Of a DNA stretch of 64,000 nucleotides, positions 1 through 64,000 are shown piece after piece. The notes under the pieces were generated by a model. That model made no database searches. It saw only the letters and a program-made list of their open reading frames with translations, and was not told the DNA's origin. Both the position numbers and the translations under genes were made by a program. Location of the stretch: NCBI GenBank assembly GCA_964187785.1, contig OZ076409.1, forward strand, positions 49,850,001 through 49,914,000. Direction: 5' to 3'. The stretch's first letter is position 1. Each line of letters starts with the position of its first letter. This DNA comes from Amphiscolops sp. MND2022 (lineage: Eukaryota).

Positions 1-599
1 TTCCAAGTAGACCGTTGGAATTGAACTGTTTCTTCAGATTATCAATGAACAGATATGAGTGAAAAAAACCTTTGATCTACTGTGGGAGTCTAACTAGTGG
101 TAAAAATGGGACGAGTTGGTTTAACCTTGCTTGGTGCAAAAGTTGGAATATTTTGGGTTTTAAAAGTGCGCATTATATGTGGATTTTACAATCCTCGTAG
201 ATTAGTTGGTGTAGTGGCAAATGAATTCAATTTCCAAAGGGTCGGGGCTCGAGTCACATCATGGCATTAAGGATGGAAAATCTGTTGTCTCGATAGTGCA
301 GGTTGTGTGGTAGTGGAATTTTGTGAATTGGCCTTACAGTACTCTTATCGCAACCTCCAACATGGTCTTCGACCTACAGGTTCTGCGTCCTCGCCTGGCT
401 CAGTAGCAAATGTACATTTCAGGTCATGACTTCTTCAGCCAGAGACCATAGAATCCGGAGGAGCAGCCAATGAGTGTTCGAATTTTGAAACTGTGTTACA
501 ATGTTAGCAAGTCATGAGTAAATTGTATAGGAGAAAGACAATTTTTCATGTATTTTTTTGGGTTAAAATCGTTGAGGGTTCGTTGGGAAAAGTTGCCCT

Positions 600-2700
600 T
601 TTTGTTATTGTCCTTAGATTAGAAGGTCCCAGGGTTGCTGGGGACTGCGTATAGGGTTGCCCCGCCCTTGGGTGCATGATTTGAAGTTAAATTTTTGACC
701 AAATTGTTGCCCACTTTCTATGCTGGTTTATTGAAAAAACCCTGGGCTTGGTAAGTTTGAAGGAACAACCATTGTATTGGATGACCTTCCATCTTTTATG
801 ATCGGGTGTACAAGTACTCTGCAATGGTTTGAAGTTGAGTTGAGTTAAATATTCTTGGATACGGGGAGTTGGGTTTTTGACAAACGCCATGTTTTGTAAT
901 AACAGTCGTGAATTGTTTCTAGTGATAGTTTATAAAAAAGTTCGAAATAACCTTGGTATTTTCCGAGGGCTTCAATAAAACTGAGAGTGACGCTGAACAG
1001 GGCCAAGGCTTCATTACATTTTCTTAGGTACCATTGGATTCTATCGTTGATGGTCGATATTCAGTCGACACTTTTCGTAGAAAACGCCGACTAGAGCAGT
1101 GAATTTTTTTTGGACCAACGAATTGACAGATTTCATAAGCTTTACAAGCTGACTTGCACTAACACTTACTAACTGGCACTCTTCTTCTACTGGCACTTGG
1201 CAAAGAAGGTAATTAAACTCTTTCGAGTCCCGACCTTGACCAAAAGCTTTTTGTGCAGGTTATTTCAGATTTGAGAGTCTTTTTTCGCAGTTTTTATTCT
1301 CTTTTTTCAAAAGAATGGATGTTCGAAAACTCCCAAGTGCCCCCTTTTTACAATTTTTGGCACTATGCGACTTACCGGAGACCAAAACAAATTTCGAAAA
1401 TAATTTTTCTCATGTGGTTACTGTAGAAGAGAATACTTGACATTTTGAAGTCCTTTTGCTATGTTTTAGCCTTAGGTACGGCGCTGACTTGGGCCGTTCC
1501 CGGCTTCTCTCATTTTATATGGGTGGTCGCTTTTGTAGTATATAATAGTCATATTAGGCATTTCCTTGGTATACAGCGATCGTGTTAAAAAACCCATTTG
1601 GTAATGTAGAAGAATGTCGACAAAAATAGCTTCAGAGTCAGAACCTTCATGCGTGAAGGTTAACGTCGGGTTTAGGTATTCGATTTTGGAGAGAAATTTA
1701 ATAGCTTCATCCTCGCTTTTAATGATGGGTATACCATCATCCAGTAAACGTCCATGAGAAAGTGGCTTGGTGTTATCCTGCATGCAGAGGTGTTTTTTTA
1801 TACTGTTTGATATACATATAAATCAGCAATAGATGGAGAGCTACGGAAACCCATATCAAAGCCATGCTTCTATAGCATTAATTTATTGCCGAAAATAGGT
1901 GCGTTGTTGTTGGCATATAACAATTTGATCGCTTCAATTAAGCAGAATAGAGTACTGCCCGTAATAATTTTGCGACTACAGAGTTCTATCTTGATAATAT
2001 TCAAGTTAAAAAACAAAGATTTGGTTAACGGTTGTCTGGAAATGGACTCTGTGTTTGCGGGCAAAGTTTCTCAATCTTGAGAGGCATTCCAGACTGCGTT
2101 GAAAAGTACAAGTGACGCTATTACGATTGGGTTGGATTAATTTACTAAAATGTTCATCTATTTTTGAGCCAAAGTTTTCACAATGTCAATTGTTGGTCGT
2201 CCAGGATAAATTTTCCCTGGGGTATAATCAACAGTTTTTTTGTCTATTTTCCATAGATATTATTTGAGCTTTTCCTTTTCACCTTCCAGATTGAGGAATT
2301 GTTTATATTTTTTGAAAATAGCAGGGTTATTGGCTTCTATATCCTTGAAATAGGATTAAATGCAGTTTTGGTTATTACGGATTATACTAGCGTATGCTCT
2401 TTTAAATGCCTGAAAATTTATCATAGCAGCATATTGTGGAAAAGTAATGGCCACAAAGACATTACCTTTATCCGTTTTTTACATAACAATGAAAGAACGT
2501 TTTTGAGTTCTAACATGGTATTGAAGTCCTTATTAGAACATCGAGTAAAACAAATAATAATCAACGATTTGGTCAATGACTGGTCAGTTCGTTTTTCACT
2601 AGTTTCAATGAGTGCGTTTTTCATCGATTCAACCTCAGTGAAGTTTTACGATCAATTGCCTGACGTGAATTTCAGTTCTTTTGTCTTTCGTTGAAGGTTT
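600..2700 (-). mobile_element. Degraded Penelope-like retroelement (RT and thumb fragments), interrupted by a HINE repeat
   Basis: Minus strand near 1810-1870 reads HGFDMGFRSSPSIADLY (PLE RT motif GxxMGxxxSPxxAxLY). ORF 1472-1783 has RLLDDG followed by LNPTLTFTHE..IFVDILL..LYTKE..YKSDHP, typical of the PLE RT C-terminus. Multiple stops and frameshifts; no GIY-YIG motif seen; boundaries approximate. Confidence 0.7.
1061..1506 (+). mobile_element. Helentron/DINE-like non-autonomous repeat (HINE) copy 1
   Basis: 5' end tcagtcgacacttttcgtagaaaacgccgacta (short inverted repeat); 3' end ggcgctgacttgggccgttcccggctt (sub-terminal inverted repeat plus small hairpin); similar ends recur at four other places in the window. 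Confidence 0.6.
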
Positions 2701-5619
2701 GTGTTGTTTTTTTCTCAGTTTTACACTACGTTCTGTTTTCAAGTCCTTCACAAATTCATCTCCTGAATTTCTGACAGCTTAATGTCGGTAAAATGAAATT
2801 TGACAAGCAAGTATCGGTCAAAAAGTGAAATTTGAGTGAAAAAATGTACGCAAAGCTTCCGTAAAATGAAATGTAACGAATTCAATTCCCCTTAATTTTT
2901 TAAAACACAATACTGCCTTTTTGTTTTTCTCAAAACGGTTCCATGCGTCACTTGACGATTTTTAAAAACGCTTTCTCAAACTATTCCCACTGAAATGTTT
3001 TCGAGAAAATTAGTCAATGTTTTTATGCAAACGCGGTCGTTTTTTGATATTTGCACCTCATAATTTAATCTTTTACTGAAACAGTTGAAACTTGAACATT
3101 CGAATGTAGTATGAGTTTTCAAGCCAACTTTACCTTTACGTTTTGTCAACCTCCGAAAACTTGAGAAATAACGGAATCTGTTTTTCAGGCCTTCTAATCC
3201 GTTGTTCTTGAATGATCGTCTGGGATGGCTTGACTTTGGCGTAACAGGAAATACTTGGCACAACATAAACACACCCCCAAAACTAGTCGAGAAGTAAGTA
3301 AATTTTTGATTTTAAAGCCATTTTGTTGTGAATGAACAAATGAACTATTTTCTCGATGGAATACATGCAGATCGAATTGATCAGTAGACAGCGTCATGGG
3401 AATTTATAGTCGGTCAAACAAGTTGAGGTTCTAAGAAAGGAAACATTTTCAAAAAACCTTTTGAGTCAACAATTTTCTGGCTAGCAGTCAACTCTTTCAG
3501 CAATCAATTGTCATGAAATTCTTTTCCTCGGTGTTTTATCTCCATTCTTTAAATTTATACGCCTAGCTAGCGTAATCAACAAAGCGTGTTGCGCGTTCTT
3601 GCAGTTCAAACGAAACGCAATAACGATGAGTTTTTATATTAACCTTTTTCATCCGAGGATCGATTTTTGTTTGTTCGGAACTGATGGTTTTGTAAAAATA
3701 AACAAATACAGAAGGATTCCTCGTGCAATCAAAAAATAGGTTTGTTAAAAATGTAACTGGTTGGAGTAGTTCTCAAATTGGAAAAAAAACGAGACGTATG
3801 GCGTAAGGAATGTTCGACTGAGCATGTATAGATCAAATTTAGTTCATCAACCACTTTATTTCACCTACACATGAACAACAGGTTGTCCCTTGAAAATGAG
3901 AAGACTGTGAAGGGAGTTTGGCCGTTGCGGTTTTATGAATATATACCCATCAAGTACCCTTCTACGAATTGGACAAAAGTTTTGAGCGTTGTCAGGATTT
4001 TCTTGAGCCCTAACAGGAGTTTGATCAATTTCACAAACGAAGAAGCCACTTTGGAGAGGACAACTTGTGATAGCATGGTAAGAGGTCCAACTTTCATCTA
4101 GATCATGAAAGCTGTGACCAATTTTTCCCTAAATTCATCTTTTTCATGAATTTTTCCAGAGCTTTGCCTAATTCTTGAAAAAAAATGAAATGTGTAGATG
4201 AAACAATACTTACATTTAAGAATGTGGTACCCGATCAGCTATAAATCTTTTTAAAAATTGATGCTCAGAACACTTGCAATCAGAATTGTAATGCTGTTAG
4301 TGACAATTTTCTCATCATGGCATATTTATTGTCTGTAATTTCACATAAAGTAGCTCTACTGTCTTCCAGTTAAACAATTGTTTAAGCAAGAGCTGCTTTT
4401 TAAGTTTACCTTTAATGTTGTGCGGCTTCCTTAATTTCTGTCCATTCTGTTTTTACTTTCAAGACCTTCTTCCTCAGTAGGTTGTACAAATGGCTTGAGT
4501 TAACATTGTCAATGAATTTCACTTTTATTCAGGTCAGCGTAGCGTAATTTTCACGGCCTACTTTTATGCGACTCCTGGTTATTTAATTGCTTGTACATTT
4601 TGTTGAGAACGTTTTCTGGTGTCGCCTAGTTGAAGTATTTTCGCTCTGGTTGCTTTTCCATGCCGTCTTCTTCATTCCGATCGAATTTAGAACTTCGCTC
4701 CAAAAACATCGTTTGCCCATGCTCTACTGTCCATATCATTTCAACTAGTTCTCTTTTGCTGAAAAAGTATGTTGGCAATCACTCAAGTATCATGAAGCGC
4801 ATTCAATTTGTCCATAACCTCCTTTTTCGGAATTCTGCATCAGGAGTGCTCCTAATCCTTCATGGCTTGCGTCGCACCCTATTCACAATTTATTCGGTCC
4901 AATAGTGTGAGAGTGTGTTGTTAATTCTTGTGTTGTTAATTTTTCAGGCTTAGTCTCAGATTCAACCTCTCTAGGATCTTGGTTTCATTTAATCCAATTT
5001 TTCCTATCGTTTTTCAGTTTCCACAATTTGTCAACTTGTTGTCTTGCTCCAGTTTCATATTATCGAAAACCAACCACTTTTCGTTTTTGCACCAAGCTTC
5101 GATACCGGGATTTGAAAACATCCGAGATCTTTTCTCCGTGTCCTTCCTTGATTTTCTCAGTTACACATTGAATGTCGTTTATGAGAACAAAACTATTCTA
5201 AACATTTTATACAACTTCATTCACTTATCGTTGTAACGCAATATGCATGAAAGTGAGCCGGTAAAAACCTGTCCTGAAACAAAAAATAACACTGGGGCTG
5301 CCACCTGCAAACAAAAATATATTGTTTAGCATATAAAACATTCACGAACTCGTAAATTATGATAGATCAACTAACAACGCAAATCATACTTGTCTTGCAA
5401 TACGCATGATTAGAACAGTAACTAACAATCGATGCTGTTACCCACACAGCATTACCAGACAGAAAACGATGAATGGAAAACAACAGAACACACGAGATTT
5501 ACGAATTGACGCCGCTACATGCACAACGTCACAAAGCCAGAAAGGGAAAACGAAGGAAACCGGACTATAAATAATGCAGTTGATCAAGAGATAAACTCAA
5601 ACATTTCACATGAATATAT

Positions 5620-6617
5620 GGTGACGTGACCGTAATACATGCATCCTTTATACATTTACGCAGAATAATCATTTTCCTTCAAATCCATTTCCGTTGCTTG
5701 AAGTAGTTTTCTTGAATACTTCATTTATACATATACGCGGAATAATCATTTCTATTTTCCAACATCCCCATTTCCGGTGTTTGAGGTAGTTGCGTTGAAT
5801 ACGTTAAACCATGTCCCAAAGGTGTGTGTAGTTCTATAGTACGCAGAATTGATTAGTCCATGATTTGTCATTTATTCGATGTTGGTTATGCAACATCATC
5901 ATTTAGTCCTATGTATTATTCTCAACGTTGGTGATATAACATCATCATACTCTCACACCAATGCAATTATTTCGCATATAGTTTTCATAGGTAAAATTAA
6001 TCAAGTCATTTAACCATAGTAACGTACCATCACTGCACTCATACCATTAGACGCAATTGCGCTACCAAACACAAGGTGCTAATTAACACCAATAAAATGG
6101 CGCAGCAAGATTGTCTAATGAGGTCACGTGAACAACACCAGCAAACTCAACAGCAGGTGCCACCGCGCAACCATTACGCTTTGCTTTCCTATAACGTTCA
6201 GCTACCAACTACATCATTTCTATACCAAATTTCATTTCAATACTAACCTAAAATTCTTCCTTCGAACAACTCTCATAAACTTAAAGACTCCAATATTTTC
6301 TTTATGGTTAACACGAGATCTCAATTAGCAAGACATAATCCATAGACATGAGCGGAATGGATAGACATGGCGACACTGTGAGTGAAGGCAGTTTGCTCGA
6401 GATCTTTTCGAGATATCAAATAATTGAGTTCGATAATGGCGACTTGTTGAATTGCCGGAATGACACTGATCGGCATGCAGTAAACCAATGTTTCCTTGAA
6501 ACGAACAAACTGATCAGCGATTTGACAAACCTAGTATTAGCCTCAACAGAGAAGATATCTTCTAGCAGTAGAGAAAGGAACGATTTGAACACTGTCTCAT
6601 AAGGACACGAGACACGT
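5620..6617 (+). repeat. Left LTR of element A (3' end lost by deletion)
   Basis: Direct repeat of 10242-11127; has a ~75-bp tandem duplication at 5657-5800 and the gag-like start MSGMDRHGD at 6348. Confidence 0.65.
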
Positions 6618-7160
6618 ATGCACAACTCTTCCGACCACATCCGGCGCCCAACCGTTCAACCAGATTTGCGCATCTCAGTCACCAATTGCCACACCGCAGA
6701 CTTTCAATTTCCAACCCCAACAAAACAGGGAAACAAGAGGAAGTTTAATGGAAAATGCCGTCAGTGCGGCATACACGGGCACAAATGGGCAGTGTGTAGA
6801 AAACGATTTCGAGAAGAAAGTTATAACAAATCCGCGAACACAAACTCGCAACCCCCAACCCAGCCCAACGCAACATACTAACCAAAACCCAAACACAACT
6901 CCAAATTGGTATGCGAATTTGCGGAAAAGTGGGACTTTCAGCTCGAGACTGTTACTACAGGAATACGGCTATCTCAGCATACCGAAGCGTCCCGTATCCT
7001 AAGCAGTCAACGGAGGAGAATAAACCGTTTCGAAGGGATTTCAAACACATCAACAATAGGGTCTACAATACAAACGAACTGTCTCACTCAACACATGACG
7101 AAGCTGACAGTAAAGAAGAAACCGAAAGACACGATGACTTTGAAGATCGAAAAAACTTCA
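6618..7160 (+). pseudogene. gag: gag C-terminal fragment with two CCHC-type zinc knuckles
   Basis: CRQCGIHGHKWAVC (CX2CX4HX4C) and a degenerate CRICGKVGLSARDC in adjacent frames; AAAAAAC heptamer at 7150-7156. Confidence 0.75.
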
Positions 7161-7492
7161 GAATCCACGTCATCCTCCTCAAACAAAAGTGCGTGCTAGA
7201 ATCACAACTACCCACTTCTACACAAACTCGACTGATGACTTCAAACCACACGGGGTGGCAGCAGTACCTTGCCTCAACTTAAACTGAGGAAACAACAAAT
7301 TTCGTCATCACAAGACATTCGACGGACAACTACACCATCAGACCAAAAGAAAACAATCGACGACCTGAAAGTAACAACATGGAATCGTCACCTCAGAGCA
7401 ATGACTCGAGTAACAAAACTAACGAAGCCAAACAACCCTCATCTTCAAAATCAAACAACACACCGAAGAAAACAAGTTAGGAAATCCGCCAG

Positions 7493-7750
7493 TTGAGTGC
7501 TACCCTGCAACTCAACAAGAAAGACAGTATGTTGTACGTATCACTCCAATTCCGCGAATCAAAAATTTTCCTCTCCTCGACACTGGTGCATTTCAAAGAG
7601 GCATTATCAGAAGCAGAACTTTGTCGCATCCTAACAGCTCATCCAGCCGTCCTCCTTCAAGAACTCCCTGACCCGGAGTTCAAAGTCCAAATCGACAACG
7701 GCAACATGGTGCCAGTGAGAAAACAAGTGTTGCTACGTTTCTTCATTGGC
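7493..7750 (+). pseudogene. Retroviral-type aspartic protease fragment
   Basis: MLYVSLQFRE..ALSEAEL..PEFKVQIDNGN resembles the protease regions of elements B (MLFAPMDFQDLTLDALIDSGA) and C; the catalytic DSG motif is lost by frameshift. Confidence 0.6.
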
Positions 7751-8075
7751 AGAACCAACAAACGTTCCCACAACACCTGCGACGAAGTAAGTCAGCCTGA
7801 GGATTTTTGCCTTTCGACGTCGAACAATAACACAAACACAACATTCATACTTAACAAATCAGTCGCACTCATATCATACCGAAAACAAAGACACTGCATA
7901 GAATACCAATGCACCCTAGCCCTCAATTACAGAATCCCAGTTCCTACGTCCAAAAAATGCAAATATATACTGCAATCGTTGAAACCAGCCAGCTAACCCC
8001 ATGAAACGACGAGGGTATGAACTGCAAATTTGAACGTAGACCCAAACCCTTACCATTAAAACCCCTCACATGGTC

Positions 8076-9250
8076 TCATGATTTGTTACTAGGTTTGGCC
8101 GAGTCACCACCACGAACAGCCACAGACGCTGTTGAACACAGCACGCCAAAAGCTGATGGGACCGCTGATGACGTGCCTTTTTCGGACCCCTCGAGACTCA
8201 GTGCCACTGATGGCGATGGACTGTGTGGACATTGGGATACAACTGTTGAGTGCAAACATGCACCTTGATCTCTAGAACCTTCTTTTGAATCAGGAGGTAG
8301 ACGCGCTGCAACTACCTCTCCCATCGCAGAATTCAACTTCTCCACGAATCCGTCTACTAGCAGACCACCCACTGTCCCAAAACGATTCGGCCTGGCGTCA
8401 ACAGTGTCCTTCACAAGGCCAGACATCTCTTTGGAGTGATATGTAATAGCAGCTTCCAGATCAGTTATCGTCACAAGACGGTCAGACGATCCCCCTAGAG
8501 AGAACACAACGTGAGAGCACAGGTAACCTCCCGACCTACATAAGGCTGGGAGACGATGCTACACTAGACACAACTTGCGTGTAGCTGGAACAGCACAACA
8601 GCTTCTGAACTTCCGAAAAAAAACAACGATTAACCTGCTTGCTTTGCAAGGAAGGCCTCCATCTGCTCTCTTAACTTTGAAATTGAACTCGACGTAGCAA
8701 CAGGCGCCGCCTCAACACGACGACCAATCAGTTGCCGCAGAGCGTTGACAATCTCGTCGAGCATCAAACTTCCTGCAACAACAACACAAGGCGATGCCGT
8801 TATGATAGACTACCCCAGTGAGCACGTGTTGTCCCGAGAAGTACAACAGAGTAGCACGATGCCGCACCGCATCCGTACTACATGCTTTATAAATTATGTG
8901 AAACGCTCAACAACACAGCGTGGACAACGCGATGAGAAAAACAAGAAAAGCACAAGGAGGGAAATGAGAAGCCAAAAACAAGGAGATATTACTTACGGAA
9001 TTCATCAGTTAATACAGCTTCCGAGACAAAAAGAATTGAGAATTGAATGTCGCTGAGCTGACCGAACGAAACCGATTGGCAAAGCTGCAGCATGTAGGAA
9101 TCACACCCTACATCAACAGCTCCGACCTCTCGTCAGCCTCACCAGTGAGATGTGCTTCCTCAGACGACATTACTTCTCCTTCCTCCACTAAATCTCCCTC
9201 AACCGAAAGCAGAGTAGCAGCGACCTCTTCGTCAGAAGGATCGATAACGG
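8076..9250 (-). pseudogene. Remnant antisense spliced gene inside element A
   Basis: Minus-strand acidic segment PSDEEVAATLLSVEGDLVEEGEVMSSEE near 9240-9110, GTAAGT donor at about 8996, pyrimidine-rich intron ending CATGTAG near 8878, and ORF 8076-8507. Confidence 0.4.
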
Positions 9251-10241
9251 AAATCAATAAAGCAAGAACAAATTCTGAAACTAGCGGTGAAACAGGAAAG
9301 GCGATGAAGTGTACTATTACGATTTACCAAGGTTCAACGCCCCTTGCAATGATCTGGTGGACTGATCACCCACATTATTTACGCTAAAGGAGCACCTACC
9401 CGTTCAAAAAGAGTCCCAAACTTTCAGATTCGCATTTATTCATCTACACATACTCATAAGACGCCTGGAGTCTGAAAAGAAAACCCACTAAAAGGGCCAA
9501 TTTACGCTTTTTTATCCGCCTACTCCTATTATCCACCTGATCATGAAGCTTTCACTCGGGATACCGCCTTTGTCAAAAACAGAAACCACACAAAGTCGCA
9601 AGAAATGACACAGGAATGAATCAAAAATATACTCGAAACTGTCAATGAAAAGTTTTCCACACTCATAGTGTTTTCACACTGCCCCCTCCCAATTGAAAAA
9701 ATCTGCAAAACAAATAATCGCTACCACGAAGCTTTGTTCTTGGTTCATTCAATCTCGCTGCAAGCGCTAACAATAATTTGAGCTGAGATTCCCTTTTCTG
9801 CTCGCATTTGGCATCGGCGAAAGCAATGTTTACTTAGTGTACGAAGCCGCAATCCTTTCCGATCTACAAGACTAATCAACCGAGCGAATGAGTACGCTGC
9901 AACGTTTCAATCATTCCGGTTACTCCACTCCAGCCCACTTCTACTTTCAACTTTTCAAATGCGCACGAAGGGATGACGTAGCTATCCTCACCTCACCGAC
10001 ATACTATTGACTCTCAACCGACGCGGAAATTTGACTGCACGAATACTATATCTTCCTCTCGCTTGCCAAGGCAACACGAGCCAGAACAGCTGTTACAGTT
10101 TAAAAATCGACAAGCAGTTCAAATGTAAAGGGTATAACTACATCAGTCGAACCAATTCAGTTAACGCTGCCGACATACCAACACCACTCTGAAACGTCCA
10201 CTGCTCTCTCCCCCGCACCTTCCTGTTTTCTTTCAAGAGGG

Positions 10242-11134
10242 ATACGCGGAATAATCATTTTTATTTTCCATCATACCCAATTCCGGTGTTTGAGGTAGGT
10301 GCGTTGAATACGTTAAACCATGTCCCAAAGGTGTTTGTAATTTTATATTACGCCGAATTGTTTAGTCCATGATTTGTCATTTACTTAATGTTGGTGATGC
10401 AGCATCATCCTTTAGTCTTATGTAATATTTTCAACGTTGGTGATATAACATCATCATACTCTCACACCAATGCAATTATTTCGCATATAGTTTCCATAGG
10501 TAAAATTAAATAAATTCATTTAACCATAGTAACGTACCATCACTGCACTCATACCATTAAACGCAATTGCGCTACTAAACACAAGGTGCTAATTAGCACC
10601 AATAAAATGGCGCAACAGGATTGGCCAATGAGGTTACGTGACCAACAGCAGCAAACTCAACAGAGGTGCCATCGCGCAGCCATTGCGCTTTACTTTCCTA
10701 AAACGTTGAGCTACCAACTACATCAATTCTATACCAACTTTCATTTCAATACTAACCTAAAATTCTTCCTTCGAACAACTCTCATAAACTTAAAGACTCC
10801 CATATTTTCTTTATGGTTAACACGAGATCTCAATTAGCAAGGAATAATCCAATAGACATGAGTGGAATGGATAGACATAGCGACGCTGAGGGTGAAGGCA
10901 TTTTGCCCGAGATCTTCACGAGAGATCAAATAATTTAGTTCGATAATGGCGACTTGTTGAATTGCCGGAATGACACTGATCGAGATGTAGTAAACCAATG
11001 TTTCTCTGAAATGAACAAAGAGATCAGCGATTTGACAAACCTAGTATTAGCCTTAACAGAGAAGATATCCTCTAGCAGTAGAGAAGGGAAAGATTTAAAC
11101 ACTGTCTCATTTGGACACGCGACACGTTCCGACA
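10242..11134 (+). repeat. Right LTR of element A (5' start apparently lost)
   Basis: Direct repeat of 5733-6617, ends in CA, preceded by a short purine run caagaggga. Confidence 0.7.
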
Positions 11135-12552
11135 ACTTGTTTCGCATTTTTTGAAGTTTGAGAATGAACAGTATACAACATTGCTTCTGCTGTTTCGGAA
11201 CGTATTTGTGTTTAATTGGGCGTTGTTTTTCAAGTCTTTCCAATCTCTCCTCTCGTGAAAAGAGTTCCTTGATCTCATTCTGTACTTGTTCTTCAGATCT
11301 TGAAAATAGTCTTGTTCATCCGTACCGCATTATGTATTTAGCTTGCCCAATAATCCTCTGGACAAATCGCCCTCTCTCGCTGTACGCGATTCATTCTAGA
11401 CAAATTATGTTCGAACTTTGCTTAGTTTCTTTGCTCTGGATCAACTCCAATGATTGTCCCGAGAAATTTTGTTTTAAACTTCATAGCTCATTAAAACTCT
11501 ATTCGTTTTTGTCAACATTTTAAACCTCATAGCTCTTCACGCACAGATTCTATACGTATACTTTTTTTGAAGATAGCCAACGGCAAACTAGTGTCGATAA
11601 GAGCGTGAAAAGGGCTCCTGTTAAACTTTCGTTTCAAAACATGTGATTCAGTTATGCTGCCTTCCTCACCTATGTCCGATACTTCAATCTCGTCTGACGG
11701 TCAGTCTGATTTGCTCCACACAGTATTGGAACGAATCGCGTTTTCTTTTCTGTTTGTTTTTGAAGTGTTGTTCTTTTGTTCTGAGTGATAGGTTTTGCCA
11801 CGTACTGCCCTACTTTGCCGCACTTTCTAAGTTTCAGGACTTGACCTTTCTAGCGTGCCAGCACAAATGGTTACTGCACTTATTGGACTGATTGTTTTTA
11901 TCCGATGCTGACACCCTTTACGCAAATTGATTCCTTCTGTTGGTCGCCCTGTTTGAAGGCGATATCAAAAGTGAGGGTCTTTTCTACCATCTTTAGGTCC
12001 CTTAAGTAACACTCCCTGCCTTTTAAATTGTTCATGCTAGGCAGAGTTGGGTCTTTTGATCTGATTGCCAAAGTCGCAATTAGCTGCAAAAATTGTTTTC
12101 TGTTCGAAGTTCTGTGTCGATTCGAAATTCAGTTTTTCTGTGTCAGGAAAGCATGGTTGCGTTCTTGCAAGAGATCTTTCAATGACCTTGCCTGGCTTTC
12201 AGTTCAGTAATGCTTTTTCCACCGCTTCTGCGACGCCAATATAAAAGAAACTGATTACTTTTTTCTGAGCTTTTGATTCTGCCCCTGCTCATCAGTTCCT
12301 TTGTCTGGCAATTGTCGTTTCATCTCGCGTCAGTTGCTCAATGTATATCGACAATTTACCTATCAGTGGGGCTTAAATAAACCTCATATTTCCCATTCGT
12401 GTGCTTTTCCAGAACGGCTATTCCTGACATCCGTTGGTTTTCCGTTTACTGCACCATGTAATAGTGCTGGGAAAAAACAACAGTTTAGGATGACAATATT
12501 TGAATTTGCTGAGGCCACAAGGATGATCTTTATTTGAACAATTTGTCTCACT

Positions 12553-12890
12553 CACAGTCGTTTTTCTACTTGTCCAGACAACTCCCTGAGGTTCCTCCTT
12601 GTGGTTTTTTTGGAACTGTGCGATTTTTGGTAAAGTTTCATTTCACAGAGGGGCTCTCGTTTTTGTTTTTTATGTTTGTGTTGAGGAAAGAGGCATAAAA
12701 GTTTTGGTTTGTGAGGTTGCTCTAATGAGAAATATAACTAAACAGTCCTTTTCATCTTGAAGGAGATCCTTTTGGGTTTTTTTGGCATTGTGCGATTGAG
12801 AATTTTTTAAAACGCAATTCTTGACGCTCTCAGTACTTTTGGTCTGTTTGATCCTTGAGTGGCCTTGACTTATGCCGTTACCGGCCTGTT
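12553..12890 (+). mobile_element. Degenerate HINE copy 2
   Basis: Internal tttggcattgtgcga-type subrepeats and 3' end gacttatgccgttaccggcctgtt similar to the other copies. Confidence 0.4.
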
Positions 12891-13158
12891 AACTATATGG
12901 TTAAAAACACGTGAATAAGTTGCCAAACTTAATGCTCAATAAAATTTAGTTCTGAGCAAACTTTTGTGATTGGGTGTGAGAGCATGATAATTGAATTCAA
13001 GAATTTGAAAAGATAGCGAATTTTTATCCATCACCCAGCAATTCTTCAAAAATCTTTATGGACATGAATAATCTTATGCAGAAAATTCAATCGAAAATTG
13101 CAGAAAAGTTTTTGAGAAATTATAACTCAACGTATCATTAATGTTATATTGAATTTAG

Positions 13159-16100
13159 TACCATACGCATCTGTTGCATTTACCGGAACATATCTTGGAG
13201 AAGATCCTATTTTACCTGTGCAGTGAAGAACCAACTAACAGATTCAATCAAGATGTACTATCTTTTGCCGGAACATGCGTTTACTTACAGCAGCTTGTTT
13301 ATCACAGCACTATACCGGATTACATGGAAATGGGGTTAAACACAAAGGGCGCTTTAGAACTTGTACAATTCAACAATTTCCTGCAAAAAGTTAATTGGAA
13401 AATTACCAAATTCAGACTCTTAATCATGGCAGGTCACTTATGTTGGGTATCATTTTTCGCTCAATGTGAGGGTCATTTCAGACATATCTTCCAACTTTCA
13501 TCTCTCCAAGAATTTATTCTGGATTTCTCTGAATGCTGCTGTGAGCGGAAACACATCTCAAAACAAAAAAACGTCTTCAGAAATGTTTGAAAATGCCAGT
13601 TTTTCGTTTTTTTTTCTCGTACAGCATTGTACCCATTTGTTTTGTTCAAGGAATTTCGAATCTTGAAGAGAGCGAAAGCGCTGAATTAATTTTTCTCACA
13701 AGCACTCCGAATGTCACTTCGTTTCATATTTCGATATCCTGACCCATGTTGAACCTCAGTCCTTATATGCCTGTCGTAGCTAGATCGTAACATGATTGTA
13801 TCAATCATACACCTTTTGCTGCGATTAATAATACAGATCGTCCTGCAAAATGCATGTTTCCTCTGATTTCTCGTTCATTAAATAACGTAACGTGGCAAAC
13901 ATATTGCGTAATATTTACTGATTTTACTATTCTCTGCGCTTCTTATTTCTACAAAAGCGTTTCCAGTAATTTCGGGCATAGCATTGATTGATTTATATTT
14001 ATATTCAACTCTTTTCAATGTTTTTTATACGACGCCTTTTCCTTTACAGGAAAAAAGCCCGACTACTACAGTGACTAGTTTTTTTTTCGTCAGACAACAG
14101 AATGTATGCGTAGTGGACACTTTTTACAGAACTACTAAACTACTAGACCGGCTACCATAAACGCATCCATGTTTGTCCAAAGGGTTCCCCCTTTCATTTA
14201 CTGCATTTTTAACGTACGATACAAAACCGGACGACACTGTAGGGTCCCCCTTTGAATTTTTTTCGGCACTGTGCAACTATTTTTTCGAAATTTTTTTTGT
14301 CTCCAAAGTGTCTCGGCTTCAAGTTTTTCTATATTTTGCAGCAAACTAAAGTTTCAAAAGCCCAAAAGGTCTCCCTTTTTACGTTTTTGGGAACTATGAG
14401 ACTGTTTCAAACTTCTCATTTTTAGTTTTTTTTCGAAAATTTTCAAATTTTTTAATGTCTCCAAAGTGTCCCTCCTTCAAAGTTTGTGATATTTTGCAAC
14501 ATACTGGCTTTTCAAAAAGCTCAAAGGGTCCCCCTCTTTACAATTTTAAAAACTTTGCGCTTTTTGAGCCTTAGATATAGCGCCGACTTGAGACGTTCCC
14601 TTTTTGTTATTGGTTATAAGGGTTAGAAAATTTTTGAAGGAGCTATACTTCACTAGTGGATTTTTATTTTGGGGAGTTCCTCTTCTTGGAGTTTTGTCTT
14701 TTTTGCAGATATATTTGACGTACGTTTTAATTGCTAGTGGTCAAATTTAGCTAAGTTTATCGATTGCGTCAACGGTGTCAGCTTCACGAGTGCAACATCG
14801 TGAATCAATCAGCTTCTTTGAATCAATCATTATTTTAAATGATTCTCCAATAACAAATGCATTTTTTTATCGTTTGAAAATTTTCCAACAGAAGTGGTCA
14901 TTTGAAGCAAATGCCTTGAAATTCCAACAAGAGATGTGTTTTTAAAGTTTACGAACGCCCAGCTCTTTATTATGGATTTTTCTCAGTTGATTTTAGTAAC
15001 ATCTTACGCGCTTATCCTCATCTCAAATCTTTCACGGTTGTTACATTCCCACGTAACGATATTATGAAGGATGTTAAGATGAAGATTAATCATAAAATTT
15101 TCGCCAACAGCTTCAACCAATATCCAAGCATGGATCGATACATATTGAAGGATTTGGGGAGCCCGCATACCTGGGGAGAGTCAAATCGTTTCATGGTGAC
15201 ACTGAATCGATCATTTAAACCTCCATTTCCTAACATTAAACATGTGTCCTTCAACTTTATGACGTATTATCTTTGGAACCAAATGAATTGTCTGAAATTT
15301 CTTACGTCTGTGCGACTCTCGGATCTTAAGATTGGAAAACGGTACGTATTTAATGACTTGATCTAACACTAAAAGTAAACCATTTGACAACTTTATCTGG
15401 AATGATGATGAACTTACCGATTTAAGAATCGAATTTTACTGATTCGACAATATTGCCAAAAACTACAAAAAAACGACTTCTACAAAATATCATCTCGCAT
15501 AAAATCACTGAACACAATTCACAATATTTCCACAAAATTTGTCTGATTTTCTTTCAGCGTGTTTTGAAAACTTTCAGCATATTTGAAAGGTCAGTTTCCT
15601 TCATTTGAAACATGAGAAGAAGAAGGTGGCATTCTTTTGGCATTCATCGACAGCTAAAGTACCAAAACTTGAAATGGAATCTCTTCAATAAAATTCTTTT
15701 AAAACTGTGCTTCTTTATGGAAACTTGTATGGCATTTTAGTGCTAGAGACCTGATTTTGAACAATATGCATTCCGGGACACCACTGATGAGCGTTCGCCA
15801 TTTGGTTATTTCCAATTCCTTTAATTACGGAACCCAGGCAAGTTTGGTGTCAGTTATTTTTCCGAACTTGCAGTCCTACGAAACGGTTTTCCGCAGAAGA
15901 GTAGGATTCGAAGAAATTGTGGAAACGTGTAGACAGCCTATGTGGAATTTTCGCCACCTTTCTACTGTCATGATATTTATCCGGGAATGCGACTTCTCTG
16001 AACACTTGGAGTCATTGAAATCTTTGTTTTGTCTCAAAAACTTGTGCATTGAGTTTTGGCACATGTCGTGGAGAGATTATAGGAATGTGGCTAAACTTTT

Positions 16101-16470
16101 CAATCCGAAGGCACTTGTTCAACCAACCTTTAATCTCGAGCTCTTTCGATTGGAATGCCAGTATTCTGATCTTGATTCACCTAAAAAAGAAACTCAGTTT
16201 CTAGCTGAAGTTTCATCTTTGGACCCGTTTGTGGAAGTTGCATCTTTGTTTTCGAACATTTTGTTGATTGGTTCGTTGCAAGTGTGCGTCATGTTCAGCT
16301 ACAGTGATAAGAAGGAAGTTTACCCTTTTATGGAGATTGCAGTGATGGATCACCCCAAATTGAATTATGTTCGTTATGGAAAGCATGTGTTAAAATACCC
16401 TGAAAGCAATCACAGTTATTTGAAGAAGTTAAGATATTGTCGTCCACGATTACACCTGACTGAGTTTTAA
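13159..16470 (+). CDS. F-box / leucine-rich-repeat-like host gene or pseudogene (multi-exon, partly degraded)
   Basis: LLHLPEHILEKILFYL..DVLSFAGTC..L is an F-box-like motif. Downstream ORFs 15064-15366 and 15757-16470 have LRR-like units (FPNIKHVSF, FPNLQSY, LKSLFCLKNLCI). Candidate acceptors at about 13158, 15557 and 15740; full exon structure not resolved. Confidence 0.55.
14024..14608 (+). mobile_element. HINE copy 3, within the F-box/LRR locus
   Basis: 5' gacgccttttcctttacaggaaaaaagcccgacta; internal aagggtcccc/ggcactgtgc subrepeats; 3' ccttagatatagcgccgacttgagacgttcc..gtt. Confidence 0.6.
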
Positions 16471-17761
16471 TGTTTTCATATTTGTTTTTAGTGAACTGAA
16501 GATCCATTTTTCAAAATCTTTTTCATCAACAAATACTAGAAATGTTTGTATATTGTCCAGTTAATTACTTGATAATTAATTTTTATTAATGACGAATTTG
16601 AGAAGTATTTGACCCAACAAAGTAAACACCAATAACAACAGTACTATTCAAGGAATATGGGGCTTCCCAAGATTTGAGATCTTTCAAATTCTGCTGATAT
16701 CTTGTGCCGAAGATTTTGACGAATTCGTGCCAAGGAAGCCAAGGCTTACCTTATAGGAATCAAATCTAAAAAAAATTCAGGATCTACCAAAAACTCCTGC
16801 CAAATTATTTTTAATTTGACATTTTTTAAATTGATCTAAAATGAATCGACAGTCAAGTCTTGGAAAAACGTAAATTCAATTATCTCCGCATTAGCCAATT
16901 ATATTCTCGAATCATGGCACGGGTTCCTAAAAATTGGAGCCATTCCAATTTCTCATTAAGAGTAACAATTTATCTAACTTTGGGCCGAGGCATGCCCTTC
17001 TACGACGTAAACCAAAATTACTCGTTAGCGCGGTAGCTGCTAGGTTAATTTCTAACTCATTGAAATTCGTCAAAGGAAACCAAAAATACTGATTTATAGT
17101 CTGTCAGGGCATACCCGTACTAGCACTCCACGGCAAATCATCGGTGACCACTGCTGGAAAACCAGTGAACACAGGTGAAGGCAATTTCGCATCATAAGTC
17201 ATTACTTTCACCTCTCTACACAGAGCTCCTGAATTTTCATTGTCTTGAATTTTACACTGACCATGAAAAGTGCGAGGTAAGATTAACGTCAGTGAAGGAA
17301 ACAGCCAGAAGTGAATGATTCTTCTTCTGATCAAATGTTCTACCAATGTTTATAATGCAATGAAATTAACGGATGTTGTGTGTCGTTTTTTCAAGTGATA
17401 TTTGCATATACATACATATTTGATATTTTGAATACAATTTCAAATAATGATGTGTGAAATTTGCCGACAGTAAGGTCTCTGATGTACTGATATATAAATA
17501 ATTTTTAGTCTGAAATTTCAATGTATAATGGCTGTGACGAACATTTGATTGTGTTAAAAGTTCTGTTGATTCAATGTTTTTCCGCTGATTAATATATATC
17601 ATTGATCAGGAAACAATCTTATAGCATCATTCGTTCTGTCTAATAATATTTTGGTATCTTCTTTCTGAACATTTTTCCTTTCGATTCGATTGCGTCGCCA
17701 TTTTTGCTTGTCATTCTTCAATTCTTATTTCTCCATTTTTCGTAGTTGAGTATTGGATAAT

Positions 17762-18518
17762 TGTCACGCCTAGCGTGCCTTCATTGTCAAAAACTAAAGC
17801 GGACTTTAACTTTGACGCCCTTTTTGATAGCAACAAAAATAATTTCAACAACGGTGACGCCTTGTTGACGCAACTAGGAATTTCGATACCTGAATTTCAG
17901 AAGCCGGACTGAAAAGTTATGAATCAACGAGACTTTTGATAGAACAAACCTGATATTTGCAATGCCTAGGAAGTTTCAGGTGAGGAACAAATGATGCTAG
18001 AAAGGTATAAACATTTTGAGTTTTGTAAATAGGTTCAGTTACCTTGTTAGTGATTTTGTTGATCACAATCACTGTTTTTTTACGGCTTTTAAAACGTTCT
18101 CCGCAAAATCAAAATATTGCCAACCTCTGACTTTGATTCAAAATGACCATTAGAAGCCAGAAAAGGAAAGCGGTAGAGCAACTAGTCTCAGGCGAGTTTA
18201 AAATACAAGAAATCGAGAATAATACTGTTGGAAACCCAGTCGCTAGTACCAGCAAATCTCATAGACTCCAGTCGGGAAGCCTTGGCGAGATTAAAACCTC
18301 AATTAGGATAGAAATCATGTCTGACCTTCAAAAAATAATAGCTGAAAACCAAAAGGAGTTCTTCAAATTGGTAGTCCCAAACACGATAAATTTTCTTGAT
18401 CCTCAAAACGTAGAAAACTCTGACTCTGAAGAAGAGAACACTTTTGTCGCACCTACAACTACCCCTATAAAATCTAAAACGACTGCCCAGATCAAAACTT
18501 CGCAGGTTAGTCGTAACA
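17762..18518 (+). repeat. Solo or partial LTR of the same gypsy lineage carrying a gag N-terminal ORF (18143-18518)
   Basis: Begins tgtcac and ends agtcgtaaca, the same terminus as the element C LTR (44864-44873). The ORF MTIRSQKRKA..EIKTSIRIEIMSDL.. parallels MSTTRSQK.. in LTR C. Flanks ataat/ccctt do not form a TSD. Confidence 0.55.
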
Positions 18519-19282
18519 CCCTTGTACCATTAAAACCAATTTTCGACACCACCGTATGACACGGAGCCGCGATGTAGGCAGTGCTGCAGAGCGAAAATGG
18601 CTGTCAAAAAGTACAAACAATAAGGCCCGATAGCGCAGAGGTGAAATGTTGGACTGTCGAATTTTTTCCAGGTTAGCATCTCAATTTTTGCAACGTTTTG
18701 TGTAAACGTCTAACGTTCTGGCCGGTAGTCATTGGTGCATCATCGGTTACCACTGCAAACGCTGCAGATGCCACCTCGGTGTTCTACCGGTGGGACTTGG
18801 GTGGATCATCGGCAATCACCACCGGACTGCGATTTAATGCCAAACCGGGTAGCTGCATGCTGGAAAAATAATTGGCTCAACGTTCATCGAACACTTCTAC
18901 AACAGAGTTAAGGCTGGTTTTAAATCAGCTCCCTGTTCAAAGCCCAAATTGCGCAGTGTTTCTAGCATTGTGGCGTTCTCAGATTGTTGCGTACTCAGTT
19001 GAAAGTGTTGAGGAGTGATTACAAAGTATGTATTCGAATTGTAATATTCCAAGATAGTAGACGCCTACCTCAGGCCTCAGCTCAACGACTCTATCAACTA
19101 CTGAATAGTAACAATGTCTAGAAATTGATCACATATTAGAAGTAATTACTACTTTTGTGGAGATGTCTGGTTGCCCCCAATGTCCTCTAAACCACAGTAG
19201 TTTTCAAAGACAAAAACAATTCTAAAACTTTTGAAAAAAGTTTGAAAAATATAAACGGAGGGACCCTTTGAAAGAACGTTTT

Positions 19283-21366
19283 TGTGTTGACCCTGAGATG
19301 GGTGCAACTCGTTCAACGTAGTTGGCCTTGATGTCGAGGCTTGATTTTCAGGTTCGTAGAGATCTACTATAGGATTTTCAGATCTAGGCGGGTGGCCTGA
19401 CAATGAGTCTATTTTTGAAGATAGATTCTCAATCATCTTCAGGATTTCCCTTTGCCCAGTTTTGGCATCTTTTATCCTTCTACCAACTGATTTTTCGATT
19501 TTCTCGGAGATTTCGGAGAAATCACGATCAGAGATACTGGGTACATTTTCAGTCCTTTGGCGAGCTGCCTCAGGTTCACCTAGTGAGCTGGATACTTAAT
19601 CCCTTCGGGCTTTCCTTTTAGAGGATCTTTCGGGCATTTTGGATTTCAAGTTTACAGGTTCAAACTATTCGACAAGGAATGAAGAAAGGTTGAGATTTTT
19701 AATCTTCAATTGAGTTTTGAAACAAGAGAAACAAAGTTGCTTTACAGTGAGCGGTTATTGAATTTTCAGAATTTATTAAAATTATTTTTCAACTGCAATT
19801 ATTTAACTTTTCCAAGTATATATACCTTTCACCCACGTGAAGCGGGGAAAAATCCGCACCACTTTCACGTTTTATTCAGCCCGGCGTCCTTCCAAGGCGG
19901 AGAAACCGGAAGTTCAGTTCCGCTTTGTCGAACTCAGGCTTTCAGTTTGTTCATGCTTCCCGAGGAAAGCACGCGTCCACTTCCCGCCTGAGTTGCGACT
20001 CCGCTTCCCTTCGCCTCCAATTCCCGCCTTTTCAGGACGCCGAAGCTGAAATCAGCAACAAAATGAGCTGATTTAAATATTACTCCAGATAATAGTTATT
20101 TCAACGAAACTGCACTTAGGCTCGTAAAACCACTCGTGGGGGCATGAAAACACTGATTAGGTATGAAAGGACAAAGCTCGGTCTCAGGTTGAGGTCCGAG
20201 ACGATTAGGGCAAAATAGCTGATTTCCCAAAAATAGCAACGACTAACAATTTCGTGATTTAAATCAACTTGGGGTTGCTATTCATGTCATTTCTCAATCC
20301 AGTTTAAATGGGGATTAATTTTAAAAGGGTAGTACAAACCATTAATAGTGATTAAATAACTCAAGCCAAAGATTTAATTCCCAGGCCGGGGTCTAGGCCG
20401 TGGTTTAATGCATTCAAAGTTAAGTATTGCTACATGAATAAATGGTCACAAATTGCATGTAATTAACCACTAATTCTTACGATACTGCGTATTTGGATTG
20501 TGGTTTCACTGATGAGACGATGGATAATCGGGAGCACCGATATTTTCACTTTTAGGATGGATTTGGACAAACCTGATTTCAGGCCGGGTCCTTGGCTACA
20601 GTTTATTACATTTAATAATCAATCTTGGTGTACATGGGTGAATAGCATTGCACAACAATCTTGACCGTTATGCAATCGTTTTTCATTGTGGGTGTTTAGT
20701 TATCGGGTAAAAATCATCAACCAAATTAACAATTTCCATTTCTACAATGGATTTTATAAATTTACATTTCAGGCCACTTCCTGGGCCGCGGTACATTACT
20801 TCCAGTTAAAATCAACACAATTTGTAGATTACTCAGGGAATTACATGTAAATCATCACATTAGTTGTCTTTGTTTGCATCAATACTTTTACATGTAATCA
20901 TTTAAAAGCGCGTTCACTGCTGCATAGTGTTAAATAGCTCATTCCAATTTCAGGCCGCTTGCCAGGCCGCCGCTTTACTGCGCAAATCTGAGGCCGGTCG
21001 CCAGGCCGCGGTTCCGCCTTCAATCTTTCAAGCCGTTTGCTTAGCGGTGTGATTCTATTATTATTAATTATATAGCACTGTATTATTATTATCATTAACT
21101 GCACTAATAGCTCCGTACTTGTTGGTACACTGTGTGTGTATGTATATATTCTTGTATGAAATTATGTAATTATTAGTATTTATACATATATAAATATAAA
21201 TTTAGCTCCGAGCTGATTTAAAGTAATAATTTATAATAGTAATAAATTAGTTGTATATTAGTTATTTCACTTGCCTTTTCTTCTGTTTCGGTCTAATTCC
21301 AATTTCCTTCTTCGTAGACCGCGCTTATTGTGTGACAGTTTTCACAGCTTAGCTGGGGCTGTGACA
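19283..21366 (-). repeat. 3' LTR of element B (2084 bp)
   Basis: Near-identical to 32907-35084 apart from scattered substitutions and a ~90-bp segment present only in the other LTR (about 33692-33783). Confidence 0.95.
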
Positions 21367-21889
21367 GTCCTCGGCTTCGATGCGCTGTCTCATCTGGAAG
21401 GAGGAATTGGGATATCGACCGGATTGGAGTGTTAAATAAAGTGGGTAGGTCGTCGCGCATTGAGTCGTAGGATCTCCATGAAGAATCCGAGTCCCAGTCG
21501 CTTCCTGACCAGTACCCTTCTGAGCTGCTGTATGAGCTCATGGGACTGCTGACGGTAGAGTTAGGGCTGTATCGGTTCGCAGGATTGAACTGCCGGATTG
21601 GGCTCACGAATTCGTCATCTGGGATAACCGGATTATCTGTAGTGAATCTTCGTATCACTCCTTGTTCGTTTTCAACGTTAATTGCATTCACAAGTGGTTG
21701 TTCGTGAACAAGGACTACATGTATATCTTCCGCCTTGATTATTTCGTAAGTAAAAGTATACTGTGCTGTGTTGATGAGATTGTAATTAGGCGGCGGTGTA
21801 CCGGGCCTTTGTCCTAGCTGCGCTGGTTGATCTCGGTCGAGAAGAAAAACATCTTCGTTTGTTTGATCGTTGAAGTGGGAATTATCCAT
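21293..21889 (-). CDS. Extra sense ORF of element B (198 aa, unknown function) running into the 3' LTR
   Basis: ATG-initiated uninterrupted ORF, Ser/Asp-rich; the LTR start TGTCACAGCC falls within ..RGLSQP..; an ORF in the same position exists in element D. Confidence 0.6.
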   Translation of the reverse strand: MDNSHFNDQTNEDVFLLDRDQPAQLGQRPGTPPPNYNLINTAQYTFTYEIIKAEDIHVVLVHEQPLVNAINVENEQGVIRRFTTDNPVIPDDEFVSPIRQFNPANRYSPNSTVSSPMSSYSSSEGYWSGSDWDSDSSWRSYDSMRDDLPTLFNTPIRSISQFLLPDETAHRSRGLSQPQLSCENCHTISAVYEEGNWN

Positions 21890-22120
21890 TTTATTGAAGT
21901 ACCGAACTGAGTGTCAATTGATTTGGAAAACAACTGATTGATCCGCGTCTTGAAATTTGTTCACACCATTTGTGTTAAGTTTGTTGAAATATTCAGCTGG
22001 CAGACTGAACAACTCTCCTTATATAGTAGATAACTTCTAGTATTAATATTTCCATTGTTTTACGCCACATCTTCATTGTGTTATAGTTTTTTTAAAATAT
22101 TTTTCAGAAAGTTTTGAGAC

Positions 22121-25100
22121 ATGAGCTCCACTGAAGAAGATAATGCCTTACTTTGTCACAGTCGGGAGGTTGGTTTGAAGGAAAGTGAGGCTGAGGTGGA
22201 ATCAGTCTTCGAGTCAGTTATTAGTGGAGAGGAGAGAGTGCGTGGTTGTGATGACAGGGATGGTAGTGATGAGGCAAGTGTTACTGGCAGTCGCGATGAA
22301 ACTGGAGAGGCTGTTGCAGGCATAGTGACCGAGACGGCAGGACGAGGATTTGGCGAAAAAGATGTTACCGAGGATGAGATTGTTGAGACTGATGGTGAGA
22401 GCTGCCCTGAGAGTGAGTCCTACCACTCTGCCACAAGCGACAATCGTCATGACATGGATTACTTGGCGAACAAGAAATGTAAGCTTTCCTAGAAATTAAA
22501 TGGGTGGCCGGCCCTTTCTAGTTTTGTATGAACGCGTTCTTTTTACATCTACTTTCTACAGTGACTGATGATGAGATTGACGCGGATTATTGTCCCAGCG
22601 CCGGTTCAAAATCGCAGCGCAAGCAGAAGAAGCAGTGTCGATCCAGTCGGATGCTTTCGACGAACAGTGTCCGGTCAGCTAAGCGTGTGCGATTGGCTGA
22701 TGTCGTTGCGGGGGTCATTCCGAGGCCTCCTACCTCAATGGACAGTTGTGGCGAGGAGTATGATCCACCGACTGTTTCGAAGACTCTCGAAAGTAAGTAT
22801 TCCTTCCTCCTTCTTGTCGTTTGTAATGTACTTGTTAGGAGTCGTTTATTTGCGAGTTTTGATGCTCCTTTTGAGATATCTCTATGTCGTTGTTTTAGTC
22901 GCTGAACTGGGGCACGGACCAGGAATTGGATCATCTACAGAGGGTGATGTTTTTGTATGTGAGGCTGCTTTGGAGACGCCTGCTCAGGAAAGTGACATTG
23001 TCTCTTTGCTTCCTGATGAGTCCTCTCGACACACCCGAACTCAACATGGTCGGACAGCGGTAGGGTTGGAGCCCTCTGTCATCCATAACGAGTGGGAGAA
23101 TGGTATGTTTCCCTATTCGTTTTTCTTGCTTCTGTTTGATCTATCCTCTATATGATCTTTCGAATGCGTAGTTTGTCTAGCTGTTCGTTTCCCTTTCCTT
23201 CTGCCATTGCGTTTTTGATATATTATTATATTTGTTATAAGCTGGTCTGCAGTCTGTCCCCACTGGTTCTCCTGTTGTGATGTCGGCCTCGCAGTGTGTC
23301 ATTTTGGCTCGAAGTGCTGCCCGGTCTGAGCGGACGGAGACGCAGAAAGAGACTAAAAATTTGGCTAAACCTGAGTATTTCCTCAAGTTTCTTCTTCGTT
23401 TTTGTGTGTTATTTGTTGTTTCTTCGGTTGTTGGGCGTTTAGTTGTAGTTGTTTGCCGTATGTTTTGATGGTGTACTTTCCGGTTTGTCTGTTTCGTCGT
23501 TAGCTTGTTGGTTGATTGAAGGTGTTTTATTTTAAAATTCGAAGAGCTGTCTCGTTTGTTGAAACTGAAAGGGATTGACGCCAGTGATCCTGGGCGTGTT
23601 GTGGATCCTGTCGAGCTTAGAAAGGAGCGGCTTCTGGCTCGGGACGAGGAACGTGCAAAGAAACAGACCGAGAGGCATGTTCTGACTAAGGCCATGAATA
23701 ATCACCCGATACCCAGGCTGTTTGTTAGTCGTCGGATTGATAAGAGCCCCAATGGATTTAATTGCTCGGTGTGCCGTAAAGATGTGTCTTTCCTGTCCCG
23801 AGGGCCCCGAGGCATCTGGAGGCACTTTAAGTGCAAGGGCCATTTCGCAAAGGATCGGCGTTACCGATTTGATCACGAAGACTTCATCTATACTGAGAAG
23901 TTCGATGCCATCGCTGTCAGTGAAGTTTCGTTGGAATTGCGAGCTGAAATCGAGAAAACGCCACCAGTTACTCTGGGGAAAATGAACAACTTTGTCGAGG
24001 ACGAGGTGAATGCATTGGTTGGCGTCCCGTCCAATGTGCCTCCTACGACTCTTGTGGGTTGTTTATTTGAGCTATTGAGAAGTGGTGGCTCGCAGATGTT
24101 TCTCCGTCGTCTGTGGAGCCAGTTCCGTACGACCCTTCCAGTTGACAACCCGTATGCCTGTGTTACCTGGAGTAAGACTGAAACCTTGGTGGTGATAGTC
24201 CAGATCCTTTACCCACGCGTACTTCGTCGTGTGAAGTCATGGCTTGGCGACAGTCCTCTTAGCTTGTCAGTGCAATCGTCATTCTTTGGGGTGCGATGTA
24301 CTGTCCGATGCTGTCCCGATGACTCTGTGCGGGAAGTGTGTCTTGTGGATGAAGACGTTGGAGTTGTCTCCTGTGAAGCCGAGATTCGTTGCCTGTCCTG
24401 CGTGTTGTCTTTGGTGTCTACTCGTCATGGTCCTGTTGCCATTCAAAACTGCCCGCCTGTGTTATTTAACGCTTACATGGATTGGTGCCGTTCTATGGGT
24501 CGACCTGTACCTGTTGTTGCTACCATCTTTGATGTTGATATTCTGCGTCGTTTGGTTCGTGATGCCAGTTTGGTTTGTGTTGGATCCGTGGATCCATTTG
24601 CTGTCATAGAGTATCTGGGGCAACGTTGGAAAAAGTTTGCTCCCCAGGCTTGGCTTCTGAACTTGCCGCAATTCCGTCTCTGCTTGGAGTCGGGGGTAGT
24701 TCCTCCGGAAAATTTATGCGTTGTATTGCAAGAGCTCCTCGACAATTGGTCTGATGTGAAGATTTGTGTGTCGAACGATATCCTATTGATGAAGAAGAAT
24801 GTCAATGTCGTGGATCTGGTTTCCCTCTTGTGTTCAGACCGTTTGGGTCTGCCTCGACTGGCTTTATTGCATGTCCTTTTGCTGTGTTTTCGATCAAACT
24901 GCAAATGGTTATTTGAATCGGATGTTGCAGATTACGCTTGCAGGAGTTTTACTGATTTTTGCAATTTCTATTGGAGCCTGTTGAGCAAGGTGAAAAAGAT
25001 AAGTCAGCTACCTTCCATCGACAATTGGTCCGACTATATAGACAAACCACTGAACAGTTGGGCGAATGTGACTGCCTCCGAATGTCTTCAGGGGGAACCC

Positions 25101-25960
25101 AGTATCATGAAGGCGCTGCGTGGTTTTGACGAGAGTCCTCGACGGGCTTTCCTTCGTGAATGTCAAGGATATTTATTGGAGTTCCTGAAAGTTCTTGGCT
25201 CGTGTTCTTATGCCAAGTCTCGTATTGCGCGATCACTCAGTTGTCTTAGTGTCGACATGTTATTGGGTGGTGACGCTGAGTATGTTGTGGATTTGTTCCA
25301 AGACCTTGTCCTCTGCCTCCAGGAATCGGGATGTCTGGGCGATGTGGAATGGGATGCTGCCATGAACGAGTTTAAATCCCTGGTTATAGATTTACGTCAG
25401 CGGGGTGTTGATTGTTCGCAGATCTCTGATGTCTTCAAATATCTGGAGGGACTTGAGAGTTTCCAGTGTCGGGGCTTTGTAAAGCAAGTTGTGCGGCTGG
25501 TCCGAGTCCTGCTCCTAAGTCATTGCCTCCTGTTGATATTTCGACTAGCGGGACAAGTTTGCCTCCTTCTGTGATCCGGTCAGTTCTCCGAAGTGTACAG
25601 TCATTTGTACTACATCCTAAATTCATGTCTTCCGATTTGCTGACTGTAGAATGTCTGGAGGAGTTGAAAATGAATCTGCCGAATGGTCCTCAGTTCTTGG
25701 GTTGTGGCGCCTTCAATCCATGGGTTGGTGTGAGTCGGCATCCCATTGAAGAGATCTGCAACAGTCTGTTTGAGTGTTACAACGCCTATTATTCTGGGCA
25801 ATTGAATGACTGGCGGACTCGGACGTCGTCTAGTGCTGTAGTGCCTTCGAGTTCTACTGTTGGTCGTGCCTCTGTGGAGTGTAGTCAGCCTGGGTCGTGT
25901 TCGTCATCTCAGACGGGAAAAGGAGGTAAACGTGCTGTGCGTCAAGGGAAATCCTGTTGA
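22121..25960 (+). CDS. Antisense 5-exon gene in element B encoding a ~1100-aa hAT-transposase-like protein with BED-like zinc finger (this copy probably damaged)
   Basis: Exons 22121-22478, 22562-22792, 22899-23102, 23242-23370 and 23536-25960 join in frame through four phase-1 introns. Three are canonical GT-AG; the fourth reads CTGAGT..AA. CSVC..RHFKCKGH finger; frameshift near 25505; AATAAA at 26082. Confidence 0.75.
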
Positions 25961-26290
25961 AAACTATTTGAAACTAAACTTTGATAGATGACTTTGATTT
26001 ATTTTCTTTGTTGTTTCTTTTATTGTGTAGCCATTGTTTTGATATAAGGTTCCGTCTGTCGGTTCCGTTGTTAGAGAAAGGAATAAAATTCGATCAATTA
26101 TGCTCTGGTAGTATGGAGCAAAAGAAAAAGGTTGAGGCAGCTCGGTGGTCCACTGGGTTATTCAATTTAGTATTTAGCCTCTGTATTGTTTTCATCCGAG
26201 TCGTAGAGTAAAGAGTAAAAAGTTTTGAGAGAGAGGGAGCCAGTACGAATTGAGGATATTTGATATTGAGTCACAGAATGGCCGTCCAGG

Positions 26291-29200
26291 TTAGCGCCTG
26301 GGGCCTTTTCGGTTTTCTGATCTCGGGCCACCGTCGGGGCCGAGGTCCGCTAGGATCTGTATTTCTGGGCCGTCGTCTAGGCCTTCGTTCTGATTTACGG
26401 AATTTTCAGAGTTTATCTCTAAGGCGTTGTAATATGCAAAATCTGGTTTCCAATTTGAAGCTGGGTTTCGTCGGAGATTGTAATGGGATTTTCGGGGGGA
26501 TTTAGGAACGGGTGTATGATCTTCGGGTTCATCTTCTGTATCTAGGACTGGGTCATTTGTCTGGCTTCCTGGGTGGTTACTATTGCTTTCAGGCCTGTGC
26601 ATTGGGTCGGGGTTCAAAGGGCTGGGGTACGTAAGGGCATCGTTTGTTTCCGGTGCCTGGGGTATTACTTCGGGTTCGGGTGACTGGTTATTTTCGGGGT
26701 GGGTAGGGGGTTCTTGATAAAGTTCTTGCCAAGCCATTGCGAAGAGGTCATCGTGCAGTATGATTACCTCTGTGTCCTGCTGGAAATCTTTAGGCGAAAC
26801 TGAGATGTCAGGCAGTTTGTGGCTGCTTGCGAATGGCCATAGTCTGATTCTGTGCAGGATCTTGGTGAGGTTCGTTGGAGTTTTCGGATTAAATAATTAT
26901 TATTGGGTAGGGCTTTGACAACGATATATGGTCCCGTCCAAAGGTATTCCCGAAACGGCAGTTTTGTCGCTTGGCTATGCGCCTTTGGATGCAATGCATA
27001 GCAGTAGTCGTTTACTACCGGTGGATTTGCTGATGCCTTTCTGTCGTAATAGCGTTTATGACGTACATAGGCCTGCATCAGTGCTTGCTGACTTTGGTTG
27101 AGGATTTGTCGTGTTTGCTGCAACACTTCTTCGGCTATTTCGTGATTGATTGGGGCGGGGGCTGTGGTTTGCGTCCATATTTCAGGTCGAGTACGTTGTA
27201 GGGCACTCTTCTGTGAAACACCCTGCTAGGTTCGCTGCCTAGGGATGTGTGGTATGAGGTAATGTAGTTCAATACTGCCATCGGTAGGAATTGATGCCAC
27301 ATAGTGCGTCGTTCTTCTGTCATGATTTTGAGACTTTCTTTCAGGGAGGCGTGAGTCCTCTCTAGGATGCCGATCGTCTGGGCATGTTTTGTGGTGGCGT
27401 GTTTCAATTGGATTCCATATGCTGTTGTGGTTTGATGCATTGCTTCTGATATAAACTGGGATCCTTTGTCGGTTATTATTGTTGTGGGTAAGTAGCAATG
27501 CCTGGTTATGATGTCTGTGAGGACTCGTGTGACTGTCCTGGTATCGATTCTGGTGACACTGTATGCGAATAGATATCTGGAAAACACGTCCATTGCAGTA
27601 ATGACTGCGGTATAGCCTCCTGATGGGTCATCGAAAGGGACTATGTCCATCTGGAGTGCATCTTCGGGTCCCATTGCTACTTTTGACATGTCAATCAGCG
27701 GTGGTGTGATGGTATTATTGGGTGTCCTCTTTGTCTGGGCACATTCCATACAGTCTGCTATGTGGTTAGCTATTCGGGCGGCAAGTCCTGGGAAGTAGTA
27801 CTTCTCGCGGCATTGTTGGATAGTTTTGGCTATTCTCGGGTGTTTTCCATCTTTGCCATGGTGGTATTGTATGAATTCGTCGACTAGTTGTTGGGGGAGC
27901 AGCACTTGTAAATATTTGACTTTTCCAGTGTCCCCAAAATATTGCCTATATAGGAGTCCATCTTTGATGATGATCCTATCTTCTTGGGCTAGGTATTTCG
28001 TTGCTCTGGGATCGTCATTGAGGAGTTGGGTGTCATACGGTTCCTTCAATATTTTGAGCTTGAGGTTTCTGAGGACAGGGTCCTGGTCCTGGTGTGGTCT
28101 TAGGCTGCGAGGAAGATTGGTTTCGTTGTGTAACTGACGCCTTTAATCCTGTTCCGGGTCTTGGATGTTGTTTCAAACCAGGAGCAGATTCTCCGTTTGC
28201 GAGCTTGGTTCGGTTGTATCGATTTGAGAATCAGTTGGCTGTTCTTGGGGGTTATAGATTTTCTTTCGGGCACGTTGTTTGCGTTCCCAGATATCTTCTT
28301 CAGTTTCGGAATCGTCTTCCGGCAAAAAGTAGAATTGATCCTCCTCATGTATATCTGAGGATTGGATGTTCACTTGGATGGGCGTGGTCTGGATATCTTC
28401 TCTGATTTGGAGAAGGACTTTTTCTTTTGGATTGATGTCCAATCGGGAGAGGAAGTCGGCCGCCGTGTTCATCCTTCCTGGCACAAGGGCAATTTTGAAG
28501 TGAAATTGAAGCACAAAATCACAGGCGTTCCACAGGGAGGGTGGGATCATTTTGGTTTGAAAAAACCTTGTGACTGATTTATTGTCTATTAGAACGATGG
28601 TTGGTTTGGAAGAACCCCACCAGATGTGGCTATACTCCATGAAGGCAAAATAAATAGCTAAAAACTCCTTGGCATAAATTGACATTTTCAATTGTGACGG
28701 GGAGAAAGTTTTAGAGCCAAATGCCACGGGGGCATAAGTTTTCTTGGTGGAGGTGAGTTTCTGTTCTGGGTTTTCTTCAGTCATCAAGGCAAATCCAGCG
28801 TTCTTGAACATCGCATCAGTCATTAGGACATACTGCCGGTTTGGCAGCGGCTGTTTGAGCCAGAGGTCACATGCGTTGTCTAACGACTTGTTGATGGCTT
28901 CAAAGTTTGTTATGAGTTCTTGATCTATTTTGGCAGATTTGTCGGATTTGATGAGTTCGTGGAAAGGGGCTATCTTCTCGGATAATCGGGGAATGTAATT
29001 TCTGTAATAGTTCACAAATCCGATGTATCGTTGAAGTCCTTTCTTCGTTCGAGGGAACTTGAGTGTTTGCAAGTTTTTCTGGATCTTGTGGCTCTGGGGT
29101 GCCACTCCTGATGGGGAGATCGTTCGCCCAAGGAATTCGACTTCCTTGGCGCCGAACTGACATTTCGCCATTGTGAGCCGGAGTCCTGCGGCACGGATGC

Positions 29201-31810
29201 ATTGGAAAACCTCTCAAATTGTTTTTCAACTCTTCGGGAGTGTTTGTGGCGATTCCAATGTCGTCCACGTATTGGGCGCATTTGTCCGCCTTTATGGCCT
29301 TGTCCAGGTATTCCCTCATGAAACTTGAGAAGGACGATAGTGAGCGGCTCAGTTCTTGGGCCAGTCTCAGGTACGCAAACGTTCTGCTGGCAAAGTTGAA
29401 GGCTAGGAGCTGGACGGACTTCTGGTCTGCCATCTGCAGTTAGTGTGCTGACCGGATGGTTATTGTTAATATAGTCATCGGAGATCAAGGTATTGATCTT
29501 TCGGAGGTCCACTAGGAGGCGCAGTCGTCCATTCAGTTTGCGCTGGGCGAAGATCGGGCTGGCGTACTTGCTGAACGGGAGGGTTGTTATGATCCCGAAG
29601 TAATGCATTAATGCTAGTTCCACTGTCAAGTCCTCTTTCAAGTTAATAGGGCAGGGCAGGCTTTGCGAGTAGACTGGGTCGTCCGTTTTCGGCGTGAGTT
29701 TGATTTTGAAGTCATGGTTGATTCCGATGTCCAATCGGTGCCTCGCGAAAATGTCATTGAACTCTATCAGTATTTCTTGAATGTCTTTTTGGTCATTTTC
29801 TGTTAGTTGGGAATCATCCCATTTTAAGTTTTTGAGGAATGCTTCTCGGTCTTCTGCGTTGTTGTTGGGGTCCAGCTTCTGGATCTCTTCCAGTTCTTTG
29901 ATTTCCCTCAGTATCCTGCTCTGAATTGGCGTGTGGGTATTTGGGTCTCCAGGATTATCTGGTGTGGGGAACCAAAAGTTTTGACTGTGGGAAGGTTGGT
30001 CAGAAGTTTTCAGGAGTTCGTTGATGTATATTATTGCATCTTCTGAATCGTCCTCCGTGAGTACTTTTAGTGCTGCTGTGTTGAGTGGTTTGAGTTCTTT
30101 GGCTTCTTCGAGTGACATGATTTTGAACTCAGCAACAGTTGTATTCTTTTTTATGGTGTAGGGCGTGGGGGTGGTGTTGGTTACTCTGACGTCAGTTTTC
30201 CGGTTGGAGGCTGTGGATATCGAACTGGCTACGACCAAAGGGACACCGCTGCAATGGTTGGTGGCTGGGTTGATGACACCGGTTGTGTCGATGGTAGATG
30301 TTATGTCCGTGTAGGCGGTGATTGTCTTGGTTGTCTCAGGAGGAAAGGTGAGTGGACTCTTGACTTGTACTTTGTATAGCTTTCTGTTGCGGGTAAATTC
30401 ATCGGTTTCAATCGAGTACGTTAGATGGGGGAAGTGGAGTAGGCCTTGGCTTACATCCAGAATGGCGCTGTTGTTTTTCAGGAATGTGAGGCCGAGTCTT
30501 GGGCCTGTGAGTCGTTTTGCGACGATGAACGTTTCTTTGAAATTCGAGTCCCCGATTTCGAATTGGAGGATTATGGACTTGGTGGGGGTTTCAATGTCGC
30601 CGTTTGCGACTTGGAGTTTGAACGGGGGTGGTTCCAGTTCTTTGACTATGTCCTTGGGGACATCTGGAAGAATTTGTTGTAATCGGTTTCGGAGATGCAG
30701 TTAACCAGTGCTCCGGAGTCGATGAGGGCGTCCAGGGTCAAGTCCTGGAAGTCCATTGGGGCAAATAGCATCTTCTTTTTCTTCTTAAGGGTCACCGCTG
30801 AGAAGATTGGGATGCATTCTTCTTTGGTGATGGGGTCTCTTGTGAGGTATTCTGCAATCTGAGCCATGGGGTAGGACTGGGGTTCGTCCTGTGTCGGTGT
30901 GTCGTTTACAGCACCTGAGGGGGATTCAGATTGCATGTTGGTTTCGGCAGCCGTAATGGGTCGGGGGTCCTCGACTTTATTTGCGGGCTGACTTCTTGGG
31001 GAGGAGGGTGAGGGCGGCGCCTCGTTGTAGGAGAGGGGCTCTAGGAGTAGAGACCTTTTTATTCTCCTTGTTTGCGGTGTGGAGATTGTTATCTCCGTGT
31101 TGGTTGTAGTTTGGGTCAGGTCCACGGCTTCAGTCGTGGTCCTGCTTGTGAGTTTTTGCGTTTGGTGACAGTCTGGTGCCACGTCCATTGTTGGGGCTCG
31201 TACGATTCCGGCTCTGATGGGGTTGGCTGTTTGGTGTTTTGGTGGTGATTGTGGAGCCGTGGTTTGGGATCCATGGTTTTTGAGTATGGACTTTGGCCTG
31301 TTAGTCGATTCGTCGACTAGTATTTCCGTCACTCGTTCTGTGTCTTGGTCGTACTCTGGGACCGGTTGGATGGTTTTCGGTCTGTGGCGTGGTTCTGCTG
31401 ATATATTCATCCCGGTTGTCTTGATCAATTCCTCAAATGGGGTGCACTGCCGTTGTTTAAAGGTTAAAGTCGTTTTGTCGTATATTTTGGGGTTGTGATA
31501 GGGGTCGCAGTTGAAGTCGGGATCATGTATATAGGTTTCAGGGGCAGTAGTTTCGGGTAGTGGTCGTTTTGGAGTGTCGTAGTCGTTCGGGTTGTTAAAG
31601 TACCATTGTGGGTAGTCTTTTTTGGTCATTTTTTGACGGTTGTACTTTTGGAGCCTGTGGATTTGCCATCGTCGCTGCCAGTCGAGAGATGGTTGTTCAC
31701 AGCGCACGGTGATTTCTTCATGGTCGTAAGAGTTTGGGGGTTCCGATGTTGTGAAGTGTCGTGTGTGGACCTTCTTCCCAAACTGAAGATGTGGCGAACT
31801 TAGTTTTTTG
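26291..31810 (-). pseudogene. pol: pol of element B (PR, RT, RNase H, integrase with GPY/F), frameshifted
   Basis: LIDSGA protease; YASPIF..LRLLVDLRKIN and AQYVDD RT; LMTDA..YAKEFLA..NTAADFLSR RNase H; HH..CMEC, LQMDIV, TDKGSQF, LERTH integrase; WTGPYIV. Confidence 0.93.
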
Positions 31811-33261
31811 ACTGATTTGGTTCCTGGGGTTGGTTTTGCAGGCGGCATGTAGCCCATTTGGCTAGTTGCTTGGTTCTGGTACGGCGGCTGGGTCGCTTGG
31901 AAATTGTTTTTGGCATACTGACCTTGTGATTGTGGAGGTATCATGATGTTATTTGGGGACGTGGTTTTGGGGGTTTTCCACCACTGTGGTCGATTTGCCC
32001 AGTTGGCGCCTGAGTAACATTCTTGGGTTGTGTGGCTTTTCTTGCCACAGGTTTCGCATGGATCGACAATTTTGTTGGGACTCTGTTGCCTCTATTGCGA
32101 GCTTCGCGGGCTACTTTCCTGCAGTTTTTGATAACATGGCCGGATTGCCCACATCCGTACCATGGTCCTGACGCTTTGGGAGGATTCAGGGCTTGCTGTG
32201 GGTCTAGTGCATCGATTTGGTGCACTCCTGTTATGTTGGTCTCGTTGGGGGCCAACAGTCCGTTTAACTCTATCTCTCTCTCCAAGTGTTGGACCATCAT
32301 TTCGTAGGATTCAGTTTCTAACCTTGCTTGGTTCAGGACTCGTTTGAGGTGGGTTGGCATTTTGGCGTAGAAGGAGGTCTCGATAAACTTGGGGGCGTCG
32401 TCACCGTATGCTTCTTGAGCCAGTTTTTGATACTGCTCCAAGAAGTCTTGAAAAGTTTGTTGGGATGGGTCAAAATGGAGTTGTTCCCCTTTGCAGCGGG
32501 CTGTCGCGATAGATTGGGGCGGACATATCGTCGTCGGAAGGTCGCGATGATGTCGTCTATGCTGGCACGGTTTGTGTCAGTCATGTTGCGGTAGGTCTGC
32601 AGAGCATCATCCTTGAGTAGGGAGTGGAAATAGTGGATCTGCTCCTCTTCTGAGATGTTGGGATACACTTTGAGGCTGGTCATGAAGAGTCTTCAAAGTG
32701 CTCAAACTTGTCGTTCTTTCCGTTGAATGTGGGCATGGTTGTTGACAATGCCTTGGGCAATCTGGGGAGCCCTATGTTTTGTTGAGTGACATTCCTGAGT
32801 GATTCTAGCAGCTTGTCCACTATGTGATCCGAGTATTTCTGATTTGGAGGCGGTAGGCTCGATGATCGGGGCGGTGCTTCTGTTTGGGGGAACACTCCTG
32901 TCACCATGTGTTGACCCTGAGATGGGTGCAACTCGTTCAACGTAGTTGGCCTTGATGTCGAGGCTTGATTTTCAGGTTCGTAGAGATCTACTATAGGATT
33001 TTCAGATCTAGGCGGGTGGCCGGACAATGAGTCTATTTTTGAAGATAGATTCTCAATCATCTTCAGGATTTCCCTTTGCCCAGTTTCGGCATCTTTTATC
33101 CTTCTACCAACTGATTTTTCGATTTTCTCGGAGATTTCGGAGAAATCACGATCAGAGATACTGGGTACATTTTCAGTCCTTTGGCTAGCTGCTTCAGGTT
33201 CACCTAGTGAGCTGGATACTGAATCCCTTCGGGCTTTCCTTTCAGAGGATCTTTCGGGCAT
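31800..33261 (-). pseudogene. gag: gag of element B, initiating inside the 5' LTR
   Basis: ATG at 33261 within the LTR; MPTFNGKNDKFEHFED capsid-like motif; zinc-knuckle remnants (xYGCGQSGHVIKNC); several frameshifts. Confidence 0.85.
32893..32906 (-). promoter_or_regulatory. Primer binding site TGGTGACAGGAGTG (tRNA-Leu-like)
   Basis: Directly follows the LTR terminal CA; 13 of 14 positions match the familiar tRNA-Leu PBS TGGTGTCAGGAGTG. Confidence 0.75.
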
Positions 33262-35084
33262 TTTGGATTTCAAGTTTACAGGTTCAAACTATTCGACAAG
33301 GAATGAAGAAAGGTTGAGATTTTTAATCTTCAATTGAGTTTTGTAACAAGAGAAACAAAGTTGCTTTACAGTGAGCGGTTATTGAATTTTCAGAATTTAT
33401 CAAAATTATTTTTCAACTGCAAATATTTAACTTTTCCAAGTATATATACTTTTCACCCACGTGAAGCGGGGAAAAATCCGCACCACTTTCACGTTTTATT
33501 CAGCCCGGCGTCCTTCCAAGGCGGAGAAACCGGAAGTTCAGTTCCGCTTTGTCGAACTCAGGCTCTCAGTTTGTTCATGCTTCCCGAGGAAAGCACGCGT
33601 CCACTTCCTGCCTGAGTTGCGACTCCGCTTCCCTTCGCCTCCAATTCCCGCCTTTTCAGGACGCCGAAGCTGAAATCAGCAACAAAATGAGCGATGATTC
33701 AACAATTCGCTCTTAAAAAGCAGGAAAAGTGAAATTAAAGCAACGACAATTATGGAAATTAGAAATTCCCCAAAACGATCTAACTGATTTAAATATTTCT
33801 CCAGATAATAGTTTTTTCAACGAAACTGCACTTAGGCTCGTAAAACCACTCGTGGGGGCATGAAAACACTGATTAGGTATGAAAGGACAAAGCTCGGTCT
33901 CAGGTTGAGGTCCGAGACGATTAGGGCAAAATAACTGATTTCCCAAAAATAGCAACGACTAACAATTTGTGATTTAAATCAACGTGGGATTGCGATTCAG
34001 GTCATTTCTCAATCCTGTTTAAATGGGGATTAATTTTTAAAGGGTAGTACAAATCATTAATAGTGATTAAATAACTCAAGCCAAAGATTCAATTCCCAGG
34101 TCGGGGTCTAGGCCGTGGTTTAATGCATTCAAAGATAAGTATTGCTACATGAATAAATGGTCACAAATTGCATGTAATCAACCACTAATTCTTACGATAC
34201 TGCGTATTTGGATTGTGGTTTCACTGATGAGACGATGGATAATCGGGAGCACCGATATTTTCACTTTTAGGATGGATTTGGACAAACCTGATTTCAGGCC
34301 GGGTCCTGGGCTACAGTTTATTACATTTAATAATCAATCTTGGTTTACATGGGTGAATAGCATTGCACAACACTCTTGACCGTTATTCAATCGTTTTTCA
34401 TTGTGGGTGTTTAGTTATCGGGTAAAAATCATCAACCAAATTAACAATTTCCATTTCTACAATGGATTTTATAAATTTACATTTCAGGCCACTTCCTGGG
34501 CCGCGGTACATTACTTCCAGTTAAAATCAACACAATTCGTACATTACTCAGGGAATTACATGTAAATCATCACATTAGTTGTCTTTGTTTGCATCACCAC
34601 TTTTACATGTAATCATTTAATAGCGAGTTCACTGCTGCATAGTGTTAAATAGCTCATTCCAATTTCAGGCCGCTTGCCAGGCCGCCGCTTCACTGCGCAA
34701 ATCTGAGGCCGGTCGCCAGGCCGCGGTTCCGCCTTCAATCTTTCAAGCCGTTTGCTTAGCGGTGTGATTCTATTATTATTAATTATATAGCACTGTATTA
34801 TTATTATTATTATTAACTGCACTAATAGCTCCGTACTTGTTGGTACATTGTGTGTGTATGTATATATTCTTGCATGAAATTATGTAATTATTAGTATTTA
34901 TACATTTATAAATATAATTTTAGCTCCAAGCTGATTTAAAGTAATAATTTATAAAAGTAATAAATTAGTTGTATATTAGTTTCTTCACTTGCCTTTTCTT
35001 CTGTTTCGGTCTAATTCCAATTTCCTTCTTCGTAGACCGCGCTTCTTGTGTGACAGTTTTCACAGCTTAGCTGGGGCTGTGACA
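32907..35084 (-). repeat. 5' LTR of element B (2178 bp)
   Basis: TGTCACAGCC..GGTCAACACA on the minus strand, followed by the PBS. Confidence 0.95.
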
Positions 35085-37349
35085 GTTTTTAACTTAAAGA
35101 ACGTTAAAAATATCCAAACAACAAAAGGGGAGTTCAGAAAACCCAAAGGGTTTCTGCAACTTCCTAGAAACCTAAAACAATCAGAGCGTGAATATTTGGC
35201 CTGTTTGAAATGTTTTTAGCTCTCATACTAAAAGTCTAATAAAAGTGTTTTTCGATCAGAGACCTCTAGACAAGATTTGAGTGCCTCTCAAGAACAAGAT
35301 TTGAGTACTTCTTCTTCTGCGCGCAGCGCCCCTTTGTAGAATAGCCGTATAAGGAGCAAGTTGGAAGAATGTGGGATGAGATGTGTATTAGTAAATCGTA
35401 ACGGAATGGTGATAACTGTGAAAAATAAACTTTTTCACGACCTGTTTTGACAGGTACTTGATAAATGCTAATGTAGGCTAATTTACTGTGGACTATCAAT
35501 GTTACGTCTCTACCACAGAGATGCTGCCTCAGTCGGAAATAAATAAGACTTCGAAGTATTTCATTGACTGCAACAAATCAAGGGACATTTTTGTCGTTAC
35601 GAATTTTCACTTTCCGAGGTTCTAAGTTTTATATCACTATGATTGTACTTCCAATAAAATAACAGTTCTTCGATACGTCGTATCAAAAAATGTGCTTTCA
35701 TCCAAGTGGTAGACTAAGGCTCTAAGTTACGAGCAGTTGTATATTGACAGTGCCTTTCACCTGAAATGCCTGAAATAGAAGAAATGACCAAAATGCTTTG
35801 TCCCAAATGCAGCAAAAGCAAGTTTGATGTTTTTGAATGATGCTTTGATAGTCCGCCGCATGTAGTTTAGAGTTGCCAAATTTTGTCATATTTTTTAAAA
35901 CTCTCACGAAAACTTCCCTACGAGTATTCCTTAATCTGTATGGTTTTTATCAAGCTGCTTGAAAGAAGCATCCTAAATTTGGCGGCAGTTTTGTGCCTTC
36001 AACTTTTTTGCAGGTTTAATTACGAAAAGTTCAATTTTATATGCTACCAGCTTCTGCTTTAAATACTGGAATTTTTTTCATGCTAGAGACCTGCATACAG
36101 AGTCGGTTTTTTCAAAACCTTGAACATTTAGAAAGCTTCCATTGATAATTCTTGTTAAATTACACCGCAGTTTCCACTATTGTAATGAAAATTTTTTACT
36201 TGATTGCCAACACGGTCACTCGTCTCCATTTTTGTTTGCTTAACTACAAAATGTGATCACTTCATCTAAAATGGCACGGTAAGCATGACGCTAGTTAGCA
36301 ATCAATTACGTGATTGAAGTCATTTTGCAATAAAATGGCGGTAACACTGATTGCAACACTTGTAGTTTTCAAGGCCCAAAATTGCCAGTAAATTTAGTAT
36401 GATTCTTCCAAGCAGCTTGACAAAAGTCGAATCCAACACTGAAAATTTTTACGAATAAAACTTTTCGTTAGAGTAAGAAAAAATATGAGTGCAAGCAAAA
36501 ATAACTAATTCAAATGCTGCTTTTTTCCTATTTTCCAAGAGATTGGCTTCAAACTTGTTTACATGTTGCTTTACTATCCCACAAATTTTTGTACAAACAG
36601 CCTTTGCATGAATGTTCATCCACTACTGCATGAAATTTGAAGTTTGGTTGTGGTTGTTTTCGGACAAGTATCTTACGAGTAGGTTGTAATCATCAATAAT
36701 TTTTTTTCTGAAAAAAAGACATTTCACCAGTTTAACACAGTTTGTTGCCATTTTCTGATTGAAATTTGTTTGGCAAAGTTTGACTTTTTTTCCACGCAAC
36801 ATAGATGGGAATTTTTCCAAACTTGTGCCTAATGGGAGGCTGTTTTCACACCATATTTTGCGAAATCCAGAAGGTGTGATCATAGTTTGTAAGAGTTTGG
36901 CAGTTAACACGAGATACGGTGCTTCTATGAATGCTCGGCATTTTGGAAAATTGAGATAAAGCGACTTTTTGCTAAATAAATTCAAAAAACTTGCTTCGTT
37001 CAGAACAGATTTGAGGCAAAAAAAATCGTGAGAAAATTTTTCAATTAGCTGTCGATTGATATCTTATTTAAGTTTCTAAATACTTTAGAGTCTGAGATTT
37101 TTAATATTATCTGCCTTGGAATTTGCGTAAGAGGTTGCTTTCAAATTTATTTAGATATATATTTATCAGAAGTGAAAGACTTTTCCAACCATTAGTTTAC
37201 CTTTTTTGAACTTCTTTTTGATTCCGTCATTGTTGCAGGACCTAGAGGAGTCCGTTTACTTTCGTTCAATTGTTTGATAGACGGAAGGTTCAAAGAAAAA
37301 ACTCGCAATTTTAGACAATCAATATTGTCAGCAAAGCGCTTGATTTATA

Positions 37350-37852
37350 TAACAAGCCGGGACCGGCCCAAGTCGTCGCCATATCCAAGGCTCAAAAATA
37401 GCAAAAAGACTTCCAAGTGTCAAGTATTCACTTTTACAGTACTCGAAAATCGAAAATTTTTCGAAAAAAAAATGGACCGACTGGCGCGCTAAAGTCTCTC
37501 AATGCCGAAAAACTGAAAGGGGGGACCCTTTGGGATTTTCCAACATCCATTCTGTCGCAAAACAGCAAAAAAATTGAAGGGGGACCCTTTGGGGAAAAAT
37601 TTCCCGGAAAAAAATCTCGCAGTGCCGAAAAAAATTGGAAGGGGGACCCTTTGGTCTCCCCGGGTATAGTATGGTACGCGGGAAAACAGGAAAAACCTTT
37701 TTGGTTCAGTTCGCTAGACCAAATAGTGCAATTTGGTGCAATAATATTTTGTAGAACTTTTAAGAACTATTTTGGTCAGTTCGTGTGGATTGAAAAAAAA
37801 GAAAAGTCACTATAATAGTCGCGTTTCACTTCATGAAGCGCCGACTAAAAAA
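37350..37852 (-). mobile_element. HINE copy 4 (best preserved)
   Basis: Reverse complement begins ttttagtcggcgcttcatgaagtgaaacgcgacta and ends ggcgacgacttgggccggtcccggcttgtt; internal gggggaccctt subrepeats. Confidence 0.65.
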
Positions 37853-39177
37853 AGGATACCCGGCTTACCCAGGAAAACATACAAAATAAGCTATCCAAGA
37901 ATATGAAAAATATTTACTAGGTTTTAATATTTCATAATTTGTTCACTCCCATGAAAATTATCGGGAAGCCTTAATCCTAATACGATCGAAAATGTTTTAC
38001 AGACACAATTATTTTTGTTCCAATAATAGGGATCCCTCTTGAAAAGCCAAGTGCTTTTAGGGGTCCCTTTCAGGGGCTGCCTTGTAAATTAGTTTGTTTA
38101 ATTTAATATAATGTCTGCTATTTATGCACTCTGATAAATTGAATTGTTATTATTATGCTTTTTTTGTTTCAATCTCTCTTCATATTTACGCATAAATATA
38201 CATTTCAGTACATTTGAACAAATAATGTCTGTCTCTTTCAACTCGGAAGTTTTTTCGCATTCTCTTCATCGCTTGCTTAACAAAAGAGGTAAATCACGTG
38301 ATTCTAACCACATTTTGGTACCTTTTTTCACGGCACTTCCAAAGGCACAGTATCCAGTTACTGAAACGAAAACGTTTGAATCAAAAAGTCTCCGCTTTTT
38401 TCCTCACAAGGCAATATTTGTGGTAATTTATTGCTAAATGAAGCCATTCAACTATCTAAAAACGCTCAGTGTTCCAATCTCTAATCTGAACATGCTAATC
38501 GCAACCTGCTGGCATCTTACGTGCTCCATACTTTTCACTTTCAAGTGGACTTTGCCTTGTCCAAAAAAGTTCCGAAACTTTGCCTTATCCAAAGAAGATA
38601 CATGAACATGTTGCAGACCTGTGAAGTTGTAAGAATTCCGTTTTTCGTTGATATTGAAGGACAGAAGTTTTGATAGATAACCAATTTTTTCAGCTTCCAC
38701 ATCTGAGGGCAACACAAATGGACCATCAGAGAAATCAACCGATGCTCCACCTCCAGTTCCCCCGTTTTTGCAATCACCACCGGTGCCAAAATCTGGGAAA
38801 AAGCTCTAATAAATGTTTCTGGTATCAATTTGATGGAAAAACAGTTTTGTCAGTGATTTCCTTGTTTTCCATTATTTTCGACAGTTGTATGTTCAGTCGA
38901 TTGATGAAACAGATCCAAAACTTTTGTTTTGTTCACTTCATTTTAGTCGACTCTTTATTCTGAGCCCGACTGTGCCAGACTTTTATAGTGGCAGTTTTTT
39001 GGTAGACGACACGTTTCATACTGTTCCCACCTGTCCAAGGAGTTGTTTTTAAAATAAAAGTGTTTCAAAATACATTATATTTAAAAAGTTTGTTGGTCGC
39101 CTTATTCGAGTCACTCTTTATTTATTGGGCGGAAGTTATGTGGTTATGTGATTGTAAAATTATGTTTGTTTCAATAC

Positions 39178-39310
39178 TTCGTCGCGTTAACTGGAACAAT
39201 TCACTGAACCACTATGTTCGACTACCATATTATGGTTATTGGGTACCCAATACCATAATATGGTAGTCGAACATAGTGGTTCAGTGAATTGTTCCAGTTA
39301 ACGCAACGAA
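39178..39310. repeat. 133-bp almost perfect loopless palindrome (foldback/MITE-like)
   Basis: Arms are reverse complements around the centre GGTACC, with one mismatch and one 1-nt indel. Confidence 0.9.
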
Positions 39311-40259
39311 CATATATATGTCAACATTGGAGCATCGTCGAATCTAAACCATTTCGTCTGTTATTCTCATGATTTTTAGTCTTTTGATATTGCACTTCAG
39401 ACATTTGCAAGACAATTTCGATGTTTGTTGGCAAACAAACAAGCAACTTATATAAGTACATGAAGACGAGTTCGCACGATTAAGAGTTTGAAATTCAGCT
39501 GTAAAACTCTTAATTGAACATAAGCCCGTTTTGTTTTAAAAAGAGCTGTATGAAAACGTTCATGTTATATTACTAGTATATCCTCATGTTTACGTAATTG
39601 AGTTGATGCACATTTATGCAAGAATAAAGCTGCGAAAATTCTCATTCCTAGTTAGTCTTTTTAGAAGCATACTTGCATTAACGAATTTCCAAATCTGTAG
39701 ATGCAAATATAGTTGGAATTGTTCCGTCATGATTTCAATTTCGAAACACAGGATAAAAAATTTCAGATTTGTTCTGGAGGAATCATGTAACTCTATAAGG
39801 AAAAAGTTTTTATTGTTTCACAAAGTACACCTGACCCATCATCCATTAAGTTTTTCACTGAATGTATCATTCAGTGTTGATCGCTGTTTCTTGGAAAGGA
39901 AAGAAAATTTATTTGAAAGGATATACAAAAATATAAGTTAACAGTTTATTTAACTTATAAATATTTCATCCAATCAGGACAGAAAATGAGCTTAAGCAGC
40001 TCTTCGAGTTTCTGCCCCACATCAAAAAACTGAAAGATTGCAACAGAAAAGTTCAAAGTATTTCTTCAATGGTATCACTCAGTTCCATTGGCAAATGAAT
40101 GGTACAGTCATGAAAGTGTATCGAAGATCGATATGCTAACATTACTACGTATGATAAAAGTTCTGAATTTTTTCCAGCTGTAGAGAGTTTTGCGAGTTAC
40201 TCAAACGCTTGATATCTTTCGGAATCAAATCCCTGTTTTTTAGCCATTTGTATGCTTGC

Positions 40260-41330
40260 TGTAATCTCTTTTCATCCGATTCCGATTCAGTGACAGTCCG
40301 ACTATAGGGGATCGATAACAGTCCCTTTTTGCTCCTTCTAGTATATTATGAAAGATTACCAGCTGTATTTAGTGAACTGAGAGGTGATTCTATTCTCAAT
40401 TATTTGAAAACTTCTGCGAAAAGCTCCATTAGGTATATTTCGAATACAGTCGAAATTTTGTTAAGTTCAAAAATATATCCAAAACTATCGTACTTGTTTC
40501 TGAAAACAGTTGATCGTAGTATTCTTCGTTGAGCCTTTCCCATTTTATAGAGATTGTTTTTCGCTGCACTCCCATAAGTCAGTTTTCCATAAGGTACAAT
40601 TGATTTTGCAAAAGAATTGTAGAACAATAATAAGCACTTTATCGGATAAATTTTGCGAACTTCATAAATCATCCCACTGAATTGATTCAATTTCTTTACG
40701 ATGTGCTCAATGTGGTTATGAAAAAGTAGCTTTTTATCTAAGTATACTCTAAGGTATTTACATGAGTTTCGCTTATGAAGTTTCTTGTTGTTAAGTGTCA
40801 AATATTTCGGTATACCAATTTATTTGATCCAAGTCCGTTTGTAAAAAACATTGATTTCGTGGGCCAGCTTTCACTATAAAAGTATCGTTTGCAAATATGG
40901 CTATTTTGCTACTGTTTTGAATATAACTGGGCAAGTCATTGATGTAGACTAAAAACAAGAAAGGTCCTAAGATCGATCCTTGAGGCATGCCAGTGTTGAT
41001 CTGTAGTTTATCAGTCCTATCGTTAACAGTCTCTTTATATTGGTATCAACTGGCTGAATAGTCTATCAAAATTTCGAACAATGGTCCTCTGTAACCATAG
41101 GCATAAATTTTTTCAATAATTTCGAATGATCTAGCGTATCGAACGCTTTTTGGAGATCGATAAAACACGCTTCGCCCGTTGATTTTTTGTCAATTTTTCC
41201 TCTTATGTAGTCAGTTACAGTACTGATTGCGTGAACGCACGATCGTTTTTTTTTCGGAACCCAAAGTGCTCCGATGCAAACAATTTTTGTTTTACGAAAA
41301 ACTGAAACATGCGATTGAACAAAAGTTTCC
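40260..41330 (-). mobile_element. 5'-truncated non-LTR (LINE, CR1/L2/Jockey-like) RT fragment
   Basis: FIDLQKAFDTLDH, PQGSILGPFLFLVYINDLP, FANDT (degenerate FADD), KYLRVYLDKKLLFHNHI; frameshifts. Confidence 0.9.
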
Positions 41331-42145
41331 TATTGAGTGTCAATATGTATTGATTCTAACTTAGTTGATGCCGATATCAAAGCACGCTAAATTCACCATT
41401 TTTTAAACCTGAACAATTAACCGGAACATTAAGGGGAACAATGAGTTTGTTTGTCAAGCTCTATGAATCTCACAAAATTCATTGGCAGTCAGAAAAAACA
41501 TCTAAAAGTTTAACAAAATATAAGATGTCTAGCAAGTTTAACAAAGCTTTTTACGTCGTGATTTGAGGTACGTAACGTCAGGTGACGTGGAGTCTAGAAA
41601 TTCGGAAAGCTCAAAGGGTTCAATCGCGGAGTAGCTGCGGTCACTGACATCGAGTACAGCGAGACACTTGTCTACAACCAGACGAGCTTTTGTGAAGTAG
41701 ATTTCGATTGTGTGTTGAATGTTGTCAGAAAAGAGAGACTGCAACCCAACCCACGTAGCAGCACTCGAAGCATCTATGTAGGTTTTGGCTGGTGTCACTG
41801 ACATCTTGCAAAAAACGTTGACTTGGTGACCTCTGATTTTTATATTCCAATAACCATCTTTCGCTGAAAAAGAAAGATTCCAAGAATTGCAAAAAATGAA
41901 AATAATAGGAATTCAGTATTCCTGAATTTTTTTCAGTTCTGAATGCTTTCTAGAATTTTTACCTCCAAAACACTTTTGTTGAAGTTCCAATTATGCATCA
42001 GTTTGGCTTGTAGTCAGTGACAAAGAGTACCCAAACGATCACAGTGGTTTAAACAAGTAATAAATTTTCACTAACTTTGGCGTATCACCAAAAAAATATC
42101 CAATTTCATGACGAATGCAAGTCTAGATGAAACCATATGTCTTCT

Positions 42146-42491
42146 TTATAGTCAGCGCTTCATGAAGTGAAACGCGACTATACTAATGGCTTTTTTCAAT
42201 CCAAGCTAACTCACCAAAATAGTTCTTAAAAGTTCTACGAAATTTAATGGTGTCAAATTGAAGCTTTTGGCACACGGAACTGAAATATAAAAGTTCTTAT
42301 GTGGACCTGATTCAAAAAGGTAGTTCCTTTTTTTCGGCGTAACGCAACACCGGGCGAGACTAAAGGGCCCCTTTTGTGAGACTTTTTTGAAAATGATTTA
42401 ATGACTTCTAAGCGTCCCCCTTCAATTTTTTGGATGCTTTGCGATCCACCTTTAGATATGGTGCCGACTTATGCCACTGTTCCCGTTTGTT
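42146..42491 (+). mobile_element. HINE copy 5
   Basis: Starts tagtcagcgcttcatgaagtgaaacgcgacta and ends tagatatggtgccgacttatgccactgttcccgtttgtt; same ends as copy 4 in the opposite orientation. Confidence 0.65.
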
Positions 42492-42544
42492 GTTCTTTCT
42501 GGAACTCTTGGACGTTTTTCGGAACTTTTTACGTTTTAGCAAAG

Positions 42545-44873
42545 TGTCACAGCCCGCTCCCGGACTGGCTTGTGGGTGCAGACGGGTAGGATATGGGAGA
42601 GGCCATGGTTGCGGATCGAGATTCCCAAAATGGTATCTTAACTGTTAGACTCAAAACTTTGATTAAAATTAACTGAGGCTAGGTACAAAATTACAAGCCT
42701 TTTTTGCGCAAACCTTGAATGAAAATGAATATTAGAAAATTAAAATAGACAAAAATGATTTCACGCATTTCCGCCAAGACGTTTACGCCACGCTGAAATA
42801 GAAACATTCTCCACCTGAAAACTAAATTGAAATGCGCCTTGAGATAAAGTCATAGACTAATCAAAACACTATACCGACTTATCTCTAAAGCATCAATCAA
42901 ATCTAAAACAGAAGTTACATTGAATTGGTTCACTAAGGAGAATACGCTTATCTAAGAAAAAGCAACTTAATTGCTCTTTGAACGGCAATTAGTGCAGATT
43001 TGGACTACCACTCATCACTAAGTAAACAAATATGGCCGTGGCAGCTGGTTTTGCTATGTTAGTGACGTTAGCAATATGTCAGCAACTAAACAACTAGATA
43101 AAAGTATTCCAAATTATTCGTCGGGATCACGTCACTAACTTTCCAGCTAGCTTGAAGTTCATTCCTAAATACTCGTCAGCAACTTGTTAAACTAGGCAGC
43201 TTGTCATAAAAGTTTGTCAACACTACGTCGCAAATCCATCAAAATAGCTGTTTCTGTCCTTTCCATGGTAGTAACTTAATAGCGGTTTCGAAGGAAAATA
43301 TCAAAAAAAGACTGTAGATTCACATCTAAATTTAACAAGGATATAGTCGATAGTTTGAAGAATACGTTTTACTTTCTATCCGATAAATTTGGCGACGATT
43401 TAATTACGAAAATTGAGGTTTACTAAATTTCGCTATCAAGGAAATGTTCCGGTATTCACTAAAAGTCACAGTTGATGCATACAAAGAGTTAAATTGACAG
43501 TTACTTTTTGATACTGAAAGATTTGTAAATGTGATGTTTCTACTTTTTCAGAATAACAATATAGTGAAGCTGTTTGATACCAGGTTGTTGTTTTCTTTTC
43601 GACAACTCGTGGAATCTAAGCTCAGAATAGACTTTGCAGTTTGTGATTCATTTTTACCAGTACACAGTACTTGTTGTTAAATCAGTGAATATTCAATATT
43701 TTCGCATATTGTTGCTGTTGGAATGTCGTTCGTGTTAACTAATAATACAAATGTAAATTTTGTTATCGGTAATAACGCGTTGCTACCTAAACCTGTTGCT
43801 ATACATGAGACTAATTAACGTTAACGTGTCGTCAAATACTCTTTGACTAAAATGTTAATAGATGTGGATAATAAGTTGAACTAAATAATTGATTGCTCTT
43901 ATACATTAATCAGCCTTTTTTCATCTCCTAGCATCTCTTATGTTTCAAACGAAAGCGATTAGTCATCATTTCTTTTCAAGTGAAATTCAAAATCAGGTGT
44001 TAATTGTTCACGTCAGCGTCATCCCAGCGTCAATTTTCTTACGAACCGAAGCAGTAAAACAAGAAAATTTTTGCGGTTTGTCAGACTGAAGTAAAATCTA
44101 CTTCCTGCTTAGGAGGAAACAAAAGGACGCTGGAATGAAATGGTATGATCATGTTTGATGACCAATACCAGACCAAAAAGTTTGTGTCCCAAAATTTGAC
44201 GAAATGTTGACGCAAATTAAGGATAGTGATGACTTTTTCACCGAAAATACAGGAAATGACTAATTGTTTATAAGATTTTAAGGTTTTAGTTTGTGATCAA
44301 TTGATGCTAGGAGGGTATAAATACGGCGTAGCCCGGAGATTAAATGACTCAGTCTTTTGCTTTGATACAATACAATTGTTCTGAAATTTCTCGTTAACTT
44401 TGCCCCATCTCAGTTTGAAGGTTCAATCAAGAATCAATTGGAAATACAAAATCAAACCCGTTTCATCAAGATGTCTACTACAAGAAGTCAGAAAACAAGA
44501 AACAAGCTTCAGGAAAGCTCTGAAAGTGAAGTGAAGGTTTAATCTCGCCAGTTATAGTAGAAAACTCAAGATTCTCAAACCAAGACGTATCAGCAACGGG
44601 GCCTTCGAAAACCAAATCCTCAGGATTGAAAATAGTGTCTAAGAAAGTTTTCGAGCTTCTTTGAGAAAGAAAATGTCTTCTGAGATAAAAGCCATCCCAA
44701 AGGAATCTCAAAAGGAGTTGATGAATCTGCTAAAACCTAAAACAGGAGAGGAGAAAGTGCAAGAGCAGAGGGCCAAAACGAACTAGAAAATGAAACTAGG
44801 TGTTTTTATACTCCTACAAAATCAGTAAGAATGAACTCTACTTATAACAACGACCCGAGTACAAGTCGTAACA
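42545..44873 (+). repeat. Putative 5' LTR of element C
   Basis: Starts TGTCACAGCCC like LTR B, ends CA directly before TGGTGACA; contains gag start ATG at 44471. No second copy in the window to confirm. Confidence 0.65.
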
Positions 44874-47800
44874 TGGTGACAAAAGTCTTGAACGTTTCCA
44901 CCAATAAATCAAAGAGGAAAAATATAAGGTCTCAGAGCCAGCCAGCGTCTAAAGAATGTCCCAGAGTAGCTAGGACACTATTCGCGCCAGATAAAAATGA
45001 CAGCTCTACGCTGCCAATGCCAAAAATCCTAACAGCGTCACTCCCAACTTTCGATGGGAAATCTGAAAATTTCCAGCTGTTTGAGGACCTTTTCCGAAAT
45101 ATCAAAATGTACCCACAACTCACGGAAATCCAGAAAATAAACCATTTCACTCCGTACTCCGTGATGACGGTCTGCAAACGTTCTGCAATATAGAGGACTC
45201 CAAAGTGATTTCTCAGACAAAATAATGACAAAATCTTCAACCGTCGCTTTGGAGACTACTTCTTATGGCCAAAGCGAGATGTGAATGGGATGCGCTTAAA
45301 TTTTGATCCCTCAAGGCAAAAACTACACGAGTAAATGAATACACTCCAAAAAACAGCAAAAACGTTTGGAACAGAAGCCTAAAAGTTCATTGATAAGGCT
45401 ATATATGCTGAGATGCCAGACCACGTCAAGAAAATACTCAATAGAGCATATCTTGAGCTTAAACCATACTATGAAATAGTACTCTGCTTGGAAAAGATAA
45501 ATGAGGCTCAACGGCCTTGGAACGCCAGACGAGGTTACGTTCGTCCCTCTAAACAAAATCGAGGCAGCCCAGCCCCCAACAGAAACAAAACGAGCAGAAA
45601 ACAGAACCCAAAACACCAAAAAGGGGTAGGAATGCTTCTGTCATAGAAGCATTCCTACCCTTTTTTGGTGTTTTGGGTTCTATTTGATTGCAATAAGTGT
45701 GACCATTTCAGAGGTAAATGCCGGAAAATGAGACTTGACAAATGGCAACAGCAACAAACCCGGAAAAACAACGGCCAAACCAACTCAGGAACAGGCAACA
45801 CGCTCAAATGGGACTCCTGCTGCGAACTTAATGAACGGAAAACTGTTGGAACTGAGCCAACGCTTCCAACGATCCGCGACCTAAGCGTCATAACCTACAA
45901 GATCGAAAGACGGAACACCTCGTCCAATCTACGACAACCAAAAGTGTCGATGAATCAAAAATTAAAAACGCCGCGCCTGCGCTTCAGGGAAACAGTAGAC
46001 GCGAGGGCGTATTCAATAGAAGATCCCATCACCGAACACACTAACAACTCAACAACGAACTGCAATGGAACCCCAAGAGAGGACGACTGGCTATGATGTC
46101 AAGCAATAGCAACAATAAAAAGACATAATACCAAAATTGAACAACAAAAAGAAAACCCAGAATGAATCAAGGAATCCGACGATCAATACATTACGATCAA
46201 ATGACCACTTCCAGAATCAAATCAAGAAAGAGTCTATGTCTTCGACAAAGACTACAAATGCGACCCCTGGGATAGGCCAGACCTGCACGACCAGTCCTCC
46301 TTTACTTTCAAAGACCAACCCATTACTCCCACTGCAGGTCTAACTGAAAACGCCCACAACGACCAAACTACGTCACAGCCACCCAAGGAAGATACCAATG
46401 GCTCCAACAAGAAACCTATCTTCACAGATGACTTCTCCGCCTCACTCAACTCCATCAAAAAAGATGTAATTGAAAAGGTTGGAGACGCATGCATGCCCCT
46501 ATATTCAACCACACCATTTAAAAGCGAAGGAGAATGCTGTACCTGCCACTCGAATTTGTCGAAATAACCATGGACTGACTTGTTGTCTCTGGAGCTTTCT
46601 TCAACGCAATGTCATGGTCTGACTACAAAATAACAAGATGAACAGCGACAGTTGGGTCATTAATGAATACCCTCAATCACCCTTCAAAATTGATATCGCA
46701 AATGCCCAATTGGAACAACCTATAGCCACGGCCGACATTCAATTCAACATCGGTACCTACACTTTTACGGACAAAGTCGTCATACTCTCGAAGACGTCTT
46801 TCCCAATAATTGGACTAAACTCATGGGAAACCAGCAAGCAGTCATCGACACGGCAAATAGCACTATCATTTTTCCCCACGTCGAAATGACGATGGCAATG
46901 ACAGATGAAATGAAGAGTTGCAACCCTAAACTTTTCCAAATATTAACAGACGGGACCAAATGCTATGGCCACAACAAACAACAACAGTAAATGCAGTTGT
47001 AATCACCAACACAACTGATGTCACTGGCGCGGTACAACCATTACCACAATTGGACGAAACAGCCCTTATATTCGTCGCCGCAGCACTAGCAACTGTCCAT
47101 AACAAACGAATCAATTTCAGAATAGCCATTCTGTCGGACTTCGCATATTCTATCAAAAAGCACACAAAATTGACCAAACTCCAAATTCTTAAGTCAGAAG
47201 ATACAAAACAAATACGACTCATTGACGCCGCTGTTCTAAAACTACTACTGCAAGATCCCGATGATACTCACACATTCGTCAACAAACTCTTGAAGTCCAA
47301 TGAAAACGAACAAAACGACGAAAATCTTTGTTTCCCCACACCATAAAACCCGTTGAACAAAGAACACACACCCATACAACGGCGAATACTAAAAAAATCC
47401 GTGAACTTATCAAGAAAGAACAGTTAGATCCAACCAAAGACGAAGAGTCAAGAAAGAAATTTCTTGACATGATCCAATGGGAAGAATCACAGGTTGAAGG
47501 AGATGATTGAAAGAAACTGGAGCAAACAATAGTTGAAAATAATGACATCTTTGCGCGTCACCGATTCGACATCGGTATATAACAACATCGGTACCGATGA
47601 ACTTGAAAGACTACCTATTAGTCGAACTAGCATCATAACGACGCTACCCTTCTCAAATTTTGCAAGCCCAATTTTTGTACAACGCAAACTAAATGGCAAA
47701 TTGCGCCTACTTGTCCATCTGCGAAAAATAAACGCGCTTATCTCAGATGATTACATCAACAACAATCACCCAGTCAGATACTTGTCGGATGCAGCTCAAA

Positions 47801-50800
47801 ACCTAGCTGGCAAAAAACTTTTCTGCAAACTAGATTGTTCTCAGGCATATCACTGCTTTCAAATGGCGGACCAAAGATCAATAGAGATGCTAGCCTTCAT
47901 TTTTGCAAGCAGGACTTTTGCCTACAAACACCTTGCACAAGGACTGAGCAGAGCCATATCAGCATTCTCGAGTTGCATGAGAGAATACCTAGACAAGGTC
48001 ATTAAAGCAGACCAATGCGCCCAAAACGTCAACATCATTGGAATAGCCGCCAACTCAGCGACACGGCTGATAGGCAACATTCAAGCTGTTTTTGAATGGA
48101 CCAGGAAAGCTGGACTCAAGCTGACCATCAAAACACGTCATTTCGGAGTCACTGAAGTTGAATTTCTTGGAAGAACAATCACACCGCAAGGAATAGCATC
48201 TCAAGACCACAAAATCCAAAAATTTCTGGCACATGTACGATTTCCAAAATCGAAGAAACAAGTACAACGATACATCAGAATCGTCAACAATTACCGCAAC
48301 TATATACCGCAACTGTCAGAAAATCTACTCAGGGTTTACTTTACCAACTTTTGAAGGCAAACAAACTGATCAAAGTTACAGAAGAAGTACTAGACTACAA
48401 AGCGATCAACGCAGCGCTAGCGGAGGCATGCGCATTGGCTCTCAAACAACCAATCACAGGCCACCAATACGTCCTCATGACGAACGTCAGCTTCCACCAT
48501 AGGCTACTGATTGAAGAAGACAATGAGAAAAAACTAATAGAAAAAAGCATTCGAACCAGTTGCATTTGGACCAAAAGTGTTTTCCCCGGCCCAACTAAAA
48601 TTGTCAAGCTTCTATAAAGAATTCTTGGCGATACAACATGCATTTCTAGAATACAGCCATATATTGCGGGAAACAACCCTACCGGCGCTTGTATTGACCG
48701 ACAACAGGTCGGTAACACGTTTTTTGTAAACAAAAGCAATCCTTCTCACACTATTAATTGCGTGCGATTATGTACTGCAATTTAATTTCCATATAATGCA
48801 CGTAGCTGTGACGCAAAAACTGCAGCTGATTTTTTGGCAAGAATTGGCCTAAACCATAAAGAACGGGTTGAAACCAAAATCGGAGAAAAAATAACAATAA
48901 GACCAATACAAGTCAACCTACAGTCAACAGACGTCGCAGACTAAGAACAGCTGTTCTTCCTACCTGAAGAAACAATCGAGACAGAAGTGGAAAAACTACT
49001 ACAAAAGGAACAGGCGAGACAAAACGCGCGCGACGAAGAGGCGACCAAAAGAAAAATGACCATCAAAAAAACAGCTCCAATCCCAATAAACAAGACATCA
49101 AATACTTTTGGGCAATTGAGGAAGATGCATGCATCAGAGTTGAACAAGACACGGACTTAGTACTCAAAGCAATTGAACGAAAACTATAATGCGAGGAAAA
49201 TGACAAACACTTGCTCCAATGAGACTCGAAAGCAAAACTCCTACTAATTCATGAAGACAGACTAATAGTCAAGTATGGAATACTAATGCTCAAATACTAC
49301 GGGGAATGTGGACAAGTCACACATTACCAGATACCGTTTCCTGAACATCTGATGACAGAACTCCTCTAGGCAATGCACAGACGGATGGGAAAACACCCAG
49401 GAATAACAAAAAAGATCCAAGAATGCAGACCAAAATACTACTATCCTGGCTCAGCAAAAAGAATCAAACAATGGGTACAGAATTGCGGGGACTGCATCAA
49501 ATAAAAAAAAACTAATAACGGTCAATTCAGACCAAAGATGAGCAACAACACAGAGCATGCCCTGGGCCAGGCGACATCCTAGAAATTGACATCCTACCGA
49601 ACCTACCCATTTCTGCATGTTGCCAGAACGTTACTATGATAGATGTGTTTTCACGCTATCTATTCGCCTACCCAACACAGAACGTAACAGCAAAAACAAT
49701 TGGACGAGGCAATGTCGACTAGACATGCGTACTTGCCAACAGTAATCGTATGAGACAAAAAATCACAATTCCGTTCAGAAGTTGACGCAGGAAAGACCAA
49801 ATTATTGGAAAGACAAATCAACTATGCGTCCCCTAAACACGCACAGACAATTGGAATCCTGGAACGAACCCATGCCGCCATCAAGACAGCCTTAAAAAGA
49901 TCGACGGGAGAAAGACGGTCAATGTGGCATATATGTAGAAATCGCAGTACTGAATTACAATACAACATACCACGAAACTCTGGGCTGCGAGCTATCCACA
50001 GTATTTCATTGGTGAATACCCTACAACGTACTCGATCTAAAATTGGATATTAAACCAAAATGGAAAACTACGCCTTATTCGGACGGACATAGCGGAACAG
50101 CTTCAGAAGCAAATTGAAGAAGTGGTGCGCGCAACAGCAAATGACAATGTCTTACCTCAAATACAAGAATTGTTACGACTGTAAAGGGTCTGCTGCCCTG
50201 CTCAAGGTAAATGACTACTGTTATTTTTTCAATCCGAACGCTGACAAGCAGCCGACCAAATTCGCGTTCCAAGATTGCATCTGGATAGGAATGTATTTAG
50301 TTATCAAAGTACTGTCTAATTTTATTTACACGATTCGAAAAAGTGGCACAAGATACACGCAAACCTTAAATAGAATACGAATTCGTCCCTACGTGCCAGA
50401 ACTACGCATACCTGACGTCACAGTATGATCAGATGAATATCTCCCAGACCCTAACGTTAAAGCCTCGCACAACGAATGGCACGCAGTCTCTTGGGAAAAA
50501 GATTTTGGCACACAAATTAACGAACATACAACGTCAAACAGTATCAATAATATTGAACAGACGACAACACAAGATAAACAAAAGACGACAATACAAACGA
50601 CGCGGATACAAAGCAAGATGTAGCGGAAAAACAAACTGACAAGATGGATAAGGCTGCTCTGTCGTCGCCAGCTTTCTCAAATCTCACTGCAAACGTGAGG
50701 GATAACCAATATATATGACGCTCCACACCCTTTGAAAGGCCACCTGTTCCCCCAAGATCACCGCCTACGGCTGTTGGATATAATCCCAGCAAAGTTGAAA

Positions 50801-50880
50801 AATAAAACATGCGACCTAATCTTAAACCTATTGCTGACCCTAACTTCAGACGACTTGACGGTATGACTACGAAACACTAG
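44471..50880 (+). pseudogene. gag-pol remnants of element C
   Basis: LPTFDGKSENFQLFED; FASPIFVQRKLNGKLRLLV..KLDCSQAYH; RNase H and integrase fragments (HAQTIGILERTH); many stops and frameshifts. Confidence 0.9.
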
Positions 50881-51126
50881 AGGAAAAAGACAATTATCGG
50901 ATGGAACCGATCTGACCAATTTCAATTCAGGCATACTACGGCCTTTTCTCTATTTTTGACTCCAGACATTGCTGTTTTTTTTTCTGGACGAAGAACACAG
51001 TCATTTTTTCTTGTGCCATCATACTACAAAATAAATCAAAACATTGCATCAAGGGACATCAACGAACTAACTACAATCGAAATATAAATTAGTTCAACAC
51101 AATGCAACGCCATCATAGCAACAATG

Positions 51127-51433
51127 TTACTTGTTCTCCAATCTAACTTCAGCTACTCTACAACTTTTCTTCCCGCGCTTACTCGTTTCCTTCTTGGCAC
51201 GACTGGGCTCACCCTCCTTGTTCTCCTTTTTCCGCCCAGGTAGAGACGCCAAGCTGGTATGGATCCGTGTCTTACTTTGTCGAAACGAGCTCGAGCCGCT
51301 AGAAGTACTAACGGACGAAGTCGGATTTTCAGAGCAATCCATGGCAAAAGAATCACCATCACTTTTGACGCACATCTTGCGACCAGACCGGTTTGCCTGA
51401 TAAAACCGCTGATGAGCTTCCTCCTTACACGAG
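51127..51433 (-). pseudogene. C-terminal remnant of an antisense gene of element C
   Basis: Minus-strand open frame just downstream of pol ending in a Ser-rich then basic tail (..SSGSSS..KRGKKSC..), like the tail of the B antisense protein (..SSSQTGKGGKRAVRQGKSC); cut by the element D LTR. Confidence 0.45.
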
Positions 51434-52911
51434 TGTGACAATCCTCTCCTGTGCGGTCCTCATTCATGACCACAGAGTCGTTTAGATCAATGTTTTGCAT
51501 GCTCAAAGGTTGCATTGGCGTTCTAAGTTCGTTTAAATTAGATGGCCTGAAAGGGTTATCCTGTATTTCACATTCTTGATTTTCTGTCTCAGATGCGTTT
51601 AATTCACCGTCCTCATTACTTGCGTATTTTGAGGTTCCTGCTCCGGGGGTGTTTTGCTCTCGATATCAACTGTTTGGTACGGATTGTGTTCTTCTGTTAT
51701 TTTGCATCTCTTTCAGTATTTTCTCTAGTTTTCCATCCATTTCTTTCCTTAAGTTTGCTACTTCTTTGTTCGTTTCATCTGATATTCTTTGAGTCCAAAT
51801 TTGCATTTCATCTTCATTTTGTGTTCCACTGTCTAGAGCTATTTCTTCGTCCCTAACTGAACTAACATTTTCAAAGTAACCTAAAGTTTCGATAACATTT
51901 TCATTACCTTGTGATGTCTCTATTTCGGATGTGCTCAACTCTCTCTCAAGTGAGGGTGATTGTCCTCGTCTAGATCTTCTATTTCTCTTGTTACCCATTT
52001 TAGTCAGGTTAAAATGCTGTTTTGGAGAGAAGAATTTCAATTAGAATGATGAGCAAAGTAGAATTAGGTTGAAATGAAGTTGGAGAAAATGCGCATTATG
52101 ATAAGTTATCAAAGTTGAAACAATGGTTGTGAGCATGAAAAGAAAGGTCTGATCTGTCTGAATGTTTTCTGTTGAATGGTTTTTTTGGGTTCTTACTCTT
52201 CTTTTTGATTTGGGCTAAATTTAGCAGCATGACAAGCACTTTTAAACGAATCATCATTACATCATTATTAGGTAATGGCTAAAAATAGCGCCCCGTTCTT
52301 TTCCAAAATTATATAAATAGATACTTACATGACACAATTATCTATTAATAGCATCCTGCATGATGTCATATACTTCATTCTGATTGGTTACGTATAGCTC
52401 ACATTGAGCACTGATAAAAAGTGAATACTACATCATGATTCATTTGACTCTATACCAGTACATTACCGAAGTAACTAAGTGTGAATACAAATGAGTCACA
52501 TCTTCGAAGGTCATGTTCTAAATTTCAAAGGAATGAAATTATACGGCATTATGCTGCAAACTTTATGCAGAATCAATACTTCCAGTTGCAAGTCACATGT
52601 TATTATGTATAACAGTATTATACTGCCGCATAATTTATTCGTTTCACAAACATCTGAACAAGCTAACTTTAGACATAAGGCGAATGAACAACTATTACCG
52701 TGTTTGTATGTAAATCAGCAGTAGTAAGGATATTTACATAGCATCAATAGCAAATAAAACTTAACACAACTGGTGCTGAAACATCGCAAATAAATTAACA
52801 TAACATGAGTTTTACGTGTTGACAAGTTTTTGAATGGGGGACAGTAGGCGGTTTGGAGCATTTGCCGTCAACGCTGCACCACGGATCCAGCTCATGCTCT
52901 CGGCTGTGACA
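51434..52911 (-). repeat. Putative 3' LTR of element D (1478 bp)
   Basis: Minus strand TGTCACAGCCGAG..GAGGATTGTCACA; contains the gag-like ORF MGNKRNRRSRR.. from 51998 to the LTR end (frameshifted). Confidence 0.7.
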
Positions 52912-54019
52912 GGCCAGCATTTTTGAAGCAAATGAAAGCAGCTTCAAAACCGTCTAGATAGGCTCGTGACCTGATGTTTCTGTCCCTCACAGTCTCACCT
53001 GGGTGTTCGATGGCAATCTTGTAAGCGGCAAAAGCGTCAAGGGCTACCTCGTCATAGGTTTTTCTACAACAGTGACAGTTCCTATGAGATTGAGGCATTA
53101 CAGGCGGGTTAAGTTGCATCCTTCTGTGGGTTGGTTGTTCGTGCATACTGCTGTAGGCTTGGGTAGGGTAAATCTCAGCTACCCCGGGGTTGGTGTGTAT
53201 ACCTTGAGGTTCTAAATATAGTTGCCCGGCGGAGTTGTAGTAATATCCGGAGTTATCTAGGTTTCCAGGATGTTGTATGTTGGTTGTTCCAGCATGTTGG
53301 AAAGGGATTGCTTCACGGCCAATCAAGCTTGACATGTGTTGCTGAGTATTTGGGTTAAATTTTTGGTCCCTTAGGGGCGTTTGCAGAATCCCTTTAGTAC
53401 GGTTATTTTGATGCGGTTGATTAGCGATTGGAATTTCCTGGGGTATCACCATTTGAGTTATTGGCACTGGTCTTATTGGACCATTTCTTTGGAGATTACT
53501 CAGAGAGTTGTTGGCATTACTTTGTGATAGTGGAGGCATCTGTGTTATTACTTCTCCATCGCGCATCGGCGGAACAGCGAATACTGGCCTACCATAACTC
53601 TTTCTTGGCGCGTTTGCGAAGTCCGCGTTTAACAGTAAATCATCTTCATTGCTCTCGTCTGACTCAACAAATGATGAAAACGAAAAGTCCGGTAGTTCAG
53701 TGTTTTCGGTTATTGTGCTCAATATTTCTCTTTGAATGTCAGTTCCAATAACGTCGATGAAAGAGTCTTCTTTCAACATTGTCTCACTAACTGCGAACAG
53801 TCTAGCCGCATCTTTGTTGACAAAAGCCAACATCGGGTCTTGCAGTGGTCCTCCGGCTCTAAATCTCAAGTCAATTGGCTCAACGTAGGACTGCTCGGTT
53901 ACAAATTCTTCCCCAGAGTCACTGGATATGTTAATTAATCCAGGGGAATTTTTAGAGATGGATTGCATATCCTCGTCGATGGTAAAGAGATTTGAGCTTC
54001 TTGGCGTTTTGCTTTCCAT
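52892..54019 (-). CDS. Extra sense ORF of element D (375 aa, unknown function) running into the 3' LTR
   Basis: Uninterrupted ATG ORF with acidic N-terminus, P/Q/N-rich middle and CHCC near the C-terminus; ends ..AGLSQPRA across the LTR boundary. Confidence 0.7.
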   Translation of the reverse strand: MESKTPRSSNLFTIDEDMQSISKNSPGLINISSDSGEEFVTEQSYVEPIDLRFRAGGPLQDPMLAFVNKDAARLFAVSETMLKEDSFIDVIGTDIQREILSTITENTELPDFSFSSFVESDESNEDDLLLNADFANAPRKSYGRPVFAVPPMRDGEVITQMPPLSQSNANNSLSNLQRNGPIRPVPITQMVIPQEIPIANQPHQNNRTKGILQTPLRDQKFNPNTQQHMSSLIGREAIPFQHAGTTNIQHPGNLDNSGYYYNSAGQLYLEPQGIHTNPGVAEIYPTQAYSSMHEQPTHRRMQLNPPVMPQSHRNCHCCRKTYDEVALDAFAAYKIAIEHPGETVRDRNIRSRAYLDGFEAAFICFKNAGLSQPRA

Positions 54020-55123
54020 TTGGATTTTAAAGTTTCAACTGTTTTCTTCAGAAAGTTTTGTTTGAATGAATCTTTTCCGTTTTTCTTCACACTTTGACTA
54101 TTCTCCCTATTTTCCAAATACGGTAAATAGTGTGCGGAGTCATCACCCTCTCTTGTTTACCTTTTTCCCGGTAATTTTTGGGTTAGCGTTAGATAATATC
54201 TCACTTTTATTCAAATAGCTCCACAACAAAATGAAGTTTTCTTCACAACTTCCATATATGGCGGATAAGGGTGTTATTCTTCCATTCAAGTCGATAAAGG
54301 CAAAATAATTAACTGTAAACAAATATGAATGAAACCTAGCATGCTGAATTTTAAGAACTCAATTTTTATTTTTGGATTTCACAATTTTTCCTTTTATAGG
54401 AGTATAATATGCGTTCTAAATAAAATCATCAACAAAATGAAAATAAAACCAAATTACAGGACTTTCAATTAAAATCAATGACAAGCTTCAGAATTAAAAT
54501 GATTTGATTCACTCTCTTATACCATGTACACACTGCTTCATAATGTCTATTTCAGCACAAATATGTCAGATGTTTAATGCTTGATGGTCAGTTAATAATG
54601 AGACTGAAACATGTAGTCGTATGATTTTTCTGTTTTAAGTCATTCAGTTGGTACTATACTGTATCTTGCTGTCTGTTTCCGCACGTGACATTATACTGCC
54701 ACTAGGGGGCGGAGCATCATGTATGCGTAATTCGTTTCAGCTATGCTGTTCAGGACACCAATCGCTCTGGCAGATTTGATTGGTCCGTAATGAGCTCATC
54801 CAAACAGCGCACAGTATTTGCGCAAATATGTTTTTTTTTGTCATGCTTAGAATTTGTTCAGCCGGAAGCCACGCCGCAACATTGTTTGTTTTGAAGTCAT
54901 TATAAAGTCAAAATTTGTCGCTTGTCAGTAACCGCTTCTTAAATTTCTCACTGATTCCTTTTTTTAAAATATTTGATTCCGTAGAATTGTACGAATTAGT
55001 TTTGCAGGATAGTTCTTCCAATACAATCGATCTATTTGTAAATCACCAATTTTCATCGCCTTCTCAATTTCAATTCTTCCAATTTCCAATTCCTGTTCTT
55101 GTTCAAAAATTACAATTTCTGAC

Positions 55124-57299
55124 ATGCCGCGGTCAACTTCAAGTTCCGCTCGCCGAAAACAGTCATCTCCCGGGAAGCACCGCCGATCATCATCAATGGA
55201 GCTGGCTCATCTTCTCCGGGAAAACGGTCCAAGATTCTTCCCTCTGAACGTGCTAAGCTTGAATTTAAATAGATCCCTGACGAAGTCAGATAGTGTTTTT
55301 ATTTCCTTTTTTGAGACGTCTCAGATTTTAATATGAGTTGGCCAGACTCATATTTGTGTCGACTATCTTCATATTTGTCAACTTCCGGTTCTCGAATTTT
55401 AGGCGGAAATCTCGATTTCCTGTTTGCTAGTTTCGCACAAATTTCAAATTTTGTTTCAGATTCTTCCCCAGCTAAACCACAGAGCGGCACTCGGAATCGT
55501 CGGAACCCAAGAAAACGACGCTTACTCAGAAAATTTTACTCGATTGCGGATATAATCCGAGGTCTGCGTTAGACGAAGACAATCTTCCGCCTGAGTTTAC
55601 TCCACAAGTGCTTCTGGACGATGATCACAATCAGTTTATTGATGCTGTTACTCTCCCTGCTAATTTGTCCTCCAAATTACAGGGAGTAAAAGAATTTATA
55701 CTACGTCAAGCAGCTTCAAACACTGCTCCCATTGGTAACGTGCTGCCTTACGAAACAGTATCTCCTGAAATCTCTGGTGACACACAGAAAACTCCTCCAA
55801 TCAAAGCAAACCCACTGCTAGAGACTGCTTCCAAAGGGTCTCCTTTCACGCGTTTTTTGCTTGAGTCGGGAAAACAAGAACGCGAGAGCCGAGGCGACAA
55901 AACCCAGGAGAGGGTGCCAACTTTATCCTCACCAGACGAGCTTTAACGGCCTGAGGTCACACAGTAAGGGACTGGGGAGTCTCGGCTTGAACGTCTTTTG
56001 GCTGAAGCTGCTGAGGAGGCTACAGGAAAATGAAGAAAAAGTACTTCACTTCTGAGCGGACTTGTTCCAAAACTGTGCCGACAGAATCAGTGCCAGAAGT
56101 TCAGCCCAGCGGGGAAATGCCTACCCCAACTACTTCAAAAGTTGTTCGCAAAAACACTGATCAAAGCTCTGATTCCAGTGATGCTCCTGATTCTGATTCG
56201 AGTTCGGAACTTTCTTCCTGTGAAGTTTTGGTGGCTGTCCGCGAACGGCCTATCAAGCGTCAAGGAAAACAGAAATCAAGCGGGGATTCGCCGCCGCGGA
56301 AAAGAGCAAAACCCAGATATGTCTTGGCGGGCAGGATGTATTACAAATACCCATTCTAAAATTCTTTGTGACAGCACCATCTGATGCGGCCAGATACCCG
56401 TTTAAGTATCGGTTGAGAGTCTGTTTGGTCGAGTTATCTTTGATGACTAAGAGCCCAATAGAGATACTACACCACTACAGAACCGATGCTCACCTCGTGA
56501 AGGAACATCGCATACGAATGGAGAGCCCAGGCTTGCCACTCTACGACAAGCATTGTGAAGAATTGACTGGGATGACTCGATCCCTCCTAAATTGGGAGAT
56601 TATTATCTGCGAGTTGGCCAACTGGAGCAATCGGACTAAACACCAGCAGAAGTCCCGGACCAGGAAGTTTCCTCACAGTTAAACCTTCTGCGCTATGGGC
56701 TCGTCCACGGGGGGCACTTGGATACCCCTATTGCTCTTTGGGGTGATTTGGTCTGTGGAACCAAGACAGTAGAACCTATCGTCGAACACGACTGGAGGCC
56801 CCACCGAGTCTTTGTGAGTAAAATTCACTTTTTTAAATAAAGCTTCATTCCGGAAAACTTGTATATTCTTGTTCTGTTCCAGGGACTCTTGACACATATG
56901 TTCCGCGAGCTATTGTCTTACTGTGTTACTTCAATTGAATCAAGTGGCAGTTATTCCCTCCGCTTATCCGTTCTACCAGACGAAACCCGTTTATTCGTTA
57001 ACTTCTGGGCGGGCAATTCCTTACACAGTATGTGTTTAGCTGTATTCCCCGGGCGCGTCTTCTCGCCATCTGTCCTCATTCCACCTCTCGGCAGCTTCTT
57101 TTCCCTCGTCGAGCAAGACGTGCATCTATTATTTATGAAAGGGTTCTCGCAACGACTAGGATGGGCTATCTCTCGCGTATTGCCTCAACACAAGAAGATA
57201 TTTTCAACACCCAAGTTCGATCCTGATGATCTAGAGCGAGTTCTACTTGTTCCTTTACAATACATATGCCGCAAAAGTGGAGTTTATCATCAAGTGTAA
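55124..57299 (+). pseudogene. Antisense spliced gene of element D, homologous to the hAT-like gene of B, degraded
   Basis: YRLRVC..SLMTKSPIEILHHYRTDAHLVKEHRIR aligns with B FNCSVC..SFLSRGPRGIWRHFKCKGHFAKDRRYR; acceptor at 55460; intron 56814-56882 (GTGAGT..CCAG); frameshifts and stops. Confidence 0.65.
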
Positions 57300-57729
57300 A
57301 GTGTATTTTCAGTAAAACGAGAGCGAACCGTATTTTAGTCAAACAGTGCATAGTGTAAAGTTCACTAGTGTACAGTGTACAGTGGGTAGTGTACAGTCCA
57401 AATCACACCGTGTAACGAGCAAAACACGTAACGCGTTTTTGAAATAATGGAGCGTTTTTATTGGCTGTTAATCGTACTAGCAAGATCTTGCTAGTTCGTT
57501 GCGGCATTTGTATCGTAATGTTCTGTTCAAGTTTTGGACCATTTTGATTTTCGCTCTGTGCTCGATTTCCTACTCCTGCGTCTTCGGTCAGCTTGTGGGA
57601 GCCCGTGGTTATCTGCTTTACCCGAATTCCAGAAGGTAATGTTCCACATTTCCCTTGTTCCATTTTTTATCCGAAGTGTTATTCTCTGATCATTTTCCGT
57701 GTTCTGTATTTTATACTGTTTGTCGGCTT

Positions 57730-58683
57730 TGTAACGGCTGCTTGCCCTTATCCTGCGCTGAGGCTTGACAAGCTTTACGCCGCCCTGATCCGTTGCTTAG
57801 TGCTGTGGACCGTCACTAAACAATTCCTGGTTTTTCGTGTTTAAAGGACTGTATCTTTTGACTGGTGGGTCCGATGTGACCCGTGGAATCTCCTGCGATT
57901 CCTCTGTTCACTGAATTGGATCCGATGTGATCCTGCACACACTTCCCTCACAGTATCTTCACGCGCTCCGGCTCTCCAACTATGAGAGTAGCTACTTAGT
58001 CGCTCTAACTCTAGCGAAAAGTTGTGAAGATTGAGAAGTTGATTAATTAGTCTCTTGGTCCTAAGACCCAACTTGACTATAGCTATTCAATGGAGATAAT
58101 CTCTATCTAACAATGGTATACATATGGTTTACAGTTCTACAGTAAATATAAGCAAATATCAGTTGAAATATGTTGTATAAATAAATGACATTTAAAGCAT
58201 AAAATGAAGTTATTGGCTAAGTAAACAAACTATGTGGTGGTTTTGGCATGTTGGTCAGGTGGGTTAGAAAGTATGTTTACACAATGTAAATATCAGTAAT
58301 TTCAACAGAGATGAATTTCCTTCAAGGTCAAATAGGAAAATCACATAATAACTAATATATCAAAATTGGGATTTCATGGAGTCCGACCTAGGTCACTTTG
58401 GGTGTTAATTGCTCGGAACCCAGGTGAGACACGGGGTAGGTTGTTAAGAGTGAAAAGTTAGTGTATCACCACCACTATAGGTGTGCCAAGTTTCAAGGTG
58501 ATTGAATCAGTGGTTTTCCGGGACGGGGGGGGGGGTGGTGTTTTTTTACATAGGGTCATTTTTGCTTAGACTTGTATTTTTCCATCTAAAATCTTGATAA
58601 ATTTTCTAAGTGTTTTGAGTTGTAAGTTTCATCAGTCACGTTCGAATTTGAGTTTCTGATCTCGCAATTGACTGGCGCCAACA
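57730..58683 (-). repeat. 3' LTR of element E
   Basis: Direct repeat of 62168-63121. Confidence 0.97.
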
Positions 58684-61331
58684 TTGCCGGCCCTGTTTTT
58701 CTCCTGAAAAACACTTTCGTAGAACATGGGTGCCAGTTTCACTACTGGTCTTTTGAGTTTTCCATCTTCAGTTTTCACTAGCGCTGATCTCACTCGCCCA
58801 TCGCTTCCATGATAGACGTCCAACACTCTACTCATCTTGTAGTGTGCTCTTTTCACATTCTCATCTACTATCCAAACCAAATCATTGACTTCAAGTTGTC
58901 TAACCTCTTCTTTATTCCATTTTCCAAAAGATTCTTGTCGCATCATCACTTCCCACGATGCGGCCGGCCCTATGCAAGGCTCAATTTTACAACTTGTTGC
59001 TGCTCGGGCTTTTGAAGAACCCAATTGCGTTTCCATTAGCGATATTTCGTCTGCAAATTTATCTATCACAATCTTTGCAAATAGGATGCCAGTTGTCAAT
59101 TGAACACATTCGACCATTCCATGTAATAGGTTTGAGGTGTGTTCAAACTTCCGAGCTTGTTTCTTCGGTCGCTTGCGGTGGCCTTTGCTCAATTGAGTTT
59201 TATCCATGCCGTTAGCCTGTGCCACCGCGTCCATCCCAGAGTTTCCATTACCAATCCGAGGGTTCCACTCATTGTTATTACTCGGGATAATTTCTTCTAC
59301 AAGGCTTACTTTGAAGTCAAAATCAAATTTCTTTCCAAAGGTTGCAATCATGGTACGTGTTTCGCCTTTGGCATTGCATTCAACGGGTTCGTCATGTTTT
59401 GCTGCAACATGGCATAGCTTTCGATACATTGCTTCATCACTACAATCATCAAGCAGTGCAAATTGTTGCTCATGCACAAATCCATAACTTTTGTCGAATT
59501 CAAAACATTTGTTTCCTTCTTCAAGAAGTAGAGTACTGTCATGAAGCATCGTCACTTCAAATATTTTCCCTTGCTGTACATCCTGTTGAACGGTGAAAAC
59601 TTCTGCACTCTCTTGCAGCAGTTCACGTTGGACACTCGATTCTCCCAAAGTTTGCTTGCTAGATGCGAATGATAAGAATCTATGCTCCTTCCTTGTTTCC
59701 GTCCTTGTGTGATTCAATATCTCTTCTGTTTGCACTATCGAATGCTCACTCATGCCTAAGTGAATCTCTTCTTCCAAAACCTGTTTGGTATCCACGAGGA
59801 GGGTTTCTGAACGGACGTCTTGCCGACCGTTGTCTACAATGAATGTTTCTGACCAGTTCTGTATGCATTCCGCTGTGAGGAACTTCGAGGTTCCTTTGTT
59901 TGCAACTTTCACGTCTGGTTGTGATGTTGCTCCTTGTCTGCATGTTCCGTTATCAACATCGGTTCTGTCTTTCCGATCAGCTTGCTGATCAACTTCTGTG
60001 GGAGGTTTTGAGTCTCTCCTAAGCGCGGAGAACTTTCCTTCGTGAACTAATTTCACTGCATTCTCTGATTTCAAATGAACTGATAGTGCAATATTGGACT
60101 TAGCCCCGTCTTCGACTGTTTCTGTCTCAGCCATGCATCTTGAGTCTTCCGTGAAACTGTCGACTGATGAGACACTTGGGAAGCTAGTCCCCTGACTGCT
60201 CGACACTTCCGCTATTTCTCTTTCCTTTTCAGCTATTCTCGCTTTGCGGGCAAGCTGTTCATGCAAGTCAGCTATTTCCATTTGTATTGCTTCACGCTTC
60301 AGTTTCTCGAGTCGGGTTTGCAGTTCTTCTTGCTCTTTTTGAGCTTTTACTTTCAAATAAAGAACTCGTCTAGCAATTGAACTTTTCGAAATCACTGAGC
60401 TTCTGTTGCTTCTGGTTTCAACCAGTTTTGGATGTTTGCCCAGTTCCTCTATTTCCAATTGTCCAGTCTCGCTTCTTTGGCCTTGGACTTCATCCGATTT
60501 CTGATCTTCCGCTTTCTCTAATGCTAGAGGAAACAGTCGATCTCCATTAGACCACTTCGTGCTAACTGTTGGTCTGTTGTCCATCAGGATTGTTACGTCA
60601 GACACCTTACCGTTTTCTTCGGGTAGTGATGTCACATAGTTGACTGAGTTTTCCAATTCTGATATGCTGTCTCTCATAACACAGCAACTTTCTTGGTAAT
60701 TGGTCCTTCTTGACCGTTTCAGTGATTCGTTTTTACTAGCTGTTTTCTTTACACAATTAGGTTTTGCCTGATGGACACCGCCTCTTTGCCTCAACTTTCC
60801 TGTGCGAAGGCATCTCATAGCTGCGTCTGCAGATGTTCCATTTGTCATCTGACTCAGTTTCAACTCTTTTGTCCCATCAATTGGACACTTCAACATTTGC
60901 TGCACATCGGGGAACCAATATCCACAACTCGATTCCAGATTCGCAAAGCATTCGTCCCATTCAGTCACACTTCGACTGAGCTGTCTTTGCGTTTCTTCAT
61001 TTGTAAGACTCAACATAAAGTCTACACAGAACAGCAACGCCTGTCTTCTCTCGCGGTATTCAATTACCCGATCAATCAATTTGCTTTTGGATACAACAGC
61101 TCCTTCCTCATCGAGCTTGTCATCCAAGTCTTTTACCAATGTATGGAGCTTTTTCACATGTAGGGGTACAATATCCCAATAGAGGCACCACGCGTACCAA
61201 TCTGACGCATTTTCCAAATCTTTCGGTCTGAGCTCCATCAGTTGTTGGCTCTGCTTTGTGTTTCTTTCCTCAAACACAATTGCCATTCGAGGGTGCTGCA
61301 ACACTTGCCTTTCTTTCTTTTTGGCTTTCAT
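58632..61331 (-). CDS. 899-aa ORF of element E: coiled-coil/gag-like N-terminus fused to the BEL/Pao post-integrase (DUF5641-like) domain; no RT, RNase H or IN core
   Basis: C-terminus KW..LEVNDLVWIVDENVKRAHYKMSRVLDVYHGSDGRVRSALVKT..LKRPVVKL is characteristic of the end of BEL/Pao polyproteins; no YxDD RT or DDE motifs found. Confidence 0.8.
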   Translation of the reverse strand: MKAKKKERQVLQHPRMAIVFEERNTKQSQQLMELRPKDLENASDWYAWCLYWDIVPLHVKKLHTLVKDLDDKLDEEGAVVSKSKLIDRVIEYRERRQALLFCVDFMLSLTNEETQRQLSRSVTEWDECFANLESSCGYWFPDVQQMLKCPIDGTKELKLSQMTNGTSADAAMRCLRTGKLRQRGGVHQAKPNCVKKTASKNESLKRSRRTNYQESCCVMRDSISELENSVNYVTSLPEENGKVSDVTILMDNRPTVSTKWSNGDRLFPLALEKAEDQKSDEVQGQRSETGQLEIEELGKHPKLVETRSNRSSVISKSSIARRVLYLKVKAQKEQEELQTRLEKLKREAIQMEIADLHEQLARKARIAEKEREIAEVSSSQGTSFPSVSSVDSFTEDSRCMAETETVEDGAKSNIALSVHLKSENAVKLVHEGKFSALRRDSKPPTEVDQQADRKDRTDVDNGTCRQGATSQPDVKVANKGTSKFLTAECIQNWSETFIVDNGRQDVRSETLLVDTKQVLEEEIHLGMSEHSIVQTEEILNHTRTETRKEHRFLSFASSKQTLGESSVQRELLQESAEVFTVQQDVQQGKIFEVTMLHDSTLLLEEGNKCFEFDKSYGFVHEQQFALLDDCSDEAMYRKLCHVAAKHDEPVECNAKGETRTMIATFGKKFDFDFKVSLVEEIIPSNNNEWNPRIGNGNSGMDAVAQANGMDKTQLSKGHRKRPKKQARKFEHTSNLLHGMVECVQLTTGILFAKIVIDKFADEISLMETQLGSSKARAATSCKIEPCIGPAASWEVMMRQESFGKWNKEEVRQLEVNDLVWIVDENVKRAHYKMSRVLDVYHGSDGRVRSALVKTEDGKLKRPVVKLAPMFYESVFQEKNRAGNVGASQLRDQKLKFERD

Positions 61332-61694
61332 TTGTTCATATGACTCTTTTGTTCCACTGAGGGCTTTCGAACTTCACATTTGTTTCTTGTAGGCTTTGTC
61401 ACTTATCCCAACTTTGCAATTTCTCAGATACAAAGTGTCAACTGCTCAATCCGGTAATCAATCGCCAATTCTTGAAGAATCAACCCAATACTGTCGATTA
61501 TACTTGCCTTCTTTGACGAACTTGGTTTTTTCAGTGGATCGTGTCCCTCTGACTTGATCCCTTTGCTTTACTTGGTGGATTTACTTGCAATGACGTCTTA
61601 GACCAGATCTTTGCTTCAATCAGGAATACGATCCCAAAGAATACAATTCGTCTCAAAAATAGAATTGATGCACAAATACCTCCAGAGTGCCGCT

Positions 61695-62005
61695 AAAGCC
61701 CAACTCCCAGAGTACACAGTAGTCCCAACTCCAGAGTCACTATAGTCCAAAGACCCAGAGTCACAATAGCCCAAGCTCACAGAGTCACAGTAGCCCAATC
61801 TCCCAGAGACACAGTAACCCAATCTCCCAGAGACACAGTAGCCCAATCTCTCAGAGACACAGTAGCCCAATCTCCCAGAGACACAAAATCCCAATCTCCC
61901 AGAGACACAGTAGCCCAATCTCTAAGAGACACAGTAGCCCAATCTTCCAGAGACTTAGTAGCCCAATCTCCCAGAGACACAGTAGCCCAAAATCCCAGAG
62001 ACACA
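61695..62005. repeat. 24-bp minisatellite (gtagcccaatctcccagagacaca)n in the 5' UTR of element E
   Basis: About 12-13 tandem copies, degenerating leftwards. Confidence 0.95.
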
Positions 62006-62076
62006 AACTTAGAGACTCCAAGATCCAGTTCTTGGGCAATCTTCTGTTGTCTACCAACGAGTCGTCTTCTTCTAGT

Positions 62077-62167
62077 CCGGGTCGTCCACCAACGAGTTGT
62101 CCGGGTCGTCCACCAACGAGTTGTCCGGGTCGGCGGACCAACGAGTTGTCCGGGTCGGCGGACCGAA
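62077..62167 (-). repeat. Four tandem 24-25-bp PBS-like units next to the 5' LTR of element E
   Basis: Minus strand: TTCGGTCCGCCGACCCGG, TGGTCCGCCGACCCGG, then TGGTGGACGACCCGG twice, separated by ACAACTCGT. Confidence 0.8.
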
Positions 62168-63121
62168 TGTAACGGCTGCTTGCCCTTATCCTGCGCTGAG
62201 GCTTGACAAGCTTTACGCCGCCCTGATCCGTTGCTTAGTGCTGTGGACCGTCACTAAACAATTCCTGGTTTTTCGTGTTTAAAGGACTGTATCTTTTGAC
62301 TGGTGGGTCCGATGTGACCCGTGGAATCTCCTGCGATTCCTCTGTTCACTGAATTGGATCCGATGTGATCCTGCACACACTTCCCTCACAGTATCTTCAC
62401 GCGCTCCGGCTCTCCAACTATGAGAGTAGCTACTTAGTCGCTCTAACTCTAGCGAAAAGTTGTGAAGATTGAGAAGTTGATTAATTAGTCTCTTGGTCCT
62501 AAGACCCAACTTGACTATAGCTATTCAGTGGAGAAAATCTCTATCTAACAATGGTATACATATGGTTTACAGTTCTACAGTAAATATAAGCAAATATCAG
62601 TTGAAATATGTTGTATAAATAAATGACATTTAAAGCATAAAATGAAGTTATTGGCTAAGTAAACAAACTATGTGGTGGTTTTGGCATGTTGGTCAGGTGG
62701 GTTAGAAAGTATGTTTACACAATGTAAATATCAGTAATTTCAACAGAGATGAATTTCCTTCAAGGTCATATAGGAAAATCACATAATAATTAATATATCA
62801 AAATTGGGATTTCATGGAGTCCGACCTAGGTCACTTTGGGTGTTAATTGCTCGGAACCCAGGTGAGATACGGGGTAGGTTGTTAAGAGTGAAAAGTTAGT
62901 GTATCACCACCACTATATGTGTGCCAAGTTTCAAGGTGATTGAATCAGTGGTTTTCCGGGACGGGGGGGGGGGTGGTGTTTTTTTACATAGGGTCATTTT
63001 TGCTTAGACTTGTATTTTTCCATCTAAAATCTTGATAAATTTTCTAAGTGTTTTGAGTTGTAAGTTTCATCAGTCACGTTCGAATTTGAGTTTCTGATCT
63101 CGCAATTGACTGGCGCCAACA
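62168..63121 (-). repeat. 5' LTR of element E
   Basis: Direct repeat of 57730-58683. Confidence 0.97.
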
Positions 63122-64000
63122 GGCTTGTTTTAAGCCTTGTTTAACAATCTCAAGATCCTTTTGAATTTACAACCTTTTAGTCAGGTTTTTGATTTCACGA
63201 TTTTTGCGATTTCACACCTCTTGTTTTGTTTCTTTCCTGCTGCATATTTGCAGCATAATTGTTAATCATTCCTTTTTGCTTCTTGTCCTGCGACTAAGAT
63301 ATTTATTATGCATAGAAAAGTCTACAGCATAATGCAGCAAAATTGGTTCTTTTGATCCATTCCTTTCTTCGAATTTACTTCATGATTCATTGACGCGTGA
63401 CAGCATAAACACTCGTATGTCTCATGACGTAATAGTGTTGACCTTTGTTGAATTTTATGTATTGCGAAGTTAGTCATCAACTTCACCGTTATGTCATTGT
63501 TTTTGTGCGTGCTTCTTTTGAGTTAGTTGTGAGTCATAACATTAGTATGTTGACGTTGTTTTGTTCCAGATCATCGTAAACCTTGACTAAGATTTACACC
63601 AAGCTGTGGAACTTTTGGACCACCTCGTCAGCAATTGGGACAAAGTCGTGAAACATCTCAAAGATAGCCGACGTATTCCCATCTATCGTTCCCATATGCA
63701 AGAGGTTTGTATTCATTGTTTCTTTTCATTTTCGTCTTCAGTACGCAATTCATCTTTTTATCTTATTTGACACATATGCTGCCAGTGTTTCGTTCTCGGT
63801 ACTGTTATAATTTCCTCTTTGGTTCGAAATCTTCTTTTTCTTTTCAGCCCTCTGGGATGGACGATCTTCTCATCGGGGACCAAGTTTTTGTGGCACGATT
63901 GTTCATAACACGCAATGTCCTGAGCCAATGTTAGTATCTTGTTGCTTTTTGTCTAGTCTTTTACTTGTGTGTTTGTTATTATTTCTTTTCTTTGAACATT

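Follow-up and report, generated by a model that had tools for sequence, protein, structure and literature searches.

A paired GGCC site, probably under selection, is arrayed in the LTRs of a Ty3/gypsy retrotransposon that carries an antisense gene of hAT transposase origin

We analysed a 64-kb stretch of DNA (hereafter, the window), in which self-comparison revealed a direct repeat of 2.1 kb, 19283-21366 and 32907-35084. The two copies are the LTRs of one element, here called element B, and differ by 47 substitutions over 2083 aligned bases; besides, 92 bp of the 5' LTR (33692-33783) are missing from the 3' LTR. The minus-strand frames between them match the Pfam families RVT_1, RT_RNaseH, Integrase_H2C2 and rve in that order, which is the gypsy order. 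The two TG..CA LTRs, the target-site duplication and the RT-RNase H-integrase order, found together with a primer-binding-site-like sequence, thus identify element B as a Ty3/gypsy element that is read from right to left. Its pol seems to resemble that of elements in acoel worms. Its main parts are the following.

19283 to 35084, minus strand: element B, a Ty3/gypsy LTR retrotransposon with TG..CA ends and a flanking 5-bp GTTTT target duplication
19283 to 21366, minus strand: 3' LTR, 2084 bp
32907 to 35084, minus strand: 5' LTR, 2178 bp
32893 to 32906, minus strand: primer-binding-site-like sequence, starting with TGG, abutting the 5' LTR and inside ORF1
26291 to 33261, minus strand: gag-pol, in the order RT, RNase H, integrase, with several frameshifts
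33441 to 33652, minus strand: TATA-like box at 33441-33448, preceded by ETS-like and E2F-like words
21293 to 21889, minus strand: candidate sense accessory ORF of about 200 codons, diverging from the antisense gene and running into the 3' LTR
22121 to 25960, plus strand: antisense gene derived from a hAT transposase, main frame 23520-25574, broken near 25490 in this copy

ORF1 starts within the LTR, with its first in-frame ATG at 33261, so that about 118 codons are present in both LTRs (32907-33261 and 19283-19637) and the primer site lies inside the reading frame; a related element at 42545-44873 has the same layout. Judged by its position, the interval 33441-33652 is the probable sense core promoter of element B, its words being ones that we take to be TATA-, ETS- and E2F-like. 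The candidate accessory ORF gave neither a family nor an Atlas match. Another element of the clade has an ORF at 52892-54034 (minus strand), without a Pfam match; both ORFs are in sense orientation just before the 3' LTR, both cross the first bases of their LTR, and both contain LSQP. Fragmented frames at 55476-57299 (plus strand) diverge from this second ORF and probably represent an antisense accessory gene of another kind in that element, with no tblastn similarity to the antisense protein of element B. The window also holds a further LTR element (57730-63121; 954-bp LTRs, 99.4% identical; DUF5641 integrase tail) with a 24-bp tandem array at 61697-62006, near-perfect palindromes at 39178-39310 (134 bp, 97%) and 45599-45685 (87 bp, 92%), and a dispersed non-coding repeat of MITE- or Helitron-like look in which GGGGACCCTTT words recur (37515-37650 and about 1288-1506).

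The U3 of both LTRs of element B contains a two-part site, T-N3-RGGCCR-N6-RGGCC, in five copies followed by a decayed sixth.

20379 to 20404, plus strand: motif copy M1
20577 to 20602, plus strand: motif copy M2, second half-site imperfect
20767 to 20792, plus strand: motif copy M3, with ACTTCCTG in its spacer, presumably ETS-like
20948 to 20973, plus strand: motif copy M4
20987 to 21012, plus strand: motif copy M5, 39 bp past M4
21026 to 21051, plus strand: decayed sixth copy, 39 bp past M5, matrix score 7.6 vs 38-45 for M1-M5
20216 to 20944, no strand: spacers S0-S3, AT-rich, of which S1-S2 and S0-S3 are weakly homologous
34094 to 34766, plus strand: the six copies in the 5' LTR, starting at 34094, 34292, 34482, 34663, 34702 and 34741

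An earlier note on this DNA had described five copies at start-to-start spacings of 198, 190, 181 and 39 bp, separated by AT-rich sequence, on the U3 side of the LTR and repeated in the other LTR, all of which is borne out: M1-M5 have these spacings, the spacer GC content is 0.31-0.37, and the array, counted from the start of the LTR, spans 313-991 bp, ahead of the TATA-like box. Its consensus, with a gap of N5, has to be corrected to N4, and the half-sites recur at 12 bp. The unit consists of two RGGCCR half-sites in a fixed 12-bp repeat, in which the invariant columns cluster in the half-sites and the middle is free.

The array is real and element-specific. In a held-out test, each of the five copies outscored all 126,338 other positions in the window (5/5). 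All ten GGCC-N8-GGCC pairs of the 64-kb window fall in element B (4+3 in the LTRs, 3 in pol); of the 103 GGCC words in the window, the 56 outside element B form no pair at 12-bp spacing, and no pairs were found at any other spacing from 5 to 21. The oriented 21-bp pattern, which was partly tuned after the internal sites had been seen, gave 12 matches with at most one mismatch, all in element B and on one strand, and none in the 48.2 kb outside it. No comparable array was present in two other LTRs or in two LTRs of the same clade (42545-44873; from 52911 leftwards), which share the TGTCACAGCC end with element B. Scans for spaced dyads in these four LTRs and one intergenic stretch reached at best p ~4e-7 to 5e-6, vs 1.6e-11 for the array, and equally strong dyads, derived from other repeats, occurred in 2 of 31 window tiles outside element B. 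Tandem Repeats Finder reported no array over the motif region, and no related locus was found in viral contigs or JGI metagenomes.

The motif had been placed in the LTRs, where it is indeed present, but it is not limited to them, since pol holds three perfect 21-bp matches with the same facing as the LTR copies (GGCC pairs at 26326, 26368 and 30490).

26321 to 26341, plus strand: motif copy inside pol, in its C-terminal tail, minus-strand reading GPDGGP
26363 to 26383, plus strand: motif copy inside pol, 42 bp away from the preceding one, minus-strand reading GLDDGP
30485 to 30505, plus strand: motif copy inside pol, in its protease region, set in part by the conserved G-P-x-L-G-L peptide

Shuffling synonymous codons of pol gave an expectation of 0.32 GGCC pairs vs the three seen (P=0.002). 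A matrix trained on the LTR copies only scored 17.4, 16.1, 10.2 and 8.5 on the plus strand of pol, with codon-shuffle null means of 8.6, 5.8, 4.4 and 3.3; none of 2000 shuffles reached the second score (16.1), and the top score in the gag-pol of the related element was 4.9. The excess rests mostly on the two adjacent tail sites, which may be one duplication: P is 0.003 when they are counted as one, and marginal (0.03-0.07) when both are left out. Among the pol relatives, 7 of 12 reach the tail, and these keep the G[PL]xxG[PL] signature at the first site in 4/7 and at the second in 1/7, the remaining signatures differing by single residues. The last 14-17 codons of pol (26312-26360) are nearly invariant among relatives, with about 63% identity in the rest of the tail, and this near-invariance suggests an overlapping DNA or RNA signal.

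The spacers, which had been described as non-repetitive, fit that description in four of the six pairs, which are at background, and depart from it in two: S1-S2 (p 0.007 vs shuffles, 0.002 vs 590 AT-rich control segments) and S0-S3 (p 0.009 and 0.007, respectively). This weak homology suggests that the array probably grew through old duplications of about 190 bp. The motif cores, on the other hand, align without gaps in all 10 pairs with 17-22 of 28 positions identical, and simulated uniform decay seldom combined so well-matched a window with such diverged spacers: across 18 settings of 300 runs each, no setting yielded more than 2 cases (joint P <=0.007; the simulation was star-shaped and simple, without gene conversion or unequal ages). 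The failure of uniform decay argues for an old duplication after which the site was retained. The earlier note had named as counter-evidence spacers that are decayed copies of one unit of about 190 bp with no extra conservation of the motif; the spacers do look like decayed duplicates, whereas the motif is retained beyond uniform decay.

The same duplications bear on the proposal that the copies stand at nucleosome-repeat spacing. Animal nucleosome repeat lengths cover a range that includes 198, 190 and 181 bp, and the spacing itself might have been selected to phase nucleosomes. We regard this as very improbable: there are just three such intervals, they are unequal and are followed by two of 39 bp, and a 10-11-bp AA/TT/TA period appears in only one of three spacers (p 0.015 uncorrected; 0.15; 0.78). 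The length of the duplication unit explains the spacing of about 190 bp, so that the nucleosome explanation is not needed.

Recent copies give no support for a constraint on the motif. A chance ORF across S1 and M2 allowed nine further LTR copies to be recovered as proteins, making 11 copies with the pair in the window; the codon cells varying over M2 (7/110) are as frequent as those in the spacer (39/540, p=0.84), and 2 of the 11 copies bear a change that would break the first GGCC of M2. Likewise, the two LTRs of element B differ from each other at 2/150 bases in the motifs and at 11/479 in the spacers (p=0.74). Since such copies mostly record neutral change after insertion, and a single site is covered, this test of conservation is weak.

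The absence of extra conservation in recent copies and the weak spacer homology are nevertheless what would be expected if the array were a neutral relic, i.e., GC-rich blocks spread by slips of the reverse transcriptase or by gene conversion, or leftover hAT subterminal repeats, functionless today. Moreover, the hAT-derived gene is flanked by the array on one side and, 360-420 bp beyond its end, by the two strongest internal sites on the other, a layout that recalls the ends of a transposon. Uniform decay, however, fails, the invariant columns cluster in both half-sites around a free middle at a fixed 12-bp spacing, and the antisense gene family has diverged to ~30-50% identity, therefore unselected ends from the time of capture should have vanished. 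Such a relic is in our judgement unlikely. We infer selection on the motif, and consider it likely, from the sequence patterns above, that the dyad is a selected binding site.

The antisense gene provides a candidate protein for such a site. For its main frame (23520-25574), 42 relatives were found, all in ENA and 43-95% identical; several clusters have 30-100 members, and an HMM search with the protein retrieved 828 representatives, the best 150 of which are mostly fragments. The short frames upstream, from 22121, are probably exons of the same gene. No Pfam family reached the cut-off in any of 23 members, a PDB sequence search was also without a significant match, and no hAT profile was found in 34 HMM relatives scanned against Pfam, so the protein was placed by structure and language-model features only. 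The model of the relative P0006 (pLDDT 73) shows the hAT fold, an RNase H-like core with a large helical insertion: its top match is the Hermes transposase (Foldseek probability 1.0, E 0.003; VIA Z 13.0, 392 aligned, rmsd 5.2), and the next unrelated match scores 5.8. Atlas neighbours are the hAT (Dimer_Tnp_hAT), FAM200 and ZBED5 clusters, with scores of 0.90-0.92 and 138-156 shared features, which count as a lead on the scale of that tool. A conserved DDE triad was not found: the presumed catalytic positions, located through general hAT motifs together with VIA range offsets and not through a residue-level alignment, are acidic in 0/23 (259), 2/23 (316) and 22/23 (683) sequences. As the first two positions are almost never acidic, the protein has probably lost two of its three catalytic acids and is dead as an enzyme. 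A conserved Gln, considered as the remnant of the catalytic Glu, was dropped after a check of the offsets.

The antisense zinc-finger protein that the earlier note had put forward as the reader of the motif is thus hAT-derived, and its finger is conserved.

23763 to 23843, plus strand: zinc finger of the antisense protein, C-x2-C..H-x5-H, undamaged in element B

The zinc ligands C, C, H and H are kept in 23, 22, 22 and 23 of 23 sequences, respectively, and also in distant relatives. The finger had been likened to BED fingers, whose ligand pattern is C-x2-C..H-x3-5-H/C, and it fits this pattern; Pfam zf-BED gave no match in the antisense protein. The helix before the first His reads GPRGIWRH or GE[PIL]EIWRH, in about 11 of 23 sequences each, and residues 66, 67 and 70 in the corresponding helix of Hermes read bases (PMC10368747). 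The finger alone (model pLDDT 92) gave weak fold matches, none significant, split between matrin/U1-type fingers (Z 3-4.7) and the BED fingers of ZBED2 (Z 2.7) and ZBED1 (Z 2.3).

The best of these fold matches are RNA-binding fingers, the motif copies all point the same way, and the genomic RNA includes pol as well as the 3' U3. The motif could be an RNA signal on the genomic transcript for export or packaging, either as a linear site or as a 4-bp GGCC stem with a loop of 8 nt, recognised by Gag, a host protein or the antisense protein. None of the fold matches reaches significance, though, an excess of folding is absent on either strand (z -1.4 to +1.1 in 8 folds), the flanks never lengthen the stem, and Rfam gave no match, which leaves this explanation with a slim chance.

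The apparent start of the antisense gene at 22121 stands back to back with that of the candidate sense ORF at 21889, which argues for an antisense promoter that is probably internal and distinct from the array. It is more likely that the array serves the gag-pol promoter. Its U3 position, ~650-1300 bp from the TATA-like box, would suit an enhancer or insulator that is under selection and read by a DNA-binding protein of the host, the dead transposase having some other role, and the evidence for selection (GGCC pairs, core identity, decay simulation) fits this equally. Sites for host factors are commonly multiplied by duplication in U3, the su(Hw) array of Drosophila gypsy being an example. Against a host factor, the 48 kb outside element B contain no site, not even in the two same-clade LTRs, a weak point given that the window holds little host gene sequence, and none of 11 consensus motifs (among them CTCF, ZFX, AP-2, ETS, NR5A, DR6, PLAG1, p53 and EBF) fits all copies. 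We give a host factor a modest chance.

Our tentative proposal is that selection maintains the array as a set of binding sites for the dead transposase that element B itself encodes and that would act in trans on U3, a reading that we hold with somewhat less than even confidence. The array would be a family-specific protein-binding module in the distal U3, with a directional pair of RGGCCR half-sites 12 bp apart as the binding unit. A unit of about 190 bp would have been duplicated long ago and the 39-bp duplications would be younger; the spacers would have drifted while the site was kept, with additional sites in pol. The likeliest reader would be the antisense product, a disabled hAT transposase keeping its N-terminal zinc finger and its oligomer-forming body, which would bind the paired half-sites, may bridge several copies, and would keep the promoter of the element open or active in trans, most plausibly by activating or protecting U3. 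hAT fingers have been shown to bind short internal repeats (PMC10368747), and transposases can act as sequence-specific activators, the domesticated ones losing the DDE (bioRxiv 10.64898/2026.08.24.746577). Counting against this proposal, the finger alone resembles matrin/U1-type fingers at least as closely as BED fingers, and the BED site of Hermes is a 4-bp AAGT beside AT-rich DNA, vs a 21-bp GC-rich dyad here.

A wider reading, in which this lineage of retrotransposons has turned a dead hAT transposase into a sequence-specific regulator for itself, with cognate dyad sites in U3 and pol, and in which the finger helix and the motif diversify together across subfamilies, is possible but doubtful. 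If true, this would be a domestication from transposon to transposon, an animal counterpart of the plant VANC and TnpA circuits; retrotransposons could recruit a transcription factor of their own from a different class of transposon, and very high copy numbers might be explained in part in this way. Otherwise, what is left is a U3 enhancer array of the ordinary kind and an unusual captured gene. The origin and function of antisense accessory genes of LTR retrotransposons are described as not established (PMC7264820). Here, the hAT origin of such a gene is readable and a concrete candidate target is at hand, so that the question of its function becomes directly testable. In a search of mainly open-access literature, we came across no account of an LTR retrotransposon whose antisense gene derives from a hAT transposase.

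Among known systems, the antisense ORFs of other Ty3/gypsy elements are similar in layout. Grande gene23, RIRE2, Retand TRP28 and Boty brtn also lie antisense between pol and the 3' LTR, encode a probable nuclear regulator and have family-specific repeats nearby, and Grande gene23 has its own internal promoter, as the antisense gene of element B probably does (PMC7264820; PMC11963269). Those ORFs are reported without similarity to other transposons except for the label Transposase_28, in contrast to the full hAT fold found here, and their repeats are short tandem arrays between pol and the LTR, whereas those of element B are dispersed dyads in U3. TRP28 (PF04195) was not found in the antisense protein, for which no Pfam family reached the cut-off in 23/23 members.

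Compared with Hermes and other hAT transposases, the antisense protein shares the overall fold and an N-terminal zinc finger with an x-x-R-H helix end, and hAT oligomers such as Hermes read several short, precisely spaced sites (PMC10368747), as proposed for element B. Its finger is of the C2H2 type with H-x5-H, whereas that of Hermes is CCHC (PMC10368747); furthermore, unlike in Hermes, the presumed first two catalytic Asp are not conserved, the gene is inside a retrotransposon, and the site is GC-rich.

In Spm TnpA and AtMu1, a regulator arose from a transposase that lost catalysis and kept DNA binding (bioRxiv 10.64898/2026.08.24.746577), as we propose for element B. Regulators of that type serve the source DNA transposon or the host, while element B would be a case of a DNA transposase recruited by a retrotransposon. 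Neither "retrotransposon" nor "Gypsy" appears in the main text of that preprint, the supplements of which may list captured transposases.

The circuit like VANC anti-silencing that the earlier note had envisaged has partial support within this one window: as with the VANC targets in the VANDAL transposons of Arabidopsis, the motifs are family-specific, in one orientation and multiplied through tandem repeats, and a trans factor encoded by the element acts on them in VANDAL (PMC5735166) and is proposed to do so in element B. VANDALs are plant DNA transposons (Mutator-like) with motifs of 8-9 bp that are mainly non-coding and with a demonstrated loss of methylation (PMC5735166), whereas element B is an LTR retrotransposon with a hAT-fold protein and a 21-bp dyad that also occurs in coding DNA. 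CpG observed/expected is 0.86-0.87 here, which suggests little CpG methylation. Overall, the putative circuit of element B is not a member of the VANC or TnpA systems and resembles them by analogy only, as a possible pairing of a family-specific motif with a regulator of the element's own.

Follow-up and report, generated by a model that had tools for sequence, protein, structure and literature searches.

An antisense gene of probable hAT transposase origin and clade-specific LTR repeat pairs in a gypsy-type retrotransposon family of Amphiscolops

The antisense extra open reading frames (ORFs) of the plant LTR retrotransposons Retand (TRP28), maize Grande (gene23) and RIRE2 lie between pol and the 3′ LTR and are found in most copies, and a nuclear or regulatory role has been proposed for them. 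In PMC7264820 their origin and function are described as unknown, and they are reported not to be similar to other transposable elements (TEs). Plant extra ORFs of LTR retrotransposons are also covered in PMC11963269, which names HBZ as well. In bdelloid LTR elements, ORF3s are env-like or code for an esterase or an exonuclease, and 'transposase' does not occur in the text of PMC5408684 on them. TRP28 corresponds to PF04195, which is present only in flowering plants. Foamy virus Tas and HTLV Tax/HBZ regulate the LTR of the very retroelement that encodes them, from genes placed between the structural genes and the 3′ LTR; neither a transposase origin nor a related fold is known for them.

Spm TnpA and other transposase-derived regulators are TE-encoded, derive from a transposase and have lost its catalytic residues. 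According to the main text of bioRxiv 10.64898/2026.08.24.746577, in which neither 'LTR' nor 'retrotransposon' occurs as a whole word, regulators of this type stay in their own DNA-transposon family or pass to the host. In the VANDAL elements, the TE-encoded VANC protein and the repeats that it targets change in concert from one related family to another (PMC5735166); VANC resides in a DNA transposon and acts on DNA methylation, and its origin is given as MAIN-like in PMC13547354. The domesticated hAT genes (FAM200, GTF2IRD2, ZBED5, ZMYM1-like) keep transposase bodies for other uses. Fission yeast CENP-B, which is pogo-type, binds LTRs and silences; like the domesticated hAT genes, it is a host gene and not the cargo of a replicating retroelement. 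A LTR element with a hAT cargo was not found in the open-access text searched. An earlier reading of the locus from its sequence alone (the sequence-only reading) knew of no described gypsy lineage with such a cargo.

The window analyzed here is a 64-kb stretch of the Amphiscolops genome. It contains element B (19283-35084, - strand), which is a gypsy-type LTR retrotransposon (Table 1). The two LTRs are 97-98% identical and have TG..CA ends. Pfam matches in pol were obtained with rve (E 2e-16), Integrase_H2C2 (2e-11) and RT_RNaseH (2e-13), and the domain order, RT-RNase H-integrase, is that of gypsy elements. The window copy is decayed: gag-pol is broken over several frames, and the cargo frame is shifted near 25.5 kb.

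Table 1. Coordinates of element B and its antisense cargo gene in the window.
Feature	Position	Strand	Remarks
Target-site duplication GTTTT, left	19278..19282	.	5 bp
3′ LTR of element B	19283..21366	-	2084 bp
Four repeat pairs matching those of the 5′ LTR, 3′ LTR	20991-21007, 20952-20968, 20771-20787, 20383-20399	-	within 20383..21007
Cargo exon 1 (putative)	22121..22478	+	acidic, 28% D/E; splicing predicted from cross-copy conservation
Cargo exon 2 (putative)	22562..22792	+	basic clusters
Cargo exon 3 (putative)	22899..23102	+	30-copy alignment
Cargo exon 4 (putative)	23242..23370	+	donor site non-canonical in window copy
Cargo exon 5 (putative)	23536..25960	+	~810 codons; acceptor non-canonical, frame shift near 25.5 kb in window copy
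C-x2-C-x16-H-x5-H zinc finger (putative)	23763..23843	+	ligands 86-97% conserved
Region whose sister-copy counterpart superposes on Hermes 133-609	24132..25640	+	RNase H-like core and helical insertion (model)
gag end and pol (protease-like region, RT, RNase H, integrase)	27135..32091	-	several frames in window copy
gag	31941..33262	-	several frames in window copy; weak CCHC knuckle (zf-CCHC E 0.02)
Primer-binding-site-like sequence	32893..32906	-	begins TGG; immediately after 5′ LTR
5′ LTR of element B	32907..35084	-	2178 bp; gag frame begins within LTR near 33262
Five GGCCT-type direct-repeat pairs, 12-bp period, 5′ LTR	34706-34722, 34667-34683, 34486-34502, 34296-34312, 34098-34114	-	within 34098..34722
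Target-site duplication GTTTT, right	35085..35089	.	5 bp

Between the integrase and the 3′ LTR, on the + strand and hence opposite to element B, lies the gene that we call the cargo; its position and orientation are the same as in the plant antisense extra ORFs. The sequence-only reading had placed an antisense gene of ~1100 aa here. Its five exons total ~1115 codons, and all the peptides on which that reading relied were found on the + strand in the order it gave; they lie in a frame of 684 codons (23520-25574) and in a tail whose frame is shifted (25457-25960). Since GT/AG sites are conserved across a 30-copy alignment (they are kept in nearly all displayed rows), we infer that four phase-1 introns precede the main exon and that the gene is spliced into five exons. 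Introns 2-4 of the more distant copies are 44-56% identical to the window, whereas the exons are 60-71% identical; intron 1 is an exception (83%). Intron 4 of the window copy has non-canonical donor and acceptor sites, and in the far group (see below) three additional GT-AG introns lie within the region that forms one exon in the window copy. The N-terminus of the protein, ~300 residues, is disordered. Exon 1 is acidic (24-28% D/E) in two clades; when an acidic exon 1 was looked for across the three clades, it was not found in the far one.

The sequence-only reading had proposed that the cargo is a captured hAT transposase, and had exposed this proposal to structural comparison. AlphaFold2 was applied to a natural sister protein, P0004 (75% identical), and yielded a model (pLDDT 72.8) with three strands, a helix, a strand, a helix and then a long helical insertion. 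The sister-copy model is thus predicted to have a RNase H-like fold with the helical insertion domain of hATs, the likeness to Hermes and other hAT transposases (PDB 8EDG, 4D1Q) being in the core as well as in the large insertion. Similarity to Hermes was found on this model: the 11 best matches listed by Foldseek were all Hermes chains (best E 4.9e-4), and VIA-align aligned 396 residues (model 229-731 on Hermes 133-609; Z 12.4, rmsd 4.8), the next best being ISCth4, Tn5 and RAG (Z 6.6-5.8). The only viral structural match under E 0.001 was a hAT-domain protein. For such a largely helical model the Z score alone is borderline, and it is the convergence of three structural searches that points to the hAT family. 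A homodimer prediction, for which the alignment was not used, scored 0.00 and carries no weight either way.

Sequence comparisons gave no link. The identity of the cargo to Hermes and other hAT transposases is 8-11%. A Pfam search with the cargo and 44 distant fragments gave no relevant match, Dimer_Tnp_hAT and DUF4371 included, and DDE_Tnp_4 appeared at E 0.15 in one of 20 cargo members. A PDB sequence search with the cargo profile returned nothing significant, and neither did a profile-profile comparison with 30 DUF4371-type hATs (E 0.07-0.6). A DUF4371 search of the cargo's own genome gave no match, but the control likewise gave none. In the ESM Atlas the nearest clusters among the named ones were FAM200/GTF2IRD2/ZBED5 (score 0.89-0.90), which we treat as a lead only. 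Given the structural agreement with Hermes, we consider it highly probable that the cargo descends from a hAT transposase and has lost its active site.

The active site was mapped by strand ends and by the register with the Hermes sequence and the hAT consensus, with the roles of the Hermes residues as background. In 152 non-redundant rows, the column of the first Asp holds Gln (30%), Arg (26%), Glu (19%) or Lys (9%) and never Asp; in the window copy it is Gln (24273-24275, + strand). The second-Asp column is 76% Gly, and CxxH is absent after this region (columns 352-368) in the same rows. The stretch that carries the catalytic Glu in hATs is a loop in the model, and its most acidic column is 72% D/E (position 700; none is higher in 684-726). 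The cargo LLDNW aligns with Hermes ILDNW; at the position of the active-site Trp, as counted back from this motif, 17 of 20 rows have Phe and none has Trp. Column conservation, with the mapping by secondary structure and motif register, therefore bears out the claimed loss of DDE and CxxH. Two motif assignments of the sequence-only reading are probably wrong and were dropped: the Trp of QRW, taken for a hAT TRW-like motif, is private to the window copy (0 of 20 aligned relatives), and LPPSVIRS probably corresponds to the last helix of Hermes and not to the catalytic-Glu helix. The cargo differs from Hermes and other hATs in lacking the conserved DDE, CxxH and active-site Trp, in having no TIRs, in being carried by a class I element and in its 300-residue disordered N-terminus. 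It is predicted to be nuclease-dead; it is not an active hAT, and it is not a TRP28 ORF (PF04195 was not matched).

A further likeness to Hermes is an N-terminal zinc finger, with short repeated DNA motifs as likely targets. The CxxC..H..H finger of the sequence-only reading is retained across the family, with its CCHH ligands 86-97% conserved, and the N-terminal part that includes it was modeled as a confident hairpin-helix (pLDDT 84). Its BED identity was named by no Pfam or fold match: the N-terminal model had no Foldseek match under E 1 and a best VIA Z of 5.1, and the BED family was absent among the matches listed. In Hermes, bases are read by the eight finger residues that precede the first His (PMC10368747), and it is this stretch that varies among cargo fingers. 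The cargo finger may bind zinc and DNA.

The surveyed eukaryotic assembly has 1.07 Gb. Protein searches for three cargo groups gave at least 70, at least 52 and at least 100 matches; 57 of the first 70 (first search) were stop-free, and a N-terminal query added 135 matches that overlap in part with the other searches. For each group we retrieved ten copies with 20 kb of surrounding sequence, chosen from the top-scoring matches, which biases the 30 copies to intact ones and could miss free or solo copies. In all 30 the cargo immediately adjoins a gypsy integrase on its 3′ side, in antisense orientation; in 29 a LTR-like repeat pair, mostly 97-99.9% identical, lies within the fetched 20 kb. The identity of the three groups to the window is 92-95%, 78-82% and 63-64% for pol, and 72-94%, 46-50% and 25-28% for the cargo (35% in one truncated copy). 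The pol and cargo trees have three clades in common, here near, middle and far (Spearman 0.88 over 465 non-independent pairs). The exception is L033, with a middle-clade pol but a near-clade cargo and LTR motif, which is a recombinant or nested case.

Among 24 open copies (18 of 42 loci had no 780-codon frame and were dropped), cargo dN/dS was 0.05-0.27 by dS bin in 75 pairs, dS being saturated in 201 of 276. These values, the outcome of a comparison that the sequence-only reading had suggested, indicate that the cargo is under purifying selection, its whole ~500-residue body included. Beyond the assembly, 847 representatives, mainly fragments, matched with E <0.001. Because some of them match the Amphiscolops genome at only 35-50%, related genomes probably carry the cargo family. 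A search of viral and metagenome contigs found no relatives.

The upstream half of the LTRs contains GC-rich direct-repeat pairs, with a period of 12 bp in the near and middle clades and of 11 bp in the far clade. In the window the pattern occurs nine times in 64 kb, always inside the LTRs of element B, and pairs with the 11-12 bp period are absent from three LTRs of the cargo-less elements of the window. Across 28 LTRs we counted 61 distinct sites with the 11-12 bp period, while nine other spacing pairs, a set that excluded spacings 7 and 27, had 1-12. Both excluded spacings exceed background (9 and 26 counts), the one at 27 as a consequence of two pairs that lie 39 bp from each other. Two or more sites are present in 18 of the 28 LTRs, and seven have none. 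In 18 LTRs, counts of overlapping 5-mers came to 66 and 19, compared with ~1 in shuffles. In five diverged LTRs, 27 of 30 half-site columns are invariant, for the three well-aligned repeat pairs used, as opposed to 123 of 400 nearby columns. The pairs are located 360-1000 bp inside the LTR, in its promoter-side part and not at the tips, and are present in both LTRs.

The half-site changes with the finger. GGCCT goes with RG[PA]RGIWRH in 10 of 10 elements (4-8 copies each), GGGAC[AG]ACC with RG[EA]PEIWRH in 3 of 3, and ACGTCC with KG[IV]REI in 2 of 2; ACGGAGC is found in 5 of 6 far elements. In 20 of 28 elements, four classes of finger residues are thus paired with as many classes of half-site, the motif classes having been defined after inspection of the same LTRs. 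A clear repeated half-site of its own class is missing in seven middle-clade elements, which have one match only or degenerate pairs, and in one far-clade element. Since the four classes are related and physically linked (the cargo adjoins the 3′ LTR), the match of finger and motif could arise by shared descent alone. Family-specific repeated motifs in the non-coding parts of the element, as known for VANC and TnpA, are thus found in 20 of 28 elements. A VANC-like DNA-demethylation role was considered and rejected: in the CpG test (33 of 3467 vs 130 of 13287; 3 of 30 pairs dropped) there was neither CpG depletion nor hypermutation, so that this role is unlikely on such indirect evidence, and the cargo genome, unlike the VANC case, bears no mutational sign of methylation.

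The LTR repeats favor a regulator that binds the LTR, and we lean towards the following mechanism. Being antisense, the cargo would not lose its introns when the element is reverse-transcribed. Its nuclease site would have decayed, with retention of the zinc finger and of the transposase scaffold, and a spliced protein (disordered N-terminus, finger and Hermes-like body) would be made from its own antisense transcript. This protein would bind the GC-rich repeat pairs specific to its clade, on the U3 side of the LTR, much like the Hermes finger on subterminal repeats, and binding would most likely raise transcription of the element or keep the element out of repressive chromatin. That a nuclease-dead hAT derivative binds the LTR pairs and promotes transcription of the element is, in our judgment, somewhat favored by the evidence; expression, target site, oligomer state and activating effect are all inferred. 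We put at even chances the wider proposition that a retrotransposon lineage made a captured DNA transposase its own sequence-specific LTR regulator, and that finger and LTR repeat then changed jointly, giving several private lock-and-key pairs in a single genome. Purifying selection over the whole 500-residue body is not obviously needed by a simple activator, and the fact that no acidic exon 1 was found in the far clade also speaks against the activator reading.

Alternatively, the LTR repeat pairs could be sites for a host transcription factor, the cargo doing something else, e.g., Rev-like binding of element RNA or blocking of a host silencing protein. The H-x5-H spacing, unlike that of the Hermes CCHC finger, would fit this, as would the 8 of 28 elements without a clear motif of their own class and a TUT4 RNA-binding entry, which is a noise-level structural match (Z 4.1). 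We regard it as unlikely, however, because a fixed host factor could not easily keep up with a half-site that differs from clade to clade under a constant repeat geometry, and because the finger residues are almost invariant in the near clade among cargoes only 72-74% identical overall.

With the same origin and LTR target, the protein might instead act on the cDNA or at integration, pairing or protecting LTR ends, assisting nuclear import, or tethering the integration complex to chromatin via a transpososome-like scaffold. The retention of a full Hermes-like body under selection and the presence of the pairs in both LTRs are in its favor, and PMC10368747 describes how Hermes holds two ends by multimers and fingers. 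The location of the pairs away from the LTR tips, and the integrase domains that the element has of its own, render this role rather improbable. A repressor or copy-number limiter that binds the LTR would account for the same sequence evidence as an activator. It would be an element-borne counterpart of the CENP-B proteins of the fission yeast host, transposase-derived homologues that localize to Tf2 LTRs and silence them (PMC4981269). Yet the family is abundant and young, as judged from the LTR pairs, and the acidic N-terminus of two clades would fit activation better, so that we consider a repressor quite improbable. Finally, a recently nested hAT DNA transposon, a neutral passenger or a still active nuclease is scarcely credible and nesting, which the sequence-only reading had named as the outcome that would undo its proposal, is largely refuted: the genome does have many ordinary hAT elements (150 Dimer_Tnp_hAT matches) and the column at position 700 is acidic, but a search between the flanks gave no TIR pair (9 bp, E 2.5, for the best inverted match), all 30 copies, from clades whose pol is 63-95% identical, have the cargo, which is under purifying selection, the cargo profile had no significant match in the frames of 27 ordinary hAT loci (best E 0.07), and a conserved Asp is found at neither strand end.

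Relative to the known systems, what appears to be new is the presence of clade-specific LTR repeat pairs alongside a cargo of probable hAT origin in a gypsy family. In plants, LTR elements often have extra genes in antisense; unlike those, the cargo has candidate target sites, and the family allows the origin of one such gene to be traced, to a hAT transposase. With strong selection, a candidate target and at least four natural pairs of finger and motif, the function can be tested by swaps. If the proposed mechanism is true, a class II enzyme would have been domesticated by a class I element and not by the host, a cross-class version of TnpA and VANC in which a retroelement accessory gene has a traceable origin, and the family would provide a natural series for the co-divergence of a zinc finger and its site.

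Further copies of the cargo, the antisense gene of element B with a hAT-transposase-like predicted fold, were sought in the window. A decayed homologue, which may be a member of a further lineage, was found; it stops just short of the BEL/Pao-like element. The latter carries a frame of 913 codons and a 24-bp tandem array (61683-62053). The cargo profile had no match in the older LTR element, nor behind the decayed gypsy gag-pol. A Pfam search with one frame from the F-box/leucine-rich-like region gave no match. In element B, a gypsy-type retrotransposon, the gag frame starts ~350 bp within the 5′ LTR and reads through the primer-binding-site-like sequence (33262-32893, minus strand).

Further features of the window, in window coordinates
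Feature	Position	Strand	Remarks
Older LTR element	5733-11127		LTRs 92% identical; gag/pol-like frames broken
Possible exons of F-box/leucine-rich host gene	13159-16470	+	From the look of the frames; sequence impression
Hairpin, near-perfect	39178-39310		59-nt arms
Gypsy gag-pol, decayed	43958-50957	+	Resembles far clade of cargo-bearing elements
Hairpin, near-perfect	45599-45685		41-nt arms
Distant cargo homologue, decayed	56224-57686	+	E 4e-7 to 6e-6
BEL/Pao-like element, young	57730-63121		LTRs 99.4% identical; DUF5641 domain

The same genome also encodes hAT transposases of the ordinary kind, whose catalytic motifs are intact (loci L148-L152 and L154), and no relationship between these and the cargo was detectable by profile.

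In a protein search of the assembly, some cargo matches were spaced by ~13.6 kb (G000:C10:2574483, 2588122 and 2601761; G000:C8:18262160 and 18275772), which suggests that whole cargo-bearing elements lie there in head-to-tail arrays. Within the near clade, to which element B belongs, pol and cargo types were shuffled among loci L031-L050, with pol 92-95% identical whereas the cargo was 72-94% identical. This shuffling points to frequent recombination between near-clade sub-lineages.

Follow-up and report, generated by a model that had tools for sequence, protein, structure and literature searches.

The window (the whole stretch of DNA analyzed here, 64,000 nt) is eukaryotic DNA dense in LTR retrotransposons, and its BEL/Pao elements suggest an animal host. 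Element B (positions 19283 to 35084, minus strand) is a complete Ty3/gypsy element, in which we recognized a pair of LTRs with TG..CA ends (32907-35084 and 19283-21366; 97-98% identical), a target site duplication (TSD; AAAAC), a primer-binding site (PBS; TGGTGAC after the 5' LTR), and gag followed by PR-RT-RH-IN, with the RT, RH, and IN Pfam matches in gypsy order; its gag-PR-RT-RH-IN frame is decayed and broken by frameshifts. Between pol and the LTR at the 3' end, this element carries a long gene on the plus strand, antisense to the element (22121 to 25960; hereinafter, the cargo gene), and a short sense ORF that reads into the LTR (ORF-X; 21889-21293, minus strand, 198 aa). The B cargo gene has candidate GT-AG introns at its 5' end (donors at 22479, 22793, 23103, and 23375) and an intronless coding stretch (23520-25960, plus strand) with a frameshift near 25510. 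Element C, of a family related to B (5' LTR at 42545-44873, plus strand; gag-pol on the same strand), probably keeps the tail of the same cargo gene, to judge from a segment at 51130 to 51433 on the minus strand that resembles the C terminus of the protein P0176 (0 of 1,000 shuffles as high, but with a match in one of the seven targets tried).

Element D apparently inserted at 51433/51434 in the 3' end of the cargo gene of C, giving a three-level nest with a BEL/Pao element in D and D in C. Its 3' LTR (51434 to 52911, minus strand; 1,478 bp) has the form TGTCACAGCC...TGTCACA and ends in CA. The LTRs of B, C, and D all begin with TGTCACAGCC. The earlier note had described the D LTR as different in sequence from that of B but alike in layout, and this was borne out: blastn gave no match between the two at an E value of 1e-8, and both elements display an LTR with the same start, a sense ORF running into it, and an antisense gene behind. 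The sense ORF of D (54019-52892, minus strand; 375 aa), at the position equivalent to that of ORF-X in B, also runs into the 3' LTR. In both elements, ORF-X is open, stands head to head with the cargo gene, ends in the 3' LTR, and has a small C-terminal Cys cluster; the similarity between the two is not significant (69 of 1,000 shuffles as high), and no family was found for them in Pfam or Atlas (best Atlas match, 0.86, with low recognition). The cargo gene is separated from ORF-X by 230 bp in B and by up to 1.1 kb in D.

The N-terminal 188 codons of gag lie inside the D LTR (51435 to 51998, minus strand), with one in-frame stop in this copy. The piece is 83-88% identical to residues 1-188 of 556-aa gag proteins (e.g., P0218), and these 556-aa proteins of the D family match the gag core of B and C. 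A search with the piece recovered 48 gag-like relatives among 626 candidates, and the match ends at 51435: 30 of the 48 enter gag via MVT/MMT, 14 enter unrelated flank, and 4 lack the marker. Because the homology ends at the LTR edge and the piece is a gag N terminus, the D LTR was assigned to a gypsy family. The 14 relatives with unrelated flank are LTR-flank fusions. The gag ORF begins inside the LTR in B (33261-32907), C (44461-44873), and D (51998-51435) and continues through the PBS (H-M-V-T); thus, each 3' or solo LTR bears a gag start of 120 to 190 codons reading into its flank. The identification of D as a solo LTR was considered and rejected, as the LTR flanks differ and there is no TSD. 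What the earlier note had treated as an element is, hence, an element by its gypsy family LTR, but it is not whole in the window, which holds a single D LTR; the gag-pol and 5' LTR of D would lie beyond position 64000. That the cargo lies between pol and the 3' LTR, on the strand opposite to gag-pol, is direct in B and in D is judged from the orientation of the LTR and gag.

Elsewhere in the window, there is a decayed short LTR element at 5733-11127 (887-bp repeats 92% identical, with gag- and protease-like remnants) that lacks the TGTCACAGCC start and in which no cargo match was found. AT-rich dispersed repeats, possibly MITE-like, occur in both orientations with 72-78% identity (1288-1506, 14213-14547, 37354-37851, and 42145-42298), and the protein P0212 runs from a D-family LTR into sequence related to this repeat (match at 14127-14315).

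Exons and homology of the antisense gene in element D

The cargo gene of D appears from the pattern of its DNA to be spliced. It begins with a candidate 5' exon and intron (55124 to 55459, plus strand, as are all of the following pieces), with an acceptor (...tttgtttcag|) before 55460; 4 of 17 D-family proteins carry the same intron-tail signature before the residues DS at this acceptor. The large exon that follows (55460 to 56813) encodes an acidic/Ser low-complexity linker, a basic patch, a finger (56413-56493; C-x2-C-x17-H-x5-H, with Leu at the first Cys position in the D copy), and a three-helix segment. A 69-nt phase-0 GT-AG intron (56814 to 56882) comes after a conserved Trp+6 column and precedes an exon for the predicted RNase H-like (former DDE) core (56883 to 57272, 3' end approximate), whose fold is taken from the homologous part of B. 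Beyond it lie an intron of ~250 nt (roughly 57273-57530, boundaries approximate), an exon at 57531 to 57635 (5' boundary approximate), a phase-0 GT-AG intron containing the BEL/Pao element (57636 to 63569), an exon beyond that insertion (63570 to 63704; profile positions 387-411, with a stop at 63588), a 143-nt phase-0 GT-AG intron (63705-63847), and an exon at 63848 to 63928, after which the gene goes on past the window end.

This structure overturns the view in the earlier note that the D gene stops at 57299 and is shorter than that of B. The stop is most likely intronic, since three more exons follow that match the family profile collinearly; when linked with X residues, they form a single domain of 32.7 bits (profile positions 348-443; shuffle maximum, 2.4; 0 of 300). 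A true stop at 57299 was rejected on the same grounds, and the gene, as read from its DNA pattern, continues past this point and off the window. Matched to the family profile, the exon at 57531 to 57635 alone reaches 12.3 bits (0 of 300 shuffles as high; maximum, 1.1), and those at 63570-63704 and 63848-63928 together score 10.1 bits (shuffle maximum, 1.7; 0 of 300); the last exon on its own aligned to a wrong profile position, and its placement holds jointly with the preceding exon. The exons that flank the BEL-containing intron join without a gap relative to B, with an equal Phe-to-Trp spacing of 25 residues. All six D pieces combined reach 56.8 bits (0 of 300 shuffles). A 79-aa segment of the large exon (56577-56813) taken alone against the B profile was equaled by 29 of 300 shuffles and was placed through D-family relatives. 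This copy of the gene reads as a pseudogene: its frame shifts near 56030, 56356, and 56574 and is interrupted by stops at 55944, 56637, and 63588.

The BEL/Pao element in its intron (57730 to 63121, minus strand) is recent (954-bp LTRs 99.4% identical; TSD, GGCTT). It has a single ORF of 913 aa that matches DUF5641 only, without RT, so the element is probably internally deleted. A 24-bp tandem array (61683-62053) adjoins one of its LTRs.

The antisense genes of D and B are homologous over the finger region, as the earlier note had proposed. The alignment of D 56224-56679 with B 23520-25571 scores 74, which none of 1,000 shuffles reached (mean, 31.7; maximum, 50). A search with the D finger region recovered 17 D-type relatives among 90 candidates; one of them, P0191, is a close relative of D (64-67% identical over the finger region) and is itself 28% identical to B over 186 columns (E = 6e-10). 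A comparison of the D-family profile with the B-family profile gave a probability of 96% (E = 3.5e-9 over 180 columns). The next block (56841-57296), which had also been said to align, fared less well: it failed in pairwise comparison (825 of 1,000 shuffles as high) and was marginal against the profile (5.3 bits; shuffle maximum, 4.9; 0 of 300), although its position is collinear. When all six frames of the window were scanned with the B-family profile, five matches outside the B cargo reached at least 5 bits, and three of these were collinear D pieces (15.8, 7.8, and 14.6 bits), against a peak of 7.2 bits in a reversed-window control.

Predicted fold of the cargo protein

The B cargo ORF belongs to a sizeable family. 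We recovered 36 relatives among 8,000 candidates, with identities of 47-95%, many of them intact and 700 to 890 aa long, and clusters of these relatives reach 104 members; a wider search recovered 325 relatives at E values of up to 0.001. In all, the related proteins number in the hundreds, with identities of about 25-95%. The persistence of many intact ORFs of this length at 47-95% identity suggests selection for the protein. An env identity for the cargo was considered and rejected.

Comparisons with Pfam and with PDB sequence profiles gave no meaningful match, and none of the Pfam hAT domains (PF05699, PF14291, and PF27073) was detected, whether in 22 members (E values of up to 1) or in 28 proteins (up to 0.5). 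An AlphaFold model of the B cargo (pLDDT, 70) shows a finger, three helices, and a beta-beta-beta-alpha-beta-alpha core with a large helical insertion. With this model, Foldseek returned chains of the Hermes transposase at all of ranks 1 to 11 (best E, 9.9e-4; TM, about 0.3), and VIA placed Hermes first, aligning 357 residues with a Z of 13.9 and an rmsd of 4.9 against a Z of 8.2 for the next row, in a comparison where helical models can reach a Z of 13. The aligned range (model residues 223-676 on Hermes residues 151-606) takes in the insertion domain along with the split RNase H core, at about 10% identity. The Atlas feature search gave top matches of 0.89-0.93 that include hAT, FAM200, ZBED5, ZNF862, and C17orf113 clusters, its first match sharing 157 features, fewer than the 170 typical of same-family matches. 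The earlier description as a zinc finger gene thus holds for the finger homology but falls short of the protein, which is more than a zinc finger and has the predicted fold of the Hermes hAT transposase.

The finger itself (C-x2-C-x17-H-x5-H) is conserved in the family, alongside a basic patch; zf-BED was matched at an E value of 0.067 by 1 of 28 proteins. Modeled alone, the finger domain gave a pLDDT of 84.6, and fold searches with it pointed to no clear fold, with BED structures only at E values of 4.6 and 5.5. These values, together with the lack of a Pfam or PDB sequence match and a Foldseek E value of about 1e-3, would be compatible with a cargo that is a real gene of other descent and a Hermes match that reflects a generic RNase H-like core with helices. 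Against this stand the agreement of three methods (Atlas, Foldseek, and VIA) on hAT, an alignment that covers the insertion domain as well as the split core, and a matching order of domains (finger, helices, core, insertion, and C-terminal part), and we consider a non-hAT descent very improbable. The cargo is very probably hAT-derived cargo of an LTR element.

The catalytic columns were placed from general hAT motifs and the secondary structure of the model, rather than from a residue-level structural alignment, and on this placement the residues expected of an active transposase are not conserved. At the end of strand 1, where the catalytic Asp is expected, 50 proteins have Q (27), R (14), H (3), or K (2), with no Asp among the 48 of 50 shown; at the position expected on strand 4, 44 proteins have Q (14), R (11), L (6), or E (4) (40 of 44 shown). 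The motif F/Y-x-x-D/E stands where hAT has CxxH, and the column of the expected Glu is variable, with a D/E conserved in 44 of 49 proteins two columns after it. The D cargo reads like the family at these sites (LSV, MKG, and FDPDDL). Derived features are common to B and D, which have lost the same catalytic positions and carry F-x-x-D-x-L-x-R at the site of the hAT CxxH. The pattern suggests that the protein is a catalytically dead hAT derivative, with the conserved D/E weighing against this reading. The cargo is not an active hAT transposon, because DDE and CxxH are not conserved where they would be expected and no terminal inverted repeats (TIRs) were found around the B copy (a search of 21900-26400 for exact inverted 11-mers spaced by more than 1.5 kb gave none).

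Intron history and inheritance of the cargo

Further information on the age of the gene comes from its introns. A profile match that ends at positions 195-225 and is followed by a tail occurs in 19 of 202 family proteins; 14 of these 19 end at the same Trp+6 column and then continue with V-S/G/R, the read-through of a GT donor, and 52 proteins run through this column. The 69-nt D intron sits at exactly this column, and 9 of the 17 D-type proteins match its pattern. The Trp+6 intron is accordingly common to D and distant relatives and absent in B. Trees of the N-terminal domain were built from 35 and 30 hand-picked rows, with the presence or absence of the intron read from the protein tails. 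Under midpoint rooting, a single branch (support, 100/97; 94 with the tails trimmed) sets off the intronless rows, B among them, and these are nested among the intron-bearing rows. The intron is thus probably ancestral and was probably lost once. B, which has its candidate introns at the 5' end, has none across the stretch where D has four; such loss at the 3' side in the clade of B would be the pattern expected of cDNA-mediated loss.

Eight distant cargo fragments (P0135, P0138, P0150, P0155, P0157, P0167, P0171, and P0173) start near profile positions 444-460 with intron-like heads. The last D exon ends at a candidate GTTAGT donor (63929), which falls at the same place as those starts. There is hence a candidate for a second shared intron position near 444-460, absent from the clade of B.

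Between the D-type and B families, identity is 28-32% for the cargo and 38-55% for gag; the cargo therefore diverges faster than gag, in agreement with the proposal in the earlier note of a fast-evolving gene. The same proposal held the cargo to be old and vertically inherited rather than a one-off insertion, and this is supported in part. In its favor speak relatives of about 25-95% identity, the catalytic positions lost alike in B and D, one intron position across deep branches, and the same place and orientation in B, D, and probably C. Indirect links of the cargo to LTR elements are offered by the tail in C, by P0151, a distant cargo fragment (a 31% relative) fused to an antisense frame of gypsy pol, and by the sizes of longest contigs, in which 3 of 17 D-cargo clusters match D-gag clusters, compared with 0 of 36 B-cargo clusters (P = 0.029). 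Confirmed relatives were found neither in metagenome contigs (158 and 177 pattern matches) nor in viral contigs (27) or GTDB genomes (64).

The same facts bear on whether the copies are mere passengers, that is, hAT-like elements that nested independently or recently or, in D, a host gene beside a lone LTR, with no role for the retrotransposon. Nesting is rampant in the window (BEL in D, D in C), the gag-pol of D lies outside it, and the D copy is a pseudogene, all of which such an account would accommodate. It is harder to reconcile with a cargo that sits and faces alike in B, D, and probably C, with a D LTR that is not a solo LTR, and with the absence of the distant inverted 11-mers around the B cargo; moreover, a gene that lost its catalytic positions alike in B and D would be unable to move itself, and long intact ORFs persist below 50% identity. 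We regard a passenger origin as improbable.

Proposed role and comparison with known systems

With slightly better than even confidence, we interpret the cargo as an ancient, vertically inherited, catalytically dead hAT transposase that serves as an antisense accessory gene. Under this interpretation, an intron-containing hAT transposase gene would have entered a Ty3/gypsy ancestor in antisense orientation, probably as a nested insertion downstream of pol and ahead of the 3' LTR. In the replication cycle of a retroelement, the packaged RNA is the opposite strand to an antisense gene, and this orientation lets a spliceosomal gene travel in the element. Because it is the other strand that yields the genomic RNA, reverse transcription would leave the introns in place in each round. 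The protein would then have lost its catalytic residues while retaining the zinc finger, the helical segment, the RNase H scaffold, and the insertion domain, and the gene would since have been inherited with elements B, D, and probably C, with the clade of B losing its 3' introns. It faces away from ORF-X over 230 bp in B and no more than 1.1 kb in D, an arrangement that suggests a shared internal promoter, and the cargo may be read from an internal promoter of its own, head to head with the sense ORF-X.

A dead transposase scaffold that bears a conserved finger and a basic patch would suit a nuclear DNA-binding protein, and the long time for which diverged, high-copy families have kept the gene implies that it benefits its carrier. 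The product may thus be a nuclear accessory factor that acts on the DNA of its own element, promoting transcription or countering silencing, although the case for such element-directed regulation or anti-silencing is finely balanced. More tentatively still, and with considerable doubt, we can envisage that an animal LTR lineage domesticated a hAT transposase together with its introns, that a family-specific trans-activator or anti-silencer aided a high-copy radiation, and that a sublineage lost the 3' introns through its own RT. At the DNA level, only two or three elements have been seen, which weighs against the main interpretation.

A dead transposase might instead act at integration, binding LTR ends or target chromatin and tethering or chaperoning the preintegration complex, with no part in transcription. 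Hermes transposase binds both its element ends and target DNA. A scaffold with its predicted fold would be suited to such binding, and the terminal motif TGTCACAGCC is conserved among the otherwise unalignable LTRs of B, C, and D. However, integrase alone explains a conserved LTR terminus, and no shared target is visible, B lying in an AT-rich flank and D inside C. The TSDs are also an ordinary 5 bp rather than the 8 bp of hAT elements. We consider an integration role unlikely. A repressor or decoy that limits its own element, or poisons competing hAT transposases through mixed oligomers or the occupancy of sites, is a further option with precedent in the catalytically dead transposase derivatives that act as repressors, such as KP of the P element and derivatives of Ac. 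It would suit the conservation of the whole scaffold rather than of the finger alone; still, with about 10% identity to Hermes and no hAT sequence match, mixed oligomers with present-day hATs are unlikely, and the gene's retention in many high-copy families points to a direct advantage for its carrier. This option seems to us quite unlikely. The accessory factor that acts on its own element remains our preferred interpretation.

In its predicted fold, the cargo is like hAT transposases (Hermes; PDB codes 8edg, 4d1q, and 2bw3) and their domesticated derivatives (the ZNF862, C17orf113, FAM200/ZBED5, and GTF2IRD2-like proteins), with a hAT-like order of an N-terminal C2H2-type finger, a helical segment, and an RNase H-like core split by a helical insertion. 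It differs from hAT elements in the catalytic and terminal features set out above and in having no Pfam hAT match, and it differs from a DNA transposon or a single-copy host gene in being mobile as the cargo of a retrotransposon.

Structurally, it belongs to a known class, that of antisense ORFs that occur throughout a lineage and sit between pol and the 3' LTR. Plant Ty3/gypsy elements have antisense additional ORFs (aORFs) conserved across lineages at this site, namely, those of Retand (TRP28/PF04195), maize Grande (gene23), and rice RIRE2, according to the text available from PMC7264820 and PMC11963269; the same sources describe an internal promoter for the Grande aORF and propose a nuclear or DNA-binding role for plant aORFs, and the text of PMC8220671 at hand repeats this background only. 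TRP28/PF04195 was not matched in the 19, 22, and 28 proteins scanned, and the word "intron" is absent from the main text of PMC11963269. Unlike the plant aORFs, the cargo is a full-length, multiexon protein of 800 to 1,000 aa with a predicted hAT fold, and BEL/Pao elements are present in the same host. A second antisense extra gene in gypsy elements is brtn of the fungal Boty-like elements (PMC7264820 and PMC8365987, from the portions available), from which the cargo differs in being a large transposase-derived protein. The VANC anti-silencing proteins of Arabidopsis VANDAL elements resemble it in the functional model only, as accessory proteins encoded by a transposable element and acting on their own family; they are borne by DNA transposons and, in the available text of PMC6719617, need short repeated motifs, whereas the cargo is carried by an LTR element, and a search of the LTRs of B, C, and D for arrays of repeated 8-mers gave none. 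The LTR retrotransposons of bdelloids, also animal elements, have lineage-wide captured non-env genes downstream of pol (ORF3s coding for a DEDDy exonuclease or a GDSL esterase, with catalytic residues kept); their folds are unrelated to that of the cargo, and no antisense or intron-containing ORF3 was found in the available text of PMC5408684. In the available text of an acoel genome paper (PMC9911081), the words "antisense" and "gypsy" are absent, and a literature search covering mainly open-access main texts turned up no account of an antisense hAT-derived cargo in an LTR element.

Antisense extra genes in LTR elements are thus already known, and the new part appears to be a traceable hAT origin. 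Plant aORFs are without an established origin, and in the text available from PMC7264820 their lack of similarity to transposable elements is said not to support a nested-transposon origin; here, the origin of such a gene appears traceable to a DNA transposase. If the cargo counters silencing, it would be a rare animal case next to the plant examples, the only ones listed in the available text of PMC6719617 (2019). In the cargo family, intron loss inside a retroelement can also be studied as a natural experiment, and, if our interpretation is true, it would represent one class of transposon domesticated by another rather than by the host.
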